Of a stretch of DNA of 64,000 bases, positions 1 through 64,000 are shown piece after piece (position 1 is the first letter of the stretch; each line of letters starts with the position of its first letter). Under the pieces are notes generated by a model. That model had not been told where the DNA came from. It searched no databases and saw nothing but the letters and a program-made list of their open reading frames with translations. Position numbers and translations under genes: made by a program. The stretch covers positions 3,456,001 to 3,520,000 of the forward strand of contig OZ219791.1 in the NCBI GenBank assembly GCA_964291215.2. Reading direction: 5' to 3'. Source of the stretch: Alphaproteobacteria bacterium. Its GTDB lineage: Bacteria; Pseudomonadota; Alphaproteobacteria; MPNO01; UBA830.

Positions 1-2
1 CC

Positions 3-1244
3 GACTGCATCACACTCGACATGGGCGGGACCACCGCCAAGGCGTCGATCGTCGAGACCGGGGAGGTGGCGAAGACCGGGGACTACGAGGTCGGCGCCGG
101 GATCAATCTCTCCAGCAAGCTGGTGATGGGTGGCGGGCACGCGCTGAAGCTGCCGGTGATCGACATTTCGGAAATCGGCGCCGGCGGCGGTAGCATCGTG
201 CGTCTTGACAGCGGTGGGCTGGTTCGCGTCGGCCCCGAGAGCGCGGGCGCTATTCCGGGCCCGGTGGCCTACGACCGGGGTGGCGAGCGGGCGACATTCT
301 GCGACGCCGTGTTGGCGCTGGGCTATCTCAATCCGGACCATCTGGTCGGCGGTGAGCTTGCCATCGACACCGGGAAGGCAATGGCGGCGCTGGCCGAACA
401 GGTCGCCGGGCGCCTCGGCAAGGATCTCCTGGATTCCGCCTACGGCGTACTTGAGGTAGCATGCGGCACGATGATGCGGGCCGTCAAGGCCGTGTCCACT
501 TACCGCGGTAGGGATCCGCGGGATTTCGCCCTGTTCGCCTTCGGCGGAAACGGCCCTGTGGTTGCGGTGGTCATCGCGGATCTCTTGGAAATGACGATGG
601 TGGTCGTGCCGCCGAACCCGGGCGTGTTCAGCGCCTATGGGCTGTTGCTGGCTGACATTGAGCAGGAAGCTGCTCGCACGCATCTTGCGTTGCTTTCGGG
701 GACCGATCCGACCCGGCTGGATGCGCTGTTCGGTGAACTCGAGGAACGGCTTTCTGCGGACCTGGCACGGGAAGGCCATGGCGCTGCGAACTTTGCCGTG
801 ACCCGGTTTGCGGATCTCCGCTACGAGGGCCAGGCCCACGAGCTCACCATTCCGGTCGCGTCCGGCGGAGACGGGTTGCCTGATCTCGAAGCGATGGCGC
901 GGGCGTTCAGCGACGAGCATGAGCGCACCTACGGCCACAGGGCCGAGGCTGAAGCCGTCGAGAGCGTCACGCTCCGGGCAGCAGCAACGGTTGCCGTGGC
1001 AAAGCCTGTTCTCCGGTTGGGTTCGGCAGAGGAGACGCTGCCGACCTGCCGCGAGATGTTCTTCGGACCAAGATACGGACACCGCGCGGCTCCGGTGCTG
1101 CGACGGACGGAACTGGAGTCGGAACCGCGTTCGGGACCGTTCGTCGTCGAGGAATATGACGCGACCTGTGTCGTGCCGCCGGGCTGGTCGGGGCGTCTTG
1201 ACCTCGCCGGCAACATGATCATCGAAAGGGAGCAGCCGCGATGA
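3..1244 (+). CDS. Hydantoinase/oxoprolinase family subunit A (ATP-binding), 5' part outside the window
   Basis: Open frame from base 3 (DCITLDMGGTTAKAS); motifs DMGGTT, IGAGGGS, GPESAGAxPGP, FGGNGP, EEYDAT. Confidence 0.93.
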   Translation, partial: DCITLDMGGTTAKASIVETGEVAKTGDYEVGAGINLSSKLVMGGGHALKLPVIDISEIGAGGGSIVRLDSGGLVRVGPESAGAIPGPVAYDRGGERATFCDAVLALGYLNPDHLVGGELAIDTGKAMAALAEQVAGRLGKDLLDSAYGVLEVACGTMMRAVKAVSTYRGRDPRDFALFAFGGNGPVVAVVIADLLEMTMVVVPPNPGVFSAYGLLLADIEQEAARTHLALLSGTDPTRLDALFGELEERLSADLAREGHGAANFAVTRFADLRYEGQAHELTIPVASGGDGLPDLEAMARAFSDEHERTYGHRAEAEAVESVTLRAAATVAVAKPVLRLGSAEETLPTCREMFFGPRYGHRAAPVLRRTELESEPRSGPFVVEEYDATCVVPPGWSGRLDLAGNMIIEREQPR

Positions 1245-3130
1245 CCGGCCGCAACGCAGATCCGATCACGATGGAAGTCGTGCGAAATGGCTTGTCATCG
1301 ATCGCCGACGAGATGGCACTCGTCATCATGCGTACGGCCTATTCGTCGATCGTCCGCGATTCGATGGATTATTCCACCGGATTGTGCGATCGTCGCGGCG
1401 AGACAGTCGCCCACGGGTTGACAATGGCGCTTCATCTCGGCTCGTTCCCCGACGCCATGCGGGCGCTGGTTGCCGAATATGGCGACGACACGCACCCGGG
1501 CGACATGTTCGTCTTCAACGATCCCTATACCGCCGGCGGGATGCACCTGCCCGATGTCTACATCGTGAAGCCGCTGTTCGTTGACGGTGCGCTGGAAGGT
1601 TATGCGGCGACTCTCGTCCACCAGATCGACATGGGTGGAATCGCGCCCGGAAGCACCGCGGTCTATGCGACCGAGGTCTTCCAGGAAGGGTTGCGGATCC
1701 CCGTGCTGAAGCTTTTCGAGGAGGGTCGGCCGAACGAGACCTTCTTCAAGCTCATGCACCAGAACACCCGCGTGCCCGACAAGCTCGCCGGCGACATGAG
1801 GGCACAGGTCGCCGCCTGCAACACCGCCGATCGCGCCTATGGCCGCCTCGTGGAGAAGTATGGAAGCGACAGCTTCCGGTCGATCCTCGCGGATCTCCAC
1901 GACTATGCCGAGACGGTCGTGCGCCAGGAGGTCGCCCGACTGCCGAACGGCTCATGGAGTTTCACCGATTATCTCGACGGGCTTGGCGACGATCCCGAGC
2001 CGATCGCGCTGAGGGTGACGGTTACGGTCGACGGCGAGGACATGATTGTCGACTGGGCGGGAAGCGCGCCGGAAGTGCCTGGCGCCATCAACTGTCCGTC
2101 GCCGTTCGTCAAGTCGGCCGTCCATCTCATCGTCAAGTGCATCGCAGATAACGACATTCCCAATTTCGAGGGATTCACGAGGGCGCTCGACATTCGCTTG
2201 CCCGAGGGAACGATCGTCAACCCTCGGCCCCCAGCGGCATGCGCGGCGCGCGCAGTCATCGGTTGGCGCGCGATCGACGTGCTCCTTGGCGCCTTCGCGC
2301 AGATCGTTCCGGACAAGATCCCCGCCGCTGGCGAAGGCGGGGTGACCTTTCCTGCGATCAGCGGCTACCACCGGGGGCGGCGCTTCGTCTGCTCGGAGAC
2401 GATGGCCGGCAGCTGGGGCGCGATGCCGGATCGCGACGGCACCTTCGCGATTCCCAACCCTGGCGGCAACCTGACCAACCAACCGGTCGAGATGATCGAG
2501 GCGCTGCATCCTCTCGAAATCGAATGTTACGGCATGGTCGAAAATTCGGGCGGCCCAGGGCGCTTTCGCGGCGCTCAGGCCTTCCGGCGCCAGTACCGCG
2601 TGCGCGGCGACGGAGTTCAGATCGTCATGCGTTCCGACCGCCGCAAGTTCCTTCCCTACGGGCTCAATGGCGGCAGCCCGGGAACACCTTCGTGGAATCT
2701 GGTCAATCCCGGTCCCGCCCAGGAAATCGTTCCCGTGATGCCGATGGAAGCGATCCATCTCGGCACGGACGACGTGTTTTGCCACATTAGCGCCAGCGGG
2801 GCAGGGCAGGGGGATCCCCTCGAACGGGACCCGGCCCTGGTCGCCGAAGATGTGCGGGAGGAAAGGCTCGACGCGGCCTATGCCGAAGAGGTCTACGGGG
2901 TGGTGTTTCGCGCGGGAAGCCTGGAATGCGATGCCGAGGCGACGGCGGCGCGGCGCGCAGGGTTGCGCGCCGCAAGGGCCGCCGGGAACGGCGGCAAGCC
3001 GGCCTATCTGCGCATCTTCCAGGAGCAATTGGGGCTGCCGGATTTCCGGATCGAGGGGGAGCGCAAGGTCGTATACCATGAAGGTGCCGGGCCAGGGCAT
3101 GTGCCGGCGTCGGCAGAGGATCGGTCATGA
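1241..3130 (+). CDS. Hydantoinase B/oxoprolinase family subunit
   Basis: RTAYSSIVRDSMDYS, NDPY..GGMHLPD, EVFQEGLRIP, SGGPGRFRG; ATGA overlap with subunit A. Confidence 0.93.
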   Translation: MTGRNADPITMEVVRNGLSSIADEMALVIMRTAYSSIVRDSMDYSTGLCDRRGETVAHGLTMALHLGSFPDAMRALVAEYGDDTHPGDMFVFNDPYTAGGMHLPDVYIVKPLFVDGALEGYAATLVHQIDMGGIAPGSTAVYATEVFQEGLRIPVLKLFEEGRPNETFFKLMHQNTRVPDKLAGDMRAQVAACNTADRAYGRLVEKYGSDSFRSILADLHDYAETVVRQEVARLPNGSWSFTDYLDGLGDDPEPIALRVTVTVDGEDMIVDWAGSAPEVPGAINCPSPFVKSAVHLIVKCIADNDIPNFEGFTRALDIRLPEGTIVNPRPPAACAARAVIGWRAIDVLLGAFAQIVPDKIPAAGEGGVTFPAISGYHRGRRFVCSETMAGSWGAMPDRDGTFAIPNPGGNLTNQPVEMIEALHPLEIECYGMVENSGGPGRFRGAQAFRRQYRVRGDGVQIVMRSDRRKFLPYGLNGGSPGTPSWNLVNPGPAQEIVPVMPMEAIHLGTDDVFCHISASGAGQGDPLERDPALVAEDVREERLDAAYAEEVYGVVFRAGSLECDAEATAARRAGLRAARAAGNGGKPAYLRIFQEQLGLPDFRIEGERKVVYHEGAGPGHVPASAEDRS

Positions 3131-3756
3131 CAGCCAATCTTATCGAGGAATTCGTGATCCCGGCCCGCCGCGGCCGGGCGTTCGAAGTGAAGAAGGGCCA
3201 AACCTTCCGCATTCACCAGATCGTTGGCGGGCAGGTTGGAGACTGCGTCTTCTTCAATGCGGACGATCACAAGGAGATGTTCCATTGCGGGCAGAGCTGG
3301 GCCATCAACGTGATCGCTGGAACCGGCACGAGCAAGGCTTTTCGGTATTTCTATTCCAAGCCGCCACGCGAGAATGTGATGATGACGGTGCTGCAGGACA
3401 CATATCCGAACCACTGGGGCAACATGGGCGGGCGCTGTTCGCAGCGGCTCTACGAGATTCGCGACAGCCTTGCCGCCGGAAGCCACCGCTCCTGCCAGGA
3501 AAACCTCCGGGAAGCCCTGGAGCCTTTCGAACTGACCGGAGACGACATCATTGATGTCTTCAACGTGTTCATGAATGTTGATCTGCATGCCGACGGGACC
3601 TTCACCATTCGCTCGACCGAGGTCGGGAAGGACGATTTCATGGAAATGCGCGCGGAGATGAACATTCTTGCTGCGGTGTCCGCCTGTCCGGCAGACACGT
3701 CACCGACGAACGGCGGCAAGTCGGCGCCGCTCGGCATCCGGATATACGAAGCCTGA
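3127..3756 (+). CDS. DUF1989 / urea carboxylase-associated family protein
   Basis: GGQVGD, RCS, SCQENL, FNVFMNV and AVSACP Cys-rich motifs; ATGA overlap. Confidence 0.85.
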   Translation: MTANLIEEFVIPARRGRAFEVKKGQTFRIHQIVGGQVGDCVFFNADDHKEMFHCGQSWAINVIAGTGTSKAFRYFYSKPPRENVMMTVLQDTYPNHWGNMGGRCSQRLYEIRDSLAAGSHRSCQENLREALEPFELTGDDIIDVFNVFMNVDLHADGTFTIRSTEVGKDDFMEMRAEMNILAAVSACPADTSPTNGGKSAPLGIRIYEA

Positions 3757-4282
3757 CCTTCGCTGGCGCAATACTGATTCCAGAAAGAGCTTGTTGGGAG
3801 GAGCACAGCGTCTGGTGCGACAATCAGGTCCGGAGAATGCGGCAGAAAACCCCGCAATAGCGATCCGGTTTCCGTAGGCTCTTGGAATAGCCTGAATACC
3901 TGGCTGCTCCAGCACATGGAACACGATATTTGGAGCCGGACGAATTGCAGGCAGATCGCTGTCCGCAGCTTCGCCGCATGACCCCGCGATCGGCGCAAGT
4001 CCGCGGTCCCTTGTATCTGGTCGGTCGGCGGGACTAGCGTGAGAGCGCGTCGGCGGCCAGGATGAACGAAGGAGCACGCGGAACCGGATGGGGCCCGAAA
4101 TGATCGCTATTGCCACTGTCAGCGACAGCGTAGCGGGTCCGGTCCCGAACGGCCATATAGATACGGCGCCGATGCGCGCGGGCGGTGAGATCGACGTTCA
4201 GCGGAATCAGCCGGTTTGAACAGGGATGGACAAAATTTTGTGAAGCCCTGAAGTTGCGGGTGTCGAGACAATATTGTGAAAA

Positions 4283-5495
4283 CCCAAGTTGGCACTTTTT
4301 GCGTCAGTTGAAGGGGAAATTTATGCGGCAGCCTCACTTCATATAATATATGCCGGCATTTGCTCGCCCTTATCCACTGTATTTGCGATTTTCTGTCCAA
4401 AATAGCCACTGTCCGGTATATCTGGAGCCTCGTCAACACAAAAGGCTCCAGACAACATGTTCATCAGGGCAAGCAAAATCTGCAGCACCGCAGACGGCAA
4501 GCCCGTCCACAGCCCGTGCTTTCTCAACGCATCGGCGACAAGGTCAGACAGCGCACGCTGCTCAATCTCGGCACCGACTATCCGGTGGCGCGCAAGAACT
4601 GGAAGGAGGTTACCGCGCTCGACGGCGCGGGCTTTCGGCGCAGTTGCGAGGTCTTGCCGGGCAACGTGAGCGAGCCGGGCACGCTGCTGAGGCTGGAGGC
4701 GGGCGGCAAAGCCGACGGCAGTCATGGACGCGGCACCGAGACGAACATCGCGTGGCGAGCATGTCTGGATCGCGGGCGGCGCCGCCCGAGGGTGGGCCCG
4801 AGGCTGATCACCAACCACGAGGTGCAGGCGCCTTGCCAGCGAGGATGGCGCGGCGTGGAGAGCAGGAAGAGGGCCGAGGACGCCATTCCTGGCCGCAGGG
4901 CTTCGAGGCGGCAAAGTTCCACCTCCAAGGGCCGGCGCCACGACAAGGTGCCGGAGAGCGGTCTCGAGCAGCGCTTCTCCACCGTCGCCCGGCACTACGA
5001 GATCACTGTCGAGAAGGCCAACGCAACGGCCGTGCGCTTCAGCCACAGACGACAAGACAATGCGGGCGCCTGCGCACCAGCGACCGGGATATCGAGACCG
5101 TCCTCGGGACATGGATATCGAGGCCACCTTCCGTTCATTGAAATCCGAGCCCGGATTGCGCCCGGCCAGCGCATCGCCACCCACCTGTTGATCGCCGTGC
5201 TCGCCGCGGTGCATCTGATCTCCGCGCGGGGCATCGACAAGTGCTAGACATCAATCCACGAGAGCATGCGGAACCAGGGTCACCACGCGCCTGCGCGCAT
5301 TGATCGTCAACCGACAGGGCACGCACCGCCGAGGTCGCCGAAATCTCCTCGGCAGCTGGTGTCGAACCCGCCGCACGAGGAGCCGCCTCACAAGCTGACA
5401 GAATTCAACGGAATGTAGTGCCATGTTGAAATCGGCCGACAAAAAAATCGCGCAACGTGATAAAAATTCCAGGCTGCAAAAAGTGCCAACTTGGG
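4283..5495 (+). mobile_element. IS1634-family element with internally deleted, frameshifted transposase
   Basis: Perfect 20-bp terminal inverted repeat CCCAAGTTGGCACTTTTTGC (4283-4302 / 5476-5495); fragments MFIRAS.., QRIGDKVRQRTLLNLG, HLLIAVLA; A-rich flanks. Confidence 0.85.
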
Positions 5496-5629
5496 AAAAA
5501 ATTTCCTGACATATTCAACGAAGCAATCTCAACGAAGCAATTGTTCTTTAGCTTTTTTCTTCGTTTTTTGCCTCTTGGTATTACGCCGAGATATGAGGAA
5601 ATGGCACTGACGCAGCGCGTCTGATCGGA

Positions 5630-7144
5630 CTATTCGCCGTCAGCTGCGACGTTCCGCAGCCGGCCCAGCCCCGTCCGGATGGAGGGCAGGAAGATCAGGG
5701 TGACCGCAAAGACCAGAAGCGCGGCGGTCATCGGACGCTCCCAGATGAAGCTCACGCCGTCGCTCAGATTCATGGCGCGCGCGAAGTTGTTCTCGAGGAG
5801 CGGCCCGAGGATGAACCCGATCAACATCGGCGCCAGGGGAAAGCCCGCGATCCGCATTATCGTCGCCACGGTTCCCATGCCGGCCAGCAGCAGCAGTTCG
5901 GTGGCGTTGTTCTGGCCGATATAGCTGCCCATCATCGTAAAAAAAAGGATGAAGGGTATAAGGTAATTGCGTGGAATTTCGAGCAGTTTCGCGATGTAGG
6001 GAATGAGTGGGAGATTGAGGATCAACAGCACGACGTTGCCTACGTACATCGAGATGATCACCGCCCAGAAGATCGAGGGATTGTCGACCATCAGACGCGG
6101 GCCCGGCGCGACGTTGAGCGCGATCAGCGCACCGAGAAGGATGGCGGTGGTGCCGGAACCCGGAATGCCAAGGGTCAGCAGCGGCACGAACGAGCCTGTG
6201 CAGGCGGCGTTGTTGGCGGTCTCGGGCGCGGCCAGGCCCTTGACCGAGCCCTTGCCGAACTTCACGCGGTCCTTGCCCTTGGCGATGTTGCGTTCCACGG
6301 CGTAGCCGAGAAAGGACGCTATGGTAGCCCCGGCGCCCGGCATGACGCCGATGAAGAAGCCCTGAAGCGACTGACGGCCTATGACGGGGGCGATCTCCTT
6401 TGCTTCGCTGCGCGTGATCCGGAGGTTCGAGATCCTGCCGCCGCCTTCGCCGCGTTTCGAGCGTTTGGGATCGAGAACGAGATAGAGCGCCTCCGGCAGC
6501 GCGAATAGCGCCATGGCGAGGGTGATGAAGCTGAGGCCGCTCTGGAGATCCTGGAGGCCCAGCGTAAAGCGCGGGGCGTTGAACAGTGCACTTTCCCCGA
6601 CCGTGGCGAGCATCACGCCGAGAATGGTCATCATCAGCGCCTTCGCGACCTGGCCGGCGCCGGCGAATGCAGCGATGGCGGCGAGGCCCACGACCATCAG
6701 TGCAAAATATTCCGAGGAATGGAAGAGGAGGGCGACGCTCGCGAGCCCGGGCGCAAACCCGAGGAGGAGGAGGGCGCCGATGGTTCCTCCGGCGAAGGAG
6801 GCGATGGCTGCAATCGTCAGCGCCTTGCCCGCGAGGCCCTGGCGCGCAAGCGGATAGCCGTCGAAAGACGTGGCCACGGTGCCGGCGACGCCCGGGGCGT
6901 TGATCAGGATCGATGAGGTGGAGCCGCCGAATATGGCGCCGTAATAGACGCCCGCGAGGAGGATCAGGGCGGCGGAGGGATCGCCGAGCTGGACGGCGAC
7001 CGGAATCATGATCGCGATGATCGACATTGGGCCGAGGCCCGGCAGCATGCCGATGACGGTGCCGATCAAGCAGCCGGCGACGACCATGATCAGGTTCTGG
7101 AGGCTGAAGGCGGTCGACAGTCCGGCGACTATTCCCTCAAGCAC
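5630..7144 (-). CDS. tctA: Tripartite tricarboxylate transporter large permease
   Basis: GMLPGLGP, YYGAIFGGSTSSILINAPG, APETANNA, PLLTLGIPGS. Confidence 0.95.
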   Translation of the reverse strand: MLEGIVAGLSTAFSLQNLIMVVAGCLIGTVIGMLPGLGPMSIIAIMIPVAVQLGDPSAALILLAGVYYGAIFGGSTSSILINAPGVAGTVATSFDGYPLARQGLAGKALTIAAIASFAGGTIGALLLLGFAPGLASVALLFHSSEYFALMVVGLAAIAAFAGAGQVAKALMMTILGVMLATVGESALFNAPRFTLGLQDLQSGLSFITLAMALFALPEALYLVLDPKRSKRGEGGGRISNLRITRSEAKEIAPVIGRQSLQGFFIGVMPGAGATIASFLGYAVERNIAKGKDRVKFGKGSVKGLAAPETANNAACTGSFVPLLTLGIPGSGTTAILLGALIALNVAPGPRLMVDNPSIFWAVIISMYVGNVVLLILNLPLIPYIAKLLEIPRNYLIPFILFFTMMGSYIGQNNATELLLLAGMGTVATIMRIAGFPLAPMLIGFILGPLLENNFARAMNLSDGVSFIWERPMTAALLVFAVTLIFLPSIRTGLGRLRNVAADGE

Positions 7145-7156
7145 GGCACATATCCT

Positions 7157-7642
7157 TCAGACGAATGCGGGCCATGGGCGGAGGAAGATGCCGAGCACCT
7201 CCTGCACCAGATACCAGATCACGAAGGCGGCGAGCACAGAGACGAGAACAAGAACGGCGTAGCGCCTCTCGCCGAGAATGATGCCGCCGACGAGCAGGAA
7301 CACCGATGTCGCGGCAACGAAGCCGACGGGCCGCAGCAGCAGGGCATAGGCGATCATCAGCACCAGCAGAAAAATCGCTTGGCCAAGCTTGTACTGCCGG
7401 AGCCTGCGGACATCGATGCCGCCGGGATCGAGTTCTGCGTCCGCCGCCGGCTTCGACCGGACGAGCACGAAGAATCCGGCGACGGCGCCGAGCATGCTCA
7501 GCCACTTCGGCAAGATATTGGGGAGGAAGGTCATGTTGTGCTCGAAGGGCAGGAGATCTGCCTCCATGACCACGAACGCCGTGTACCCGTATGCCAGGCA
7601 GACGGCGATGAATATTCCGACAATCGCCCTTTCGAGGGTCAC
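7157..7642 (-). CDS. tctB: Tripartite tricarboxylate transporter small permease
   Basis: About 160-aa multi-TM protein between tctC and tctA; GTG start after GGAGGA. Confidence 0.88.
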   Translation of the reverse strand: MTLERAIVGIFIAVCLAYGYTAFVVMEADLLPFEHNMTFLPNILPKWLSMLGAVAGFFVLVRSKPAADAELDPGGIDVRRLRQYKLGQAIFLLVLMIAYALLLRPVGFVAATSVFLLVGGIILGERRYAVLVLVSVLAAFVIWYLVQEVLGIFLRPWPAFV

Positions 7643-7708
7643 GGTTCCTCCCGCGCGTGAACGGGGGACCGGCCGGGCGCCTGACGTGGGCGTCCCGGCC
7701 GGCAATTC

Positions 7709-8704
7709 CTATTTCAGGAAGCCGAGCTTCTGCATCAGCTTCTTGATCACCGTCTCCTGATTTTCGAGGAAGGCCACGAAATCCTTGCCCGAATTGTGAA
7801 TGTCGACCCAGCCGTTCCGATCACGGACGGCCTTCCATTCCGGTGTCGCGTACATTGCCGCGAGGGCCTCGCGGTACTGGTCCGCCTTCGCCGCCGGCAG
7901 ACCGGGCGCGGCGAAGAAGCCCCGCCAATTGACGAACGCCGCGTCGTATCCCTGCTCCTTGAGGGTGGGCGCGTCCTTGAAGGCCGGCACGCGCTTCTCC
8001 GAGGTCACGGCGAGTATCTGCATTTCTCCAGCCTTGGCCAACGCCACCGCCTCGGAGAAGCCGGTCGACCCGGCATCGACCTCGCCGGACAGAATCGCGG
8101 CGTTCAGCTTGCCGCCGGCGTCGTAGGGGATGTACTTGACCTTGGTCGGATCGGCGCCCGCCGCCTGGAAGGCCATCGCGGCCACCAGATGGTCCATTCC
8201 GCCCGGCACCGAACCGCCGCCGACCGCCACCTTCTTCGGGTCCTTCTTGTAGGCCGCGACGAGGTCTGCAAAATTCTTGTAGGGGCTGTTCTTGCCGGTG
8301 ATGATGGCGGCGTAATCGCCGATCGTGCCGGCGATCATCGTCAGGTCGCGAAAGTTGTGGGGGAAACGTCCGACCAGCGAGCGGATGACGATCGGCGTCG
8401 AGTTGACCATCAGCGTTCCGTGGTTGGAGGCGGCGTTCTCGATCAGATAACCGATCGCCTTGCCGCCACCGCCGCCGGACATGTTCTCGTAGGAGGCCGT
8501 CCCGACGATGCCCGACTTGGTCAGCGCTTCGCCGGTGCCGCGCGCGGTACCGTCCCAGCCGCCGCCGGCGCCGCCGGGGATGAGGAAGTGGATCTTGTCA
8601 ATCATCTTTTCAGCCGCCTGCGCCGAGACCGGAGCTGCCGCAATCATGGCCGCCGCGGCGACCGCGGAGAAAACGAAACGTCCACTCAAATCAATCATCT
8701 TCAT
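7709..8704 (-). CDS. tctC: Tripartite tricarboxylate transporter substrate-binding protein
   Basis: Signal peptide; PGGAGGGWDGTAR, ENMSGGGG, NWRGFFAAPG. Confidence 0.95.
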   Translation of the reverse strand: MKMIDLSGRFVFSAVAAAAMIAAAPVSAQAAEKMIDKIHFLIPGGAGGGWDGTARGTGEALTKSGIVGTASYENMSGGGGGKAIGYLIENAASNHGTLMVNSTPIVIRSLVGRFPHNFRDLTMIAGTIGDYAAIITGKNSPYKNFADLVAAYKKDPKKVAVGGGSVPGGMDHLVAAMAFQAAGADPTKVKYIPYDAGGKLNAAILSGEVDAGSTGFSEAVALAKAGEMQILAVTSEKRVPAFKDAPTLKEQGYDAAFVNWRGFFAAPGLPAAKADQYREALAAMYATPEWKAVRDRNGWVDIHNSGKDFVAFLENQETVIKKLMQKLGFLK

Positions 8705-8747
8705 GCCCTTGTTCTCCAGTGATTGGATGTCTACGGGGGTTGCTAGA

Positions 8748-9548
8748 TTAGGGTCCGTCGTAAGTCAATCCGTATTCCGGCGGGACCGGGCCCTTGTTGC
8801 GCCCGCCCTGCACCGACTGTTCCCAGGCGTGGGCAACGATGCCCACCGATCGCGACAGGCAGAAGAGCCCGCGTGCGAGCGCCGGCGGACAGCCGAGCTC
8901 GCCGAAGATCACCGCCGTAGCGCCGTCAATGTTGAGCGGGACGGGCCTGCTTTTCCCGTCGGCGAGCGCCTTCTCGATCGACCGCGCGATCTTCGCGTGG
9001 CAGCCGATGATGTCTCCGGCTTCCGCGGCCCTGTCGACGAGGCCGAGCAGTGGCGGCGTCCTCGGATCGAGACTCTTGTGAAAGCGATGGCCGTATCCGG
9101 GGACATAGGCCGTCCGTTCCCGCCGCCACCGGCTGAGGCCGTCGGCAACGGCGTCCTCCGCGGACCGGCCGCCCTCCATCGCCTCGGATATTTCGGTGAA
9201 GAGTTCGAGCGCCTGCTCTCCGGCGCCGCCGTGCACGTCGCCGAGCATGTTAACCCCGCTCGCAAGCGCGTTGTTGATCCCGACGCCGCAGGTAATCGCC
9301 ATTCGCGCGGCTGCGATAGAGGGCGCGTGCGGACCGTGGTCGACCGCGGCGACCAGCGCGGCCTCGAGGAGCCTTGCCCGCGGAGCGGTGAGTTCCTCGC
9401 CAGTGGTCATCAGCCATATGACCTGGGCAAAATTCCACCTGCCGATCAGCTCCTCGACCGGACGACCACGGATGACGATCCTGCCGGGTTCCGTGTCAAT
9501 GATTGACGTTCGCCACCAGTCCCCCGGATCGGGTCTGCGGTTCGTCAT
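8748..9548 (-). CDS. Citryl-CoA lyase / citrate synthase-like protein
   Basis: VDHGPHAPS, VHGGAGE, PGYGHRFH, DPR, LNIDG motifs in a 266-aa short form. Confidence 0.88.
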   Translation of the reverse strand: MTNRRPDPGDWWRTSIIDTEPGRIVIRGRPVEELIGRWNFAQVIWLMTTGEELTAPRARLLEAALVAAVDHGPHAPSIAAARMAITCGVGINNALASGVNMLGDVHGGAGEQALELFTEISEAMEGGRSAEDAVADGLSRWRRERTAYVPGYGHRFHKSLDPRTPPLLGLVDRAAEAGDIIGCHAKIARSIEKALADGKSRPVPLNIDGATAVIFGELGCPPALARGLFCLSRSVGIVAHAWEQSVQGGRNKGPVPPEYGLTYDGP

Positions 9549-10738
9549 ATGACGCCCTCCTCCTTGAGGCGGAAAAGCTCTTCCTCTCCGATGCCGAGTT
9601 CGCCGAATATCTCGGCATTGTGCGCGCCGAGAGGCGCCGGCGGGGCCGCGACGGACGGCGCTGCGCCATCCACCTTGGCGCCGGTCCGGACGACGCGAAT
9701 GTCGCGGCCAACTCCGGGCACGTCGGGGAAGCTGGCGATCAATCCGCGCGAGGCGATGACCTCGTGGTCGAGAATCGCTGGAATGTCGAGCACCTCGCCG
9801 GCCGGCACGCCGATAGCGATCAGATCCCGAACCAGTTCGCTGGCCGTCCGCTTCGCCGTTTCCTTCTCAATCTCCGCGCGAAGCAGCATCCGGTTCTCCT
9901 TGCGGTCTTCCCGGGTGCGGAATTCCGAACGTTCGAGGAGATCCTCCCGTCCGAGATAGCTGGCGAGCCCGTGCCATTGTTCGTCCTTGTTCGCGGCAAT
10001 GTTGACCGGCCTGTCCCCGGTCCGGAACGTCCCGGAAGGCGCGGAGGTCGCGTTCTCGTTTCCGTGCGCGGCCGGGCGCTGGCCCGCGATCAGCCAGTTC
10101 GAGATTACCCATCCGGCGGTGGCCAGTACCGATTCCAGCATCGAGACGTCGATGAAGGTACCGCAGCCGCGGTTGTTGAGCGCCGCCGCGATCGCGAAGG
10201 CGGCGGTGAGCCCGCCGATCGTATCGGCAACCGGAAAGCCGGTCCGCAACGGTGCGCTGCTGTCGTCCCCGGTGATCGACATCAGGCCGGAGACGCCCTG
10301 GATGATCTGGTCGTAGGCCGGATGCCGGGACCACGGGCCGTCCTGACCGAACCCGGAAATCGCGCAATAGACGAGCCCGGGATTGACCTCTCTGAGGTCT
10401 TCCCAGCCCAGCCCCAGCCGATTCATGACCCCGGGACGGAAATTCTCGACAAGCACATCGGAACGCCGCACGAGCTGCTTCAGCAGGTCCGCGCCCTTGC
10501 GATTCTTGAGATCGAGCGTGATCGACTTCTTTCCGGCGTTCTGGGCGAGGAAGGAGACCCCCATCTTCCGGCCGTTGAGCTCTGGGTCGGCGCCGAGCTC
10601 GCGCGCGAGGTCGCCGCGGCCGCGTGCCTCGACCTTGACGACCTCGGCGCCGAAATGCGCGAGCTGGTGACAGCAAAACGGGCCCGCCAGCACGTTCGTC
10701 AGGTCGAGAACGCGCACGCCTTCAAGAAGTCGCGTCAT
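9545..10738 (-). CDS. CaiB/BaiF family III CoA-transferase
   Basis: LEGVRVLDLTNVLAGPF, NAGKKSITLDLK, ENFRPGVM, SGFGQDGP..PAYD. Confidence 0.93.
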   Translation of the reverse strand: MTRLLEGVRVLDLTNVLAGPFCCHQLAHFGAEVVKVEARGRGDLARELGADPELNGRKMGVSFLAQNAGKKSITLDLKNRKGADLLKQLVRRSDVLVENFRPGVMNRLGLGWEDLREVNPGLVYCAISGFGQDGPWSRHPAYDQIIQGVSGLMSITGDDSSAPLRTGFPVADTIGGLTAAFAIAAALNNRGCGTFIDVSMLESVLATAGWVISNWLIAGQRPAAHGNENATSAPSGTFRTGDRPVNIAANKDEQWHGLASYLGREDLLERSEFRTREDRKENRMLLRAEIEKETAKRTASELVRDLIAIGVPAGEVLDIPAILDHEVIASRGLIASFPDVPGVGRDIRVVRTGAKVDGAAPSVAAPPAPLGAHNAEIFGELGIGEEELFRLKEEGVI

Positions 10739-11003
10739 CGGCGCCGCTCCGCGGGAACTCGACGGCCGCATCCTCGACGACCGTGTGCGGCGTGTGTGCC
10801 GGCATGGTGTCGAACACCTCCGCCAGGCCGCTGCCGAAAGCCGCTGTGACGGAATCGAGCATCCCGCACGAGACAATCGTCCGCCCGCAGATCACACACT
10901 CCGACCGGCGCACGAGAGCGGAGATCGGCGACGGTAACCTGGAAACGCTTCTCCGGCCGTAGCAGACCTTCTCCGGCCAGTCCTCGATCAGCCCCTCATA
11001 CAT
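10722..11003 (-). pseudogene. N-terminal remnant of an iron-containing alcohol dehydrogenase / maleylacetate reductase-like gene
   Basis: PEKVCYGR..; EVFDTMPAHTP..SGAD resembles the Fe-ADH N-terminus; the remainder is missing. Confidence 0.5.
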
Positions 11004-11190
11004 GTCGCACCGTGTCGCTGTCGCCTCGTACCGGATTTGTGCACCGGATGGCTTTCTGATGCAACGGACCCTGATACTTGCGCGCTTGACCGGCGTATCG
11101 AACGATCAGTTCGCAATTGCCGGCGATAATCGTTGGCGCCTGCACCGTTGCGTGGCGGTACGATCCCGGAAGGAACCAGAGGTGTATTTT

Positions 11191-11537
11191 CAGACGTCCT
11201 GACCTCGGCTTTGATTTCTTCGAATCAGGGTGATGCTTCCGGGCCGAGTTTGCGTGCGTTGTCTGGCAGTTCTTAGATCATGCGGAGGCCGGTTCCGGAG
11301 CTTCTTCACTGCACGGTCGCGCGGCTCACGCCGCCTGCAGGTCTCTTTGAGGTTCCGATCTGGACGGCTTCAGGAGGGTGCATCGCGAGCGTGTTCACGG
11401 CCGGGGCCATCCAATTCCAGGCATCGTGCCATCACGACGCGGCTACGATGTCAGGCAAAAAACCGGGAAAATCGTTGATTGTGTTGGAAAAGGGGGAGCC
11501 GGACGGATCAAGTCAGCTCACGAGGTCAGGACATCTG
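11191..11537. mobile_element. MITE-like non-autonomous element, 347 bp
   Basis: 17-bp terminal inverted repeat CAGAYGTCCTGACCTCG (1 mismatch); 5-bp direct repeat ATTTT on both flanks (11186-11190, 11538-11542); no credible ORF. Confidence 0.85.
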
Positions 11538-11642
11538 ATTTTGCCGCGACGCTGTCCGGCAGCTAAGTTCTGCCGCAAGAGCCATTCCATCGGCTCCGGA
11601 TATGGCCTGAGCAGGAAGACTGCTGACTGACAGAAAGGATGC

Positions 11643-12668
11643 GTGATGAGCACAACCGGACAGACGCCGTTTGCTGCGCCCGTGGTCGATCACCTCTCGG
11701 TACGGGTCGTTGTCGATTCCCATTACGAGCGTTTTCTGCCGAAGGCAACGCACTCGCATGTTGCGATCGAGCATGTCGGCAGCATTCCCGGCCGCCAGAT
11801 GAGTACGCTGGCAGGGGAATGGGGCCTGTCGCTTCACCTCGAATCGTCGGTGCAAGGCGAGAAGGCGCAATACCTCCTCGATTTCGGCTATACGCCGGAA
11901 ATCCTCAACCGCAATGTCGATCTTCTCGATATTGACGCCTCCTGGCTCAACGGCCTCATCTTGAGCCATGGCCATCGGGATCACTATGGTGGCCTTGAGG
12001 GTTTCGTCGAACGGCACCGCGCACAGATGCGCGATGAGGTGTCACTGTTCGTTGGCGCCGAGGAGGCGTTCCATGTGCGCTGGGTGCCGGGGCCGCTCCG
12101 CGAAAAATCTGGCGGAAAACGCGAAATGGTATGCTGGGGAGCGCCCGATCGTACTGCGCTGGTCGCACAGCAGGTGGCGCCGGTCTGTTGCCACGCGCCG
12201 CAGGTTCTCGATGGCGCGTTCACCACCGGTTACATCGAGCGCGAGTCCTTTGAGGAGGTGACCGGCGGCTCAATGCTTGAGAGTACCGATCATTTCACCG
12301 AGGCCGAGCGGCGGGGCGAGCTGGTTCAGGACAGCCATCCCGAAGAACATGCAACCTGCTATCTGGTGCGGAACAAGGGGCTGGTCGTGATCTCTTCCTG
12401 CGGACATGCGGGCATAGTGAATTCCGTCAAGACGGCCATGGCCGTGGCCGGCACCGATCGCCTGCACGCGGTGATCGGCGGTTTTCACCTCGCGATGTCG
12501 AAGCCCGACTATATCGAGCATACCGTCGACGAGCTTGAGGTCCTTGAACCCGACGTGGTCCTGCCCATGCACTGCACCGGGACGGGTTTCATCGAATCGA
12601 TGCGGCGCCGGATGCCGGAACGCTTGGTTCTTTCCAACCTCGGAAGCAGGTTCACGTTCGGGGCATGA
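11643..12668 (+). CDS. MBL-fold metallo-hydrolase
   Basis: EWGLS, LLDFG, SHGHRDHYGG (HxHxDH), SCGHAG, GGFHL, PMHCTG. Confidence 0.9.
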   Translation: MMSTTGQTPFAAPVVDHLSVRVVVDSHYERFLPKATHSHVAIEHVGSIPGRQMSTLAGEWGLSLHLESSVQGEKAQYLLDFGYTPEILNRNVDLLDIDASWLNGLILSHGHRDHYGGLEGFVERHRAQMRDEVSLFVGAEEAFHVRWVPGPLREKSGGKREMVCWGAPDRTALVAQQVAPVCCHAPQVLDGAFTTGYIERESFEEVTGGSMLESTDHFTEAERRGELVQDSHPEEHATCYLVRNKGLVVISSCGHAGIVNSVKTAMAVAGTDRLHAVIGGFHLAMSKPDYIEHTVDELEVLEPDVVLPMHCTGTGFIESMRRRMPERLVLSNLGSRFTFGA

Positions 12669-12800
12669 GAGTCGCTGCCGCCTCGGGACCGGCGGTTCCG
12701 AGGCGGCAGCCGGGTTTTCAAGCGCCGGTCTGCTGGATCCCGGTGCGGGCCTTCCGCCCCAGGTTCTCAATGCGCAGGGCCTCCGGGTCCGACAGCGCTG

Positions 12801-13976
12801 TTATCCCTCGAACAGATTCCTCTGACGCAGCCAGTCCAGCGTATGGCGGACTGCCTCCGCCATGTGTTGCGGCTGGTCGAGGTAGTAATGCGTCGCGCCC
12901 TCGACGATATGATGTTCCTTGTCGGCGCTCGCGGCGGCCTCGAAGATTCTTGCCGTATGCGGTTTCGGCACGGCATCGTCGGCGCTGTTCTCAATGGCGA
13001 GCAGCGGCACGCTGATGCGCGCGGCGTTGGCCGGCCCGTCCGCCCGGCTCTCGTCCACCGACCATTGGCTGAGCCAGGAACGCAGTGTGGAGAAGCGGGC
13101 CAGCCCGACCGGGCCGGTATTCACCGTCGCCGGATCGCCGAGATAGCACCATCCGGGCTTTCGATCGTTTGGATCGATTGCAGGATCCAGAAACCTGGGA
13201 TCCGCCATCGTGCGGTGAACGACGAAGCCGCGTTCGAGTTCCTTGCCGCCCCGCCGGCGGAGATCGTCGAGTGTCTCGCGCACGCGAGCGGTGATCCGGC
13301 GGTTGCGGGCGATCTGGGCAGCCCTGTAGCGCTGAATGAAATCGGTTGTGAAAGGGGGGCCGTTGGACGGATCATATATGTCGAGCGAGGGTTCGCGCCG
13401 GTCCGGGTTCTCCTCATCCACGACGGAGCCGTCCATCCATTCCGTAAGCGTCCATGCGCGCGAAATGTGCGCAGCCTGGAAAACCAGAGCGTCGACGGGA
13501 GCAAGTTCGGAGCCGACGATGTCGATCGGGTCGCCGGCAGGGGTGTCGATGATGGTGGGGTTCTCCGCCTGCGCCTGATAGAAGAGCGAAACTGCGCCCC
13601 CGCCTGACCAGCCGCAGAGCACAATACGCTCGTAGCCCCACTCGCTCCTGGCGGTACGCACCCACGCGCCAAGATCGAGGAGCACCTTCTCCATGATGAG
13701 CGCGCTGTCGTTCTTCGGGTACCGGCTGCCGGCGCAGAGCACATGCAGCCCGTGCGCGGGGAGCGCCCGGGGCACGGGCAGGAGCTGCAGCGTCGAGGAC
13801 GGATGCATGAAGATCATCAACGTCTTCGAATCCACGCCCCTGGGCCGGTAGTGAATACCCTCGAGGCTCACCCGTCCGGCAGATCCGGCGAAACCGTAGG
13901 TTTCGGTGAACGCTGCTTTCTCCTCATGGCTGACGTGGCGCCAGAGGGATTCAACTTCATGGATGCGATTGGGCAT
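12801..13976 (-). CDS. Alpha/beta-fold hydrolase
   Basis: GWSGG nucleophile elbow, ADDAV acid, GATHYY His; ATG at 13976 follows GGAG. Confidence 0.85.
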   Translation of the reverse strand: MPNRIHEVESLWRHVSHEEKAAFTETYGFAGSAGRVSLEGIHYRPRGVDSKTLMIFMHPSSTLQLLPVPRALPAHGLHVLCAGSRYPKNDSALIMEKVLLDLGAWVRTARSEWGYERIVLCGWSGGGAVSLFYQAQAENPTIIDTPAGDPIDIVGSELAPVDALVFQAAHISRAWTLTEWMDGSVVDEENPDRREPSLDIYDPSNGPPFTTDFIQRYRAAQIARNRRITARVRETLDDLRRRGGKELERGFVVHRTMADPRFLDPAIDPNDRKPGWCYLGDPATVNTGPVGLARFSTLRSWLSQWSVDESRADGPANAARISVPLLAIENSADDAVPKPHTARIFEAAASADKEHHIVEGATHYYLDQPQHMAEAVRHTLDWLRQRNLFEG

Positions 13977-14431
13977 CGGCTTTCTCCAGGTTCCGGTCCG
14001 GCAAAAATCCGGTGGATGCCACATCATGTCAAACACTCGCGCCGCGTCGTCGTGCGTCCCGCGTTGCGGCAGAGAGCCCGGCGGGTGGGTTTCCTGCTGC
14101 CTGGCGGGGAGGTGAACGGCAGGCGGCACTGCGCCGTTGGTCGGTGCTCGCCGAAGCTGTGCACCCGACTACGCATCCAGGGCCTACGAGTTTGATCCAG
14201 TGTCGTTTTCTTCTTTCCCCCATTGTTGAAGACGAACGGAGCCCGACACCTCCCGCTTCCTCAGGATCACGTGTTCGACAGCGGGAAGCGTTTGTTGGCG
14301 TTGTCGGGTTTCGGCTTGCAGCGCACCGCAAGTTTTGCTTTTATACGAAGAGTGGGAGACGATTTACGGGCGCCTGCGATGCGCGGAAGCAGTCCGCCGC
14401 GGCTGTGCCTCCTGGCCATGGGAGAGATACG

Positions 14432-15811
14432 ATGGATCGGCTGAACGCAATTATCGATTCGGTAAACGCTTTCGCATGGGGTCCTCCCATGCTCGGCATT
14501 CTGGGCGTGACGGGCATGCTGCTCACCCTCGGTCTCGTATTCATGCCGTGGCGCAAGGTGGGATACGGCTTCCGCCTTCTGTTCGAGAAGGGTGGCGCCA
14601 CGGGGGACGGAGAGGTCAAACCGTTCAACGCACTGATGACCGCTCTGTCGGCAACCGTCGGCACCGGGAACATCGCCGGCGTTGCCACGGCGATCGCGCT
14701 CGGCGGGCCGGGCGCGATCTTCTACATGTGGCTGATCGCGCTGTTCGGCATGGCGACGAAATACGCCGAGGCGGTGTGTGCGGTGACCTACCGCGAGAAG
14801 GACGCCACGGGCAAGTATGTTGGCGGTCCGATGTATTACCTGCGCAACGGAGTCGGGGAGTTCGCGCCCGAGCTCGGCAAGTGGCTGGGGCTCGCCTTTG
14901 CGATCTTCGGGGCCGTGGCGGCGTTCGGCATCGGCAACGCGGTGCAGGTCAACTCAATGGCCGCCGCACTCGACAACAGCTTCGGGGCGCCGGCATGGGT
15001 AACCGGTTTGGTCGTGGCGGCGCTGGTCGGCATCGTCGTCATCGGCGGCATCCGGCGCATCGGCGATGTGGCAGGCAAGCTGGTGCCGGCGATGATCGTT
15101 CTCTATCTCGGCGCTGCGCTGCTGATCCTCGCGATCAATGTCACGGCGATACCGGAGGCAATCGGCCTGATCTTCACCCATGCCTTCACTCCTGCCGCCG
15201 CAACCGGCGGGTTTGCGGGTGCGGCGGTGGCCGCTGCCATTCGCTTCGGCATCGCGCGGGGCGTGTTCTCCAACGAATCGGGGCTCGGTTCGGCCGCCAT
15301 CGCGCATGCGGCGGCGCAGACCAACAGCCCGGTGCGGCAGGGGATCATCGCCATGCTGGGCACCTTCATCGACACCCTCGTGGTGTGCACGATGACGGCG
15401 CTGGTCATCCTGACCTCCGGGGCGTGGACGATGACGGGCTCCGATGGCGGCGGGCTCACCGGCGCGGTGCTCACCTCGACCGGCTTCGAGACCTCGATGG
15501 CCGGCGGCCAGTACATCGTCACCATCGCGCTGGCGGTATTCGCCTTCACCACCATTCTCGGCTGGTCCTATTACGGAGAGCGGTGCTGGCAGTACCTCTT
15601 CAAGGAGAAAAGCCTGGTCATTTACCGGGCGTTATGGGTGGTGGCCGCCTTGGCCTTCGCCAACGTGAAGGTGGATTTTGTGTGGAATCTCGCCGACACG
15701 CTGAACGGCCTGATGGCGGTGCCCAACCTGATCGGGCTGCTGCTGCTAGCGCCGATGGTATTCAAGGTCACGCGGCAGTACTTCGAGGATCTCGGCAGAC
15801 CGCTCGGATGA
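14432..15811 (+). CDS. Alanine/glycine:cation symporter (AGCS family)
   Basis: ALSATVGTGNIAGVATAI, GGPMYY, RGVFSNESGLGS, FTTILGWSYYGE. Confidence 0.95.
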   Translation: MDRLNAIIDSVNAFAWGPPMLGILGVTGMLLTLGLVFMPWRKVGYGFRLLFEKGGATGDGEVKPFNALMTALSATVGTGNIAGVATAIALGGPGAIFYMWLIALFGMATKYAEAVCAVTYREKDATGKYVGGPMYYLRNGVGEFAPELGKWLGLAFAIFGAVAAFGIGNAVQVNSMAAALDNSFGAPAWVTGLVVAALVGIVVIGGIRRIGDVAGKLVPAMIVLYLGAALLILAINVTAIPEAIGLIFTHAFTPAAATGGFAGAAVAAAIRFGIARGVFSNESGLGSAAIAHAAAQTNSPVRQGIIAMLGTFIDTLVVCTMTALVILTSGAWTMTGSDGGGLTGAVLTSTGFETSMAGGQYIVTIALAVFAFTTILGWSYYGERCWQYLFKEKSLVIYRALWVVAALAFANVKVDFVWNLADTLNGLMAVPNLIGLLLLAPMVFKVTRQYFEDLGRPLG

Positions 15812-16124
15812 CGGCCCGGCGTGGACCTCCGCCGGGCGCTGCGCATCGCTGGTGCGGAGGCGTCGCTGAGAATGCCGCACCGGGAGAAGGGCCGTCTCTC
15901 TCCGACGACGCCGGGATGAGAGTCGCTCTCCTGACCAGTTCAGCCATCCTTGGGAGGAGGGGAGCGGCCCTTCTGCCTGCGGTCGCAGAGGACGCTGGCT
16001 GCGATTCTCCTCGGGTGCAGTTCTCGTATGGCGAATCCAAGTCATTGATTTAACACAATTGTGCGGTCGCAAGGTAGCGGCGAAAACGGGTTTTCGTGAC
16101 AATCGCCCGTTTCAGGACAGGATT

Positions 16125-16456
16125 TTGTCACGACCCCCGCGGCATCGACAGGGTGGTCCGGGCGCTGCACCACCTTCGCGGCGCCAACGGGCCGACAGGG
16201 AACTGTCCCTCTTCCGCAAGCATCGCCACCGCATGCGCTACCACGCGCTGAATCAACCGGCTCGGGAATTGTCGAGGCGGCAAACAAGACCCCCGTCACA
16301 CAGCGCATGAGGCGCTCCGGGATGCGCCGGCGCATCGTCGGCGGACAATCACCTTCCGCGCCCTGCTCGAAGCCGGCCGCTTCGAGAGCGCGTGGACGGC
16401 CATGATCGGTGCAGACGACGCACCAGCCAACGACAACATCAGCCCAAATCACACCC
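16125..16456 (+). pseudogene. ISKra4-like transposase C-terminal remnant
   Basis: Frameshifted fragments FRKHRHRMRYHAL, GSGIVEAANKT, TQRMRRSGMR, GRFESAW. Confidence 0.6.
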
Positions 16457-16734
16457 CGGCACCGGCCGCATGAGATGAACAAATGGTACTGAGCCTGCAA
16501 CCGTGCCATACGAAACTCTCACCCTTCTCCTCCCGACTTGCCAGCCGCTGCGGGTCTTGATGCCGATACAGGCGGGCCTCATCTCCCGGGCCGCCTTCAG
16601 CATCGCCGTGGTGCTCTTCGTCTTGCGCCGACCCTTCGCCGCGAGCGGCTCGGCGGGGCGAGAACGATATCGCCGTCGGCGCGGGCCCGGTACCTTTCAA
16701 AGTGCCGGACTTGTATAGCTGATCCGTTTCGTGC

Positions 16735-16800
16735 ATGCAGGTCGGGCTCCGCCATTTCGATTCGCAGACGCTTGACTGGTTAGCTGGCGCGTTGCGCTCA
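16735..16800 (+). pseudogene. Extreme N-terminus of a DUF4338/IS4-type transposase, truncated
   Basis: MQVGLRHFDSQTLDWLAGALRS resembles the start of this transposase type; abrupt junction follows. Confidence 0.4.
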
Positions 16801-17240
16801 GCCGATGTCCGCTATCGCTTCTCGCTCTTGCGCCCGTACATCGACTTCGACGACTTGCTCGAACGAAGCTTGTCGCTCTCCGCCTCAACCCGCTCCTTCA
16901 GCACCTACACCTCGGCCCAGCATTCTCCATGCGCAGCGATCCCACCGGCGACCGCTTCCGCGCATCAACGCCAGCCTCGGCAAGAAGCTGGCCCAGATGC
17001 GCAGCCTCCTGCTCCAGCGCAAGAGACTGCTTCGCCGTCCGCCGAACCTCCCCGATCTCCGCACGGGCAGCTGCCAGCTTCTCGCGATTGCTCTCGAAAA
17101 TCGCCTTCAGGGAATTTGCGCGGCTGCGCTCCTCCACCTCCTGCCAGCGCAGCTCCTCACAGCGACCCTCCGCAGCCGCCGCGCGGGCTTCCGCCGCCTC
17201 GGCTCGAATACGCTCGCGATCGCACCGGGACTTCCAGGTG
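16800..17240 (-). pseudogene. Coiled-coil N-terminal remnant of an IS66-like transposase
   Basis: EGRCEELRWQEVEERSRANSLK..EAGVDARKRS..SLRMEN; frameshifted. Confidence 0.5.
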
Positions 17241-17329
17241 ACCGAAGCACAACACGACGACTGCGGCGCGTCGCCTGTGGCGGCGCTGCCGCGCCATCGC
17301 CGACACCCACGCCGAGCGTTATCTCCACG

Positions 17330-17450
17330 CGTGCGGGCCGGCGTCGCCGCCACCGTCATCCTGCCCGCCGGCAACGACTTCAACGACGACCTGGTCGCGC
17401 TCGGCCCGGCAACGCTCCGCGCCCGCTTCGCGCCGCTGTTCCGCACCCCC
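17330..17450 (+). pseudogene. Toprim-domain protein C-terminal fragment (plasmid/ICE-type)
   Basis: VILPAGNDFNDDL motif. Confidence 0.5.
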
Positions 17451-17545
17451 GCCTGCGCCTCCCCGGCCGGCGCGGGCTCCCGGTCCGGGGGAGGAAGAGG
17501 AGAGCGGAGGGTCGGGCAAGCCGACCCGAAGAGTGGAGGGAGTCC

Positions 17546-17896
17546 ATGAGAGCCGTCGTCAACCTGAATACCGAGCCGCGGCTGCGCGAGGCGTTCGAAT
17601 ACGCGCAGGTCGTCGACAACACCGTGCTGATCGACCGCCGCACTCGGTGGGGCAATCCGTTCCGAATCGGCCAGGACCGCGCGCAGGCGATCGCCCGCTA
17701 CCGCGCCGACCTCTGGCGCCGCATCCGCGCGGGCGAGGTCGCGCTGGAGGAGCTGGCCGGACTGGACGGCTGCTGGCTCGCCTGCTGGTGCGAGCCGCTG
17801 CCCTGCCACGGCGATGTCCTCGCCCGGGCCGCAGAATGGGCATCCGGGCAGTTGGCGCAGCGCAACACCGGCCGGACGGAAGGAGGCGCGTCATGA
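17546..17896 (+). CDS. DUF4326 domain protein
   Basis: IDRRTRWGNPF, LACWCEPLPCHGDVL; GGAGGG RBS. Confidence 0.88.
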   Translation: MRAVVNLNTEPRLREAFEYAQVVDNTVLIDRRTRWGNPFRIGQDRAQAIARYRADLWRRIRAGEVALEELAGLDGCWLACWCEPLPCHGDVLARAAEWASGQLAQRNTGRTEGGAS

Positions 17897-18075
17897 GCAC
17901 CATCTCCTTCCGCCGCATCGCCCCCGACGAATCCCGCATCTACCGGGACGGCGATCATGTCGGAGACATCCACGCCTTCGACGACAGCACCCGGCCGGGG
18001 CGCCGGGTGTTCGCCATACACCTCGACGAAGACCCGCGCGGGCCGGTGTATCTCCAAGACCGCGCCCGCACCACT
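17893..18075 (+). pseudogene. Hypothetical ICE/phage-type gene truncated by an IS256 fragment
   Basis: ATGA overlap with the DUF4326 gene, AGGAGG RBS; the frame runs into IS256 sequence. Confidence 0.5.
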
Positions 18076-18097
18076 CGCGCATCCCGCCAGGCCATGA

Positions 18098-18287
18098 GCG
18101 ACCGATCCAGCAAGAGCTCAAGCGGCGCACCTCCAAAGTCAGGGTCTTTCCGAACCTCGCCTCGTTGGAGCGCCTCTCAACCGCGGTCCTCATCGACGAA
18201 AAATGGGAAACCGAAACCAAGGCATACATCAAATGGGAACAGCTCGATCAGCTTCACGACAATTTCCAGACATCAGGTTGCGTAATC
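18098..18287 (+). mobile_element. IS256-family right-end fragment
   Basis: QQELKRRTSKVRVFPNLASLERL; near-identical inverted copy at 60870-61060 sharing the terminus ..CAGGTTGCGTAATC. Confidence 0.88.
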
Positions 18288-18299
18288 GCCGGGCGCCCA

Positions 18300-18549
18300 T
18301 CTCGCCTTCCTGCACGGCCCATGGCATCGCATCCTGAAGCGCGCCGGCATCGAGGACCTGCGCATCCATGACCTCCGCCACAGCTTTGCCAGCGGCGGTC
18401 TGCTGGTCGGCGAGGGCCTGCCGATGATCGGCAAGCTGCTCGGACACAACAAGGTCCAGACGACCGCCCGCTATGCCCATCTCGCCAACGATCCCGTCAA
18501 GTCCGCCGCCAACAGGATCGCAACCAGGATCGCCGAAGTCGCGGGGTGA
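18300..18549 (+). pseudogene. Tyrosine integrase C-terminal fragment
   Basis: LRIHDLRHSFAS, KLLGHNKVQTTARYAHL (H-x-x-R, H, Y); 5' part replaced by IS256. Confidence 0.88.
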
Positions 18550-18643
18550 GGCGGCCCCCGGTCGAGCCGGTGGGGGATTTGCACTTCCGGCGGCCGGGTG
18601 GTACGAATATCCGGCTTTCCAACATCGGTCGCGGGGGACCGCC

Positions 18644-18937
18644 ATGCCGTTCGTCACGGTGAAGCCGAAGTTCCAGGTCACCATTCCGGCCGGGTTGCGC
18701 AAGGACATCGATCTTCGCGAGGGCGACCTCATGGAGGCGACGCTCGTGGGCGACGGAATCCTGCTGAGGCCCAAGGAGGTGGTGGACCGCAAGGCATCGG
18801 CCGACCGGATCGCCGCAACGCTTGCGGCGGCTCGGCCTTCGTCCAGGGATCGCGGGCGCACCGAGGACGAAATCATGGAGGAGACGGTCGCGGAGATATC
18901 CGCCTCGCGCCGTGAGCGCCGCGCCCGCGCTGGATGA
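18644..18937 (+). CDS. AbrB/MazE/SpoVT-family antitoxin
   Basis: VKPKFQVTIPAGLRKDIDLREGD..ILLRP; lies upstream of a PIN gene. Confidence 0.88.
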   Translation: MPFVTVKPKFQVTIPAGLRKDIDLREGDLMEATLVGDGILLRPKEVVDRKASADRIAATLAAARPSSRDRGRTEDEIMEETVAEISASRRERRARAG

Positions 18938-19327
18938 AGGTCGTGCTGGATTGCAATGTCGTGGTGGCGGCGGCGCGAACCGACGGCGCGTGCCGCCAAG
19001 CGATCGACAGGGTGCATGCGGGATCACGAGCTCGTCCTGTCCGCGCCCATCCTGTTGGAATACGAAACGGTTGCCGCTCGGCCCGCCTAGGCGTCCTGCC
19101 GCGAAACCCTGGAATTGGTCATCCGGGAGATCGCGCGTCTGGCGGTCACGGTCGAGCCGGCGGACCTCGCATTCGGCCTGCGCGACCCCGACGACGAGGT
19201 TTATCTGGCGACCGCCGCGGCCGGCGGCGCGATCCTGATCACCGGCAATGTGCGGGACTTCACGGAGCCGCGCTACGGGCCGGTCGAGATATGGTCGCCG
19301 CGCGCGTTTCTCGACCGCACGAGCTGA
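18934..19327 (+). pseudogene. PIN-family toxin, inactivated
   Basis: MKVVLDCNVVV, RDPDDE, LITGNVRDF; +1 frameshift near 19016 and in-frame TAG at 19088-19090. Confidence 0.85.
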
Positions 19328-19459
19328 CCGGGCTTCGGCCGGTCCATCGCCTCACGACGCGCTGAAACCGGCACTGGCCAGGGCCGGGCGGATCGCGTGA
19401 AGAACTTTTTGGGGGCAGGGCGGCGCCACGGGCGGCCACGTGATGCCGGGGCTGCGAAT

Positions 19460-19760
19460 TTCTGGATGTGCACCGCGCCCCGGACTCGCTCGCCGGCAGA
19501 GGCGATGTCGAGCGCCGCCGCGACGGGCGGATAGCAGCGGTTGGCGTCGGAGACCGGCAGGGCATCCGGGGCGAGGACCGGCCTAGCACCGCCTTCACGC
19601 TGTCTGCGTTCAACGCCGGCAGAGTGTGGCTGAGGGTCTCGCCGCCACGGTCGGCGGCGACTGGGACCGGCACCTGCTCGCGCAAGAGGTCGCGCTTCCT
19701 GGCCTTGCCGCCTCGACGACCCCGGCAAGCCGCTCCGGCGCCTGCCTGACCGCCGTCAGG
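19460..19760 (-). pseudogene. IS1595-family transposase remnant
   Basis: RGGKARKR..REQVPV.VAADRGG, SDANRCYPPVAAAL, GERVRGAVHIQ spread over shifted frames. Confidence 0.75.
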
Positions 19761-19823
19761 AAGCGCGGCTGCCCTTTCGAATATCTGCACCCAGAAGATC
19801 GCGGGCTGCATCGTCTTGCCGCT

Positions 19824-20492
19824 TCATTCGAGGACGCTGAGAACCTCAGTGCCTCGCTTGACGACAACGCGCTTTACGTGGTCGCGGATGTCTTTGACCG
19901 AACAATCAACGGTCAATTCAACCACACGCTTCCGACGACGACGCCGTTTCCGCCAATGAGCGTACGGATAATCGGAAATACGCGCGAAGATGGTCTCGTC
20001 CCTGGGATGCGGGAACGGCTTGGTGCAACCGCTGTTGATCGGACAGAGCCAAATCGCATCCCGATGCGCTTTAATCAGCGACCTCGTATCGACTTCAAGA
20101 ACATCGTGCCTCTGCTCTCGATAGGCTTTGGCGTTGGTCATCCTGTGGAGGCGCTCTTCCGAAAGCCAAAAGAAGACTTTGGCGTTCAGCAGTTTATACT
20201 AATCCGCCGGGGAAAGATGGTCGGGCAAAGCCCTTCTAAGACCCGAATCGCTCATTGGGATTTGGTCGCGTACAACAGCCCGACACAGACCGTCTCCTGT
20301 CACCTCAACGCTCTTCGGTCGATGTCGGCTTTCGATCTCGGCCCGTTTTGGCGGCTCAACAGCGTAGTGGTCCAAGAGTGCGCTGGTGCTCAGCAGGCCA
20401 TAACGCTTGATCGATTCCCATGAGCCTCGCTCTGCCATGTGATACAGCGTGGGACAGTCAGTGATCAGCTCTTCAAGCTCCGCTTCGGTCAC
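19824..20492 (-). pseudogene. DUF7002-like / DarT-like ADP-ribosyltransferase-fold protein with one in-frame TAG
   Basis: ORFs 20199-20495 and 19824-20141 share a frame; TAG at 20199-20201; LYHMA..SWESIKRYGLLS, VFFW, PINSG, VVEL. Confidence 0.7.
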
Positions 20493-20892
20493 CACGCTCT
20501 CCGATCAATGACGTTACGCCAGCTGAAGTCCGTAGATAGCAGGGAAACAGGTCGACCTGATATTCTCTCGATCTCCTCCACGAAGCTGATAGTATACTCC
20601 GAAAGCTGCTCAAAGCGAAAGGCGTTTCGATTGTTTGCGTCGAAATAGTCGACAAATGTCAGCGCAATGTCGGTCGGACCATTTAGCTGGACGGAATCAC
20701 GAAACTGAAGCCAGTCGAACTCCACTATCCGTCGCGGCTTGTCGGTGGTGGTCGTCCGCTCGGTGCGTTCAAGTTCCTCCAGAGGGACATTGCTGCGCCG
20801 CTGGATTTTGGCCATGTCGACCTCGTGCGCCATCGAACCTGACGGCCCGCCCACCCGGATCGGGTAGGTGCGACAGACCATGATGATTTTTC
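20489..20892 (-). pseudogene. C-terminal part of a divergent adenylosuccinate synthetase (PurA/PurZ-like), truncated by IS66
   Basis: RTYPIRVGGPSG, ERTTTTDKPRRI, NGPTDIALTFVDY; the frame stops at the IS66 terminus. Confidence 0.85.
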
Positions 20893-21129
20893 GTATCTAC
20901 TCACCCCTTGTTGGGTTCTGATTCATAGTGCTCGTTGATGATGTCTGCGGCTTTTCCGTCGAGGGCGGTCTGGGTGGCGACGAGTGGGTTGTAGCCGAGT
21001 GCGGCCATGGAGGTGAGGTAGCTTGAGCTCCGGCACCATGCTTTTGCGTGGAGCGGAAGCATCCGGACACCTTGACCTTTGCCATCCTGATCTTCTGTTC
21101 TCCGGCATTGTTGGTGAAGCTGACATCGG

Positions 21130-22788
21130 GTGCGCCAGGCAAACTGGTGGAATGTGGCCGGGTGCAAGTCCCGGTAGGAAGAGAGGCTAACCACCACTTT
21201 CTCCGTGAACCATGCGTCGGGCGTCGTGAGGCGCTAGGCGAAGCGTTGGGGAGCGGCAGGCCAGGCTATTGAGCCACGAGATGCTTTGAAACCGGAGTGC
21301 CGAGGTCGTGGCCGAAGGCAACGAGCCGCGTTGGTGAGGGGGGCTCCGCGGGGTCCGAGAACCATGGCACGCGCCGAAGCAGGGACCTGGGAGGTCTTGC
21401 CCCTCTGTCGTGGAGGGGCCGCAGAGGAAAGGAACTAATCCGTAAACCGATGATGAACGAGAAGTCAGATTCGGCCATAGTACCGTTGAAGGCGGCGAAC
21501 AAGGGTTCTTCGGAGCCTGCGGAGTTGCTGGAGGGAAGGGCAATGCGGTTGGCCAAAGCCCGCGCCGCGCGCAGAAGCGGGGGTCACAGGCGGCTGAACG
21601 CAGGTAGCGAAGAGGAACCCGGAAGAGCGTCTTTACTCCACCACGTGACGGTCGACGCTCTGCACGATGCGTTCCATTCCTTGAGGAAGGACGCGGCGGC
21701 GGGCGTGGACGGCGTTGTGTGGCAAGCGTATGCGGAGGGTGTGGAACTGCCTGCACGCCCGTGTGCACAGGGGTGCGTACCGGGCGCCTCCATCTCGGCG
21801 GGTTTACATACCCAAGGAGGATGGAGGGCAACGACCGCTTGCCTCGGACAAGATTCTTCAGCGGGCGGTGTGATTCTGGTGCCGCGAGACGGAGTTCCTC
21901 GGGTTTAGTTACGGCTTCCGGCCAGGGCGCATCATGCGCTCGATGCCGTCACGGTCGGAGTGGAACGGCGGAAGGTCAACTGGATCGTTGACGCCGACAT
22001 CCGTGGGTTCTTCGACAATCTCGACCGCGACCATCTGGTCGCGATGCTCGGGAAACGGATCGGGGGGTCTGATCATCAAGTGGCTGAACGCCGGCGTCAT
22101 GGAAGGGACCGACTGGCAAGGGAACACCGCAAGGGGCGATTGTATCGCCATGCCTTGCGAACGTCTACCTGCACTACGTGCTCGATGACTGGTTCCAGAA
22201 CCACTGGCGCAAGCGGATGGCTGGAGGCGACACGATCATTGTCCGCTATGCGGATGACTTCGTGTGCGGCTTTCAGCGTCTGGGCGACGCGCGGCGCTTT
22301 CTCCGAGACCTTGGGGAGAGACTGGCCCACTTGAACTGCACCCGGAAAATCATCGAGTTCGGACGGTTTGCCAGAGCAAACCGCCGGAAGCAGGGCAAGA
22401 CGTTCGACTTCCTCGGCATGACGCACTTCTGCGAACAGACGAGGAAAGGCAGGTTCAGGGTCGGTCCATCTCGCAAACGGGCACCCTGCGGCGGATCAAG
22501 GAGGCCTTGCGCAGGCGGTGGCACGATAACCGGCACGAAACGGCCAAGTGGTGAGTTATCAACGGCTGCTACTACGCCGTTCCAGGAAGCAGCCTGCAGA
22601 AGTTCATACACCAATGCAAACAGCTGCGTGCCCTTCGGCGACGCTCCCAAAAGGACTTCACCGGGGACACAGACACCCTCACCGCTGCCCACTGAGCCCG
22701 TGGCCAAACCAGCGCCTTGTCGTCAGGGGAGGAGCGAACAGCGCACGTCCGGTTCTGTGCGGGGGGTAACCCGGTTCCCTACCGCGAT
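21130..22788 (+). mobile_element. Group II intron (decayed), inserted antisense in the IS66 transposase
   Basis: 5' GTGCG; 3' domain V/VI-like GCACGTCCGGTTCTGTGCGGGGGG..CCCTACCGCGAT; removing it restores RFTDD-PDVSFTNN in frame. Confidence 0.9.
21450..22730 (+). pseudogene. ltrA: Group II intron reverse transcriptase/maturase, multiply frameshifted
   Basis: AAAGVDGV, SYGFRPGR, VNWIVDADIRGFFD, VYLHYVLD, VRYADDF, FDFLGMTH. Confidence 0.88.
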
Positions 22789-23699
22789 GGTCGTCTGTGA
22801 AGCGCAGGTTTTCGTGTTTCACGAGACGTTCGTGCAAGTTGTGCGCGTTTGCGATGCGTTTTCCTTTCGTCGGGATGTCGGGCAGTTCCTTGGCGCCCTG
22901 AGTGAGGGTGGTGCGGTAGCGCCCGGCCTCGTTCAGGGTCTTGGATGCGCTCTTGTTGATCTTGTGGCAGGGAGCAGGCTCTTCATCAGTCGCGCGGTAG
23001 CCTCGACGACGAAGGTCAGTTCGCGCAGCAGGTGGCTGCCGCTGGTGGCTACACTGCCATGTACGAGGCCCAGGACGCCCTTGCAGCACGGGCCGATCTC
23101 TTGCTTGCGGTGCGGGAACTTGCACGTCCCGACGACATGGAGCCACTTTCTGTTGATCCGAAATCATCGACATCGGGCGTTGCAGGAGCACGGCGGCCTC
23201 CTCCCATGACGCATCGTGAAAGCATGGCCGAGGCCTCGGAGAGCTTGATATCGCCTGCACGAGCGCGACGGCACAGGGGCAGCATCCGGGCGACCAGCAG
23301 GGACGAGGGCCTGGATGCCGTACTGCCCGGATGTTGTCGGGGAACCGGCCCCGGGCCTTGCACTTCGGGCATTCCTCGGCGTCGACGCGGCGCGACCTCG
23401 AACACGATGTCGTGCGGCGCTCGACGGGGTCGGCGCCGCAGGCGTCGCAGGCCGCGACCGTCTCCTCGACGATGGTCTTGCGCAGGTTGTCGCCCATCTG
23501 CCGGTTCGGCTTCGGGCCGTTGCTCTCGGCACGCTCTTGTCCGTCTGTGACGGCGGCAGACCGGAGTTCCGGCTCGTGCGTGGTCTTCTCCAGAAGGACG
23601 ACGATGAGGATGTCGAGGACGCGGATCACGGCCTCTTCCGCCACCTTGCCGGCAGCGCCGCGGTCCTGGCCGCTTCGAACTCCTCGCGCGCCGCCCGTC

Positions 23700-23878
23700 G
23701 CCATCACCCGGCCTCGCCGCGAGCATCGCCTGGCGCTCGCCCGGCGGCATCTTCCGGTACTCCGCCTTGCGCTTCATCAGCGCACCGCTTCCCGGATGCG
23801 TTTCCACATACAGATCATGCGGAGCCCCGGAAGCAGCTGGCACAGCCCGCTCGTCGCCTTCGATCCAAAGTAGCCCAC
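23700..23878 (-). pseudogene. Internally deleted Dam-like DNA adenine methyltransferase passenger gene
   Basis: GTG start MGYFGSKATSGLCQ, then HDLYVETHPGSGALMKRK (motif X/I-like) joined directly to a C-terminal-like AEYRKMPPGERQAMLAA. Confidence 0.6.
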
Positions 23879-24038
23879 TGGCGGTCCCCGTCGTTCTCGA
23901 TGACCACCACTAAACGAATCGGCCTGCAGTGTCAAATCTCCACGAAAACCCGTTCGTTGCTCTACCCCGACATCAAGCCGGAACCAGGGGGTGAGCAGTT
24001 ACTTTTGTTCAAGTCAGATTGGTCCAGCTAGTGTCAGG

Positions 24039-24281
24039 TCAATCTGTTTTTTCGATCCGGCAGACGTTGTTCCCGACGGGCACGTCGGCGCCTTCCTCGA
24101 CGAGATGTTCGAGCATCGTCCCGCCGCACGGGGCTTCATATTCGTTGGTAACTTTCTCGGTCTCCATCTCATAGAGGATATCGCCTTCCTTGAATGCCTC
24201 TCCTGGCTGGACACGCCAGGTGACCAGCGTGCCCTCTTCCATATTCATGCCGATCCGCGGCATTTTCAGCGCAACTTTCAC
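24039..24281 (-). CDS. Stand-alone lipoyl-domain protein
   Basis: MPRIGMNMEEGTLVTW, EMETEKV (lipoyl Lys), APCGG; 80 aa with own stop. Confidence 0.88.
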   Translation of the reverse strand: MKVALKMPRIGMNMEEGTLVTWRVQPGEAFKEGDILYEMETEKVTNEYEAPCGGTMLEHLVEEGADVPVGNNVCRIEKTD

Positions 24282-24284
24282 GAT

Positions 24285-25274
24285 TTACGCCTCCGCCCCG
24301 AACGGTTTGCCCAATAGGTCCCGCACGGTGGCCGAGATGCTGCCTTCGTTGGGGAGCAAGGCTTTTTCCAGCGGCGGCGAATATGGTATCGCCACATCGG
24401 GAACGGTAATCCGCTTGATCGGCGCCTTCAGGGCCTCGAAACATTGGTCGGCACAGACGGCGGCCACGTGAGACGCGGCCGAACACAGGTCCCGTGCTTC
24501 ATCGACCACCACCAGCCGGCCGGTGCGGCGAACCGATGAAATGATCGCATCCGTGTCCAACGGGACCATCGTGCGGGGATCGATGAGGTCGACGCCAATA
24601 CCGTCTTCGGCAAGTTGCTTCGCGGCGCGAAGGGCGGGGCGAACCATGGCCCCAATGGCAACCATGGTGACGTCGTTCCCGTCGTGCACTGTGGAGGCCT
24701 TGCCCAGCTCGAAGATCATGTCACCGTCCGGCACTTCGCCGGATTCGCCGCCTCGGCCGGCCGCCTGCAGGAAGACCACCGGGTTGGGATCGTGAATTGA
24801 GGCGCGGAGGAGACCCGCGGCGTCGGCGGGTGTCGCCGGCAGTGCAACCTTGATTCCGCCCAGGTTCATGAACATGGGGTGCATGGCGTCGGAGTGTTGC
24901 GCCGCGGCGGAGCGGCCGCCCCCGAAGACGCTCATATAGACGATCGGCAGGCTGATCTGGCCGGCTGTCATGTAGCGAAGTTTGCTGGCCTGATTGGCGA
25001 TGCTGTCGAAGCCGGTATACATGAAGTTGCCGAACATCATGTGGCAGACGACCTTGTAGCCTGCCGCCGCCGCGCCGACCGCCATGCCGCTCATCACCGT
25101 CTCCGAGATGGGCATGTTCCTGACGCGATGCGCGCCGTGCTTGTCCTTCAGTCCGGCAGTGTCGCCGAAGAGGCTGATTTCCACATCCTCGCCAAACAGG
25201 ACGATCTTCGGATCTCTGGCCATCTCGCTGTCGAGCGTTTCGTTGATGGCCTGGATCATGCGTTTCTTTGCCAT
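24285..25274 (-). CDS. 2-oxoacid/acetoin dehydrogenase E1 beta subunit
   Basis: FGEDV, RVRNMPISE, AAQHS, DLIDPRTMVPLD, SVRRTGRLVVVDE. Confidence 0.92.
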   Translation of the reverse strand: MAKKRMIQAINETLDSEMARDPKIVLFGEDVEISLFGDTAGLKDKHGAHRVRNMPISETVMSGMAVGAAAAGYKVVCHMMFGNFMYTGFDSIANQASKLRYMTAGQISLPIVYMSVFGGGRSAAAQHSDAMHPMFMNLGGIKVALPATPADAAGLLRASIHDPNPVVFLQAAGRGGESGEVPDGDMIFELGKASTVHDGNDVTMVAIGAMVRPALRAAKQLAEDGIGVDLIDPRTMVPLDTDAIISSVRRTGRLVVVDEARDLCSAASHVAAVCADQCFEALKAPIKRITVPDVAIPYSPPLEKALLPNEGSISATVRDLLGKPFGAEA

Positions 25275-25287
25275 GGATTTGCCTCCC

Positions 25288-26280
25288 TTAGGCGAACATG
25301 TAGCCGGTGCCCTGATCGGTAGGGTCCGGATAGGGTGATTCCTCGGCGAAGGCGACTGCTTCGGCCACTTCCGCCGAGATTTCCGCGTTGATACGGTCGA
25401 GGTCCGCTTGGCTGGCCTGACCGGCTTGCAAGATCCGTCTGGCGAATGCGGGGATGGGGTCATCGGCCTTTTTTTGTTCCACTTCTTCCTCTGACCGGTA
25501 GGTGCCGCTGAGGAACGCATGTTCCCCCACCACGTGGCCGCTGTGACGATAGGTGCGGGCTTCGATCAACGTCGGACCTTCTCCGTCCCTGGCCCGCCGG
25601 ATCGCCCTGGCGGCGCATTGCCAAACCTCGATTAGATCGTTGCCGTCGATGGTCTCATGCGCCGCACCATATGGTTTCGCCCGATCGGCGATGCTGCCTG
25701 ACGTGACGGTTGAGTATGGAGAGAACTCCGAGAACCCGTTGTTCTCACACACGAAAATCACGGGGAGTTTCCATAGGGTCGAAACGTTCAGCGCTTCGCA
25801 CAGCACACCTTGGTTGGCCGCGCCGTCTCCAAAGAAGGCGATTCCCACGGCGCCGTTGCCATCGAGCTGAGCTGCCCAAGCAGCGCCCGTGGCGATGGAG
25901 ATTCCGGCACCGACGATGCCGTTCGCACCGATGATGCCCTTCGAGAAGTCCGCGACATGCATGGATCCGCCGTGTCCCCGGCAGATGCCGGTCTTGCGCC
26001 CATACACCTCCGCCACGAGGCGCCTGCTATCGCCCCCTTTGGCGAGAAAATGTCCATGACCGCGGTGGTTGGAGGCAATCCAGTCGTCGTCGCGAAGCTG
26101 GCTGCAGATACCTACGCCCACTGCTTCCTGTCCGATGTAGAGATGGACAGCACCAGGCAAATTCCCGGCCAGGCTGTCTTTTCCGAGCTGTTCCTCGACA
26201 CGGCGAATGCGCAGCATGTCACGGTAAAAGCCAAGCATTTGCTCGTTGGAGAAATTGGTGTCGGCACCGGAACTGGTCAT
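25288..26280 (-). CDS. 2-oxoacid/acetoin dehydrogenase E1 alpha subunit
   Basis: HLYIGQEA, SNHRGHGH, GGSMH, FFGDGAANQG..ENN (ThDP motif), TYRHSGH. Confidence 0.93.
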   Translation of the reverse strand: MTSSGADTNFSNEQMLGFYRDMLRIRRVEEQLGKDSLAGNLPGAVHLYIGQEAVGVGICSQLRDDDWIASNHRGHGHFLAKGGDSRRLVAEVYGRKTGICRGHGGSMHVADFSKGIIGANGIVGAGISIATGAAWAAQLDGNGAVGIAFFGDGAANQGVLCEALNVSTLWKLPVIFVCENNGFSEFSPYSTVTSGSIADRAKPYGAAHETIDGNDLIEVWQCAARAIRRARDGEGPTLIEARTYRHSGHVVGEHAFLSGTYRSEEEVEQKKADDPIPAFARRILQAGQASQADLDRINAEISAEVAEAVAFAEESPYPDPTDQGTGYMFA

Positions 26281-26349
26281 GAAAATCGTCCTCGCTGTTT
26301 CGAATCGGGCCCTGATCAGGACCATCTCCGAGCGAGGGGATAACATACA

Positions 26350-26373
26350 AAAGGTATAGAAGTCTAGACCTTT
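26350..26373. promoter_or_regulatory. Putative GntR/HutC operator, copy 1
   Basis: AAAGGTATAGAAGTCTAGACCTTT, quasi-palindromic, 70 bp upstream of E1 alpha. Confidence 0.75.
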
Positions 26374-26466
26374 AGAATGAGAGGCCGGTGATTTTCGCCT
26401 CACCACCCAGTCATAAGCCGATGAATATTTCTGATTGGAGAGGGGGGCTGGTCCTCGGAAACTGCT

Positions 26467-27189
26467 CTATTCGGTCCCGTCGACGGTGAACTCCATCTCG
26501 AACTGGAGTGCATCACCCGGATAGAGGAGGGTCGAGGAGTAAATCAGCCGATCGTGTTCGTCGTATATCTGGCGGTTTACTCTGAAGATCGGGGAGTTCA
26601 CCTTGATTTTCAGCGCCTGCGAAAGTTCAAAGTCGGCGTAGGAGATTCGGACCGACTGTCGGGCGGACCTGAACTTGACCCCCATATTTTCCAATACGCT
26701 GATAACGATCTCGGAGGCAAACCGTTCCGGCGCTTTTTCATAGAGCGCGCTGTCTACCCGCAGATCGACATGACAGAACGGCTTGCCGTCCAGGGAATGA
26801 ATTCGCTTCATGCGGTGATAAGCGATGCCGTTTTCATCCGGCTGCTCGTCCTGGGAGTCTTCCACAAGGACCGAAACCTCGAGCTGCGAGACCATGGAGT
26901 ACAACTGCGAAAGCTGTGCCTGCATGTTCAAGGTTTGGCGTGTGGGCAGCTTGATCTTCTTGACAAATGTTCCGCGGCCGGCGTGGCGTTCGATGAGACC
27001 CTCGGTCTCCAGGGCATCCATCGCCTGGCGAATGGTCATCCTTGCCACGCCCAGTTTGCTGGTGAGTTCGCTGAGGGGCGGGAGCTGCTCGCCCGGGGCC
27101 AGCGTACCGGACATGATTTGATTGCGAAGAAGTGAGGCCACCTCGGCGTGCAGAGGGACAGCTTCTCGCTTCATCGCAGGGAGATTCAT
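26467..27189 (-). CDS. GntR-family (HutC/UTRA) transcriptional regulator
   Basis: N-terminal wHTH PGEQLP..LGVARMTIRQA..GRGTFV with a UTRA-length C-terminus. Confidence 0.92.
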   Translation of the reverse strand: MNLPAMKREAVPLHAEVASLLRNQIMSGTLAPGEQLPPLSELTSKLGVARMTIRQAMDALETEGLIERHAGRGTFVKKIKLPTRQTLNMQAQLSQLYSMVSQLEVSVLVEDSQDEQPDENGIAYHRMKRIHSLDGKPFCHVDLRVDSALYEKAPERFASEIVISVLENMGVKFRSARQSVRISYADFELSQALKIKVNSPIFRVNRQIYDEHDRLIYSSTLLYPGDALQFEMEFTVDGTE

Positions 27190-27214
27190 ATTGACTCTCG
27201 GATCTTCAGTGACT

Positions 27215-27238
27215 AAAGGTATAAAGGTCTAGCACTTT
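27215..27238. promoter_or_regulatory. Putative GntR/HutC operator, copy 2
   Basis: AAAGGTATAAAGGTCTAGCACTTT in the divergent gntR/transketolase intergenic region. Confidence 0.75.
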
Positions 27239-27308
27239 ATATACACGATTCGAGTTTTGTTTGCAAGGGATTTGCCGATCCCGAACCTTCGGATCGAAGG
27301 GGGTCGAG

Positions 27309-28151
27309 TTGTCACAAGCCGATCATTCAAAGCACAATATCGCCGAACTGGAGAGCATTGCCGCGAAGTTGCGCTTGCGGGTAGTCGAGATGGTTGCGCC
27401 GACGGGCCAGGGTTATGTCCAACAGGGCTTGGGTTCGGCCGATATATTCACCGCCTTGTATTTCGCCGAGGCGCGCGTTGATCCCGAGAATCCGAATTGG
27501 CAAGACCGCGACCGTGTCTTCCTAACCACCGCACATAACACGGCCATCTTCTACGCCGCGTTGGCCGAGCGCGGCTTTTTCGAAACCGAGCGGCTGTCGA
27601 CCTACTGCAAAGACGGATCTCCATTGGAGATTAATGCGTCCGAGCGCATGGGCCGGTTTGTCGAAGCGACCTGCGGCTCACTTGGCCAAGGCCTCTCGGT
27701 CGCCGTCGGCACGGCGCTGGCGGCCAGGCGTCAGGGGCGTCCGACCAGGTGTTATGTGGTTTTGGGGGATGGCGAGATGCAGGAGGGACAGGTTTGGGAA
27801 GCCCTGATGTCCGCCGGCGCGTGGGGCCTCGACAATCTCTGCGTCATTCTCGACTTCAACGAGATGCAGTGCGAGGGACACATGGATAATGTGGTCTCCC
27901 TCCGCCCGGTTGTGGACAAAGTCGAGAGCTTCGGCTTTGCGGTGCACGACATCGACGGCAATGACATGGCCGCGATCCTGAACGCCCTCGATGCGGCCCG
28001 GGAAACCGAGGGCAAACCTGCATTCATCAACGCAAGGACGCTGGTTGGAAAAGGGGTTCCCGCACTGGAAGGCCTCATGGCGCATCAGCTCATGTTCCCG
28101 CCCGAGGTGGCGGAGAACGCCATCGCCGTTCTGAAGGAAAACCGCTTATGA
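27309..28151 (+). CDS. Split transketolase, N-terminal (ThDP-binding) subunit 1
   Basis: WQDRDRVFL, GSLGQGLS, LGDGEMQEGQVWEA..N; TTG start inferred from RBS. Confidence 0.9.
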   Translation: MSQADHSKHNIAELESIAAKLRLRVVEMVAPTGQGYVQQGLGSADIFTALYFAEARVDPENPNWQDRDRVFLTTAHNTAIFYAALAERGFFETERLSTYCKDGSPLEINASERMGRFVEATCGSLGQGLSVAVGTALAARRQGRPTRCYVVLGDGEMQEGQVWEALMSAGAWGLDNLCVILDFNEMQCEGHMDNVVSLRPVVDKVESFGFAVHDIDGNDMAAILNALDAARETEGKPAFINARTLVGKGVPALEGLMAHQLMFPPEVAENAIAVLKENRL

Positions 28152-29140
28152 GCCAGGCTCATAAACTCGACAAATTTGAGGCGGCCGACTTCATCAGCCG
28201 GACCCACAAGCCCATCCCCCGGTTCTACGGTGATGCGCTTCTGGCGGCGGCGAAAAAGGACGAGCGCATCCTCGCCCTGACAGCCGACCTGGCCACGCCG
28301 ACCGAGACCGACATCTTTCGCGACGAGCTGCCGGAACGCTACCACAACGTCGGCATCGCGGAAGCCAACATGATCGGGCTGGCAAGCGGCATGGCGCGGG
28401 CGGGCGAAATTCCGTTCGTGCACACCTTCTGCTCGTTCGCCACGAAGCGATGCTACGACCAGATCACCATGCAGGCCGCCTATCCCAACCTGCCGGTCAA
28501 AATCGTGGGATTCCTGCCCGGGGTGGCGACTCTGCTCGGGGTTTCACATCAGGCCATCGAGGATGTAGCGATCATGCGGGCCATCCCCAACTTGGTGGTC
28601 CTCGATCCGTCCGGTCCGGAATATCACGCTTCTGCCGTTGACGTCGCACTGGCCCATGACGGGCCGGTGTATATGCGTCTCAAACGGCCCGAGATCCCGC
28701 CGGAAAACGATATCGTTCCCAAGGAATTCCGAAAGGGCGAGGGCATTCTGGCCCGGGACGGCGACGATCTCACGATCATCGCAGCTGGTCTGTCCGTTAC
28801 GGAGGCCCTCGCCGCTGCGGACCGGTTGGCCGCTGGCGGAATTGAAGCCTCCGTCATCGATATGGCTTCGATCAAACCGCTGGACGCTGATCTGGTCATC
28901 GACCGCGCCAAGGCAACGGGCGCCATCGTAACCGCGGAAAATCATTCGGTGATTGGTGGCCTGGGGTCCGCCGTGGCAGAAGTCCTGTGCGACGCCGGGA
29001 TCGGGCTGCCGTACAGGCGGGTGGGCTTGGCCGACCTGTTTGCCGAAGGGGGCTCCACCCCGTATCTCATGAAGAAGTACGGATTGGACAGCACGGCGAT
29101 CGTCGAGGCCGCCCGAGACGTTTATGCGAAGAAGGCCTGA
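28148..29140 (+). CDS. Split transketolase, C-terminal subunit 1
   Basis: NVGIAEANMIG, SHQAIED, GPVYMRL, SIKPLD, ENHSVIGGLGSAV. Confidence 0.92.
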   Translation: MSQAHKLDKFEAADFISRTHKPIPRFYGDALLAAAKKDERILALTADLATPTETDIFRDELPERYHNVGIAEANMIGLASGMARAGEIPFVHTFCSFATKRCYDQITMQAAYPNLPVKIVGFLPGVATLLGVSHQAIEDVAIMRAIPNLVVLDPSGPEYHASAVDVALAHDGPVYMRLKRPEIPPENDIVPKEFRKGEGILARDGDDLTIIAAGLSVTEALAAADRLAAGGIEASVIDMASIKPLDADLVIDRAKATGAIVTAENHSVIGGLGSAVAEVLCDAGIGLPYRRVGLADLFAEGGSTPYLMKKYGLDSTAIVEAARDVYAKKA

Positions 29141-29150
29141 GGTCTGGCGA

Positions 29151-29870
29151 ATGGCCGACCGAGCACCACTCGCCATGGTTACGGGTGCCGCCGGAGGGAT
29201 CGGGACGGCCCTCGCACATCGGCTCGCAAATGACGGTTGGCGCCTGCACTTGGTGGATATTGATCAGGGTCGGCTTGACCGGCTCAGCGAAGAGTTGCCG
29301 GGCGGCGCGATCAATAAGGAGAGTCGGCTCGATGACCGGAGGGCCTGCGTCGATGCACTTCCGGACGGCGAAGAGATCGACGCGCTGGTCCACCTGGCGG
29401 GTATATTCGTCGCCGACGACCTCGAGCCGGAGAGTCGGGATATCTACGACCGGACCATGCAGGCCAACGCGACAAACGCATTGGATCTGGCCGGCGCGGC
29501 GCTGCCGCATGTGCGGGATGGCGCCAGCATCGTCTTCGCCTCGTCGATGGGATTTAACCGGGGCGTGCCCGACCGCATCGCGTACTCGATGGCCAAAGGC
29601 GCCATCGTCGGTCTAACCCGCGCACTGTCGCGTCGGGTCGGTGACCGGGGCATCAACGTCAACGCCGTGGCGCCCGGCATCATCGATACGTCGATGCCGC
29701 GCGAACTGATCAGCGAACGCGGGCGGGAGGCGCTCGTGTCTTCAATTCCGCTCGGCCGGTTCGGCCGGCCGGAGGAGGTCGCGGGAGTGATCGCATTTCT
29801 GATCTCCGAGGACGCATCCTACATTACGGGACAGGTCATCAACATCGACGGCGGGATTATCAATGGCTGA
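29151..29870 (+). CDS. Short-chain dehydrogenase/reductase
   Basis: TGAAGGIG, YSMAK, NAVAPG, YITGQVINIDGG. Confidence 0.92.
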   Translation: MADRAPLAMVTGAAGGIGTALAHRLANDGWRLHLVDIDQGRLDRLSEELPGGAINKESRLDDRRACVDALPDGEEIDALVHLAGIFVADDLEPESRDIYDRTMQANATNALDLAGAALPHVRDGASIVFASSMGFNRGVPDRIAYSMAKGAIVGLTRALSRRVGDRGINVNAVAPGIIDTSMPRELISERGREALVSSIPLGRFGRPEEVAGVIAFLISEDASYITGQVINIDGGIING

Positions 29871-29905
29871 TCGGAGCCGACGGAAGATCCGAAGGAGGAC
29901 CGCAT

Positions 29906-30850
29906 ATGCTGCTTGAGGGGGAGACGACTTTCGACGACACCCCGTTCGACGGGATCAGCTTCGATCTTTGCTCGCGCCGCAAGAATGTCGTCATGGTGAG
30001 TGCGGACTTGAGCAAGCACACCCAGATCATTCGAGTAAAGGAAGAGCTGCCGGATCAGCACCTCGATGTCGGGATGGCGGAACAAAACCTGATCTCCGTC
30101 GCGGCCGGCGTCGCCAAGGCGGGTTTTGTCCCGGTGGCGACCACGTTCGCCGTCTACGCGACCCGGCGCGCCTATGATCAGATGGTGATCTGCATGGGGA
30201 CCGGTCCGCACACGAGTATTGTTGTTGGATTTACGCCGGGCATCGCCAATCCGGCGCGGATCCATCACCAGGCAGCGGAGGATTTGGGCATGCTTCGGTC
30301 GATCCCGAACACGACCGTCATCGACCCGATGGATGTCACCGATTTCAAGCAGGCGCTCGACATCGCCGTCGACCTGCCGGGCCTGGTTTATATGCGGGGT
30401 CATCGCGGCAATACCCCGCGGCTCCTCGATCCGCAGAAGTTCAAGTTTGAACTGGGCAAGACCTATCGCCTCCGTTCCGGGAGCGGGACCGGCATCATTG
30501 CCACCGGCCACGCCACCCAATGGGCATTGGAAGCCTCCGAGATACTCAAGGACCGCGGGATCGATCATTCGCTTCTTCATGTCCCGACGATCAAGCCGGT
30601 CGACAAGGCCGGGTTGGCGGACTTCTGCTTTGCCCACAATCGGATCGTCACCATAGAGAACCACCAGATCGTCACCGGTCTCGGGAGCCTTGTCGCCGAG
30701 GTGGTTTCCGATGTCGGCGGCGGGCCTCGCATCACACGCCTTGGGGTGCCCGGCAGTTGGGCGCCCGGCGGCACGTTGCCGTATATCCGGGAACAGCTGG
30801 GACTGGATGCCGTGGGACTTGCGGATCGTATCCGGGAGGCCGGCCAATGA
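29906..30850 (+). CDS. Split transketolase, C-terminal subunit 2
   Basis: DVGMAEQNL, HHQAAED, TIKPVD, ENHQIVTGLGS. Confidence 0.9.
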   Translation: MLLEGETTFDDTPFDGISFDLCSRRKNVVMVSADLSKHTQIIRVKEELPDQHLDVGMAEQNLISVAAGVAKAGFVPVATTFAVYATRRAYDQMVICMGTGPHTSIVVGFTPGIANPARIHHQAAEDLGMLRSIPNTTVIDPMDVTDFKQALDIAVDLPGLVYMRGHRGNTPRLLDPQKFKFELGKTYRLRSGSGTGIIATGHATQWALEASEILKDRGIDHSLLHVPTIKPVDKAGLADFCFAHNRIVTIENHQIVTGLGSLVAEVVSDVGGGPRITRLGVPGSWAPGGTLPYIREQLGLDAVGLADRIREAGQ

Positions 30851-31692
30851 GCACCGGTTCCAACAGCCGCGTCCGGAATTTGGAAATCCTTGCGGCCAAA
30901 ATCAGGCGCAATGCCCTAGACATCTGCATGCAACGCGGCGGTTACGCGGGGCAGGGCGTTGCCTTGGCCGATATTGCGGCGTGCCTCTATTTTGACGAAC
31001 TGCGTCCCGACGGCAGGGGTTGGTTTCATGACCGGTTTGTGCTGTCGAACGGGCACGACGCGATCATGAGCTATGCGGCGTTGGCAGAGCACGGCTCATA
31101 CACGCTCGAGGAGTTGCGGACCTACAACGCCGACGGCACGAAGATCGATCAGAGTCCCATCGAGGGGCAGCGGGGGTTTGAAATCACCGCCGGTTCCCTG
31201 GGGCAGGGGCCGTCACAGGCGGCCGGTATCGCCTGGGCAGAGCGGCAGAGGGGAACCGACAAGCGAATCTATTGCCTGTTCTCGGATGGCGAGCTTCAGG
31301 AGGGCAATGTTTGGGAGGCTGCCATGTTCGCCGCTCACCAAAAGCTCTCCAATCTGGTCTACATCATCGACAACAACGACCTTCAGGCCTCGGGCGCCAC
31401 GACAAACGTGATGAGCGTCGAGCCGGTTCCGGAGAAATTCGAGGCGTTTGGGTGCTTTGCGCGGCGGGTCAATGGAAACAGCGTCACCGAAGTGCTTGAA
31501 GCGTTCGAAGAGGCCAAAAGCGTTGCCGGCAAACCTTATGTCATGGTCTGCGATACCAGGATATTCGCGGGAATCGACTGTCTGCGGGAAGCGCTGCCCA
31601 TGGCGCACTATGTCGCGCAAAACGCCGCGAACTGGGAGGCGGGACTGGCGGAAATCGATGCGAAGATCGCAGATTTGGCCGGCGGCGCGTGA
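30847..31692 (+). CDS. Split transketolase, N-terminal subunit 2
   Basis: DRFVLSNGH, GSLGQG, SDGELQEGNVWEA..DNN; ATGA overlap. Confidence 0.9.
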   Translation: MSTGSNSRVRNLEILAAKIRRNALDICMQRGGYAGQGVALADIAACLYFDELRPDGRGWFHDRFVLSNGHDAIMSYAALAEHGSYTLEELRTYNADGTKIDQSPIEGQRGFEITAGSLGQGPSQAAGIAWAERQRGTDKRIYCLFSDGELQEGNVWEAAMFAAHQKLSNLVYIIDNNDLQASGATTNVMSVEPVPEKFEAFGCFARRVNGNSVTEVLEAFEEAKSVAGKPYVMVCDTRIFAGIDCLREALPMAHYVAQNAANWEAGLAEIDAKIADLAGGA

Positions 31693-31717
31693 TCTTGAAA
31701 GCAGTGAGGATTTAACG

Positions 31718-32509
31718 ATGAGCAGTGAATTGACGGACAATAGGCCGCTGACCGGCAAAGTGGCGGTCGTTACCGGGGCGGGACGCGGAATTGGCCGGTC
31801 AATCGCCCTGGCGCTGACCAGGGCCGGAGCGGATCTGGCCATTTGCTCCCGCACGCCCGCTGAAATTGAAGCGACGCAGGAGGCCATCGTGGACCTCGGC
31901 GTCCGTTGCTTCGTCGGTATCGCCGATCTTTCCGACCCAAAGGCAACGGAATCCGTTTGTGACGAAATTCTCACCGAGTTCGGGCAGGTTCACGTGCTGG
32001 TAAACAATGCCGGTGCGTAGCTTGAGACCAGTCCGGTCGCGGAGTCCGATCCGGATCGGTGGTGGAAGACAGTCGAGGTGAATGTGCGCGGCCCCTATCT
32101 GGTTACCCGGTTTCTCCTTCCGGGTCTCGCGGACGGAGCGAAGATCATCAATCTTTCCTCCGGCGCGGGCCGGAGTGCCGGTAATCGGAACAGTTCGTAC
32201 CATGTCGCCAAGGCCGGGCTGCACATGTTTACCGAGACACTGGCCAACGAACTTTGGCCGCGCCGGATCGATGTAAACAATCTCATTCCGGGTCCGGTTG
32301 CGACAACCAACTTCACCCGCGAAGCACCCGGGACGGCAACACCCGAGGAAATCCTGGAACGTTTGGGCACTGAGACGCCGCCCAACTTTCCGCCGTCGGA
32401 GCGCCTGAAGCATCCGGACGAAATAGGCGAGTTTGCGCTTTACCTGGCAACGCGTCCGGTCGGCGGTCCCACCGGTCAAACATACTCGCTCGCCCGGCGT
32501 CCGCTGTGA
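31718..32509 (+). pseudogene. SDR oxidoreductase with one in-frame TAG
   Basis: TGAGRGIG, NNAGA* (TAG 32018-32020); the same frame continues to YHVAK and NNLIPG. Confidence 0.85.
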
Positions 32510-32552
32510 GCCAGACGTGAAGAAAGCCGTTGACATGCTGCCGTCAATTTAT

Positions 32553-32576
32553 AAAGGTATAGACGTATAGCACTTT
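32553..32576. promoter_or_regulatory. Putative GntR/HutC operator, copy 3
   Basis: AAAGGTATAGACGTATAGCACTTT, just downstream of TTGACA (32530) and upstream of tctC. Confidence 0.78.
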
Positions 32577-32618
32577 GTACAGCCCGATTTATCGAAATTC
32601 CGAAGCAAGGAGGGCTTC

Positions 32619-33605
32619 ATGAAATTCCTCAAATCAGCAGTAACCGCGGTTGCGCTCGCCTTTCTCCTGACAACGGGAATTGGCGGTAAGGCAACTGCTC
32701 AAGACAAATGGCCGACAAAGCCGATCAGCATCGTTGTTTCGTTTAAGGCCGGTGGCAACGCCGATATCGTCGCGCGGATGAACGCCGAAGCGCTCAGCAA
32801 AGAGCTGGGTGTACCGGTCAATGTTCTGAACAAGCCTGGTGGCGCGCACATTCCAGCCACCATGTTTGTCCTGAATGCGCCGGCGGACGGCTATACATTG
32901 TTCAACTGGTCGCCGCCGAGCTTCATGGTCGTGCCGTTGACGCGCAAGGTCCCCTACAAGCCGCTGCGGGACTTCATTCCGCTGTTCGCGGGGATCTCTG
33001 CGTCGAATGCTCTCTATGTGCGCGCCGATTCCCCATACATGACATTCGAAGAGTTCGTTAAGGGCGCCAAGGCCAGGAAACTTACCATCGGCGTCAATAA
33101 CCTGGGTGCGCCGCCCAACCTTTCGGCCGTGCAGATGGCAAAGGAGTTCGGGCTGGAGTTCAAGACGCTTGCCCTGAAGACCGTTCCGGCAACCATGATC
33201 GGCTTGCTCGGCGGGCAGGTCGACGTTGCGGTCGGGCAGGTGGCCTCGATCCACAAATATGGCGAAAAGGTTCGTCCGTTGGTCATCTTGGACAACAACC
33301 GCAAGGCCTTCTATGCCAAGGATCTGCCGGGCGTGCGCACGGTTGGGGAAGTATTCCCGGGCAAGAATGCCGGTACTTGGGTTCACGGCGGCTTGGCGGT
33401 GAAAGCGGGTACGCCCCAGCACATCGTCGACCGGCTGCTCGAGGCCAGCAAGGTGATGGGAAAGCCGGCGTTCATCGCGAAAGTCCCCAAGAGCGTCAGC
33501 TATGACTGGGTTCATGGCACCGAGGCCACCCGCGAGAAAATCCAGGACGGTATCGATCTCTATTCGCCGCTCCTGGCAAGTCTTGGCCTGTTGGTGAAGA
33601 ACTAG
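32619..33605 (+). CDS. tctC: Tripartite tricarboxylate transporter substrate-binding protein
   Basis: Signal peptide, WPTKPISIVV.FKAGGNADIVAR, NKPGG, APADGYTL. Confidence 0.92.
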   Translation: MKFLKSAVTAVALAFLLTTGIGGKATAQDKWPTKPISIVVSFKAGGNADIVARMNAEALSKELGVPVNVLNKPGGAHIPATMFVLNAPADGYTLFNWSPPSFMVVPLTRKVPYKPLRDFIPLFAGISASNALYVRADSPYMTFEEFVKGAKARKLTIGVNNLGAPPNLSAVQMAKEFGLEFKTLALKTVPATMIGLLGGQVDVAVGQVASIHKYGEKVRPLVILDNNRKAFYAKDLPGVRTVGEVFPGKNAGTWVHGGLAVKAGTPQHIVDRLLEASKVMGKPAFIAKVPKSVSYDWVHGTEATREKIQDGIDLYSPLLASLGLLVKN

Positions 33606-33868
33606 AAATAAGTTGGTGTGCCGGGGTGTAGCTCCCGGGCCTCCGGCGCACCAACCTCATTGCGGGACTTTCCCACGCTGTGGTTGATGTTTTGGATGAG
33701 CGCTGAACGGGGCACAAATTTCCGCATTCATGCCAGATTATCTGACTGCGGCGATCCGTGGACGGCCCTGCGGCCAGAAAATCCGGCCGGCTGTGCAACC
33801 TCCCTGCATCAGCAGTCGGCAAGATCGGACGCAGCGTGGGAAAGTCCTGACGTCATGGGGGTGGGGAC

Positions 33869-34330
33869 ATGATTACGCAGCGCGCAGCGAATATAGCGTT
33901 CAATGTCCTGGTAATCGTGGCGGCCGCTTTCTTCGCGCTGGAAGCGGAGACATTTCAAACCTCCGGATTACTCGCCAGTACAGGCTTGCCTTCCAAGTTC
34001 TTTCCGCAGCTCATGTTAGCTTTCATCGGCCTCTGCTCGGTAATTGTCTTCGGAACCTATGTATTCCGGGGCTTTGCGGGCACCGATGAGGGCGCCTCGG
34101 TCTTCGAAGGCGGTGGCGAAGCACGCCGCGGCCTTCTTGTCCTGGTCGTAGCGGTTGCCTGCTACCTCGTTTGGTCCTTCTGGAGCTTCATTCCCATGTT
34201 GATCCTCATCGGCCCGGCTTGCGCGCTTGCCATGGGCGTGAGGTCACCGTGGATGTACGTATCGTTGCTGGTGATGTCGGGCATCGTGTACCTCGTCTTC
34301 ACCCAGCTCCTTCGTGTTCAACTCACATAG
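33869..34330 (+). CDS. tctB: Tripartite tricarboxylate transporter small permease
   Basis: 153-aa TM protein, LPSKFFP, VFTQLLRVQL; lies between tctC and tctA. Confidence 0.85.
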   Translation: MITQRAANIAFNVLVIVAAAFFALEAETFQTSGLLASTGLPSKFFPQLMLAFIGLCSVIVFGTYVFRGFAGTDEGASVFEGGGEARRGLLVLVVAVACYLVWSFWSFIPMLILIGPACALAMGVRSPWMYVSLLVMSGIVYLVFTQLLRVQLT

Positions 34331-34342
34331 CGGGCGCGAACG

Positions 34343-35845
34343 ATGTTCGCGGGATTTGACGTTGTCGCCCAATCCATCGGCCAGCTTGCCGAGCCGATAA
34401 CGCTTGCGCTGCTCGTCGGCGGCATCGTTCTCGGTCTTATCATCGGCGTGTTGCCGGGTCTTGGCCCCCCCATTGCAATTGCCCTGACACTGCCGTTTAC
34501 CTTCCACCTTGAACCGATCGCGGCAATCATTCTTCTTCTTGGGATCTATTCCGCGGCCATCTACGGCGGGTCCATCTCGGCCATAGCGGTAGGCATCCCC
34601 GGAACCGGAGCCGCCATTGCCACCGTCCAGGACGGCAATAAGATGTTCAAGGCCGGCAAAGGCGGCGAGGCCCTCGGCCTCTCGTTGACCGGTTCGATCA
34701 TAGGCGGGCTGTTCAGCGTCATCTGCCTCGCCTTTATCGCGCCAATCCTGGCGGCTGTTGCGATCAAGTTCGGACCGCGGGAGTTTCTGGCCATCAGTGT
34801 GTTCGGCTTGGTCGTTGTCGTTCGGGTGGCGGGCGAAAGCTTGTCCAAAGGACTGCTGGTCGGCGCACTCGGCATCTTCCTGACGACTTGGGGCCTTGAT
34901 GAGCTGAACGGAACTGAACGCTATACGTTCGGCAGCTACCACTTGTACGAAGGCATCCCCCTCGTTCCGTTTCTCGTCGGGGTGTTTGCCGTGTCCGAGG
35001 TTTTGATCGGCGCTGAGCGCGCCCTGCAGAAACTCGACTTCGATCAGACCAGTCTGACCGTGAAACTGCCGGGCTGGGGCAAGCTGATGAAGATGAAGGA
35101 TGTGTTGTTCCGGTCGTCCGCTTTGGGAACCGTCATCGGAATCATCCCCGGCGAAGGGGCCGCGGTGGCCGCGTTCTTTGCTTATTCCGAAGCCAAGCGG
35201 CGGTCCAAGACGCCGGAGAAGTTCGGCACCGGACACGATGAAGCCATCGTTGCCCCCGAAACGGCCAACAACGCCACCGTTGGCGGCGCCCTGGTGCCTA
35301 CACTGACCCTCGGGGTTCCGGGCAGCCCTGCCGCCGCCGTTCTGTTGGGGGCGTTTCTCATCCATGGGCTGGCGCCCGGCCCCAAACTCTTTGCCGAGCG
35401 ACCGGACATCATGTACGCCATCTTCATCGGCCTTTTCATCATCAACGTCTTGATGATGGTGATCGGTCTGATGGCGATCCGTTTTGCGGCCAAGCTGATC
35501 CAGGTGCCGACGACGTTTATCGTGCCCGCGGTTCTGCTTCTGAGCTTCGTCGGAATCTTCAGCGTCTCCAACAGCCTCTTCAACGTCGGCGTGCTGTTGG
35601 GAGCCGGCATTCTCGGTTATGTCGTTCGCAAACTGGGATACTCGATTGCGCCGCTCAGCATTGGATTCGTGCTTGGACCGATCCTGGAAAACTCACTTCG
35701 CCAGTCTCTGGTCATTGCGGACGGAAGCGTCGGTGAATTCTTCAACACACCGATCGGTCTCGGAATTTATGCCGCGCTGGCGCTGACGATCTTCGGCGGG
35801 CCGCTGGCCGGTTGGGCAAACAACAAAATGTTCCAGCGGGATTAG
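34343..35845 (+). CDS. tctA: Tripartite tricarboxylate transporter large permease
   Basis: GVLPGLGP, YGGSISAI, APETANNA, PTLTLGVPGS. Confidence 0.95.
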   Translation: MFAGFDVVAQSIGQLAEPITLALLVGGIVLGLIIGVLPGLGPPIAIALTLPFTFHLEPIAAIILLLGIYSAAIYGGSISAIAVGIPGTGAAIATVQDGNKMFKAGKGGEALGLSLTGSIIGGLFSVICLAFIAPILAAVAIKFGPREFLAISVFGLVVVVRVAGESLSKGLLVGALGIFLTTWGLDELNGTERYTFGSYHLYEGIPLVPFLVGVFAVSEVLIGAERALQKLDFDQTSLTVKLPGWGKLMKMKDVLFRSSALGTVIGIIPGEGAAVAAFFAYSEAKRRSKTPEKFGTGHDEAIVAPETANNATVGGALVPTLTLGVPGSPAAAVLLGAFLIHGLAPGPKLFAERPDIMYAIFIGLFIINVLMMVIGLMAIRFAAKLIQVPTTFIVPAVLLLSFVGIFSVSNSLFNVGVLLGAGILGYVVRKLGYSIAPLSIGFVLGPILENSLRQSLVIADGSVGEFFNTPIGLGIYAALALTIFGGPLAGWANNKMFQRD

Positions 35846-35850
35846 GATGC

Positions 35851-37359
35851 ATGATGAGCGGCAATGAAAATCGGCCCAATATTCTGATCTTTTATCCCGA
35901 TCAGATGAGGGCGGATGCGATGGGGTGCGCGGGCAATCCGATCGTCAAGACCCCTTACATCGACCGGTTGGCCAACGAGGGCGTCCATTTTACGGATGCT
36001 CATGTTTCCTATCCGGTCTGCTGCCCGTTTCGGGCATCTTTGTTCACCGGCAAGTACGCTCAGGGGCACGGCCTGTACCAGAACCACTTCCCGCTCCGCG
36101 CCGATCAGATATTTCTGGCGCCGCTCCTGAAGGACGTGGGGTATCACACCGGGTACGTCGGCAAGTGGCACCTTGAAGGCGGTCCGCGGCCCGGGTTTGT
36201 CCCGCCGGGAGAGAGGCGGATCGGGTTCGATTACTTCATCGGCTTCAACCGCGGACACTTCTATCTCAAGTCCATCTTCTACAGGGATGATGACCGGCCC
36301 TATCACTGCCCGCGTTGGGAGCCTGAGTACCAGACCGAGCATCTGATTGACTTCATCGAGCAATCGGTTGCGAAGGATGACGGCAATCCGTTCTTCGGGT
36401 TTGTCTGTTACGGGCCGCCTCACTTCCCGAACGTCATGCCCGACCACCTGCGGAATCTCTATGGTCCAGGGGAGATCAACCTGCCGCCGAGCATTCTCAG
36501 CCCCGAGGAACACGAAGCGGAGCGACAGTTACGCCTCAAATTCGACCATGCGGGAAACCCGAAATCCGAAGATCACAGCCACGCCGGCGACGGACACAAG
36601 CCGCAGGGCGAACGGGAGACGGAGGAGGAGACCAGAAAATTCATTGCCGAGTACTACGGCATGGTCACCGGCGTCGACCACAATGTGGGCCGTGTCCTCA
36701 ATGCTCTGGACCGGCTGGACATCGTCGAGGACACCATCGTGATCTTCCTCAGCGATCACGGCGACATGCTTGGTCAGCATGGATACTACTGCGGCATCAA
36801 GAAGACGGCGTATCGGGCGGCCATGCAGGTCCCGTTGATTGTTCGTTATCCCCGCAGGTTTCCGGCCGGCAACAAGGTCGACGCGCTGATCGATGTCGCC
36901 GTCGATACAATGCCCACCCTGCTTGAGCTGTGCGGCATTTCCATCCCGAATTCCGTACACGGGACGAGTTATCTGCCTCTCCTGGACGGGACGGCGAAGG
37001 AGATCCGTGATGTAGTGATGTATCAGTCGATGAAGATGCCGGACGGCGACATTTCAGAGTTTACCTGCATGCCCGAGCGCGGAATTCGGACAAAGGACTG
37101 GCTCTACGTGCGTCAGCCCGAGCGCCGCAAGATGCTATTCGATCTCCAAAATGATCCCGACGAGATCAACAACTTGGCGGATGACGGTTCCTTGGGTAAT
37201 CTGATGGATGAGTTCGATGAACGCATTCAGAAACACATGGAGGAGACCGGCGACGACTGGGATCTTTGCTTGGACTTTCCTCCGGAGAACTATCTGACCC
37301 AGGAAGAGGGCAGGAAGTACATGGACGAGCTGGTTCCCCGCGCTATTCGGGTCCCCTGA
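35851..37359 (+). CDS. Formylglycine-dependent (S1) sulfatase, no signal peptide
   Basis: RPNILIFYPDQ, CCPFRASLFTG (CxPxR), GKWHL, PPHFP, SDHGD. Confidence 0.93.
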   Translation: MMSGNENRPNILIFYPDQMRADAMGCAGNPIVKTPYIDRLANEGVHFTDAHVSYPVCCPFRASLFTGKYAQGHGLYQNHFPLRADQIFLAPLLKDVGYHTGYVGKWHLEGGPRPGFVPPGERRIGFDYFIGFNRGHFYLKSIFYRDDDRPYHCPRWEPEYQTEHLIDFIEQSVAKDDGNPFFGFVCYGPPHFPNVMPDHLRNLYGPGEINLPPSILSPEEHEAERQLRLKFDHAGNPKSEDHSHAGDGHKPQGERETEEETRKFIAEYYGMVTGVDHNVGRVLNALDRLDIVEDTIVIFLSDHGDMLGQHGYYCGIKKTAYRAAMQVPLIVRYPRRFPAGNKVDALIDVAVDTMPTLLELCGISIPNSVHGTSYLPLLDGTAKEIRDVVMYQSMKMPDGDISEFTCMPERGIRTKDWLYVRQPERRKMLFDLQNDPDEINNLADDGSLGNLMDEFDERIQKHMEETGDDWDLCLDFPPENYLTQEEGRKYMDELVPRAIRVP

Positions 37360-37376
37360 CGGGGAAATCTGAGTTC

Positions 37377-38510
37377 ATGAGCTTCAACCAGCCCATCAAA
37401 ATAAAAAAAGTCGAAGCACTCCCAATTCGGGCCAGCGGCGGGGTAAGCCCCAACATGGCGCTCGGGTTGATGCCGACCCGCCCGGCGTTGTTGGTCCGGA
37501 TAGACGATGATCAGGGCTGCCGTGGTTGGGGTGAGGTCTGGGCAAACTTCCCGCCCCGCGCAAACCTCCACAAAACGCATCTGATAGAGAGTGTGGTTGC
37601 GCCGCGTCTTGAGGGCGTCACCTTCACCGAGCCTGAGGAAGTTGACGGATTTCTTCGTTCGAAGCTGTCGACGTACTTTCTGCATGTTGGTCAGCTTCAG
37701 GTTTTCGAGCACTTGTTGGCGGGTATCGATATTGCGCTGTGGGACCTTGCGCTGCGCAGCGCCGGCTCAAATTTTGCCGCGCATATGGGATTGAGTGATG
37801 CGAGCGCGGCCTGCTACGCGAGTTCGATCAATCCACCGGATCTTGAGCGGTTGATGCTGCGACATGCCGACTGGGGCCAGTCCCTGTTCAAATTGAAGAT
37901 CGGGTTCGACGACGATGCCGATCGGAGCTTCGTCGAAAAGGCCTCCTCCATTCGGCCGCCGGGCACGAGCATCATGCTGGACAACAACCAGACGTGGGAC
38001 CGGCCGCATGCCGAGAGCATGCTCAAGTCGCTGGAGGAATTCGACCCATTGTTCTCCGAGGAACCTATACCGGCCAATTCGGGATTGGGCGAATGGGAGC
38101 AGCTTGCCAAGGCGACATCGATCCCGTTGGCGGGCGGCGAGAACATATATGGGGTCGACGATTTCCTGCGAATGGCAGGGGCTGGTTTGAAGTATGTCCA
38201 GCCCGATGTCGCCAAATGGGGGGGCGTGACGGGCACTCTGAAGCTGTCCGACCGGCTTCCCGACGGGGTGGCGCTTTGGCCTCACTTCATGGGAACCGCG
38301 GTCGGCCAGATGGCCGCATTGTCCATTGCCGCGGCCGTTGGCGAGTCCGCGATCTGCGAGATGGACGTCAACGAGAACCAGCTTCGGACGGATCTGTGCG
38401 GCGATGTTCTGGGTATCGAAAACGGGCGTGTTGCACTTCCCGAAGGACTTGGATTGGTAATCCCTCCCGTGGCGGAGCGGCTCAAGGAGTATCGGGAGCC
38501 TCTGAACTAA
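37377..38510 (+). CDS. Mandelate racemase/muconate lactonizing enzyme (enolase superfamily)
   Basis: GWGE, GIDIALWDL, FKLKIG (KxK), MLDNNQ, EEP, GGEN, QPDVAKWGG, WPH. Confidence 0.9.
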   Translation: MSFNQPIKIKKVEALPIRASGGVSPNMALGLMPTRPALLVRIDDDQGCRGWGEVWANFPPRANLHKTHLIESVVAPRLEGVTFTEPEEVDGFLRSKLSTYFLHVGQLQVFEHLLAGIDIALWDLALRSAGSNFAAHMGLSDASAACYASSINPPDLERLMLRHADWGQSLFKLKIGFDDDADRSFVEKASSIRPPGTSIMLDNNQTWDRPHAESMLKSLEEFDPLFSEEPIPANSGLGEWEQLAKATSIPLAGGENIYGVDDFLRMAGAGLKYVQPDVAKWGGVTGTLKLSDRLPDGVALWPHFMGTAVGQMAALSIAAAVGESAICEMDVNENQLRTDLCGDVLGIENGRVALPEGLGLVIPPVAERLKEYREPLN

Positions 38511-38689
38511 GGGTTTGAACCAAGGGTTTGGACGAAGGGCCGCTTCGCGGCCATGGGTGATCGGGCTCCGTGCTGAGCGATCGACGCGAGTGGTTGTGTT
38601 GAGAGATCGGAGTTCCTGGGGTTTCGATGATCTGATCGAGGCGCCACACTTCCTGGTCTCCCGACTGTTCGGGAGGACCATCAACCAGG

Positions 38690-39460
38690 GAGTGAGAGAC
38701 AAGGGACGTTTCCCCTCTGCGCCAGAAGACGGTCGAGACGATGAAGGGTCTGTCGCACGCAGGAGAACTATCTGCGTGAGGTTACGATGTTCGACCTCCA
38801 TACCGGGCATCAGCTGGAGAGTCAGACGGGCGAGGAGATCGGGGCCTGGATCCCGGATGGCCTGGCGCCGCGCACGACCAACGTCACGGCGATCCGCCTG
38901 TTCCATGGTAGCGTGCTCGGCCAGCCCGAGAAGGTCCTGCGTTGTCGCCGGGTTCCCGACCGCCTGCCGCGGACGATCCCGGAAGAGGATGTCGAGCACC
39001 TGATCCAGGCGATCTACGCTACCGCACGGCAACCGTTGTTGCCTACGGCGCTGCGCATCTCGGAAGTGGTGTCGCTGCAGGTCACGGACATCCGCCGCGA
39101 GGAAGGTCTCCTGCACATCCGCGAGGGCAAGGGCCACCACGAGCGCCTGCCTGCCGTGCTCAAGGAACCGGAGCGCTACTGGAACTGGCCACGTCCCCGA
39201 AGCTGGCTCTTCTACCGCCACACGCCCGATGCGCCGATCACCGTGAAAGGACTGCAGGCCGCCTTCCGAAGGACCAGGTCGGCCCCGATCGCGGGGTCAC
39301 CTTTCACAGTCTGCGGCACCGCAACACATCTTCTCGAAAGAGGTGCGCCGCAGAGTGTCGTGCAGGACCGTCCCGGGACACAAGTCCCCGGAGACAACCC
39401 GGGCCCGCACCACGGATGTTCCGCAACTACCCGGTGGAGGAGTTCCTGCCGCCCCTTGAC
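38690..39460 (+). pseudogene. Tyrosine recombinase remnant of an integrase/IS91-like transposase pair
   Basis: LRISEVVSLQVTDI, LHIREGKG, TFHSLRH, ATHLLE; many frameshifts. Confidence 0.75.
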
Positions 39461-39469
39461 CCGTCCCCG

Positions 39470-39670
39470 GCGTGGCGGACATCATTCGCCACGCTTGGCT
39501 TCCGCGTCACCGACGCCGGACGCGCGCTCTCGTGCGAGGTGGTTGACCGCATCGCATCCTGTCTCGGCGGTCACCTCTACCAGTGCACCCGCGCTTCCAT
39601 GTCGCCTGGCACTCACCGTCACTGCCCCCAGAGCGCCGCTGCGCAGGCGGCCCATGTCCTGCCCGTGGTA
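39470..39670 (+). pseudogene. IS91-like transposase zinc-binding N-terminal remnant
   Basis: IASCLGGHLYQC..RHCPQ..VLPV. Confidence 0.6.
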
Positions 39671-40282
39671 ACACGAAGAAGAAGGAAATCCAGTACCGCA
39701 ATGGCGGCCGGGCCCCAAGGGCGACCCTGAAGCCGTCAACGCACATGACTTCCCCGATCCGGAGCTCGGATCCCCTGCGGGGTCTACGATCTCACCGCCA
39801 ATGCCGGCCGGGTCAGCGTCGGGCACGATACGGCGGCATTCGCGGTCGAGACCCTGCTGGTGGCGGCAGATGGGCCGGCTGCTCTATGCCGGGCGCCTGC
39901 TGATCACCGCCGACGGCAACAGCCGCAACCGGCTGTGGAAGCTGCAGCACCTCGCCGACGAACTCGGGTTGAAGGTGTCGGTGGCCCGCTTCCCGCCCGG
40001 AAAGTGGAACAAGATCGAGCACCGGATGTTCTGCCATATCACCCGGAACTGGCGCGGCCGGCCCCTCGTCAGCTACCAGGTGATCGTCAAGCTGATCGCC
40101 GCGACCACCACCGGGCTCACCATACGCTCGCACCTCGACGAGAACAGCTATCCGCTCGGGGTCAAGGTCAGCGACGATCAGATGGACGGCCTCGCCATCC
40201 GCAGAGACCCGTTCCACGGCGAGTGGAACCATATCCTCGCGCCACGGGCATAATAATCAAAATATTTTGGCGAGCCTGCTTA
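39670..40282 (+). mobile_element. ISAzo13-family transposase remnant (3' half)
   Basis: KKKEI, HDFPDPELG, LLITADG, KWNKIEHRMFCHITRNWRGRPL, FHGEWNH. Confidence 0.85.
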
Positions 40283-42427
40283 GCTGGTACGTGTCCTGAG
40301 ATGTCCCGGCAGATGACCGATCACGACCAACCGGGATGCCTCGTCCCATGTGAAGTAAAGTCGGAAGCAGCGCCTCGGGTCGCGACCCCGGGCACGATTC
40401 TTCAGATGTCGGTCCATCGTCAGCCGTCGCCCGTTCCAATCGCGTTCATATGAATCGCGCGCCATTCCCATGGCAGATTCCGATGCCGATTGCGTGTCTT
40501 CGAGAAACAGTCGCTCGAGCGCAGCATCGTATTCCTTGCGCAAATCATGGGTGTCGTTGCTGCGTGTTCGCATCTTCCAGTACAATGTTCCGAGGAGTTC
40601 GACGCTCCTGTAGGCAAGTTCGACATCGCTGAATTGCGCCTCCTCCAGCGATCGCAACGCGCGCTGGTGAAGGCCGATACGACCGCTGAAATGCTGTGCC
40701 GTCCATCCCGGCAGACCGGCGTAGGAGACATCTTCCGGCAGCGGAACAGTCATATCGCCGGCGATGGAAACGCCTTTTTCCTTCGCCGCTTCAGCTCCGG
40801 TCCTGTCGAGGAGCTCTGTTAGCCGGTAGATTTCGGTCTTGGCCTTCGAAAGCTCATCATCAAGATGTCGCCGATCGTTCTCTGCGGCTTCCTGGGTGCG
40901 CTCGAGCTCCTCCTTGACGTGGGCGAGTTGTTCGCTGGTTTCCAGATGTCGCTTCCTCTCGTTTTCGAGCAGTTCGGCTTCCGGAAGGGCGGAATCATCG
41001 TCTCCGGGCCTATCCTTTCTCTTCGGGAACGAGGATTCGCCGAGTTCCCGGTGTCCGAACCAGAAGGCGGTCCTTTGCAGAAGCCGGTCTCTGTGGGGCA
41101 GCCACTCGCCGGTCCCGTCGCGGAGACCGAGGACGATTATTTCAATGGTATCGAGTGCGTCGAACAGCGAACCCACGGATACACGCTCCTGGGCGGCAGC
41201 TATTGCGGCCGTCAAAGTGTTGAAATTCTCGGGTGTATCCTCCACCGCGAAGGCTTGGGCAGCAGCCTTGGCGGTGGTCTGATTTTCGTGCGCACGCTTC
41301 GAAACGCTGCGGAAGGCAGCGATCTGTTCACGGCATCGCTCCCATTCCGGGTCGGGAAAATACAGCGGCGGTGCTTGCTCGAGACCAAGCGCGTCGAGGC
41401 GGGCACACAACTTGGCTTCCTCGTCGATTGTCCCGTTCTGCACCAGATCCGCGATCTCGGACGCGAGCAGCTGGTGCAGTTCCGAGGTGCGCCCGGCTGC
41501 AAGAACGTGTGTCGTGAGGTCGCGAAGGGCATCTGTGGAGAGGAACAGATCCTCCATTTGCAAATATCCGTCGAACGAGTCGCGCTCGAACGCGGTCCGC
41601 GCATCGTCGAGTTTCAGGAACAGCGTCTTGGTTTCCCGGAACAATGAAACGGCCTTTTGCTCCATTCGGTCCGCTAGTTTTTGCGCTTCTTCCATGACGG
41701 TGGAAAGTACCGGTTCCGTCGGGGTGTCCAGCAGCTTGCAGAACAGGTGCTGGTAGGGCCATACGTTGTTGCTGCAATCGACCGTTCTTACCCAGAGGCG
41801 GACGCGCTCGTCTATTTCCGGATCGTCGCCCCAATGGAATGACGCCAGACAGAAGAAATTCATGATCCAGCACAGTTCCGACTTCTCCGGGCCGTCCGTT
41901 TCGTCGATAAGGGACTGCATACTTTCGAAGAGGTTGTCCTTGTCGTAAGAATCGTAGTCCCCGTCGGACGGGTTCAGGATCCCGCCTTCAGTCTCTCGGC
42001 ATCGCGCCATGGCTTCGGTCAGGTTGCTCCAGAGCATGCATTTCTTGCAGAGTTTCCTGCTTGGCAGAGGTTTTTTCGAATTGTCGGCCCTTGTGATCGA
42101 ATAGCTTTTCCTTCCAAGGACAATGGCTTCGATCATCAGGCTGAGGTCGAGGAACAGATAGGGCCAGTCTTGCGCCAGCCTGTGAATTTCGATGAAGAAC
42201 TGTTCCGGGCTTCGGTCCAGCCGTCCGGTCGGCCAGTCAGCGTAATGATCGGCCAGAACTTTCGAGAGACGACGGATATCCCCGGGGGTTAGGCTGTACT
42301 GCTTCCCGAGCCATTCGGGCGTCACGAACTCCGGCAGGGGAATTTTGGGCAGGCCCGGTGCCGGGGCATCCTTGAGGTGTGGTCGGATCGGCGAATCTGC
42401 CGGAGCAGCGTCGTGGACAGCGGTCAT
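40280..42427 (-). CDS. Large hypothetical protein: helical/coiled-coil region plus conserved-looking C-terminal domain
   Basis: Intact 715-aa ORF; coiled coil near residues 485-550; C-terminus RHLK..RDPRRCFRLYFTWD..VVIGHLPGHL. Confidence 0.85.
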   Translation of the reverse strand: MTAVHDAAPADSPIRPHLKDAPAPGLPKIPLPEFVTPEWLGKQYSLTPGDIRRLSKVLADHYADWPTGRLDRSPEQFFIEIHRLAQDWPYLFLDLSLMIEAIVLGRKSYSITRADNSKKPLPSRKLCKKCMLWSNLTEAMARCRETEGGILNPSDGDYDSYDKDNLFESMQSLIDETDGPEKSELCWIMNFFCLASFHWGDDPEIDERVRLWVRTVDCSNNVWPYQHLFCKLLDTPTEPVLSTVMEEAQKLADRMEQKAVSLFRETKTLFLKLDDARTAFERDSFDGYLQMEDLFLSTDALRDLTTHVLAAGRTSELHQLLASEIADLVQNGTIDEEAKLCARLDALGLEQAPPLYFPDPEWERCREQIAAFRSVSKRAHENQTTAKAAAQAFAVEDTPENFNTLTAAIAAAQERVSVGSLFDALDTIEIIVLGLRDGTGEWLPHRDRLLQRTAFWFGHRELGESSFPKRKDRPGDDDSALPEAELLENERKRHLETSEQLAHVKEELERTQEAAENDRRHLDDELSKAKTEIYRLTELLDRTGAEAAKEKGVSIAGDMTVPLPEDVSYAGLPGWTAQHFSGRIGLHQRALRSLEEAQFSDVELAYRSVELLGTLYWKMRTRSNDTHDLRKEYDAALERLFLEDTQSASESAMGMARDSYERDWNGRRLTMDRHLKNRARGRDPRRCFRLYFTWDEASRLVVIGHLPGHLRTRTS

Positions 42428-42880
42428 TTCTCAGGATCTTCCATTTTGTGACTGGATTAAATCTAGCCTCGATTCCGGATCAATGAAACAGACATGCGAC
42501 TATCCCGGCCATTGTCACCGGGGGCGTGCGCGGCGGGCATACGTGCGCAATTACATCGGCCAATGTGAGCGGATTCGACCACCAACCCATCGATTTTCCT
42601 GCGCACGCTCAGCATGAAAAAAGTCGCTGCATTCCGGTACGAAGACAACGCCAGCCTCCGATCAAATCCTGAACGGGCCTTCCGGAACTATGTGAAATTC
42701 AACACCGGGTCATAGCGATGCAAACGACGGTTTCGGCGCCCGAGGCGGCACCATGTTATCCGAGCTTGCGCAACGGTTTGTCCCCGTCCTGGCAATGCTG
42801 CCGTCAGCGCCGCACATCGGAAGCCCGCCAATCCGGCCCCGGTCTTGCGAAGCGGATCGATCTGGTATCAACTGCCTTCC

Positions 42881-44119
42881 ATGACCGGCCCGCAACATCT
42901 TCGCATCGACCAGGATAGACTGCTTGAGGATCTGCGCACCCTCGCGGGATTCGGCAAGCTGACCACAGGCGTTGCCCGTGTGGCCTATTCGGATGCCGAC
43001 ACCGAGGCACGCGCCTGGTTGCGGGAGCGCATGTGTCGGGCGGGGCTAGAAACTATGATTGACGGCGTCGGCAATGTCTTTGGGCGAACGCCGGGCGGCC
43101 GGCGCGCCATAGTCATCGGATCGCATACGGATTCGGTCCCCGTGGGCGGCTGGCTCGACGGCGCGCTTGGCGTGGTCTACGGGCTTGAGATCGCGCGAAG
43201 CGTCGTGGAGAGGGGCCTCCAGGACCGGATTGCGGTGGAAGCTGTTTCCTTCATGGATGAAGAGGGCGCGTATCTGCCTTGCGTCGGTAGCCTGAGCTTT
43301 TGCGGAGAGATCGGTGCAGACGGTATCGCGGCCGGCCGCAGTGTTGACGGCGAAAGCCTGGGCGATGCCATCGCGCGCTGCGGCTACGCGGACAACCGTG
43401 CCGTCCACGCCGATCCGGTCCGCCATCTTGCCTATCTGGAAGCGCATATCGAGCAGGGGCCGCGGCTAGAGGCGGCCCGGTTTACCATAGGCGTGGTGAC
43501 GGGAATCGTGGGCATCCGGCGTTTCCGCATCGAGGTGACCGGCGAGGCCGACCACGCGGGAACGGTGCCGATGACGATGCGCAAGGACGCGGGCCATGCC
43601 GCAGTACTTTGCGCCGCGGCGCTCTACAGGGAGATACCGGAAGCCGCCGGCGACGACAGCGTCTGGAACATCGGTTCGATTCGTTTCGAGCCGGGGGCCG
43701 ACAATGTCGTGCCGGCCAGGGCCGTGATGGTCCTGGAGATGCGGGACCTGTCTGCCGATGTGCTCGACAGGATGGAGAGCGCTATGTCAAACTGCCTCGC
43801 TGTGACCGCGGACCAGACCGGCCGTCCGTGCGAGGCGACCCGGACCTTGGACGTGGCGCCGACTGCGATGGATCACGGTCTCATGCGGCATCTCGAAGAG
43901 AGCGCCTCCACTTTCGGAATCGCCAGCATGCAGATGTCGTCCGGCGCCGGGCACGACGCCATGATCGTGGCCCGACGCCTGCCCGCGGCCATGCTCTTCA
44001 TCCCGAGCATCCGCGGCAAGAGCCACTGCGAGGCCGAGAACACGGATGATGCGGACATCCTGGCCGGATGCCGGGTTCTTGCTTCGGCCGTCGAAAGGAT
44101 TTCGGCTGCGGCCGTCTGA
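42881..44119 (+). CDS. M20-family Zn hydrolase (N-carbamoyl-amino acid / allantoate amidohydrolase type)
   Basis: GSHTDSV, DGALGV, DEEG, EAHIEQGP, HAGT, SGAGHDA. Confidence 0.92.
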   Translation: MTGPQHLRIDQDRLLEDLRTLAGFGKLTTGVARVAYSDADTEARAWLRERMCRAGLETMIDGVGNVFGRTPGGRRAIVIGSHTDSVPVGGWLDGALGVVYGLEIARSVVERGLQDRIAVEAVSFMDEEGAYLPCVGSLSFCGEIGADGIAAGRSVDGESLGDAIARCGYADNRAVHADPVRHLAYLEAHIEQGPRLEAARFTIGVVTGIVGIRRFRIEVTGEADHAGTVPMTMRKDAGHAAVLCAAALYREIPEAAGDDSVWNIGSIRFEPGADNVVPARAVMVLEMRDLSADVLDRMESAMSNCLAVTADQTGRPCEATRTLDVAPTAMDHGLMRHLEESASTFGIASMQMSSGAGHDAMIVARRLPAAMLFIPSIRGKSHCEAENTDDADILAGCRVLASAVERISAAAV

Positions 44120-44214
44120 GTGCCGACCCTGCCGGGGACCGGAAAGGCGCTGCCGTGGGATTGTTGCTGCGGTCGCCAACGCCACGGGGCCTTCGGGCCT
44201 GACGACTCCGGATG

Positions 44215-44928
44215 TCAGAGCCTTCCCAACCTTCCCAACCCGTGAAGCGCGTCGGTCACGCTCGCTCTGCGCAGCGCCGTTCTCAAGATCGCCTGATTCG
44301 AGGATACCACCGGAACGCCGAGCCCGTGCTCGAGGGAGTCGAGAACTGCGAATGTCGGCAGGTCGGTCGCGAGCAGGACAAGGGCTTCCGTGTCTGCGGT
44401 CCTGAGCCTCCCGACGAACTCGGAAAGCCTCCGTCCGTCGACTTCGGGGACCTCGCGCATGGCGTTGATGTCCAGCGTTGCGTCGTCGATGACGTCGAGC
44501 CCGCGCGCTGCGAAGAATGGCGGAGCGAGCGCATGAATGGCGGACGGGTACGGGGTGCCGAGAGCAATGCGCGAGACGCCGAGGATGGCAAGCGAGGCCT
44601 CCATGGCAGTCCAGGCGGAGATGCACGGCACTCCGGCCCGGGCAGCAATTTCGGCGGTACGGGATTCGTTCCACTGCGGCGCCATTATGAAACTCGTCAC
44701 CATGTCGGCATAGACAATGATATCGACGCCGGTTGCCATGAGTTCCTCGACTGCCCTGTCGACCGATCCCTCCATCCGCTGCACCGCTTCGGGTGTCAGG
44801 TCGCCACGCGCTAGGATGCGCGTGGCATGGAGCGAGACACCGTCCGGCGCATGCCGCCACAATTCGGGCTCGATCACGGAATTGTTCGCCGGAACGATAA
44901 GGCCGATCCGGCCTCGGGAACCGTACAC
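44215..44928 (-). CDS. Asp/Glu racemase / maleate isomerase superfamily protein lacking the catalytic Cys pair
   Basis: RGRIGLIVPANNSVIEPE, GTPY, GVPVVSSNQA; YADMVTS and LATDL at the usual Cys positions. Confidence 0.85.
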   Translation of the reverse strand: MYGSRGRIGLIVPANNSVIEPELWRHAPDGVSLHATRILARGDLTPEAVQRMEGSVDRAVEELMATGVDIIVYADMVTSFIMAPQWNESRTAEIAARAGVPCISAWTAMEASLAILGVSRIALGTPYPSAIHALAPPFFAARGLDVIDDATLDINAMREVPEVDGRRLSEFVGRLRTADTEALVLLATDLPTFAVLDSLEHGLGVPVVSSNQAILRTALRRASVTDALHGLGRLGRL

Positions 44929-44930
44929 TC

Positions 44931-46316
44931 TCAGCTCCCCTGGCTCGGCGTGACACGCTTGAGAAAGACGCCTGCAGGCGGGCCGCTTGCCAGTTTGCCA
45001 TCCTTGGCAATTACCCGGCCTCGGAGCGCGGTCATCACGGGCCATCCCGTCAGCGTCATCCCCTCGAACGGCGAGCGCCCGGCACGCGAGCGGATGTCTG
45101 TCCGTGACACCGTGCGCCGGAGTTCCGGATCCAGCAGGACGAGGTCGCCGTCGGCGCCGTGCCGGATGCTGCCCTTCCTGCCGGCTAGGCCGAACAGGGC
45201 GGCGGGGGTCGCGGAGAGAAGACGCGCGACATCGGGCCACGAGATCAGCCCGCGTGCCGCGAGATCGGCGACCGCCGGGACCAGCGTGTCCAGGCCGGGG
45301 ATCCCGGCGGGAACCGACCAGCAGTCGGCGCCGGCCTTCTCCTCCTGAGTATGCGGTGCATGGTCCGAGGCTACGAAGTCCACGGTGCCGTCCACCAGTG
45401 CCTGAACCGCGGCATCGCAGTCGCTCCGGCTTCGCAGGGGCGGAATTACCTGGGCAATACCGTGGAAGCGTTCGACAAGCGAGCTGTCGAGATGCAGGTG
45501 ATGCGGGGTTACTTCGACGAAGATTCGTGCCTTGCGCTTCGACGCCTTTGCAGCGCGGGCAAGCTCGAAGCCACCTGCCGTCGACACCTGCCGGAGCACG
45601 ATACGCGCCCCGTACTTCCGGCTGGCTGCTATCGCGGTCCTGATTCCCCTTTCCTCGGCCTTCGGCGATCGCGCCTCGGCAAAGCTGTGGAAATCCGCGC
45701 GCCCGTGCGCGCGGAGGGTCATGATGGTGGTCTCGAGACGGGATCGGTCACCCGTGTAGACGCCCAGCACGCCGCCACCTGCAGCCGTCCCTTCGGCCGC
45801 CACATGGAGCTCGTTCCTGTCGAGGCAGTCGTCGTCCGGAGCATCGGACATCACCCCCTCGAGGCTTGCGACCCCGGCCTCCTCGAGGCCTCGCCGTTCC
45901 TCCCTGTTCGCGTGCGTGACCGCGCCCTGAAGCATGAAGTCGACATGGCTCGACAACTCCCCGGCCTCGCGTGCCACGTTGAAGCCGTTGATCGACGTGA
46001 CCGGCGGGTCGGTGTTGGGCATGCACATGACCGTCGTGATCCCGCCGCAGGCCGCGGCCCTGGAACCGGATTCGAAGTCCTCCTTGTGAGGAAAGCCAGG
46101 ATCGCGCATATGCACGTGTGCGTCGATGAAGCCGGGGAACAGGAGCCCGTTTTCGGCATCGATCACGGATTCGGCCGCAACCGGCGACGTGCCGGCTCCC
46201 ATCATGTCCGTGATCCGGCCATCCGGGCCGACGACGACCCCACCGCGTCGCATCTTGCGGCCGGAAACCAGCCGTGCGTTGTGAATGCAGAGGAGGTTCT
46301 TTGCCAATCTCGCCAA
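44931..46316 (-). CDS. Dihydroorotase/allantoinase-family protein with degenerate second metal site
   Basis: PGFIDAHVHMRDPG, MPNT, EVTPHHL, PPLR, ASDHAPH; TTG start approximate. Confidence 0.88.
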   Translation of the reverse strand: MARLAKNLLCIHNARLVSGRKMRRGGVVVGPDGRITDMMGAGTSPVAAESVIDAENGLLFPGFIDAHVHMRDPGFPHKEDFESGSRAAACGGITTVMCMPNTDPPVTSINGFNVAREAGELSSHVDFMLQGAVTHANREERRGLEEAGVASLEGVMSDAPDDDCLDRNELHVAAEGTAAGGGVLGVYTGDRSRLETTIMTLRAHGRADFHSFAEARSPKAEERGIRTAIAASRKYGARIVLRQVSTAGGFELARAAKASKRKARIFVEVTPHHLHLDSSLVERFHGIAQVIPPLRSRSDCDAAVQALVDGTVDFVASDHAPHTQEEKAGADCWSVPAGIPGLDTLVPAVADLAARGLISWPDVARLLSATPAALFGLAGRKGSIRHGADGDLVLLDPELRRTVSRTDIRSRAGRSPFEGMTLTGWPVMTALRGRVIAKDGKLASGPPAGVFLKRVTPSQGS

Positions 46317-46386
46317 TCTCCTTCCAAGACTATATCATCACCGTACGGCCGCGACGACGCGTCCAGGCCGCCGGGGGGAACGCCAC

Positions 46387-47394
46387 ATGAGACTTCGCAT
46401 ACTGGGCGAGGCCGATGTCAGGAGCCTCATCGACATGGGACAGGCGATCGAGATCCAGGCAAAGGCCTTCGCCCATCTCTCCGACGGTAGCGTCGTGTCG
46501 GGGCTGCGGAGCTTTGCGAAATCAGAGGCCCCTCCAGGCGTGGCTATATTCAACCCCTCGGTGCTCCGGAACGGCAGGGGGTACGGGATCAAGGTGGTGT
46601 CCGATTTCGAGGCAAACGACGCCCGCGGCCTGACGCGGCTGTCGGCACTCGTCGCGCTGTTCGATGGTGAGACCGGGCACCCGCGCACCGTCATGGAGGG
46701 CGGCTACCTTACCGACATGCGGACCGGTGGTAGCACCGGTCTGGCGGCACGCCATTTTGCGCGTGCCGACAGCCGGGTGCTTGCGCTCATCGGCGCGGGC
46801 CGCGTTGCACGCTATCAGGTGATGGCTTTGGCCAAGGTGCTTCCCATCGACCGGGTGCTGGTGGCGACGCGAACAAGGGCGCGCGCGGTTGGGCTCGTCG
46901 ACAGACTGCTCGGGGACAATGGCTGGTCGGACGATCAGGTCGCGATCGTCGACAGCGCCGAAGAGGCGGTTGCCGCGGCCGATGTCGTGGTCACGGCAAC
47001 GACGTCTGCGGAGCCGACATTCCCGGGCTCCGCGCTTCGCCCGGGCACTTTCGTCGCCGCTGTCGGCGCCCATTCGGCGGATGCGCGGGAAGTCGACAGC
47101 GAAACCGTCATGCGATCCGCGGTCCGGGTGATCGATAGCCGCAACGACTGTCTCGACAACGCCGGGGATCTCATGATTCCGATAACTGAAGGCATCATCG
47201 ACCGCGATTCGGTGCTTGAGCTTGGTGATATCGTGGCAGGCAGGGCGTGTGGCCGGCAGGGCAGCGACGAGATCACTTTTTTCAAGTCGGTCGGCGTGCC
47301 GATCCAGGATCTCGTGACCGCGCTGGCCATCGAGGAACGGGCGATCGAGGCGAATATCGGCGCGGTGCTCGATATCGGCGGTGAGTATCCGTGA
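46387..47394 (+). CDS. Ornithine cyclodeaminase / mu-crystallin family protein
   Basis: GIKVVS, LTDMRTG, IGAGRVA, ATTS, FKSVGVPIQD. Confidence 0.92.
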   Translation: MRLRILGEADVRSLIDMGQAIEIQAKAFAHLSDGSVVSGLRSFAKSEAPPGVAIFNPSVLRNGRGYGIKVVSDFEANDARGLTRLSALVALFDGETGHPRTVMEGGYLTDMRTGGSTGLAARHFARADSRVLALIGAGRVARYQVMALAKVLPIDRVLVATRTRARAVGLVDRLLGDNGWSDDQVAIVDSAEEAVAAADVVVTATTSAEPTFPGSALRPGTFVAAVGAHSADAREVDSETVMRSAVRVIDSRNDCLDNAGDLMIPITEGIIDRDSVLELGDIVAGRACGRQGSDEITFFKSVGVPIQDLVTALAIEERAIEANIGAVLDIGGEYP

Positions 47395-47464
47395 TCGCCG
47401 GTGGATCGGACAGTGTGAAGGGAAAGGCGCCCGCGGCCATGCGGGATGCCGGAGGCAGAGGATA

Positions 47465-48259
47465 ATGCTGGAGGATTTCGGCCTCGACGGCAGGGTTGCC
47501 GTGATTACCGGCCCGGCCAAGGGCATGGGCGCGGAGGTCACGTTCACCATCGCTCGCGCCGGCGCCGATGTGGTGCTTGCCGGCCGCGACCTTGCACCGA
47601 TCCACGATGTCGCGAGGGAGGTGCGCAAGTTGGGCCGGCGGGCGGAGGTGGTGGAGTGCGACGTGACCTCTGCGGCATCGGTCGAATCCCTTCGTGATGC
47701 CGGCCTCGGGCGCTTTGACGGGCGCGTCGATATACTGATCAACATTGCCGGCGGTACCGGGCCCATCGAAACCACGTCATGGGAAACGACTCCGGAAGAG
47801 TTCGACGAGATCGTCAAGCTCAACATGAAGGGATGTTTCCTGACGATGCGGACCCTCCTGCCGACGATGATTGAACGGCGATACGGCAAGATCGTGAATG
47901 TCGGCGGCACGTTTGGCCTTCGTGGTCGGGCGCTGCGGATGGCCTACAGCGCGTCGAAATGGGGGCTCCGCGGCATCACCAGGAGCACGGCGCTTGAAGT
48001 CGGGGAATACGGAATAAACGTCAACTGCGTATGCCCGGGCATGGTGGACGGCCCGCGCTTCAGGCGCGTATGTGACGAGAACGCGCGGCGGCTCGGCATC
48101 ACGCCGGAAGAGGCGCGCAGGAGCCATGCCGAGGAGTACGCGCTGAAGCGCGTATCCACTGACCGCGATGTCGCCAACGCAATTCTGTTCCTCGCCAGCG
48201 ACGCCTCGCGGAACATCACCGGACAGGATCTTGCCGTCGACGGCGGCTGGGTTGTCTGA
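47465..48259 (+). CDS. Short-chain dehydrogenase/reductase
   Basis: TGPAKGMG, YSASK, NCVCPG, ITGQDLAVDGG. Confidence 0.92.
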   Translation: MLEDFGLDGRVAVITGPAKGMGAEVTFTIARAGADVVLAGRDLAPIHDVAREVRKLGRRAEVVECDVTSAASVESLRDAGLGRFDGRVDILINIAGGTGPIETTSWETTPEEFDEIVKLNMKGCFLTMRTLLPTMIERRYGKIVNVGGTFGLRGRALRMAYSASKWGLRGITRSTALEVGEYGINVNCVCPGMVDGPRFRRVCDENARRLGITPEEARRSHAEEYALKRVSTDRDVANAILFLASDASRNITGQDLAVDGGWVV

Positions 48260-48296
48260 GCTCCGCAATGCGGACAATGGAATGGAGGGCGCAACA

Positions 48297-49712
48297 GTGA
48301 CGGTCGACACGGTCATCCGCAACGGCAAGGTGGTCTCCTCGTCAAGCACCGTCAAAGCCGATGTCGCCATCGGCGGGGAAATCGTCGTTGCCGTGACGGC
48401 GCCGGGCGTGCTGCCGGAAGCGGCCACGGAGATCGATGCGTCGGGCTATCACGTCCTGCCCGGCGCAGTGGACAGCCATGTACATTTCCGGGAACCGGGC
48501 TACGAGCACAAGGAAGACTGGGAAACTGGCACCGCCGCCGCCGCCTGCGGCGGAACGACGACCGTGTTCGAGATGCCCAACACCGATCCGCCGACCGGAT
48601 CCGTCGAGGCGCTGCGGCTCAAGCAGGAACTCGCCGCGGCGCAGGCGCATGTGGATTACGGCATCTACGGGCTCCTCGACGAAAACAACATCGATGGCCT
48701 CGAGAGCCTGATCGAGGCCGGCGTTTCCGGATTCAAGTGCTTCATGGGCAATACCTTCGGCGACCTGCCGGCACCGTCGGACGGCGCCATGCTCGAAGGC
48801 TTCGAGATTCTTGCCCGGCACGGCTACCGTTGTACGGTTCACGCCGAGAACGCGTCGATCATGGCGCGCCGCCAGCAGCGGATGGAGGCTGCGGGACGTT
48901 CGGACGCGCTTGCCCATCTCGCGGCGCGGCCCGAGATCTGCGCCGTCGAGGCCGTGGGGCGGGCTGTGGCCTTCGCCGAGTGGACGGGTGCGCGGCTTCA
49001 CATCGCTCACAAGAGTTCTGCCGACGCGCTCTACATCCTGCGCGACGCCAAAGCGCGCGGCGTCGACGTGACCGTCGAGACTTGTCCTCAATATCTCCTG
49101 CTTGACACCCGGGATGTCGAGCGTCTCGGCGGCGTGCTGAGGGTCAACCCGCCGATTCGCGAGCCCGGACACGGCGAGGCGCTGTGGAGGGCCCTCCATG
49201 ACGGGGTGATCGACATGATCGCCACCGACCACGCACCGCATCAGCCGTACGAGAAGAGCGATTCCAATATCTGGCGGTGTGATTGCGGGTTCCCCGGCGT
49301 CGAGACCCAGATGCCGATCATGCTGACCCAAGTCAATGCGGGCCGGCTGGATATCAACCAGTATGTCCGCTGGTCGGCTGCGGCGCCGGCGCTCGCCTGG
49401 GGATGTTATCCGCGAAAAGGCGTCATCCAGCCCGGGTCCGACGCCGACATCGCGATCGTCGATATGGGGCGCGGCGGCATCATCGACCGCGAGGCGATTC
49501 ATTCGAAAAGCAAGCTGACGCCGTGGCACGGTTTCGAGGCGACGGCTACGATCGTGCGGACCCTGGTGCGTGGGCGCACGGTGGTGGAGAACGGCCGGCT
49601 GGTCGGGGAGCGGGGTTGGGGGCGGCCGGTCCCGCAGTTGATGCCGGAGCCGCGACCGCGCAACGAACACAAGACGATGGACGCCATCTCACGCAAGCCG
49701 CCAGGATTCTGA
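48297..49712 (+). CDS. Allantoinase/dihydroorotase-family cyclic amidohydrolase
   Basis: DSHVHFREPG, GFKCFM, VHAEN, HIAH, NPPIR, ATDHAPH: full binuclear ligand set. Confidence 0.92.
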   Translation: MTVDTVIRNGKVVSSSSTVKADVAIGGEIVVAVTAPGVLPEAATEIDASGYHVLPGAVDSHVHFREPGYEHKEDWETGTAAAACGGTTTVFEMPNTDPPTGSVEALRLKQELAAAQAHVDYGIYGLLDENNIDGLESLIEAGVSGFKCFMGNTFGDLPAPSDGAMLEGFEILARHGYRCTVHAENASIMARRQQRMEAAGRSDALAHLAARPEICAVEAVGRAVAFAEWTGARLHIAHKSSADALYILRDAKARGVDVTVETCPQYLLLDTRDVERLGGVLRVNPPIREPGHGEALWRALHDGVIDMIATDHAPHQPYEKSDSNIWRCDCGFPGVETQMPIMLTQVNAGRLDINQYVRWSAAAPALAWGCYPRKGVIQPGSDADIAIVDMGRGGIIDREAIHSKSKLTPWHGFEATATIVRTLVRGRTVVENGRLVGERGWGRPVPQLMPEPRPRNEHKTMDAISRKPPGF

Positions 49713-49727
49713 CGGGAGGACAGGGTG

Positions 49728-50141
49728 ATGAGCAAACTTGCAGTACGAGCGGGACCGTTCGAGTTCGACGCCCGCTTCGAGGAGCGGGCGCCGGACACCA
49801 TAGCGGCCTTCCGGGCCGCAATGCCGTTCTCGAGCAAGGTCATACATGTGCGCTGGAGTGGCGAGGGAGTCTGGATCCCTCTTGGCGACCTCGATTTCGG
49901 CGTCGGCTATGAGAACCACACCAGCTATCCGGCGCCGGGACAGATCATCCTCTATCCGGGCGGCATCAGCGAGACCGAAATTCTCCTTGCCTATGGCGGC
50001 GTCCATTTTGCCTGCAAGATGGGCCAGCTTGCTGGCAACCATTTCATCACCCTGACCTCGGGGCTGGAGAAGCTCGAGGAGTTGGGGCGCCTGACCCTGT
50101 GGAAGGGTGCCCAGGATGTGCTCTTCAAGGAGGTTTCATGA
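49728..50141 (+). CDS. DUF3830 family (cyclophilin-like fold) protein
   Basis: IHVRWSGEGVWIP, ENHTSYPAPGQIILYPGGISETEIL, GQLAGNHF. Confidence 0.88.
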   Translation: MSKLAVRAGPFEFDARFEERAPDTIAAFRAAMPFSSKVIHVRWSGEGVWIPLGDLDFGVGYENHTSYPAPGQIILYPGGISETEILLAYGGVHFACKMGQLAGNHFITLTSGLEKLEELGRLTLWKGAQDVLFKEVS

Positions 50142-51661
50142 CGTCGCGAGAGTTATCAGCCCTGCGCTGCCTCACCGGCGGTACGGTGGCGACGTTCGAT
50201 ACCCGGGGGACTGTGTTTGATCCGGGTGAGGTCTGGTTCCGTGACGGCACGATCGTCGCTGTCGGTGCGCTTGGCTCCTGGACGCCCGCGGACGGCGAGC
50301 CGGCAGAGACAATCGACGTGAGCGGTTGCATCATCATCCCGGGGTTCATCAACGCTCACAGCCACTCTTACTCCGCGATCCTCAAGGGAACGGTGGAGAA
50401 GGGGCCGCTCGACATCTATATGTTGGACGTCATTGCGGCGGGCAACGCCATGACGCCGCGCGAATGTCATGTCAGCGCCCAACTCGATGCCCTCAACATG
50501 CTGCGTCGAGGCGCGACCTCGGTCATTGACCACTACTCCGAGCGGCCCGCCCTGACCGCCGAGGGGCTCGACGGCGCCTGCAGCGGCTTCGCCGAGATCG
50601 GGATTCGCGCCACCGTCGCACCGATGTTCTCGGACCGGCCCTACATCGAGACCGTGCCACTTGGCGAAGGGGCGCTGCCCGACGAGCTGCGCCGGTGGTA
50701 TGAGGAACAGCCGCGGCCGGACCCGGCGCGGTATTTCGCGATCATGGAAGATGCTCTGGCCGACCGCGGCTCAGCCGCCGCCCGGGTCCATGTCATGCTC
50801 GGTGTCGACGGTGTGCAGCGTTGTTCGGAACAGTTGATCCGGATGACAGGCGAGTTCCAGCAGAGGCACGGCGCCGGGATCCAGACCCACATGCTTGAAA
50901 GCAAGACCCAGGCGGCGATGCGTCTGCCCGGCGGCCCGGGTTTCGTGCGTCTTCTCGCGGATCACGGGATCATCAACGACAGGTCGTCACTGGTGCATTT
51001 CATTTGGACCGACGGCGACGATATCGCTGCGGCGCGTGAAGCGGGGGTCACGGTCGTCCACTGCCCGCAGTCAAACGCGATGCTCGGTGCCGGAATCTGT
51101 CCGGTGATCCGGTTGGCGGACGAGGGCATCCCGGTTGCTTTCGGTACCGACGGCAGCAATTGCGGGCCCGCGAGCTATATCGAGAATCTGAGGATTGGCG
51201 CCTATCTCGCCCGCCTGACGGAACCGGATTTCGAGAGGTGGCCGGATGCCGCCGGTCTGCTCCGCAGCGCAGGCAGCGCTGGCGCACGGGCTATGGGTCG
51301 ACCCGGCAAACTTGGCGTGATCGATTCTGGTGCCTCTGCCGACCTTGTGGTTCTGAACCCGTTGGGGCACTGGCACGAGCCGATGGGTGACGTTCACCGC
51401 CATCTCTTGTACTACGAAAGCGGCGAATCTGTCGAGAGCGTCTGGGTGGACGGCCGGCAGGTGGTTGCCGACGGGCGCATTGTCACAATCGATGAGGACG
51501 CGCTGATTTCGGAAGCCGTCGAGATCGCAGCACGGCGCAGGACGGCAATGCCGGAAGGGGCGAGAGAACGGATTGCAGCCCAGTATCCGGCGTTCCGGGA
51601 AATGATCCTCGATCAGTTCACGTCGGAAACCGGCATTGAGCGGAGAATCAGGCTCGTCTAG
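50138..51661 (+). CDS. SsnA/AtzA-like metal-dependent amidohydrolase (deaminase type)
   Basis: PGFINAHSH, THMLES (HxxE), VH, HCPQSN, GTDG. Confidence 0.9.
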   Translation: MTSRELSALRCLTGGTVATFDTRGTVFDPGEVWFRDGTIVAVGALGSWTPADGEPAETIDVSGCIIIPGFINAHSHSYSAILKGTVEKGPLDIYMLDVIAAGNAMTPRECHVSAQLDALNMLRRGATSVIDHYSERPALTAEGLDGACSGFAEIGIRATVAPMFSDRPYIETVPLGEGALPDELRRWYEEQPRPDPARYFAIMEDALADRGSAAARVHVMLGVDGVQRCSEQLIRMTGEFQQRHGAGIQTHMLESKTQAAMRLPGGPGFVRLLADHGIINDRSSLVHFIWTDGDDIAAAREAGVTVVHCPQSNAMLGAGICPVIRLADEGIPVAFGTDGSNCGPASYIENLRIGAYLARLTEPDFERWPDAAGLLRSAGSAGARAMGRPGKLGVIDSGASADLVVLNPLGHWHEPMGDVHRHLLYYESGESVESVWVDGRQVVADGRIVTIDEDALISEAVEIAARRRTAMPEGARERIAAQYPAFREMILDQFTSETGIERRIRLV

Positions 51662-51662
51662 G

Positions 51663-53700
51663 CCTACCCATGCCCCACAAGTAGTTTGAGTGTAATGCGG
51701 GTGTCGGTTTTTTCAAGTTTCCTGCCCCATCATCAGTTCGTGTCCGACGCACCATTCGACGAGGGTGGCGTAGCGTCGCCAGATCACCTTTGTTCGCGGG
51801 GATGGTCCCCTGCTGCGATGGATATGCCCGCCGATGCGGGCCATTGTCAGCACGGTGGCGGCGTGTGTCGGGAGAGGCGTAACGCTGTCGCGCTGCGAAG
51901 ACTTTGAGCGCCTTGATCTCGAGTTCAGAGAACGGGATGTCGGTTGACGGGCCAGGGTGATCGCGGCCGAGCAGTTTTCGAGCTCCTCGATCTTGCAGCC
52001 CGACTTCAGGATCCGGTGCCGGTCCTTGATTCGCCAGCGCCGGGCGTAGTACTCGACCACTGTCCTGCACCCTTCCAGTATGTCGGCAAGTAGGGTGGTG
52101 AAAAGCAGCCAGCGGATCGGGCTGAATCCGCGGGCGTCCCCTCCTCGACCATGACCGCCTGCAGCCGGGTCAATGGCTTGCCTCGATGGCTGGAGCTCGT
52201 GAGTGCGAGTTCCACCGTCTCGCGCCGTGCGCTGGACCTTTGCTGGCGGACGCATCGACAGCAGCTATCTTGCGGTCTGTCTTGCCGCGCACCAGGGTGT
52301 CGGCGCCCGGGTGCGCCTGTTGCATCTCGAAGATCTCGAACGCGTCTGCTTCGCGGTCCGTCACGCAGACCGTCTGGCTGTCCGGGAGAGCGCGGCCCAG
52401 GTCGGCGCACGTGCGGTAGCTTTCGGTCCAGCGCCCGGTCTTGTGGTCCTCGGAGGGTCTTCTACCGATCCTTTCCAGGCGGCGCGTCGAAGCGGGCCCC
52501 GACAACCCCCAGCGGCAGGCCGCTTGAGGTCACCGCCAGTGTCGAATGCAGGTGCAGGTCCCGCACGGCGGCGCCGGTCTGGTTGACGCCGATGACCCCG
52601 AGCCTCTCGCATTGTTGTCGGTTGGATAAAACGGCGGGATTTCGGCGATTCGCCGCGCTTTTCAGGATCGTGTTTCTTCTCTGTTGTCGTTTCGGTCCGG
52701 TTCCTGTTTTTCTGCCGGCATGTGATCCGGGTTCCTGAGGGTTGTCGGGAGGGTTCTGGTGTTTCGGGGGATCGTCTGCCTTCCCTGTCGCCCGGGTCCT
52801 GTTGTCCGGGCCCGGGGCGCCCTCGCGACGCCAGCACCAACAGATCAGCCTCGCCGCAAGGAGCCTTCCCAACGTCAGGACCATCGTCCTCGCGCAGGAC
52901 CACGACGAGGCCGGAGAACGTCAGGCCGAAACCCTGCGCACAAGGCTGAAGGTCCCCCTCGCGTCACGCTCCACAGACGCCGACCGCCAGAAAACGCCGA
53001 CTGGAACGACATCATCAACACCAGGACCCGACAACAGGCAGAAAACGAAGACCGTGCGGCCTCTCGTCAACGCCGCATGTCCTCGTACCTGTGTTCGCCT
53101 AATCCACACAGCCAACCGCTCAAAAGCGCGGTTCTCCGCTGAAATCCCGCCGTTCTGAATCGCCGCCGACAAACATCCCGGACGCGATGCAAAGATCAGG
53201 TCGGTTCCGTCCTGGAGGCACAGCACCACCGGCTCGAACCGCGTGCGCTCCAGCGTGCGGGCACGGTGCGGCGCCAGGATGGCCGCCGGCGTCAGCGCCG
53301 TCCTGGTCGATGAACCGGTAGTAGCCCTTGATCCCGGCCCGGTTGCCGCTCGCGGCCTGCGGAAAGGACACCGTCGGTCGTGCTCCCTGCGCAATCGCCA
53401 CCGGACGGGCGCTCGGGCGGGCATCGCCGAGCGCTGCGCCGCCAAACTCCGCCTCGGCCCGGCGAGCCCGTCTGCCGGGTCGAGCGTGATGGTGTTCGCC
53501 AGCGACGGTGAGATACTTGGGCGGGTACGCCAGTCCTCCACCAGTTGATCGATATAGACTGTCTTGCGCCCGGCCGCCACATCGTGGCCGCAGTCCTGCC
53601 GGACCTGACCGCTCCAGGGCCCGCAGGCCGACAGGCAGGTGGAGACCTGAGGCTGCCCCCGGCCATTCTGGAAACCGAAATCGGCGCCAGACGTTCGACA
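51663..53700 (-). mobile_element. Decayed IS4-family (IS50-like) transposase, interrupted by a 563-bp insert
   Basis: EFGGAALGDAR, LQDGTDL, LHLHSTLAV, DREADAFE, WLLFTTL, YYARRWRI..HRILKSGCKIE. Confidence 0.85.
52613..53175. mobile_element. TGT...ACA-ended non-autonomous element carrying a toprim fragment
   Basis: About 50-bp imperfect IRs sharing AACGGCGGGATTTC and CCGCGCTTTT; removing it (plus one T) restores RPGC-ERL in the host transposase; inner IVLAQDHDEAG and DWND. Confidence 0.75.
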
Positions 53701-53948
53701 AGCGATGCAAAATGTCGCCCGCATCTACGACTCCGGTGATATGATGCACCGACTCGGGCGGTGCAAGCTGGCGCCGGATCTCGTGTTGAACGTCCATGGC
53801 CGGCACCGTAGCGCCGCCGAAATCAAATGTTCAGCGTTGGGGCATGGGGAATATCTCGCGAATCGGTGCGCGGGCCCTGGCTCTAGGCGCCATTGCGGTG
53901 GCGGCCAGCGCTGCTGCCGCCGCGTTCCGTCGCGCGGGATGAGAAGTG

Positions 53949-54975
53949 ATGTCTATTTTGATTCCGGATGCCGTGTTCCCGGACGGGCACGACGAGGAGC
54001 GGCAGCTTGCGGCGCCCTATGATCTTGTCGTTTGCCGCGAAACAGATCCCGAGGCGATAGCGCCGGAAATCTGGGCTGGCGCGCGCGCGGTCGTCGGCTA
54101 TCACCGTATGAAGTTCGATGCCGCCGTGGCGGAGAAGGCATGCTCTGCCGGGATCCTGGTGCGGGCAGGTACCGGCCACGACAATGTCGATCTCGGGGCC
54201 TGGGCGTCGCGCGGCAAGATCGTCTGCCGCCTGCCCGGTTACGGCGCCGGCGAAGTGGCCGATCATGCCATTGGCATGGTGCTCGCCCTCGTGCGCGGTT
54301 TTCTTCATCATGGGCGACCAGGATCCCGGGATGGTGCCGGGATCCTGGTCGCCCTTGCCGATGCCGCCGATTGTACGCCGTCTTGCCGGGACGAGGATCC
54401 TGCTTGTCGGTCTCGGGGCTGTTGGATCCCGGGTTGTGCCGCGGGCGCGGGCGCTGGAGCTTGATGTCGCCTTCTTCAGCCCGTCTGCGAAACCCGGAAT
54501 CGACAAGGCTCTGGGCGCCGCTCGCGAAAACGATCTCGATACCGCGCTGACGCGTGCCGAGCTTTTAAGTCTGCACTGTCCACTCACGCCGCAGACTCGC
54601 GGCATGATTAATGAGCGAACGCTGGCGCTCCTTCCACACGGGGCACTGTTGATCAATACCGCGCGCGGCGCGCTCATGGATCTTGCTGCTGTCGAGCGGG
54701 CCTTGCGAAGCGGACATCTCGGGGGAGTCGGCATCGATGTCTATCCGGACGAACCTCCCGGACCCGACACACCGCTTCTCCGGTCGTTGCGGTCCGGGGA
54801 CCGCAAACTTGCAGGAAAGGTCGTCGCCACGCCCCACAGCGCGTGGTCGAGCCCGGCGGCCATGCGCGCGATGCGGCTCGGCGCAATCGAAATCGCCAAG
54901 GAATTCCTTGAAACGGGTATGGTGCAGCACGCCGTCGCCGCTCCGGATCCGGACAGCCTGTCCAGCCGGACCTGA
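53949..54975 (+). pseudogene. D-2-hydroxyacid dehydrogenase (CtBP-like), frameshifted near 54310
   Basis: RAGTGHDNVD and EVADHA in one frame; GLGAVG, SLHCPLT, INTARG, DVYPDEP, TPHSAW in another. Confidence 0.88.
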
Positions 54976-55029
54976 TTCGGGTGCCGATCGGGCGCGCTGC
55001 GCTGTCCCGGCAGTTCCGCGGCCGCAACA

Positions 55030-55383
55030 GCTCACCGCGTTTCGGAAACTGTCGGCAGATGAAAGTTGCTGGCTGCGGAAATCGCGACGATTGACGGCAT
55101 AGACGTAGTGATGATCGGAACAAATGACTTCGCCGCATCCATCGGCGTTCCGGGCGATGTTGGCGGCCGGCGGATGGTCGAGGTCTACCGGAACGTCAGT
55201 GCCGCGTGCCGAAGCCATGGTGAATGGCTGGGAATGGACGGCGCGGGAAATGCCGACCTGGTGGAACGCTATGTCGAGGTGGGGGTTCGCTTCATTCTCC
55301 CCGGCAACGACATCGACTTTCTCATTTGGGGGTTGCGGCAGAGAACTGCCCAACTGCGTAGCATTTCCCTTCCTGCCGAGTGA
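55030..55383 (+). pseudogene. HpcH/HpaI aldolase C-terminal remnant
   Basis: EIATIDGIDVVMIGTNDFAASIGVPG; N-terminal half missing. Confidence 0.75.
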
Positions 55384-55649
55384 CGCTGCGCGGACATGAT
55401 CGCATGCGGTGGCTCCGATCTTCCGCTGGCAGGAGCGGGTTTCCGCCGTGCCCGTCCGCTTGATCACGCGGCGCGGCGATTCGTGTTATGAATTCGCCAT
55501 GTTGCGTGGAACCGCAGAATCTTGGCATTCCTGTCGACCGGATGGTCGCCGAAGCCCGGTCAGGCACAGTGTGCGAAAGAAACGGGGGAGGTGGATGGTG
55601 GGCCTGTCTGTAGGGCCGCTGCGCCGCAACCCCGCGGGTTCGAAGCCTG

Positions 55650-57590
55650 ATGGACCGGCTGTATCGGCGATTGCGAACTCTCGAAGCAGGAGAATCCGTG
55701 GAACCGTCGGAAGTTTCGCCTGAACCGTTGCAGGAAGGATGTCCACACGGGCCCGGCCCGGGCGAAAATTCGCCGAACGCGGCGCACCGGGTGCTGCGGG
55801 AGGTCTTCGGGTTCGAGGGATTCAGGCCGGGGCAAGAAGCCGTGATTGAAGCGCTCCTGTGCGGGCGCCACGCCCTTACCGTGATGCCGACAGGGTCGGG
55901 CAAGTCGCTCTGCTTCCAGATTCCGGCCCTGGTCATGGAGGGGCTTACGGTAGTGATTTCACCCCTAATCGCTCTCATGCAGGATCAGGTCTCCGCGCTC
56001 AGGCTGGCAGGTGTCGCCGCTGACGCCATCAACTCCGGCAACGGCCGGGCGGAAAACGTTGCCGCCTGGCGCCGCGTCGCGGCGGGTGAAACGCGGATTC
56101 TCTACATGGCTCCGGAACGGCTGATGACCGAACGCATGCTGGCGGCGCTTGCCCGCCTGCCGGTCAGGCTTTTTGCCATCGATGAGGCCCATTGTATCTC
56201 GCAATGGGGTCCTGCCTTCCGGCCGGAATACGAGGATCTTTGCCGCTTGCGGGAGCTGTTCTCCGACGTTCCGATCGCTGCGCTTACGGCGACCGCTGAC
56301 GAAATCACGCGTATCGATATTGCTGACAAGTTGTTTGACGGCCGCGTCGAGCAGTTCGTGCTCGGCTTCGACCGCCCCAACATCAGGCTTGTAGTGGAGA
56401 TGAAGCAAGACTGGAAACACCAGCTCCAGAGCTTCGTCAGCAGCCACGAGGGCGAAAGCGGCATCGTCTACTGCCTGTCGCGCAGGAAGACGGAGGAGAC
56501 CGCCGCGATGCTGGCGGCAAATGGAGTCCGCGCGCTTCCCTATCACGCAGGCATGGAGAAGGAGGATCGGGACGCCCATCAGAACATTTTCATCACGGAG
56601 CCCGGGGTGGTCATCGTCGCCACCATCGCGTTTGGCATGGGGATCCACAAGGCGGACGTGCGCTATGTCTTCCACAGCGACTTGCCGGGCAGTGTCGAGG
56701 CCTACTACCAGGAAATTGGCCGTGCGGGCCGCGACGGTGCGCCGGCCGAGGCGCACATGGTCTACGGCCTTGAGGACATCAGGATGCGGCGGCAGTTCAT
56801 CGAAGACGAGGAGGCGGGACCGGAGCGCCGCCGCCGTGAGCACAAGCGGCTCGATGCGCTGCTCGGCTACTGCGAGGCGCCGGCTTGCCGGCGGGTGGCG
56901 CTATTGGACTATTTCGGGGAAGCGATCGGGTTTTGCGGCAACTGCGACATCTGCCTCGACCCGTCGGAACGCGTCGACGGAACCGAGGACGCGAAGAAGA
57001 TCCTGTCGGCCGCATACCGGTCGGGCCAGCGTTTCGGCGCGGCGCATCTGATCGACATCCTTAGGGGGACGGAGACCGACAAGATTGCGCGCTTTGGCCA
57101 TGACCGGATACCAACCTTCGGGGTGGGCGCAGAGCGGGGCAAGAACGAGTGGCGCTCGTTGATCCGGCAGATGGTGGCGGCGAGATTCCTGAAGATTGAT
57201 ATCGGCGGTTATGGCGGCATCGGGATTACCGACAAGGGCCTTGGCCTGTTGCGTGGCGACGGCGCGTTCCTCTACCGCAAGGTCGCCGTCGTCAAGCGCA
57301 CTCCGGCGAAGGCGCGGGAGCGCGCTGCGGCTGAGCTATCGATGGCTGGCGCGGACGCGGCGATGCTGGACGCGCTCAAGGCGCTTCGCCTGGAGTTGGC
57401 GCGGGAGCGCGGAGTACCAGCTTATGCCGTGTTCCCCGACCGCGCGCTGATCGACATGGTGCGGCGGCGCCCACGCACCAAGGCGGAGTTCGCCGAGGTC
57501 AACGGCGTCGGCGAGGCCAAGCTGAATAAGTTCGCCGGGCCGTTCCTGGCTGCTATCGCCGTCGCGCTCGGGGACGAAGGTAAAACCTGA
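55650..57590 (+). CDS. recQ: ATP-dependent DNA helicase RecQ
   Basis: MPTGSGKSLCFQ, DEAHCISQWG, QEIGRAGRDG, Zn-binding CRR..CGNCDIC, RQC and HRDC; start codon uncertain. Confidence 0.96.
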   Translation: MDRLYRRLRTLEAGESVEPSEVSPEPLQEGCPHGPGPGENSPNAAHRVLREVFGFEGFRPGQEAVIEALLCGRHALTVMPTGSGKSLCFQIPALVMEGLTVVISPLIALMQDQVSALRLAGVAADAINSGNGRAENVAAWRRVAAGETRILYMAPERLMTERMLAALARLPVRLFAIDEAHCISQWGPAFRPEYEDLCRLRELFSDVPIAALTATADEITRIDIADKLFDGRVEQFVLGFDRPNIRLVVEMKQDWKHQLQSFVSSHEGESGIVYCLSRRKTEETAAMLAANGVRALPYHAGMEKEDRDAHQNIFITEPGVVIVATIAFGMGIHKADVRYVFHSDLPGSVEAYYQEIGRAGRDGAPAEAHMVYGLEDIRMRRQFIEDEEAGPERRRREHKRLDALLGYCEAPACRRVALLDYFGEAIGFCGNCDICLDPSERVDGTEDAKKILSAAYRSGQRFGAAHLIDILRGTETDKIARFGHDRIPTFGVGAERGKNEWRSLIRQMVAARFLKIDIGGYGGIGITDKGLGLLRGDGAFLYRKVAVVKRTPAKARERAAAELSMAGADAAMLDALKALRLELARERGVPAYAVFPDRALIDMVRRRPRTKAEFAEVNGVGEAKLNKFAGPFLAAIAVALGDEGKT

Positions 57591-57673
57591 CGCGTGAGTC
57601 CCCGCCATGCTCCGTCAGGCATCAACCGGAAAACCCTTGACCGCCGGCCATGGGAAGGGGTCATGCTGCGGGT

Positions 57674-57800
57674 ATGAAGACAGCCGTATCCATCCCCGAT
57701 GACATTTTCGAACGCGCCGAACGACCGGCCGCGCAGGGACGACGGTTCCGAAGCGAAATCTGCAGGGCAGCGCTCGGCGAAGCGCACCCTGCGGCCTCTC
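57674..57800 (+). pseudogene. Ribbon-helix-helix antitoxin remnant, no partner toxin
   Basis: MKTAVSIPDDIFERAER..RSE; runs into the convergent SDR gene. Confidence 0.65.
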
Positions 57801-58642
57801 ATGCCCCCGCGCTGGTGGCCGTCAGGCCTCCGTCGACCACGAGGCACTGGCCGGTGATGTAGGCGGCATCGTCGCTGGCGAGGAAGATCGCCGCTTTGGC
57901 CACGTCCCAGGCATCGCCCATTTGGCCCATCGGGACGGTCGCCGCGCGGGCGGCGTGGTACTCCTCCGGCGTCGCGTAGCCTTTGCGGATATGGTTGGGA
58001 ACGCCGTCCTTCTCGCGGAGGATGAAGGGTGTCTTTATCAGCCCCGGTGCGACGCAGTTGGCGCGGATGTTCTTCGCCGCGTACTGGATGGCGATGTTCC
58101 TGGTGAGCTGGTCGAGTGCGCCCTTGGCCGCCGAATAGGAGGTCGAAGGCACGCCGATATGGTTAAGTCCGACAATGGAGGAGATATTGACGATCGCGCC
58201 TCCGTCCTGCGCTTCCATGTGCGGGATCGCCGCCTTCATGGCAAGGAAAGCGCCGATCACGTTGCGCGCAAGCGCGTCGTTCCAGTCGTCCAGCGCCACG
58301 TCTATCAGCGCAGCGCCGGGGCCCGAGCCGCCGACATTGTTGTGCAGAATGTCGAGCCGCCCGAACGCGTCGACACAGGCTCCGACCGTTGCGGCGATGT
58401 CCCCTTCGTCGGTCACGTCCGCCCGGTGTGCAACGGCGCTGCCATCTTCGCGGGAAATTATGTCGCGGGTTTCCTCGGCCGCCTCAAGGCGATAGTCGAC
58501 GCAGAGCACCTTCGCGCCCTCCCGGGCATAGAGTACAGCGGCAGCCTTGCCGTTGCCCCCAGCCCGGCCCAATCGAGCCCGCGCCGGTGACCAGCACCGC
58601 CTTTCCGGCGACGCGCCCGGCCAGCATCGCTTCCGTCGTCAT
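57799..58642 (-). pseudogene. SDR oxidoreductase with +1 frameshift in a G5 run near 58558
   Basis: VTGAGSIGPGWG | GNGKAAAVLYAREGA, NNVG, YSAAK, YITGQCLVVDGG. Confidence 0.88.
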
Positions 58643-58783
58643 ACGGCGGCGAACTCGGGAAGCAACGGCGAGTCGGCGTCGTAATGCACCCCGTTGCGGC
58701 GTGTGAAGCGGCACCCTTCGAGATGGGAATTATATACCAAAGTCCCACTTTCGCTTGACCGTTTCCGCACCATAGCCTAGAAC

Positions 58784-58819
58784 GCCAACGCCCCGGTGCT
58801 TGGAACACCGGGGCGTTGT
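58784..58819. other. GC-rich hairpin
   Basis: CAACGCCCCGGTG-loop-CACCGGGGCGTTG, 13-bp perfect stem. Confidence 0.7.
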
Positions 58820-58904
58820 TGAACCTGCGAGCCGAGGCCGGCCGTGCCCCGTCTGCCGCTCCATGTAGCGCCAGCCGGTTGCGCCGTCAACGGGCCGCCA
58901 AGGC

Positions 58905-59189
58905 ATGGAGGAAGCGCATGACGGAGATCAGATCAGGGCATTCACCGTGTGCATTGCCGTAGCGTTGCGTAGGGCTGAAGCTCGTCCGGCAGAGGACGCA
59001 TTCTCTGCCGAGACTGTCCTTGATGAGGCCGGGTATATCTTGGAACTGATATGCGCCGCTCGGCCGCCATTCTCAACTGAGGAAAAGCAGTCTCAAGCTC
59101 TTCGAGCGCTTCACCAGTTGCTTTCGACATCAATTCACGGACGCGCGCACCTGCTTGTCGATCTGGAATCTCTGTATCCGAAGCAGTGA
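58905..59189 (+). CDS. Hypothetical protein
   Basis: 94-aa ORF, no recognised motif. Confidence 0.35.
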   Translation: MEEAHDGDQIRAFTVCIAVALRRAEARPAEDAFSAETVLDEAGYILELICAARPPFSTEEKQSQALRALHQLLSTSIHGRAHLLVDLESLYPKQ

Positions 59190-59298
59190 TGTTGCTTGCC
59201 ATGGCGGAAGCTCCCGGTTAGGTTGGTCGAACCTCCCGGACGTTCCTAAGTCCAGTAGCGCCCCGCGTCGGTCCCCCAACCTGCGGGGCGTTGCGCTT

Positions 59299-59472
59299 TC
59301 AGGCTTCCGGGTCTTCTACCACCTTCACGGGGCGCATGAGCGTCCGCACCGCCTCGCCGACCTTGTATTCGGTCCCGTCGGCCTTGCGCGGCGGCGTGAA
59401 CACTTCCTCGATTTCCGCCTTCGTCGGCTGGTAGCGGTTAGACTTCAATCGAACCTCTTGGCGCGCCGTCAT
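59299..59472 (-). CDS. Small hypothetical protein, 57 aa (not in the ORF track)
   Basis: MTARQEVRLKSNRYQPTKAEIEEVF..LMRPVKVVEDPEA; AAGGA RBS; hairpin just downstream. Confidence 0.65.
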   Translation of the reverse strand: MTARQEVRLKSNRYQPTKAEIEEVFTPPRKADGTEYKVGEAVRTLMRPVKVVEDPEA

Positions 59473-59759
59473 ATTCCTTGCCTCACCGCTCGCGGGATCA
59501 GGCTGGCAGCCTGCCCGTTTTTGGCCGGTGATGCAAGGGATAGGAACAGAAAAAACCCCCTGCTATCGTATCCCCGTCAACACTGTGCGCGCCCGCTCTG
59601 TCGGGTCGCCCACCGAATAGAACAGCCTGAACCCGGCAGCGGGCCGATCACCCGCCGCCTGGCGAATAGGTGGGACTCTCACTTCGTGTGCAGTGTTGAC
59701 AACGGCCCGACGCCAGCCGGTGGCGCCGGGAACCAGTGCGATAGCGGAGGGAGGGCGGA

Positions 59760-60182
59760 ATGTTCGATTTCAAGCGAGCATCGAAACAGGAGCTTGAGCA
59801 GAAATTCAAGGAGATCGCCAGAGAGTCCGGCGATGATAGGTTCGGGACCAAAAAGGAGTTGAAGCATCTGCCGCAGCTCCTGACGGACGATGAGCAGGTG
59901 CTTGGCTTCGCATCAGGCATCTTGGACGGGAACACATGGCTGATCGCCCTGACGGATCGTCGGGTGCTCTTCCTCGACAAGGGAATGCTGTGGGGCCTCA
60001 AGGAGTCCTCGATACCCCTCGACAGGGTCAACGGCGTCTCCGGGGAGACTGGCCTCATCTTCGGCAAGATCATCATCAACGATGGCTTCGCTGCACGGCA
60101 GATCAAGAACGTGCCGAAGGGCGCAGTGCGGCCGTTCATCAATCGGCTTCAGCTTGAGATAGACGCCCAGCGCAGGGCATAG
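59760..60182 (+). CDS. Bacterial PH-domain (bPH_3-like) protein
   Basis: KKELKHLPQLL..DEQV, WLIALTDRRVLFLDKG, SIPLDRV..TGLIFGKI; strong RBS. Confidence 0.8.
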   Translation: MFDFKRASKQELEQKFKEIARESGDDRFGTKKELKHLPQLLTDDEQVLGFASGILDGNTWLIALTDRRVLFLDKGMLWGLKESSIPLDRVNGVSGETGLIFGKIIINDGFAARQIKNVPKGAVRPFINRLQLEIDAQRRA

Positions 60183-60189
60183 GCACCGG

Positions 60190-60606
60190 TCAGCGGTCGA
60201 ACAGAAACTCGCCGAGAATACGCTCGCTGATCTGCCAGAGCGGATATGTCGCTTCGTCGATTTGCAGGTCGCATTCCTGCCGTTCGGGGTTCCATTGCGG
60301 AACGATCGTCAAATGCAGCTTCCCCGAGCGGCAGGCGGTAATGGCTTCATCCGACCGCCGGACGACGACCACATCCTTGCCGTCGTCGGCATCCACTTCG
60401 TGTGTGCCACGATAGTCCTTCACCAACTCGATGCGGCGGACGACCAGTTCGCCGTCCGCAAACGCAGCCCGAAACTCATGGCTGCCTCTCTTGTGCGCCG
60501 GGAGCCGGTTGAACTCGGCTACATCGTCCTTCACCCGCTTGATGATGGAGTTGAGGCAATCGTCAACGGAGCAGTTCGCCCGTGCCGTCACCCACCCGGC
60601 TCTCAT
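60190..60606 (-). CDS. Hypothetical protein coupled to the IS1595 transposase stop
   Basis: ATGA overlap; WVTARANCS..WQISERILGEFLF. Confidence 0.7.
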   Translation of the reverse strand: MRAGWVTARANCSVDDCLNSIIKRVKDDVAEFNRLPAHKRGSHEFRAAFADGELVVRRIELVKDYRGTHEVDADDGKDVVVVRRSDEAITACRSGKLHLTIVPQWNPERQECDLQIDEATYPLWQISERILGEFLFDR

Positions 60607-60869
60607 GCGACTGGCCTTGCGCCGGACGGCAGGCCCTTGTCTGCGATGAGGTCCTGATACCGCAGCCGCTTGCCTCTCATGCCGGCGGCGGTGCGCCCCA
60701 TCATGTCCTCGGTGTCCAGGGGCCGGATGTTGTGCCGGCCCGCCGCCTCGGCAACATAGAGGTCGAGATGCTTCTCGCTGAACTTGTGGAAGGTCCCGAC
60801 AAAGCTGCGCTTGAGGCCTGCCCAGAAGCTCTCCATGCCATTCGTTGAGGCCATGCCCCGCACGAACTC
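60603..60869 (-). pseudogene. IS1595-family transposase C-terminal fragment
   Basis: EFVRGMASTNGMESFWAGLKR..GTFHKFSEKHLDLY..GKRLRY. Confidence 0.9.
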
Positions 60870-62097
60870 GATTACGCAACCTGATGTCTGGAAATTGTCG
60901 TGAAGCTCTCAGTCATCGAGCTGTTCCCATTTGATCTTGGTTTCGGTTTCCCATTTTTCGTCGATGAGGACCGCGGTTGAGAGGCGCTCTAACGAGGCGA
61001 GGTTCGGAAAGACCCTGACTTTGGAGGTGCGCCGCTTGAGCTCTTGCTGGATCGGCCGCTCGATGCCGTTCGAGGTTCGCATACGTTTGCGGTGAGCATC
61101 GGGCAAGGTGAAGACAGCGAGCCCCGCATTCTTTTCCAGCCAGGAAGCCTGGATGCTTGTCGCGATAGCTGGCCACGAGGGCGCCCAGTTCAGCCTCGGC
61201 GGTTTGGAGTGAGGACGCATGGCTCCGAGCTGTTTTCCAATACGTTTCCTGATGTCGTTGTTCGGTGCACGGCGTTTTGCGCCAAGTGGAACTGGCAGCG
61301 CTGCCATGTCGCCGCGCCCAGCACCGCGCGTCGTGCTGCTTTCAGCCCAGCATGGTCATCCGAGACGATGAAGGTCGTACCATGCAGGGCTAGCAAGCTT
61401 TCCAGGAAGGCTCTCCAATGGACCTCGGCCTCGGAGAGCGCCACAGAGAGCCCCAGAACGTGCCTGCAGCCCCTATTCCGATGGCCGAGAGTACTGCGAC
61501 ATCGCGCACAACGCCGTCATGGCGGGCTTTTTCGTAGCGCGCATCCAGGATCAGGTATTTCATCAGGGGCCGGTTGCGCGGCGAGTTCTTCATCGAGCAA
61601 CCTGGTGGCCCGGCTGACCTGAGAAGAGGACAGGCTCCCGAACTCGCGCATTACATCTTGCCGCGTGGAAACACCCTTGATGTACATCTCGGCTACGGCG
61701 CGAGAAGATCGCTGGCCGCGTTCAAGCGACTGGGGATAGAACGGATCGTCCCCGTGACCGGCCGTCTTTGGCACCTGAACGGCAACAGGGGGGTGTCGAT
61801 CCGCTTGTAGCCGTTGGCATAGCCCTGTCGTTCCGGTGTCCGGTGGCCCGCTTTCAAGTACTGCTCGCGCTCGATTTGCATCGCAAGCTCGAAGAGCTGA
61901 CCAAAGACCCGCCCCAGATCCGTTGCTCCGTTTGCGATCAGATGTTCCAAAACGGCCTCAATCGTCGTAGTGTGTCGCAGCTCCATTCGCTTCCTCCATG
62001 AATGTTTTACAACTCCATGGGATAGCACGATGGCGCCGCGTTTCACTGGGGGGGGGGCTAGCCCTGCCGAGTAATGACAATTACGACGTGACGTCAA
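60870..62097 (-). mobile_element. Decayed IS256-family element
   Basis: EMYIKGVSTR, LILDARYEK, SEAEVHWRAFLESL, VSDDHAGLK, WQRCQFH, RTSNGIER; many small deletions; far end approximate. Confidence 0.9.
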
Positions 62098-64000
62098 GGG
62101 CCTGAATGTGTTGCAAGGGTTGCCGCTGTCCGGCCCGGAAGCCGACTTGATGGCCAAGAACGGCGCTGGGTCGCGCCGTGCCACATGACTTGGTGTCCGG
62201 GCTCGGGATCATGCTTGCGATCCTGGTACCCGCCGAGATGGGCCACCAGGCGGACGGCATCCCCGAGGCGGGCGTCATGCGCTTCTCGGCGGCGTAGTCG
62301 CGCAGGAAGCTCAGCTCCTGATCGGTGAACATCAGCTCGGGCTCACAGTCGGGAACCTGCCGCAGGGTCATGACCATGATGCGCGATGACGGCGTTGATG
62401 GCGATGGCCCGCTGCAGTCGTTCTGCGGTCCGGAACAGCAGGAACTCGGTGCGACAGCCTGACTTGAGGACGCGGAAGAAGTCTTCGACCTTCCACCTCT
62501 GGAGGTAGAAGCCAACCATCTTGGCGGCGTCCTCGGCGCTGCGCACCTTGAGCGTGGTGAGCAGGAACCACTGCACCGGGTTCTCGCCTTCGGGAGGATC
62601 GGTTTCGATGATGTGGACACCGGAAAGGGCGAGCGGCCTTCGAGGGTGGAGGGCAAGGTCACGCGGCGGAACCGCAGTGCGCACTGAGCCACGCGTTTGC
62701 GTCGGGCGCCTTCGTTCGGCTCGCCTTCGGACGCTCGCTCAGGCCGTCGACCTCGACGGTGATGCCGCCGGGCCTGCGCTCAAGGTTGCAAACAGCTTTG
62801 CGCGCCCCTTGCCGAGAACCCGGTCATGTCGGCAGAAGCTCGACCCGTGGGTTGAGACGTTGATGACAGCTCGAAGAAGTCCGCTTCCCGATCACAGACC
62901 GAGATCACGCGCGTCTTGTTCCCGACGTCGCGGACCGCTTCGTCGATGTCCTTGAAGCCTTCCATCCAGCGCCGGCTCTTCAACCGCTCCTCGGCCGCCG
63001 GGGAGCGCTGCTTCACCGCATCGAACCCCAGACGCAGAACCCCGAGCGGCAACCCCGTCTCCGCCAGCGTCGCATGCAGGTGCAGACCCCGGGCCGACGA
63101 GGAGGTCTGGTTCTTGCCGATGACCTGAAGACCTTCGCATCCCGGCCGCCGGGAGAAATTGAGGTCGCTGGATCGCCAGCACGGTTGTTTGGCCCCGGAT
63201 GCGCTGGATCGTGCGCTCCCGATGCGGAGCAAGAATATTCGCCACCGCACTCTCCACCGGCTTCTCGATCAGGCGGTAGAAAGCACTGATCGCCGTGTTG
63301 TCGGCATCCGTGCTCGCGTGGATCTTGGACCCGGGACAGGACGCCAGAAGAGCCGCACTCTTCACCAAGCGTGCCGACAGTCGCTTGTCACCCAAGGGAG
63401 CCCCTCCGAATTCGTTCGCTGCCCACACCGCAGCATCCAGACCGTCTCCGGGTCCCAGCGATCCCGCAGGGTCGACCGGATCCACCCCCAGCTTGCGTCG
63501 CCGATCCAGACCGCGCATCCATTGACGGTCTTGGCAGCGCGATGGTGACGATCCTGACGTCCCCGACCCTTCGTCCGCCCCGCACACACGAAGTTCGCAG
63601 CCCGCAGGCAGGTCCCGGCCCTCGTCCGCACAGGTTTCCACCACCAGGGGACGGAATCCATACCGGGCCTCGAAGTCCCTCGGCAGACGCCGGAGAAGCC
63701 GCCCCAGAACATGGCTCCCGGCACCGCACCCGAAGCAGAAACCGACTCAGACAGACCACCCGATGATCCCGCCGCTGGGACGGCGCCATCCAGCGGTCGC
63801 GGGCCTCGCCCGTCAACGCCGCCGCCGAGATCCCGACCGCACCCAGGATCCCGTGCTCCGACGTCACAAGATAGCGCACCTGACAGCCGGCAAACGTCGT
63901 CATGCCATGAGGATGCTCGCGCGCCGTGTTCCATACCGTTCGCTCCGAAACCTCGGTCACCACCGACAACCGCACCCGCGCAATCCCTGACAGACGGGAC
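62098..64000 (-). mobile_element. Decayed DUF4338 + IS4-family transposase, continuing beyond the window
   Basis: FAGCQVRYLV, VVCLSRFLLR, ANEFGGAPLGDKRL, VCDREADFFE, WFLLTTL, YLQRWKVEDFFRVLKSGC. Confidence 0.88.

Follow-up and report, generated by a model that had tools for sequence, protein, structure and literature searches.

A truncated operon beside an IS66 element

The window, i.e. the whole 64,000-nucleotide stretch of alphaproteobacterial DNA that was analysed, contains on its reverse strand the end of a gene for a PurA-family synthetase, followed by a gene of the DUF7002 family. The features of the locus are the following:

20489..20892, reverse strand: 3′ remnant of a kinase-PurZ0-like synthetase gene (134 codons, about residues 410–543 of 543-aa homologues, 90% identity)
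19824..20492, reverse strand: DUF7002 gene (PF22531, E 5e-75; 223 codons, one of them nonsense), coding for a predicted DarT-fold ADP-ribosyltransferase
20489..20492, reverse strand: GTGA stop/start overlap, with the synthetase TGA over the DUF7002 GTG
20199..20201, reverse strand: premature TAG at conserved Trp99 (TGG in the intact locus L014)
20893..24002, strand not assigned: IS66-family element truncating the operon, starting exactly where the similarity of the relic stops
21131..22788, forward strand: degenerate group II intron inside the IS66 element (Rfam RF02005 at 21165–21363; frameshifted reverse transcriptase with YADD)

Translation of the 20489..20892 segment gave a PurA-family C-terminus containing RTYPIRVGGPSG, TTTTDKPRR and ALTFVDY. 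The initial annotation had recognised a truncated PurA-family tail overlapping the GTG of the next gene, as the GTGA at 20489–20492 bears out, and had listed these three motifs; all are present, save that three residues rather than two precede the RR pair of the TTTT..RR element. It had also judged the tail closer to the short archaeal-type and PurZ enzymes than to proteobacterial PurA. The profile scores agree: PRK04293 (short archaeal-type) ranked first (E 2.6e-20), followed by PurZ (2.6e-12) and purA TIGR00184 (1.2e-10). The closest solved structure is that of Pyrococcus PurA. The LYH..SI..GLLS, VFFW and VVEL motifs attributed to the DUF7002 protein were all found in it. The GTGA overlap was kept in 30 of 30 intact genome loci checked, and presumably couples the translation of the two genes.

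The relic is 86% identical in DNA sequence to L014, the similarity stopping at 20893. Its GC content (55.4%; window 62.9%, genome 64.1%) matches the lower-GC patch seen earlier, and the toxin–antitoxin, integrase and IS debris described around it consists of MazE/PIN toxin–antitoxin, integrase and Mutator-transposase fragments to the left of the relic, plus the IS66 element. Between 18331 and 19327 the window holds an integrase tail, a MazE/AbrB-type antitoxin gene (18644–18937) and a broken PIN toxin gene; a DUF4326 domain lies near 17600–17830. The same genome also contains an uninterrupted canonical DarT gene, far from the window (C2:102414–103028).

The two 8-bp sequences flanking the IS66 element differ, there being no target-site duplication, which is consistent with an IS-mediated deletion of the 5′ genes of the operon. 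An IS copy at C2:1865057 shares an 8-mer flank with it, but has this 8-mer on both its sides and is thus a separate insertion. With tblastn, neither the 5′ part of the synthetase gene nor the macrodomain described below was detected anywhere else in the genome, whose contig C1 carries a complete housekeeping purA. One IS66 end motif is present in 217 copies genome-wide and the other in 261, and 87 blastn matches were obtained with the group II intron; the genome has undergone a strong mobile-element expansion with widespread gene decay.

The column occupied by the TAG is Trp in 147 of 154 DUF7002 sequences and TGG in L014, in line with the earlier suggestion to read this codon as Trp. An alternative genetic code was ruled out, since the TAG differs from intact relatives by a single TGG-to-TAG substitution. 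The window copy of the operon is a dead relic, broken by the IS66 element exactly at 20893 and by the TAG at 20199–20201, as the initial annotation had concluded.

The intact operon and its distribution

The proposal that the pair is the relic of an uncharacterised module held up, the missing parts being the N-terminal kinase domain of the synthetase and an upstream gene. Intact loci contain, in order, a gene for an IrrE/CapP-like metallopeptidase fused to an SCO6735-type macrodomain (IrrE-Macro), a gene for a P-loop kinase fused to a PurZ0-like synthetase (kinase-synthetase), and DUF7002. Among the 82 DUF7002 loci examined (the best 80 of 123 GTDB loci plus two viral ones), a kinase-synthetase gene of about 543 aa lies directly upstream of DUF7002 in 42, and an IrrE-Macro gene of about 444 aa precedes it in 39 of the 82. 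A Lit/U49-like peptidase gene, or a piece of one, was seen in 10 of these 82 loci, mostly directly downstream. Isolates with an intact locus include Sulfitobacter sp. D35, Roseibium suaedae DSM 22153, Novosphingobium mathurense SM117 and Sphingomonas sp. Leaf20.

The linkage is asymmetric. By HMM, 37 of 80 DUF7002 loci lack a synthetase, whereas with the synthetase domain alone as query (best 80 of 532 metagenome hits, 55–98% identity) DUF7002 was found downstream in 69 of the 70 loci with at least 300 bp of downstream sequence, and IrrE-Macro upstream in 65 of the 69 in which the upstream sequence reached 500 bp or more. On plasmids, DUF7002 adjoins the full-length kinase-synthetase gene in all 11 records that contain one. 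The expected co-occurrence of the two genes elsewhere was therefore found from the synthetase side, and the neighbourhood survey that had been recommended yielded IrrE-Macro and the kinase-synthetase as conserved partners. IrrE-Macro was absent from both plasmid variants opened (Rhizobium and Burkholderia).

Across 401 genomes sampled evenly from the class to which the window belongs, nine contain DUF7002 and five match the synthetase profile; three of these five, including the window's genome, contain an operon-clade synthetase, always beside DUF7002. One lineage has a natural 752–757-aa read-through fusion of kinase-synthetase and DUF7002 (three near-identical proteins). The pairwise identities of synthetase and DUF7002 correlate (rho 0.76, 35 pairs, 0 of 2000 permutations), which shows co-inheritance and no more. 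Truncation as in the window recurs, since just a synthetase tail precedes an open DUF7002 frame in 7 of 23 re-examined loci.

Some loci depart from the common arrangement. The Rhizobium plasmid variant lacking IrrE-Macro (L206:1580–13356) is flanked by a large unannotated gene plus an adenosine deaminase gene (a RADAR-like reading), a DS-9-like phosphoesterase gene and an HD nucleotidase gene. The operon at L256 has an additional kinase gene upstream, and second CapP/IrrE-like genes lie near some operon copies (L031:11148–12032, L308 and L338).

The kinase-synthetase and its predicted PurZ-type chemistry

The 543-aa protein consists of a P-loop kinase domain (AdkA-like; 3LW7, E 7e-8), with the P-loop present in 121 of 122 such domains, fused to a short PurA-type domain. 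Ser replaces the catalytic Asp13 (E. coli numbering) in 42 of 42 intact operon synthetases, and is invariant in the 35-sequence synthetase alignments A5 and A6. Lys16, Asn38, His41, Thr129, Gln224, Val273, Arg305, Phe331 and Asp333 are each found in 42 of 42, and Thr298 in 41 of 42. The Arg303 column contains Arg in 34 and Lys in 8, which makes ribo- and deoxy-specificity both compatible; the Arg143 column was not reliably aligned. Asp333 is also present in the window relic, and Asp at this position is presumably the GTP-type donor pocket of PurZ0, an enzyme that uses GTP.

Operon synthetases have Asp at the position of PurZ Gln308. In PMC8342488, Thr273 and Gln308 are described as PurZ-specific, with Gln308 disfavouring G as the donor; section 24 of PMC12884076 states an ATP/GTP preference opposite to that of its own introduction. 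At position 13, 99% of PurA-group sequences have Asp whereas each of the 147 members of the phage PurZ group has Ser (PMC12884076), the Asp13-to-Ser change is the mark of the PurZ group (PMC12884076; PMC8342488), and the Ser13 of PurZ sits beside the 2-amino group of dGMP (PMC8342488).

Operon synthetases scored 199 and 201 bits against the NCBIfam PurZ model NF038379, below its cut-off of 300 (reference phage enzymes: 368–397), and also fell below the purA and PRK04293 cut-offs. Trees of 144 and 42 rows were built with broken copies, duplicates and the window tail left out; the short Asp13 protein of L209, which passes PRK04293, served as a proxy for archaeal PurA. Operon synthetases and the phage kinase-synthetases of L152, L254 and L255 clustered in a single clade (SH 100 and 99) that excluded nine Asp13 enzymes. 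The AU test rejected the grouping of operon synthetases with housekeeping PurA (p 3.7e-17); together with the Ser13 of all 42 intact copies, this sets the family of the window fragment apart from housekeeping PurA, as the earlier reading of the tail had it. The operon clade lies among Ser13 lineages and outside the reference PurZ and PurZ0 clades, the deep branches being poorly separated. L152 and L255 lie among helicase, primase, polymerase and nucleotide-kinase genes, and L254 near an NDT+MazG-like gene; the shared clade and this replication context would fit a possible capture of the synthetase from phages.

From these active-site residues, the synthetase would join Asp to (d)GMP using GTP, the PurB of the host or of the operon would then convert the product to (d)ZMP, which would be phosphorylated to (d)ZDP by the fused kinase and on to (d)ZTP by host kinases. 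We regard this route to Z nucleotides as probable. In metagenome loci L309 and L318 a purB gene follows DUF7002 by about 65 bp on the same strand, which would complete the predicted (d)GMP-to-(d)ZDP route within the operon.

Related genes were seen in other settings. L152, L254, L255 and L263 (IMG/VR) are phages with a kinase-PurZ0-like fusion and no DUF7002 within the fetched stretch, and are candidates for an uncharacterised Z-genome phage lineage; the Z-cluster markers PF18909 and PF04447 were found in none of four incomplete phage relatives, in a search run without a positive control. A second cellular module, in which a stand-alone gene for a Ser13 PurA-like protein is followed by a dCTP-deaminase-like gene (L241:296–3849, L242:946–2472, L208:5296–8057), has a deoxynucleoside kinase, P-loop kinase or HD-nucleotidase as neighbours and forms a separate clade in both trees. 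It was found in two of the 401 class-sampled genomes and on Sinorhizobium plasmids, and is possibly another Z-linked defence system. On a Rhizobium plasmid, L209:5372–12935 contains folE, a short Asp13 purA, purB, queE, queC, and genes for IMP dehydrogenase and nitrile hydratase, a cluster that looks like a 7-deazapurine nucleoside pathway.

DUF7002 is predicted to have a DarT-like fold

A model of DUF7002 was obtained from a 113-sequence alignment (pLDDT 98.2). Its top four structural matches among 48,161 chains (VIA) were all DarT1 or DarT2, headed by DarT1 8BAQ (Z 10.7, rmsd 3.4 Å, 162 aligned residues) and followed by T. africanus DarTG (Z 9.9), Thermus DarT (8.8) and Mycobacterium tuberculosis DarT (8.6). 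Tpt1 (Z 7.7) and protein-modifying ADP-ribosyltransferases (ARTs) trailed the DarTs, with Z of 6.5–7.7. An earlier, weaker model had given Z 9.6. With Foldseek, DarT1 also came first (best E 2.6e-3, TM about 0.37–0.42). The DarT/Tpt1-type ART fold originally proposed for this protein is thus seen in the model, with the DarTs ahead of Tpt1.

At the sequence level, the link to DarT was not significant in profile comparison: only PF22531 was matched in searches that included Pfam DarT PF14487 and PADLOC, and hhalign against a 7-sequence DarT alignment gave E 0.14. No DUF7002 family was found in PADLOC, NCBIfam or PHROG, an Atlas search returned DUF7002 clusters alone, and no literature on DUF7002 was found. 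The family comprises 970 representatives at 50% identity (E ≤ 1e-10). Given the lack of a significant DarT sequence match and the Z of 6.5–7.7 for Tpt1 and protein ARTs, its substrate could also be RNA, protein or a free nucleotide.

All 154 sequences compared (108 from operons and 46 solo, with some genes counted twice in both sets) have His19, Asp77, Trp110, Asn154 and Glu193; Arg59 is present in 152. PMC11543638 gives Glu152, Asn104, Arg52 and Met71 as the essential set of DarT1; through a non-significant profile alignment, Glu193, Asn154 and Arg59 of DUF7002 may correspond to the first three. The DarT-family proteins compared also have Asn at the position of Asn154, so this residue is not diagnostic of a purine target.

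The catalytic residues are kept in all 46 solo DUF7002 sequences, the frames are open in the seven loci with just a synthetase tail, and no SCO6735-like macrodomain was found in trans in five solo or relic genomes, in a search without a positive control. Where the synthetase is absent, cells thus seem to tolerate DUF7002 with no antitoxin; solo copies may otherwise be silent or neutralised in trans. In many Acetobacteraceae a solo DUF7002 gene is fixed directly after ftsY, with intact catalytic residues and no antitoxin in cis (L055, L057, L058, L060–L064 and L066–L069).

The upstream gene codes for a predicted switch and eraser

In the 444-aa protein the IrrE/CapP-like peptidase precedes a macrodomain that matches SCO6735 (5E3B, E 1e-22). 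The equivalent of Gln85 is present in 91 of 91 macrodomains, those of Gly87 and Asn27 also being conserved. SCO6735 removes thymidine-ADP-ribose, inhibits DarT and needs Gln85; for macrodomains of this type, the same source reports removal of thymidine-linked, not purine-linked, ADP-ribose (PMC9411070). A gene for a putative cognate ADP-ribosylhydrolase accompanies the ART in 65 of 69 metagenome loci; it is missing in the two plasmid variants and deleted in the window. The peptidase domain matches the CapP profile (E 1e-17, 191 of 242 positions covered) and IrrE 3DTE (E 2e-4), and all 91 copies have HExxH plus a distal Glu. Among the clustered neighbours of 120 loci, where small genes can escape detection, there is no recurrent CapH-like repressor gene.

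DUF7002 would be expected to transfer ADP-ribose onto a nucleic-acid base, and the macrodomain likely to remove the mark; the fold and the invariant His, Arg, Asn and Glu make this quite probable. Activation of the system would fall to the IrrE/CapP-like domain, acting as a sensor of infection or DNA damage.

Defence genes near the operon

PADLOC (E ≤ 1e-20) was used to look for defence genes in the immediate surroundings, taken on either side as the two closest genes coding for 120 aa or more. The operon set comprised 137 of 140 proteins from 41 loci, after exclusion of an RNR, a TonB receptor and MutS, and without the near-duplicate loci L005 and L008; the solo set comprised 123 proteins from 37 loci. 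Raw hits were obtained for 15 of 41 operon loci and 8 of 37 solo DUF7002 loci. After removal of ABC-ATPase (mad3), AAA (IetA), RtcR and orphan-methylase hits, the defence-island survey proposed for the homologues gave 12 of 41 against 3 of 37, a comparison with solo loci rather than random genes, and one that is supportive at most since related Acetobacteraceae genomes dominate the solo set. The operon hits were Hachiman, Kiwa, pAgo, Gabija, four type I RM systems, a methylase, PDC-S06, PDC-S19 and CapP; a hand-picked Pfam scan added neighbours containing Gabija, AbiJ, Schlafen and adenosine-deaminase domains. Judged by this neighbourhood, a role of the operon in defence is reasonably probable.

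The operon might instead be an IrrE-regulated module that serves DNA-damage responses or mobile-element maintenance by modifying or repairing purines, or an ordinary back-up adenylosuccinate synthetase beside an unrelated ART. The IrrE homology would suit such a role, as would the frequent location on integrative elements and plasmids and the absence, in 29 of 41 operon loci, of a credible PADLOC hit within two genes on either side. However, Asp13 is lost in every copy, the window's genome has its own PurA, the operon occurs patchily (3 of 401 class-sampled genomes), and its neighbours include Gabija, Hachiman, Kiwa, pAgo, type I RM and Lit-like peptidases. We consider a non-defence role very unlikely.

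Proposed mechanism

The three-gene operon is tentatively read as a likely anti-phage writer/eraser of DarTG type coupled to Z synthesis, with Z-marked DNA as the ART target. The dZ would enter newly replicated phage DNA, which as the target of the ART would stall in replication; solo DUF7002 genes would guard against phages that already carry Z genomes. Z-marked DNA is favoured as the target because DUF7002 keeps its catalytic set in the absence of antitoxin and synthetase, and because the cellular synthetase almost never occurs without DUF7002. Against it stand the proven activity of this macrodomain class on thymidine adducts, and the lack of any recurrent DatZ-, MazZ-, DutZ- or DpoZ-like partner in the operon (clustered neighbours of 120 loci). 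The window DUF7002 also gained a stop after the loss of the macrodomain, as a plain toxin would, albeit in a genome full of decayed genes. That dZ in phage DNA is what the ART modifies is possible but rather doubtful. A yet bolder version, in which a captured phage Z pathway serves as a weapon, making dZTP on infection and painting phage DNA with 2-aminoadenine for a DarT-like enzyme that ADP-ribosylates Z, appears somewhat unlikely.

A Z nucleotide (dSMP, dZMP, dZDP or (d)ZTP) could alternatively be a second messenger that activates DUF7002 allosterically, in analogy with the Kongming system, which signals through a base-modified nucleotide. The activated enzyme may then ADP-ribosylate a canonical base (T or G) as DarT does, with the P-loop domain acting as a sensor and not as a kinase. 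The same linkage and the kinase-synthetase-DUF7002 fusion would fit this equally, the kinase domain weakly resembles the P-loop domain of an anti-phage dCTP deaminase model (E 4.9e-6), and the tolerance of orphaned DUF7002 would also be explained. The macrodomain type is moreover a proven thymidine-ADP-ribose eraser (PMC9411070). In the model, however, DUF7002 consists of one domain and has no additional one for ligand binding, and solo copies, whose catalytic residues are intact, would depend on some other activator. Signalling of this kind is, in our view, unlikely.

Two parallel effectors under one switch may also be envisaged, namely a DarTG-like DUF7002/macrodomain pair and a synthetase that drains (d)GMP/GTP and poisons the dNTP pool, both freed during infection by IrrE-type proteolysis. 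Pool depletion is suggested by the dCTP-deaminase-like, deoxynucleoside-kinase and HD-nucleotidase genes beside other cellular Ser13 synthetases (L208, L241, L242), and the death of the window DUF7002 after macrodomain loss would fit a toxin–antitoxin pair. Yet the near-obligate adjacency, the conserved 4-nt overlap and the fusion point to one pathway, and solo loci, relic loci and the plasmid variants from Rhizobium and Burkholderia all retain DUF7002 without a cis macrodomain, so that we hold independent effectors to be improbable.

Should Z-marked DNA indeed be the target, the system would be categorically new: 2-aminoadenine (Z) chemistry would extend to cells, an anti-defence trick would have become a defence, and the solo DUF7002 genes would provide the first immune effectors directed specifically at phages with Z genomes. 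According to PMC13128860, natural Z-DNA has been reported from phage genomes only, where it serves restriction evasion. A fold and a context can now be assigned to DUF7002, host detection of Z genomes becomes testable, and a Z-specific DNA-labelling enzyme might be obtained. On the plainer reading, the operon would still contribute a third, so far undescribed DarT-like family, whose antitoxin has a new architecture.

Comparison with known systems

The operon is widespread and apparently unstudied: no published description was found in the literature searched, a scope outside which subscription papers and supplementary system tables lie. It would work like DarTG plus PurZ0, yet falls outside both the DarT and the PurZ family models.

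With PurZ and PurZ0 (NF038379; phrog_1211) the operon synthetase shares the short PurA form, Ser13, Thr298 and the catalytic core. Its Asp333 is found in the enzymes of phages Goodman and KingBob, which we label PurZ0-type, whereas Vibrio H3 and S-2L PurZ have Asn/Gln there. Unlike PurZ and PurZ0 it is cellular, fused to a P-loop kinase, below the family cut-off and in a clade of its own. The macrodomain differs from SCO6735 and BT1257 in that it forms the C-terminal part of a fusion with IrrE and that its operon also encodes a cognate ART; the equivalent of SCO6735 Val25 is Leu in L004. HExxH and the distal Glu are shared with the CapP/IrrE switches, which differ in that no CapH-like repressor recurs beside the operon.

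The closest parallel is with DarTG1 and DarTG2 (PF14487 DarT with NADAR or the DarG macrodomain), which share the DarT-type fold and the pairing of an ART with an ALC1-class macrodomain; DarT and DUF7002 may also share a conserved His...Arg...Asn...Glu set. Unlike DarT, DUF7002 is a separate family without a DarT profile match and often has no antitoxin in cis, and where the eraser is present it is of SCO6735 type and fused to an IrrE-like peptidase, with the kinase-synthetase gene lying between ART and eraser.

Follow-up and report, generated by a model that had tools for sequence, protein, structure and literature searches.

A conserved bacterial island that joins transketolase-fold ThDP enzymes to a sulfatase and a TTT importer may serve a sulfated sugar acid

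What could a marine bacterium do with a gene island in which split transketolase-fold proteins lie beside a sulfatase, a carboxylate importer and an enolase-superfamily enzyme? A sequence-only reading of the window (the 64,000-nucleotide stretch of genomic DNA analyzed here) had assigned these genes to one catabolic pathway and knew of no described pathway with such a gene set. Our literature search likewise found no paper on it.

Gene content of the island

Domain annotation of the window located every gene of that reading, including the two split pairs in N-C and C-N order, within a 15-gene island at 24039-38510. The minus strand carries the genes for a stand-alone lipoyl-domain protein of 80 amino acids (24039-24281; PF00364, lipoyl lysine motif ETEKV), E1β, a subunit of a ThDP enzyme of the 2-oxoacid/acetoin-dehydrogenase type (24285-25274; PF02779 and PF02780), E1α (25288-26280; PF00676) and a GntR/HutC-type regulator with a UTRA domain (26467-27189; PF00392 and PF07702). 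On the plus strand follow the N- and C-subunits of the first transketolase-fold pair, TK1 (27309-28151, start codon approximate, PF00456; and 28148-29140), SDR1 (29151-29870), the C- and N-subunits of the second pair, TK2 (29906-30850 and 30847-31692), SDR2 (31718-32509), the periplasmic binding protein TctC (32619-33605; PF03401), TctB (33869-34330; PF07331), TctA (34343-35845; PF01970), a cysteine-type formylglycine sulfatase family protein (35854-37359; PF00884) and an enolase-superfamily enzyme of the mandelate-racemase (MR) subgroup (37377-38510; PF13378/PF02746). No kinase or isomerase gene was annotated within 24039-38510, as the earlier reading had held for kinases and phosphosugar isomerases. 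The GC content of the island is low (0.598; among 425 genome windows, 2 reach so low a value). Remnants of an integrase and a transposase lie downstream.

The two SDRs of the earlier reading were both located by domain annotation and alignment, and SDR1 has an intact YxxxK motif; SDR2, however, carries an in-frame TAG at 32018-32020 that breaks the gene in this strain. This stop is present in run X1 (identical, and possibly the source of this DNA), whereas runs X2, X3 and X4 have a sense codon, and 16/16 aligned orthologues have Y, Q or E at the position. Recoding was rejected, since none of the 48 tRNA genes listed by ARAGORN (two of them unassigned) has a CUA anticodon and X2, X3 and X4 have no stop there. 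The stop is a recent strain-specific nonsense mutation, and SDR2 is a pseudogene here. A dispersed repeat of about 190-220 bp lies between tctC and tctB (33638-33859). BLAST against the genome returned 89 pieces of it, itself included; it is absent in related strains, and 197-220 bases are missing at this point from contigs of X11, X5 and X23.

Conservation, operator sites and interchangeable modules

The module census covered 48 loci in which TK1-N is at least 65% identical, and 32 further loci; the compared genomes are related rather than independent, and many loci are truncated contigs. Among the 48 TK1 loci, orthologues were found of the GntR-UTRA protein (39), TctA (30), the sulfatase (30) and the MR enzyme (36), and none of these four had an orthologue in the other 32 loci. 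All four occurred together, in shuffled order, in 22 of the 48, and five other loci matched all 14 scored genes. Synteny, which the sequence-only reading had named as a check, is thus borne out by counterparts with a reshuffled order in dozens of other genomes, and in several families the same genes are kept together under differing orders. Four of the five genomes whose TK1 locus had no sulfatase carry an orthologue (52-59%) elsewhere. The cluster is rare (0/400 class-level genomes), and related strains that cover the island occur in sponge metagenomes.

Each of the three promoters of the island is preceded by one operator-like site. The palindrome search gave a 24-bp sequence, AAAGGTATA-N3-GT-N-TAG-N2-CTTT, at 26350-26373 upstream of E1α, at 27215-27238 between the divergent gntR and TK1-N genes, and at 32553-32576 upstream of tctC. 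These sites score 40-41 bits, and the best site outside the cluster in the whole 6.15 Mb genome at most 19.0 bits; the matrix was built from the same three sites that it scores, so that this within-genome test is circular and the independent test lies in other genomes. There, at a matrix threshold of 20, the operator was found in 28/48 cluster loci and in 0/37 control loci, which upholds the claim of a shared operator. A GntR-UTRA protein with palindromic sites (predicted operators) at promoters is what a HutC/GntR regulon has, and the island is likely a GntR-controlled regulon.

Other genes travel in modules. SDR1 was found with E1α in 11 of the 14 loci that bear it and moves with the E1-lipoyl module, which in several loci is placed, with SDR1, between the TK1 halves; SDR2 accompanies TK2-N in 15/17 loci and moves with TK2. 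TK2-N (20 loci) and an acetolactate-synthase-fold (ALS-fold) enzyme (7 loci) never share a locus, and they occupy the same gene position, downstream of the sulfatase or the transporter. No ALS-fold orthologue was found in 5/5 TK2 genomes (best 38%). Genome-wide, the TK2/ALS-fold and E1/flavin monooxygenase (FMO) exclusions are imperfect, because a TK2-like pair is present in another setting in 2/4 ALS-fold genomes and an FMO homologue (46-47%) elsewhere in 2/5 E1-bearing genomes. In other genomes an aldehyde dehydrogenase (ALDH) gene adjoins the MR gene and in most cases separates it from TK1; the best ALDH model is α-KGSA dehydrogenase, below cut-off, and no orthologue was found in the present genome (best 34%). 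In minimal loci, e.g. L047 and L023, orthologues of the SDRs and of the ALDH are absent, and therefore the MR enzyme is the sole candidate ketone-maker there. The cluster is a conserved module with interchangeable parts. E1/lipoyl/SDR1 and TK2/SDR2 are accessory and can be exchanged; a single linear pathway that needs all 15 genes, as the earlier proposal implied, is therefore not supported.

Predicted functions of the encoded proteins

TctA, TctB and TctC, as expected of a TTT system, are all present, and TctC reads SFKAGGNAD at the domain-1 motif FxAGGxxD, in agreement with the carboxylate-pincer motif P-F-x-A-G-G-x-x-D given in an excerpt of PMC5812351; the suggested TTT importer is thus retained, with import as a prediction. 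The sulfatase carries CCPFR, a form of the formylglycine sulfatase signature CxPxR (PMC10972148, in part). The protein starts MSGNENRPNILIF, has no signal-peptide-like stretch, and is likely cytoplasmic, a predicted location that matches the earlier claim. The S1 signature CxPxR and the GKWH, DQ and SDHG motifs are invariant across 29 sequences. The best PDB match, 2qzu, is itself putative; among solved sulfatases whose substrates are named, those nearest to it act on sugars, and PehA and phosphonate monoester hydrolases are also among the matches. Paralogues (51-58%) lie in other TTT clusters with L-threonate dehydrogenase, an oxo-tetronate-isomerase-like gene, PdxA-like genes and acid-sugar-dehydratase-like enzymes, and this neighborhood lends indirect support to a sugar-acid substrate. 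An FGE-family gene was found in 9/48 sister loci, and cluster-linked FGEs carry a Cys pair. The PF03781 match of this genome lacks that pair and no anSME match (TIGR03942) was found in it, so that maturation of the sulfatase is unexplained here.

The MR subgroup is marked by KxK, three metal carboxylates and a His-Asp dyad. The island enzyme has all of these residues, as expected from its earlier assignment to the enolase superfamily, and K172-x-K174, D202, E229, E255, D277 and H303 are invariant in 30 sequences. It scores 90 bits against a cut-off of 500 for talarate/galactarate dehydratase; all its NCBIfam scores are far below cut-offs, and these models revealed no orthology to a characterized acid-sugar dehydratase. 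The closest structure, 3ddm, is labelled putative. No island enzyme reaches a curated equivalog cut-off, and a sulfated sugar acid is our best guess for the substrate.

E1α, E1β and a lipoyl lysine domain together form the set found in 2-oxoacid/acetoin dehydrogenases, and ETEKV is conserved across 15 aligned sequences. E1α (TIGR03182, 319 bits; cut-off 394) is 40-42% identical to the other E1 alphas of the genome, and E1β falls below the PDH family cut-offs. Neither an E2 catalytic domain nor E3 was found in the cluster; the two PF00198 domains of the genome lie elsewhere.

TK1 and TK2 (40% identity in N, 36% in C) share the fold and split architecture of 6YAK/6YAJ. The ThDP/metal cofactor residues His66, Asp155, Asn185 and Glu411 are present in both pairs, and His66, Asp155 and Glu411 are kept throughout the alignment; the His261 region, His473 and Arg520 are also retained. 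In transketolase, His26 is a donor-binding residue. His100 is likewise donor-binding, and differs between transketolase and DXP synthase (PMC7661550, in the part consulted). TK1 has His26→Tyr (45/46 orthologues) and His100→Asn (46/46) in the N-subunit, and Arg358→Pro, His461→Leu and Asp469→Leu (each 40/40), with Ser385→Pro, in the C-subunit. TK2 has His26→Tyr, His100→Ser and Asp469→Ala (each 20/20 orthologues), with His461→Thr. Control split transketolases retained His26 and His100 (11/11) and Arg358, His461 and Asp469 (10/10). Of the acceptor-hydroxyl residue Asp469 and the phosphate motif R358-S385-H461-R520, Arg520 is the sole survivor in the TK pairs. A typical transketolase (EC 2.2.1.1) was rejected, because the fold and cofactor residues fit but His26, His100, His461 and Asp469 are gone.

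Since these residues are lost, the pairs stand apart from AptAB and lack the SqwGH motif, and TK2 is exchanged with an ALS-fold enzyme, TK1 and TK2 are likely ThDP lyases or decarboxylases. The sequence-only reading had called them split transketolases and cited AptAB and SqwGH as known examples; neither the label, in its typical sense, nor kinship with these pairs is supported. The substrate may be branched, as also considered there; TK1 and AptB have the same Asp469→Leu change. The C-subunit losses alone leave ketol transfer and phosphorylated substrates possible, because AptB also lacks Arg358, His461, Asp469 and Arg520, and the argument against a transketolase rests on His26/His100 and the TK2/ALS-fold swap. 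Non-phosphorylated intermediates, also proposed earlier, agree with the lack of a kinase but are suggested only, as AptB, from a pathway with a kinase, has lost Arg358, His461 and Arg520 too.

A putative pathway, its rivals and its relatives

On balance, we think it probable that the conserved island encodes a GntR-controlled, non-phosphorylating pathway. Its predicted substrate, a small carboxylate with a sulfate ester and most likely a sulfated sugar acid of C4-C6, would be imported, desulfated in the cytoplasm and cleaved in its carbon chain by ThDP enzymes, likely lyases or decarboxylases and not transketolases. The core of the pathway would be GntR, TctCBA, the sulfatase, the MR enzyme and TK1, acting in an order that we infer. 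TctCBA would import the ester and the sulfatase would release sulfate. The MR enzyme would take the α-proton and probably dehydrate the acid to a 2-oxo-3-deoxy acid, or alternatively epimerize it; TK1 would then add ThDP to the ketone and release CO2 or a smaller carbonyl fragment, probably with no sugar-phosphate acceptor. The aldehyde would be oxidized by the aldehyde dehydrogenase found in other genomes, which has no orthologue here. Each accessory module would pair an SDR, as ketone-maker, with a ketone-cleaving enzyme, and would handle further products or substrate variants: SDR2 with TK2, for which the ALS-fold enzyme may substitute in some genomes, and SDR1 with E1α/β and lipoyl for oxidative cleavage, probably with E2/E3 encoded elsewhere, which appears to alternate with the flavin monooxygenase.

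The same fold and split architecture, with His66, the His261 region, His473 and Arg520 retained, could also suit C2-transferring transketolases that, like AptAB/SqwGH, take an unusual, possibly branched donor and pass the fragment to glyceraldehyde 3-phosphate, the remaining pathway being unchanged. AptB indeed has the Asp469→Leu of TK1 and has lost phosphate residues; but AptA retains His26/His100 and groups with canonical split transketolases (quick tree, long branch), His100 is what distinguishes transketolase from DXP synthase (PMC7661550, in part), SqwGH has both arginines of RAFDR (excerpt of PMC11659671) where TK1 has Pro at Arg358, and an ALS-fold enzyme takes the place of TK2. We regard C2 transfer as unlikely. 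We also doubt that the island handles an aryl or alkyl sulfate of a 2-hydroxy acid or diol (a mandelate-like or phenylglycol-like host metabolite), which the MR enzyme would racemize, the SDRs oxidize and the ThDP enzymes decarboxylate as a 2-oxo acid before ALDH oxidized the aldehyde. The MR-type KxK and His/Asp residues, the ALDH, ALS-fold ThDP enzyme and flavin monooxygenase of sister clusters, and the TK1-like enzymes that in other bacteria accompany amidases and class III aminotransferases are consistent with it, as is the partial text of PMC7661550, by which transketolase mutations at R358, S385 and D469 favor aromatic aldehydes. This chemistry is nevertheless improbable, given that the recurrent annotated families include no ring-cleavage, CoA-ligase or dioxygenase family, that the sulfatase paralogues sit beside sugar-acid genes and sugars are the substrates named for its closest solved relatives, and that minimal loci have no dehydrogenase.

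Could the hydrolase act on a phosphate or phosphonate ester, or be inactive in this strain, in an island that is decaying or serves mainly S/P scavenging and not carbon catabolism? The PehA and phosphonate monoester hydrolase matches, the lack of a recognizable maturase in this genome, the SDR2 nonsense mutation and the repeat inserted in the tct operon point that way. The FGE-family genes of 9/48 loci, the sulfatase motifs invariant across 29 sequences, the carbon-cleaving enzymes of the core and the five loci matching all 14 scored genes make it quite improbable. That unrelated catabolic genes were collected by chance on a mobile island would fit the low GC content, the downstream integrase/transposase remnants and the absence from 400 class-level genomes; it is contradicted by a gene set that holds together across several families despite changes of order and by the common operator of these genes, and we give it hardly any credence.

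The non-phosphorylating route that we prefer, if true, is an undescribed one for small sulfate esters in the marine cycles of carbon and sulfur. It would also suggest a metabolite for whose use several unrelated sponge-associated bacteria acquired genes. TctC and the UTRA domain are two direct handles on its identity. More tentatively, and at somewhat less than even odds in our judgement, split 'transketolases' with Tyr26, among them TK1, TK2 and relatives on Rhizobium, Pantoea and Burkholderia replicons, may be widespread misannotated ThDP lyases/decarboxylases that cut ketones made by a dehydratase, SDR or aminotransferase encoded nearby. They may drive, in marine sponge-associated bacteria, an undescribed sulfated sugar acid pathway of interchangeable cleavage modules, with either a TK or an ALS fold and either E1-lipoyl or an oxygenase of the Baeyer-Villiger type; such a pathway would point to an unrecognized organosulfur currency in the sponge holobiont. 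A recognizable group annotated 'transketolase' would then do other chemistry, with Tyr-for-His26 as a simple re-annotation handle and a source of new ThDP biocatalyst candidates.

Among known systems, the D-apiose transketolase pathway (kinase AplK, AptAB; PMC13001218, in part) also has a split TK-fold pair in a catabolic cluster with SDRs, transporter and regulator. With the E. coli SE15 locus tags named there as reference, AptAB is 30-36% identical to TK1/TK2 and falls outside their group (quick tree, long branch), and tblastn found no AplK match in the 80 loci or this genome; unlike the island, the pathway has no sulfatase, TTT or enolase, and it was rejected. The sulfo-transketolase pathway (SqvD, SqwGH, SqwI) acts on a C-sulfonate in anaerobes (excerpts of PMC12890257 and PMC11659671) and, like the proposed route, uses a split transketolase on a sulfur-bearing, non-phosphorylated sugar. 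There, by the same excerpts, sulfur stays on the excreted product and isomerases are needed, whereas the island has a core sulfatase and no isomerase; it too was rejected, as TK1 reads P-P-F-L-R at the RAFDR sites (SqwGH being compared by its published motif) and no SqvD/SqwI-type isomerase family is in the cluster.

TK2 groups (SH-aLRT 99) with the pairs of LysR-SDR-MFS/TRAP-'transketolase' operons found on replicons of Rhizobium, Pantoea, Burkholderia, Paraburkholderia and Skermanella. These pairs share His26→Tyr, His100→Ser and the loss of His461/Asp469, and adjoin an SDR; unlike the island, the regions fetched contain neither a sulfatase nor an enolase, and the pairs are annotated only 'transketolase'. 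Like the island, 2-oxoacid/acetoin dehydrogenases and Haloferax oadhAB2 combine E1α/E1β with a lipoyl carrier, which in oadhAB2 is a lone lipoyl domain. An excerpt of PMC8305020 lists the oadhAB2 E1-type enzyme without an identified substrate. The island E1 differs from the dehydrogenases in having no E2 core/E3 in its cluster and in its link to an SDR and to a regulon with a sulfatase. In non-phosphorylative acid-sugar routes (Weimberg/aldarate, L-fucose, 3,6-anhydrogalactose), cleavage is by aldolases/hydrolases, or a second dehydratase is used. These routes share with clusters of the island type an MR-subgroup dehydratase, SDRs, ALDH (in sister clusters) and the lack of a kinase; the island, by contrast, relies on ThDP proteins for cleavage and has its own genes for import and desulfation.

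Gene content and setting of the island

The sequence-only reading had placed three ThDP enzymes, a sulfatase and a TTT importer within 24039-38510 of the window, and the ORF listing and Pfam searches bore out this inventory. Genes for a lipoyl protein, E1beta, E1alpha and a GntR-UTRA regulator (GntR) lie on the minus strand of this island. The plus strand carries TK1-N and TK1-C (subunits of a split transketolase-fold pair), the short-chain dehydrogenase gene SDR1, a second pair (TK2-C and TK2-N), SDR2, TctC, TctB and TctA of a TTT transporter, the sulfatase, and an MR/MLE enolase (MR, mandelate-racemase subgroup). All parts of the island belong to known families. Since no island enzyme reached an NCBIfam equivalog cut-off, no orthologue of a named enzyme is recognised among them.

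The island has a GC content of 0.598 versus a genome mean of 0.641 (equally low windows, 2/425); downstream of it are fragments of an integrase and of an ISAzo13 transposase. These features fit acquisition. A dispersed, MITE-like repeat of ∼190 bp (33638-33859) sits within the tct operon between tctC and tctB; it gave 89 BLAST pieces across the genome, and contigs from related strains lack it. SDR2 (31718-32509) carries an in-frame TAG at 32018. Sequencing run X1 matched the window exactly here and may be where its DNA came from; runs X2, X3 and X4 had a sense codon, with 4 (X2) and 6 (X3) differences in 1101 bases. The residue at this position in 16 aligned orthologues was Tyr (8), Gln (6) or Glu (2). 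Amber recoding was rejected in view of the sense codon in X2-X4 and these residues; the TAG is a strain-level nonsense mutation.

Other features of the window were recorded in passing. Positions 18473-23900 form a degraded mobile region with an AbrB/MazE-type antitoxin (18473-18937) and a DUF7002 gene divided over two ORFs (19824-20495). The region also has fragments with no Pfam match at 1e-5, which on visual inspection look like a group II intron reverse transcriptase and a transposase. A 715-aa minus-strand ORF with no Pfam match (40280-42427) is flanked by an ISAzo13 fragment and an amidohydrolase cluster. A second catabolic cluster (42845-51658) encodes an M20 amidohydrolase, an arylmalonate-decarboxylase family protein, three amidohydrolases, an ornithine cyclodeaminase family protein, an SDR and a DUF3830 protein. 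Positions 5633-10876 hold a further TctABC system together with genes for a citrate-synthase-like protein and for a CoA transferase of family III.

Conserved core, exchangeable modules and shared operator

Close homologues of TK1-N were found in 3 of 40 relatives. GTDB genomes yielded 568 confirmed TK1-N stretches, of which the best 80 were examined; 48 of these had at least 65% TK1-N identity. By title, the 48 loci come from metagenome-assembled Rhodospirillales, Paracoccaceae/Rhodobacteraceae, Puniceispirillaceae, other Alpha- and some Gammaproteobacteria, and one Acidimicrobiia. Because the loci span at most 10 kb per side and many contigs are short, the following counts of orthologues are lower bounds, drawn from related, not independent, genomes: GntR 39, MR 36, TctC 31, TctA 30, sulfatase 30, TK2-N 20, ALDH 19, SDR2 17, E1alpha 16, lipoyl protein 15, SDR1 14, FGE 9, an ALS-fold ThDP enzyme 7, and FMO 6 at 50% identity (11 under looser clustering). 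No orthologue of any gene in this list was present in the other 32 of the 80 loci. GntR, TctA, sulfatase and MR occurred jointly in 22/48 loci, and all 14 scored genes were matched in five loci. Among named species, Pacificoceanicola onchidii has a 62% MR homologue. The island is rare, since the sulfatase was absent from 400 genomes sampled evenly across the class. Searches of plasmids gave no complete cluster; their best sulfatase match was 35%.

The core consists of GntR, TctCBA, the sulfatase, MR and TK1; one genome (locus L058) has this core and, genome-wide, no TK2, E1 or ALDH orthologue. Among the 48 loci SDR1 accompanies E1/lipoyl, and SDR2 accompanies TK2. TK2-N and the ALS-fold enzyme shared no locus, and the ALS-fold orthologue was missing from 5/5 TK2 genomes tested; however, a TK2-like pair was present elsewhere in 2/4 ALS-fold genomes. 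Similarly, E1 and FMO shared no locus and the E1alpha orthologue was missing from 3/3 FMO genomes tested, but a 46-47% FMO homologue was found elsewhere in 2/5 E1 genomes. The best PDB match of FMO was 8acs, a type II FMO capable of Baeyer-Villiger oxidation. A second TK2-like setting (L116:1047-16191 and L066:1-4200, with TK2-C at the locus edge in L066) includes SDRs, a beta-keto acid cleavage enzyme, a TRAP transporter, an epimerase and a GntR-UTRA regulator.

A shared operator tying the island together had also been proposed. The 24-bp palindrome lies at 26350 (upstream of E1alpha), 27215 (between gntR and TK1-N) and 32553 (upstream of tctC). These sites scored 40-41 bits with a matrix built from the same three sites, and no site beyond the cluster exceeded 19.0. 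An independent test in other genomes upheld the proposal, with sites in 28/48 cluster loci versus 0/37 control loci at a threshold of 20, and 34/48 versus 1/37 at a threshold of 16. They were mostly directly upstream of TK1-N, tctC, gntR or E1alpha, with the consensus AAAGgTnTAgAcgTcTAnAcCTTT. GntR is predicted to bind the palindromes. A promoter scan found 2 sites, where 4.4 were expected.

The island is supported as sponge-associated, not necessarily exclusively. Sponge metagenome runs X11 and X5 covered 30/30 bins with contigs mostly 90-99% alike, and one MR homologue comes from Ca. Rhodobacter oscarellae, whose host is a sponge. In a sponge metatranscriptome (X23), with DNA carry-over uncontrolled, contigs covered 18/30 bins, the longest lying over tctC-tctB.

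A proposed route and its rivals

We lean towards a route whose chemical steps we infer throughout. The substrate would be imported and desulfated in the cytoplasm, MR would dehydrate it to a 2-oxo acid, TK1 would perform ThDP-dependent cleavage without a sugar-phosphate acceptor, and the aldehyde would then be oxidised; the SDR-plus-cleavage modules may serve further products or variants. TctC retains the carboxylate-pincer motif described in PMC5812351. A loss of the pincer was considered and dropped: the domain-1 motif is kept, and only the second loop is unlike solved homologues. The single-sequence AlphaFold model of TctC had a pLDDT of 35, and the ESM Atlas gave only generic TctC and sulfatase names. 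Sulfatase paralogues (51-58%) occur in other TTT clusters. The one in L110 (556-11000) has an L-threonate dehydrogenase above cut-off, oxo-tetronate-isomerase-like and PdxA-like genes, and a second sulfatase, which passes the choline-sulfatase cut-off; that in L114 (2773-17318) has PdxA-like, DHDPS-like and dehydratase-like genes. No kinase was found among the annotated genes of either stretch, and a 4-O-sulfated tetronate might be the substrate of their PdxA-like protein, sulfate replacing phosphate. The paralogue neighbours point to small sulfated sugar acids, with no single one named. MR keeps the complete MR-subgroup residue set, its only close structure being uncharacterised, and would also suit an aryl or mandelate-like sulfate; given those neighbours, we consider such a substrate improbable. 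The 99% complete host genome has seven sulfatase-family loci, but no recognisable FGE or anSME maturase was found in it. This lack and the interrupted SDR2 would fit a non-sulfate or decaying island, which we consider very unlikely, as the sulfatase motifs are invariant in the aligned sequences. A chance collection of genes is scarcely credible beside the recurrent core.

It is unlikely that TK1 and TK2 are unusual true transketolases. His66, Asp155, Glu411 and Arg520 are retained across TK1, TK2 and distant split transketolase controls, as that explanation would have it. On the other side, with E. coli numbering assigned by motif anchors (under which the host's full-length transketolase was as expected except Gly154), the position of the active-site residue His26 is Tyr in 45/46 TK1 sequences. 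TK1 also has Asn100 (46/46) and Pro358, Pro385, Leu461 and Leu469 (40/40), and TK2 has Tyr26, Ser100, Thr461 and Ala469 (20/20). The controls carried His26 and His100 (11/11) and Arg358, His461 and Asp469 (10/10). PMC7661550 assigns donor binding to His66, His100, Gly114 and His473, and specificity to R358, S385, D469 and R520.

The Tyr26 group and known split transketolases

TK1, TK2 and SDR-linked pairs from Rhizobium, Pantoea, Burkholderia, Paraburkholderia and Skermanella, all with Tyr26, split from the His26 enzymes with an SH-aLRT of 99, in two quick unrooted trees of 46- and 36-row subsamples with SH-aLRT support only. Outside the island, Tyr26 pairs adjoin SDRs, hydroxyacid dehydrogenases or class III aminotransferases, enzyme types able to make ketones. 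In named soil and plant bacteria, five plasmid or chromid loci (L096, L097, L100, L101, L102) hold a compact LysR-SDR-(MFS or TRAP)-TK-N-TK-C operon; in its split "transketolase" Tyr replaces His26, and His100, His461 and Asp469 are missing. In L060-L068 and L098 (Reyranella, Methylocapsa, Variovorax), a TK1-like pair is accompanied by a peptide ABC transporter and by a gene of the class III aminotransferase, amidase, penicillin acylase or DMFase-like type, possibly an amide/amine catabolic pathway.

The suggestion that no described pathway has this gene set held in the literature covered, with most subscription journals outside the search, and the cluster is not described in the consulted passages of PMC11366302. 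Neither the gene combination nor the modular swaps nor the Tyr26 group seems to have been described before. The sulfo-transketolase SqwGH keeps both arginines, according to PMC11659671. Unlike TK1 and TK2, AptAB of the apiose pathway (E. coli SE15) has retained both His26 and His100, and it falls among canonical split transketolases; on this evidence TK1 and TK2 were rejected as its relatives. AptAB shares Leu469 with TK1, and its Arg358, His461 and Arg520 are gone; hence loss of phosphate residues is no proof of non-phosphorylated substrates, and a branched donor is possible.
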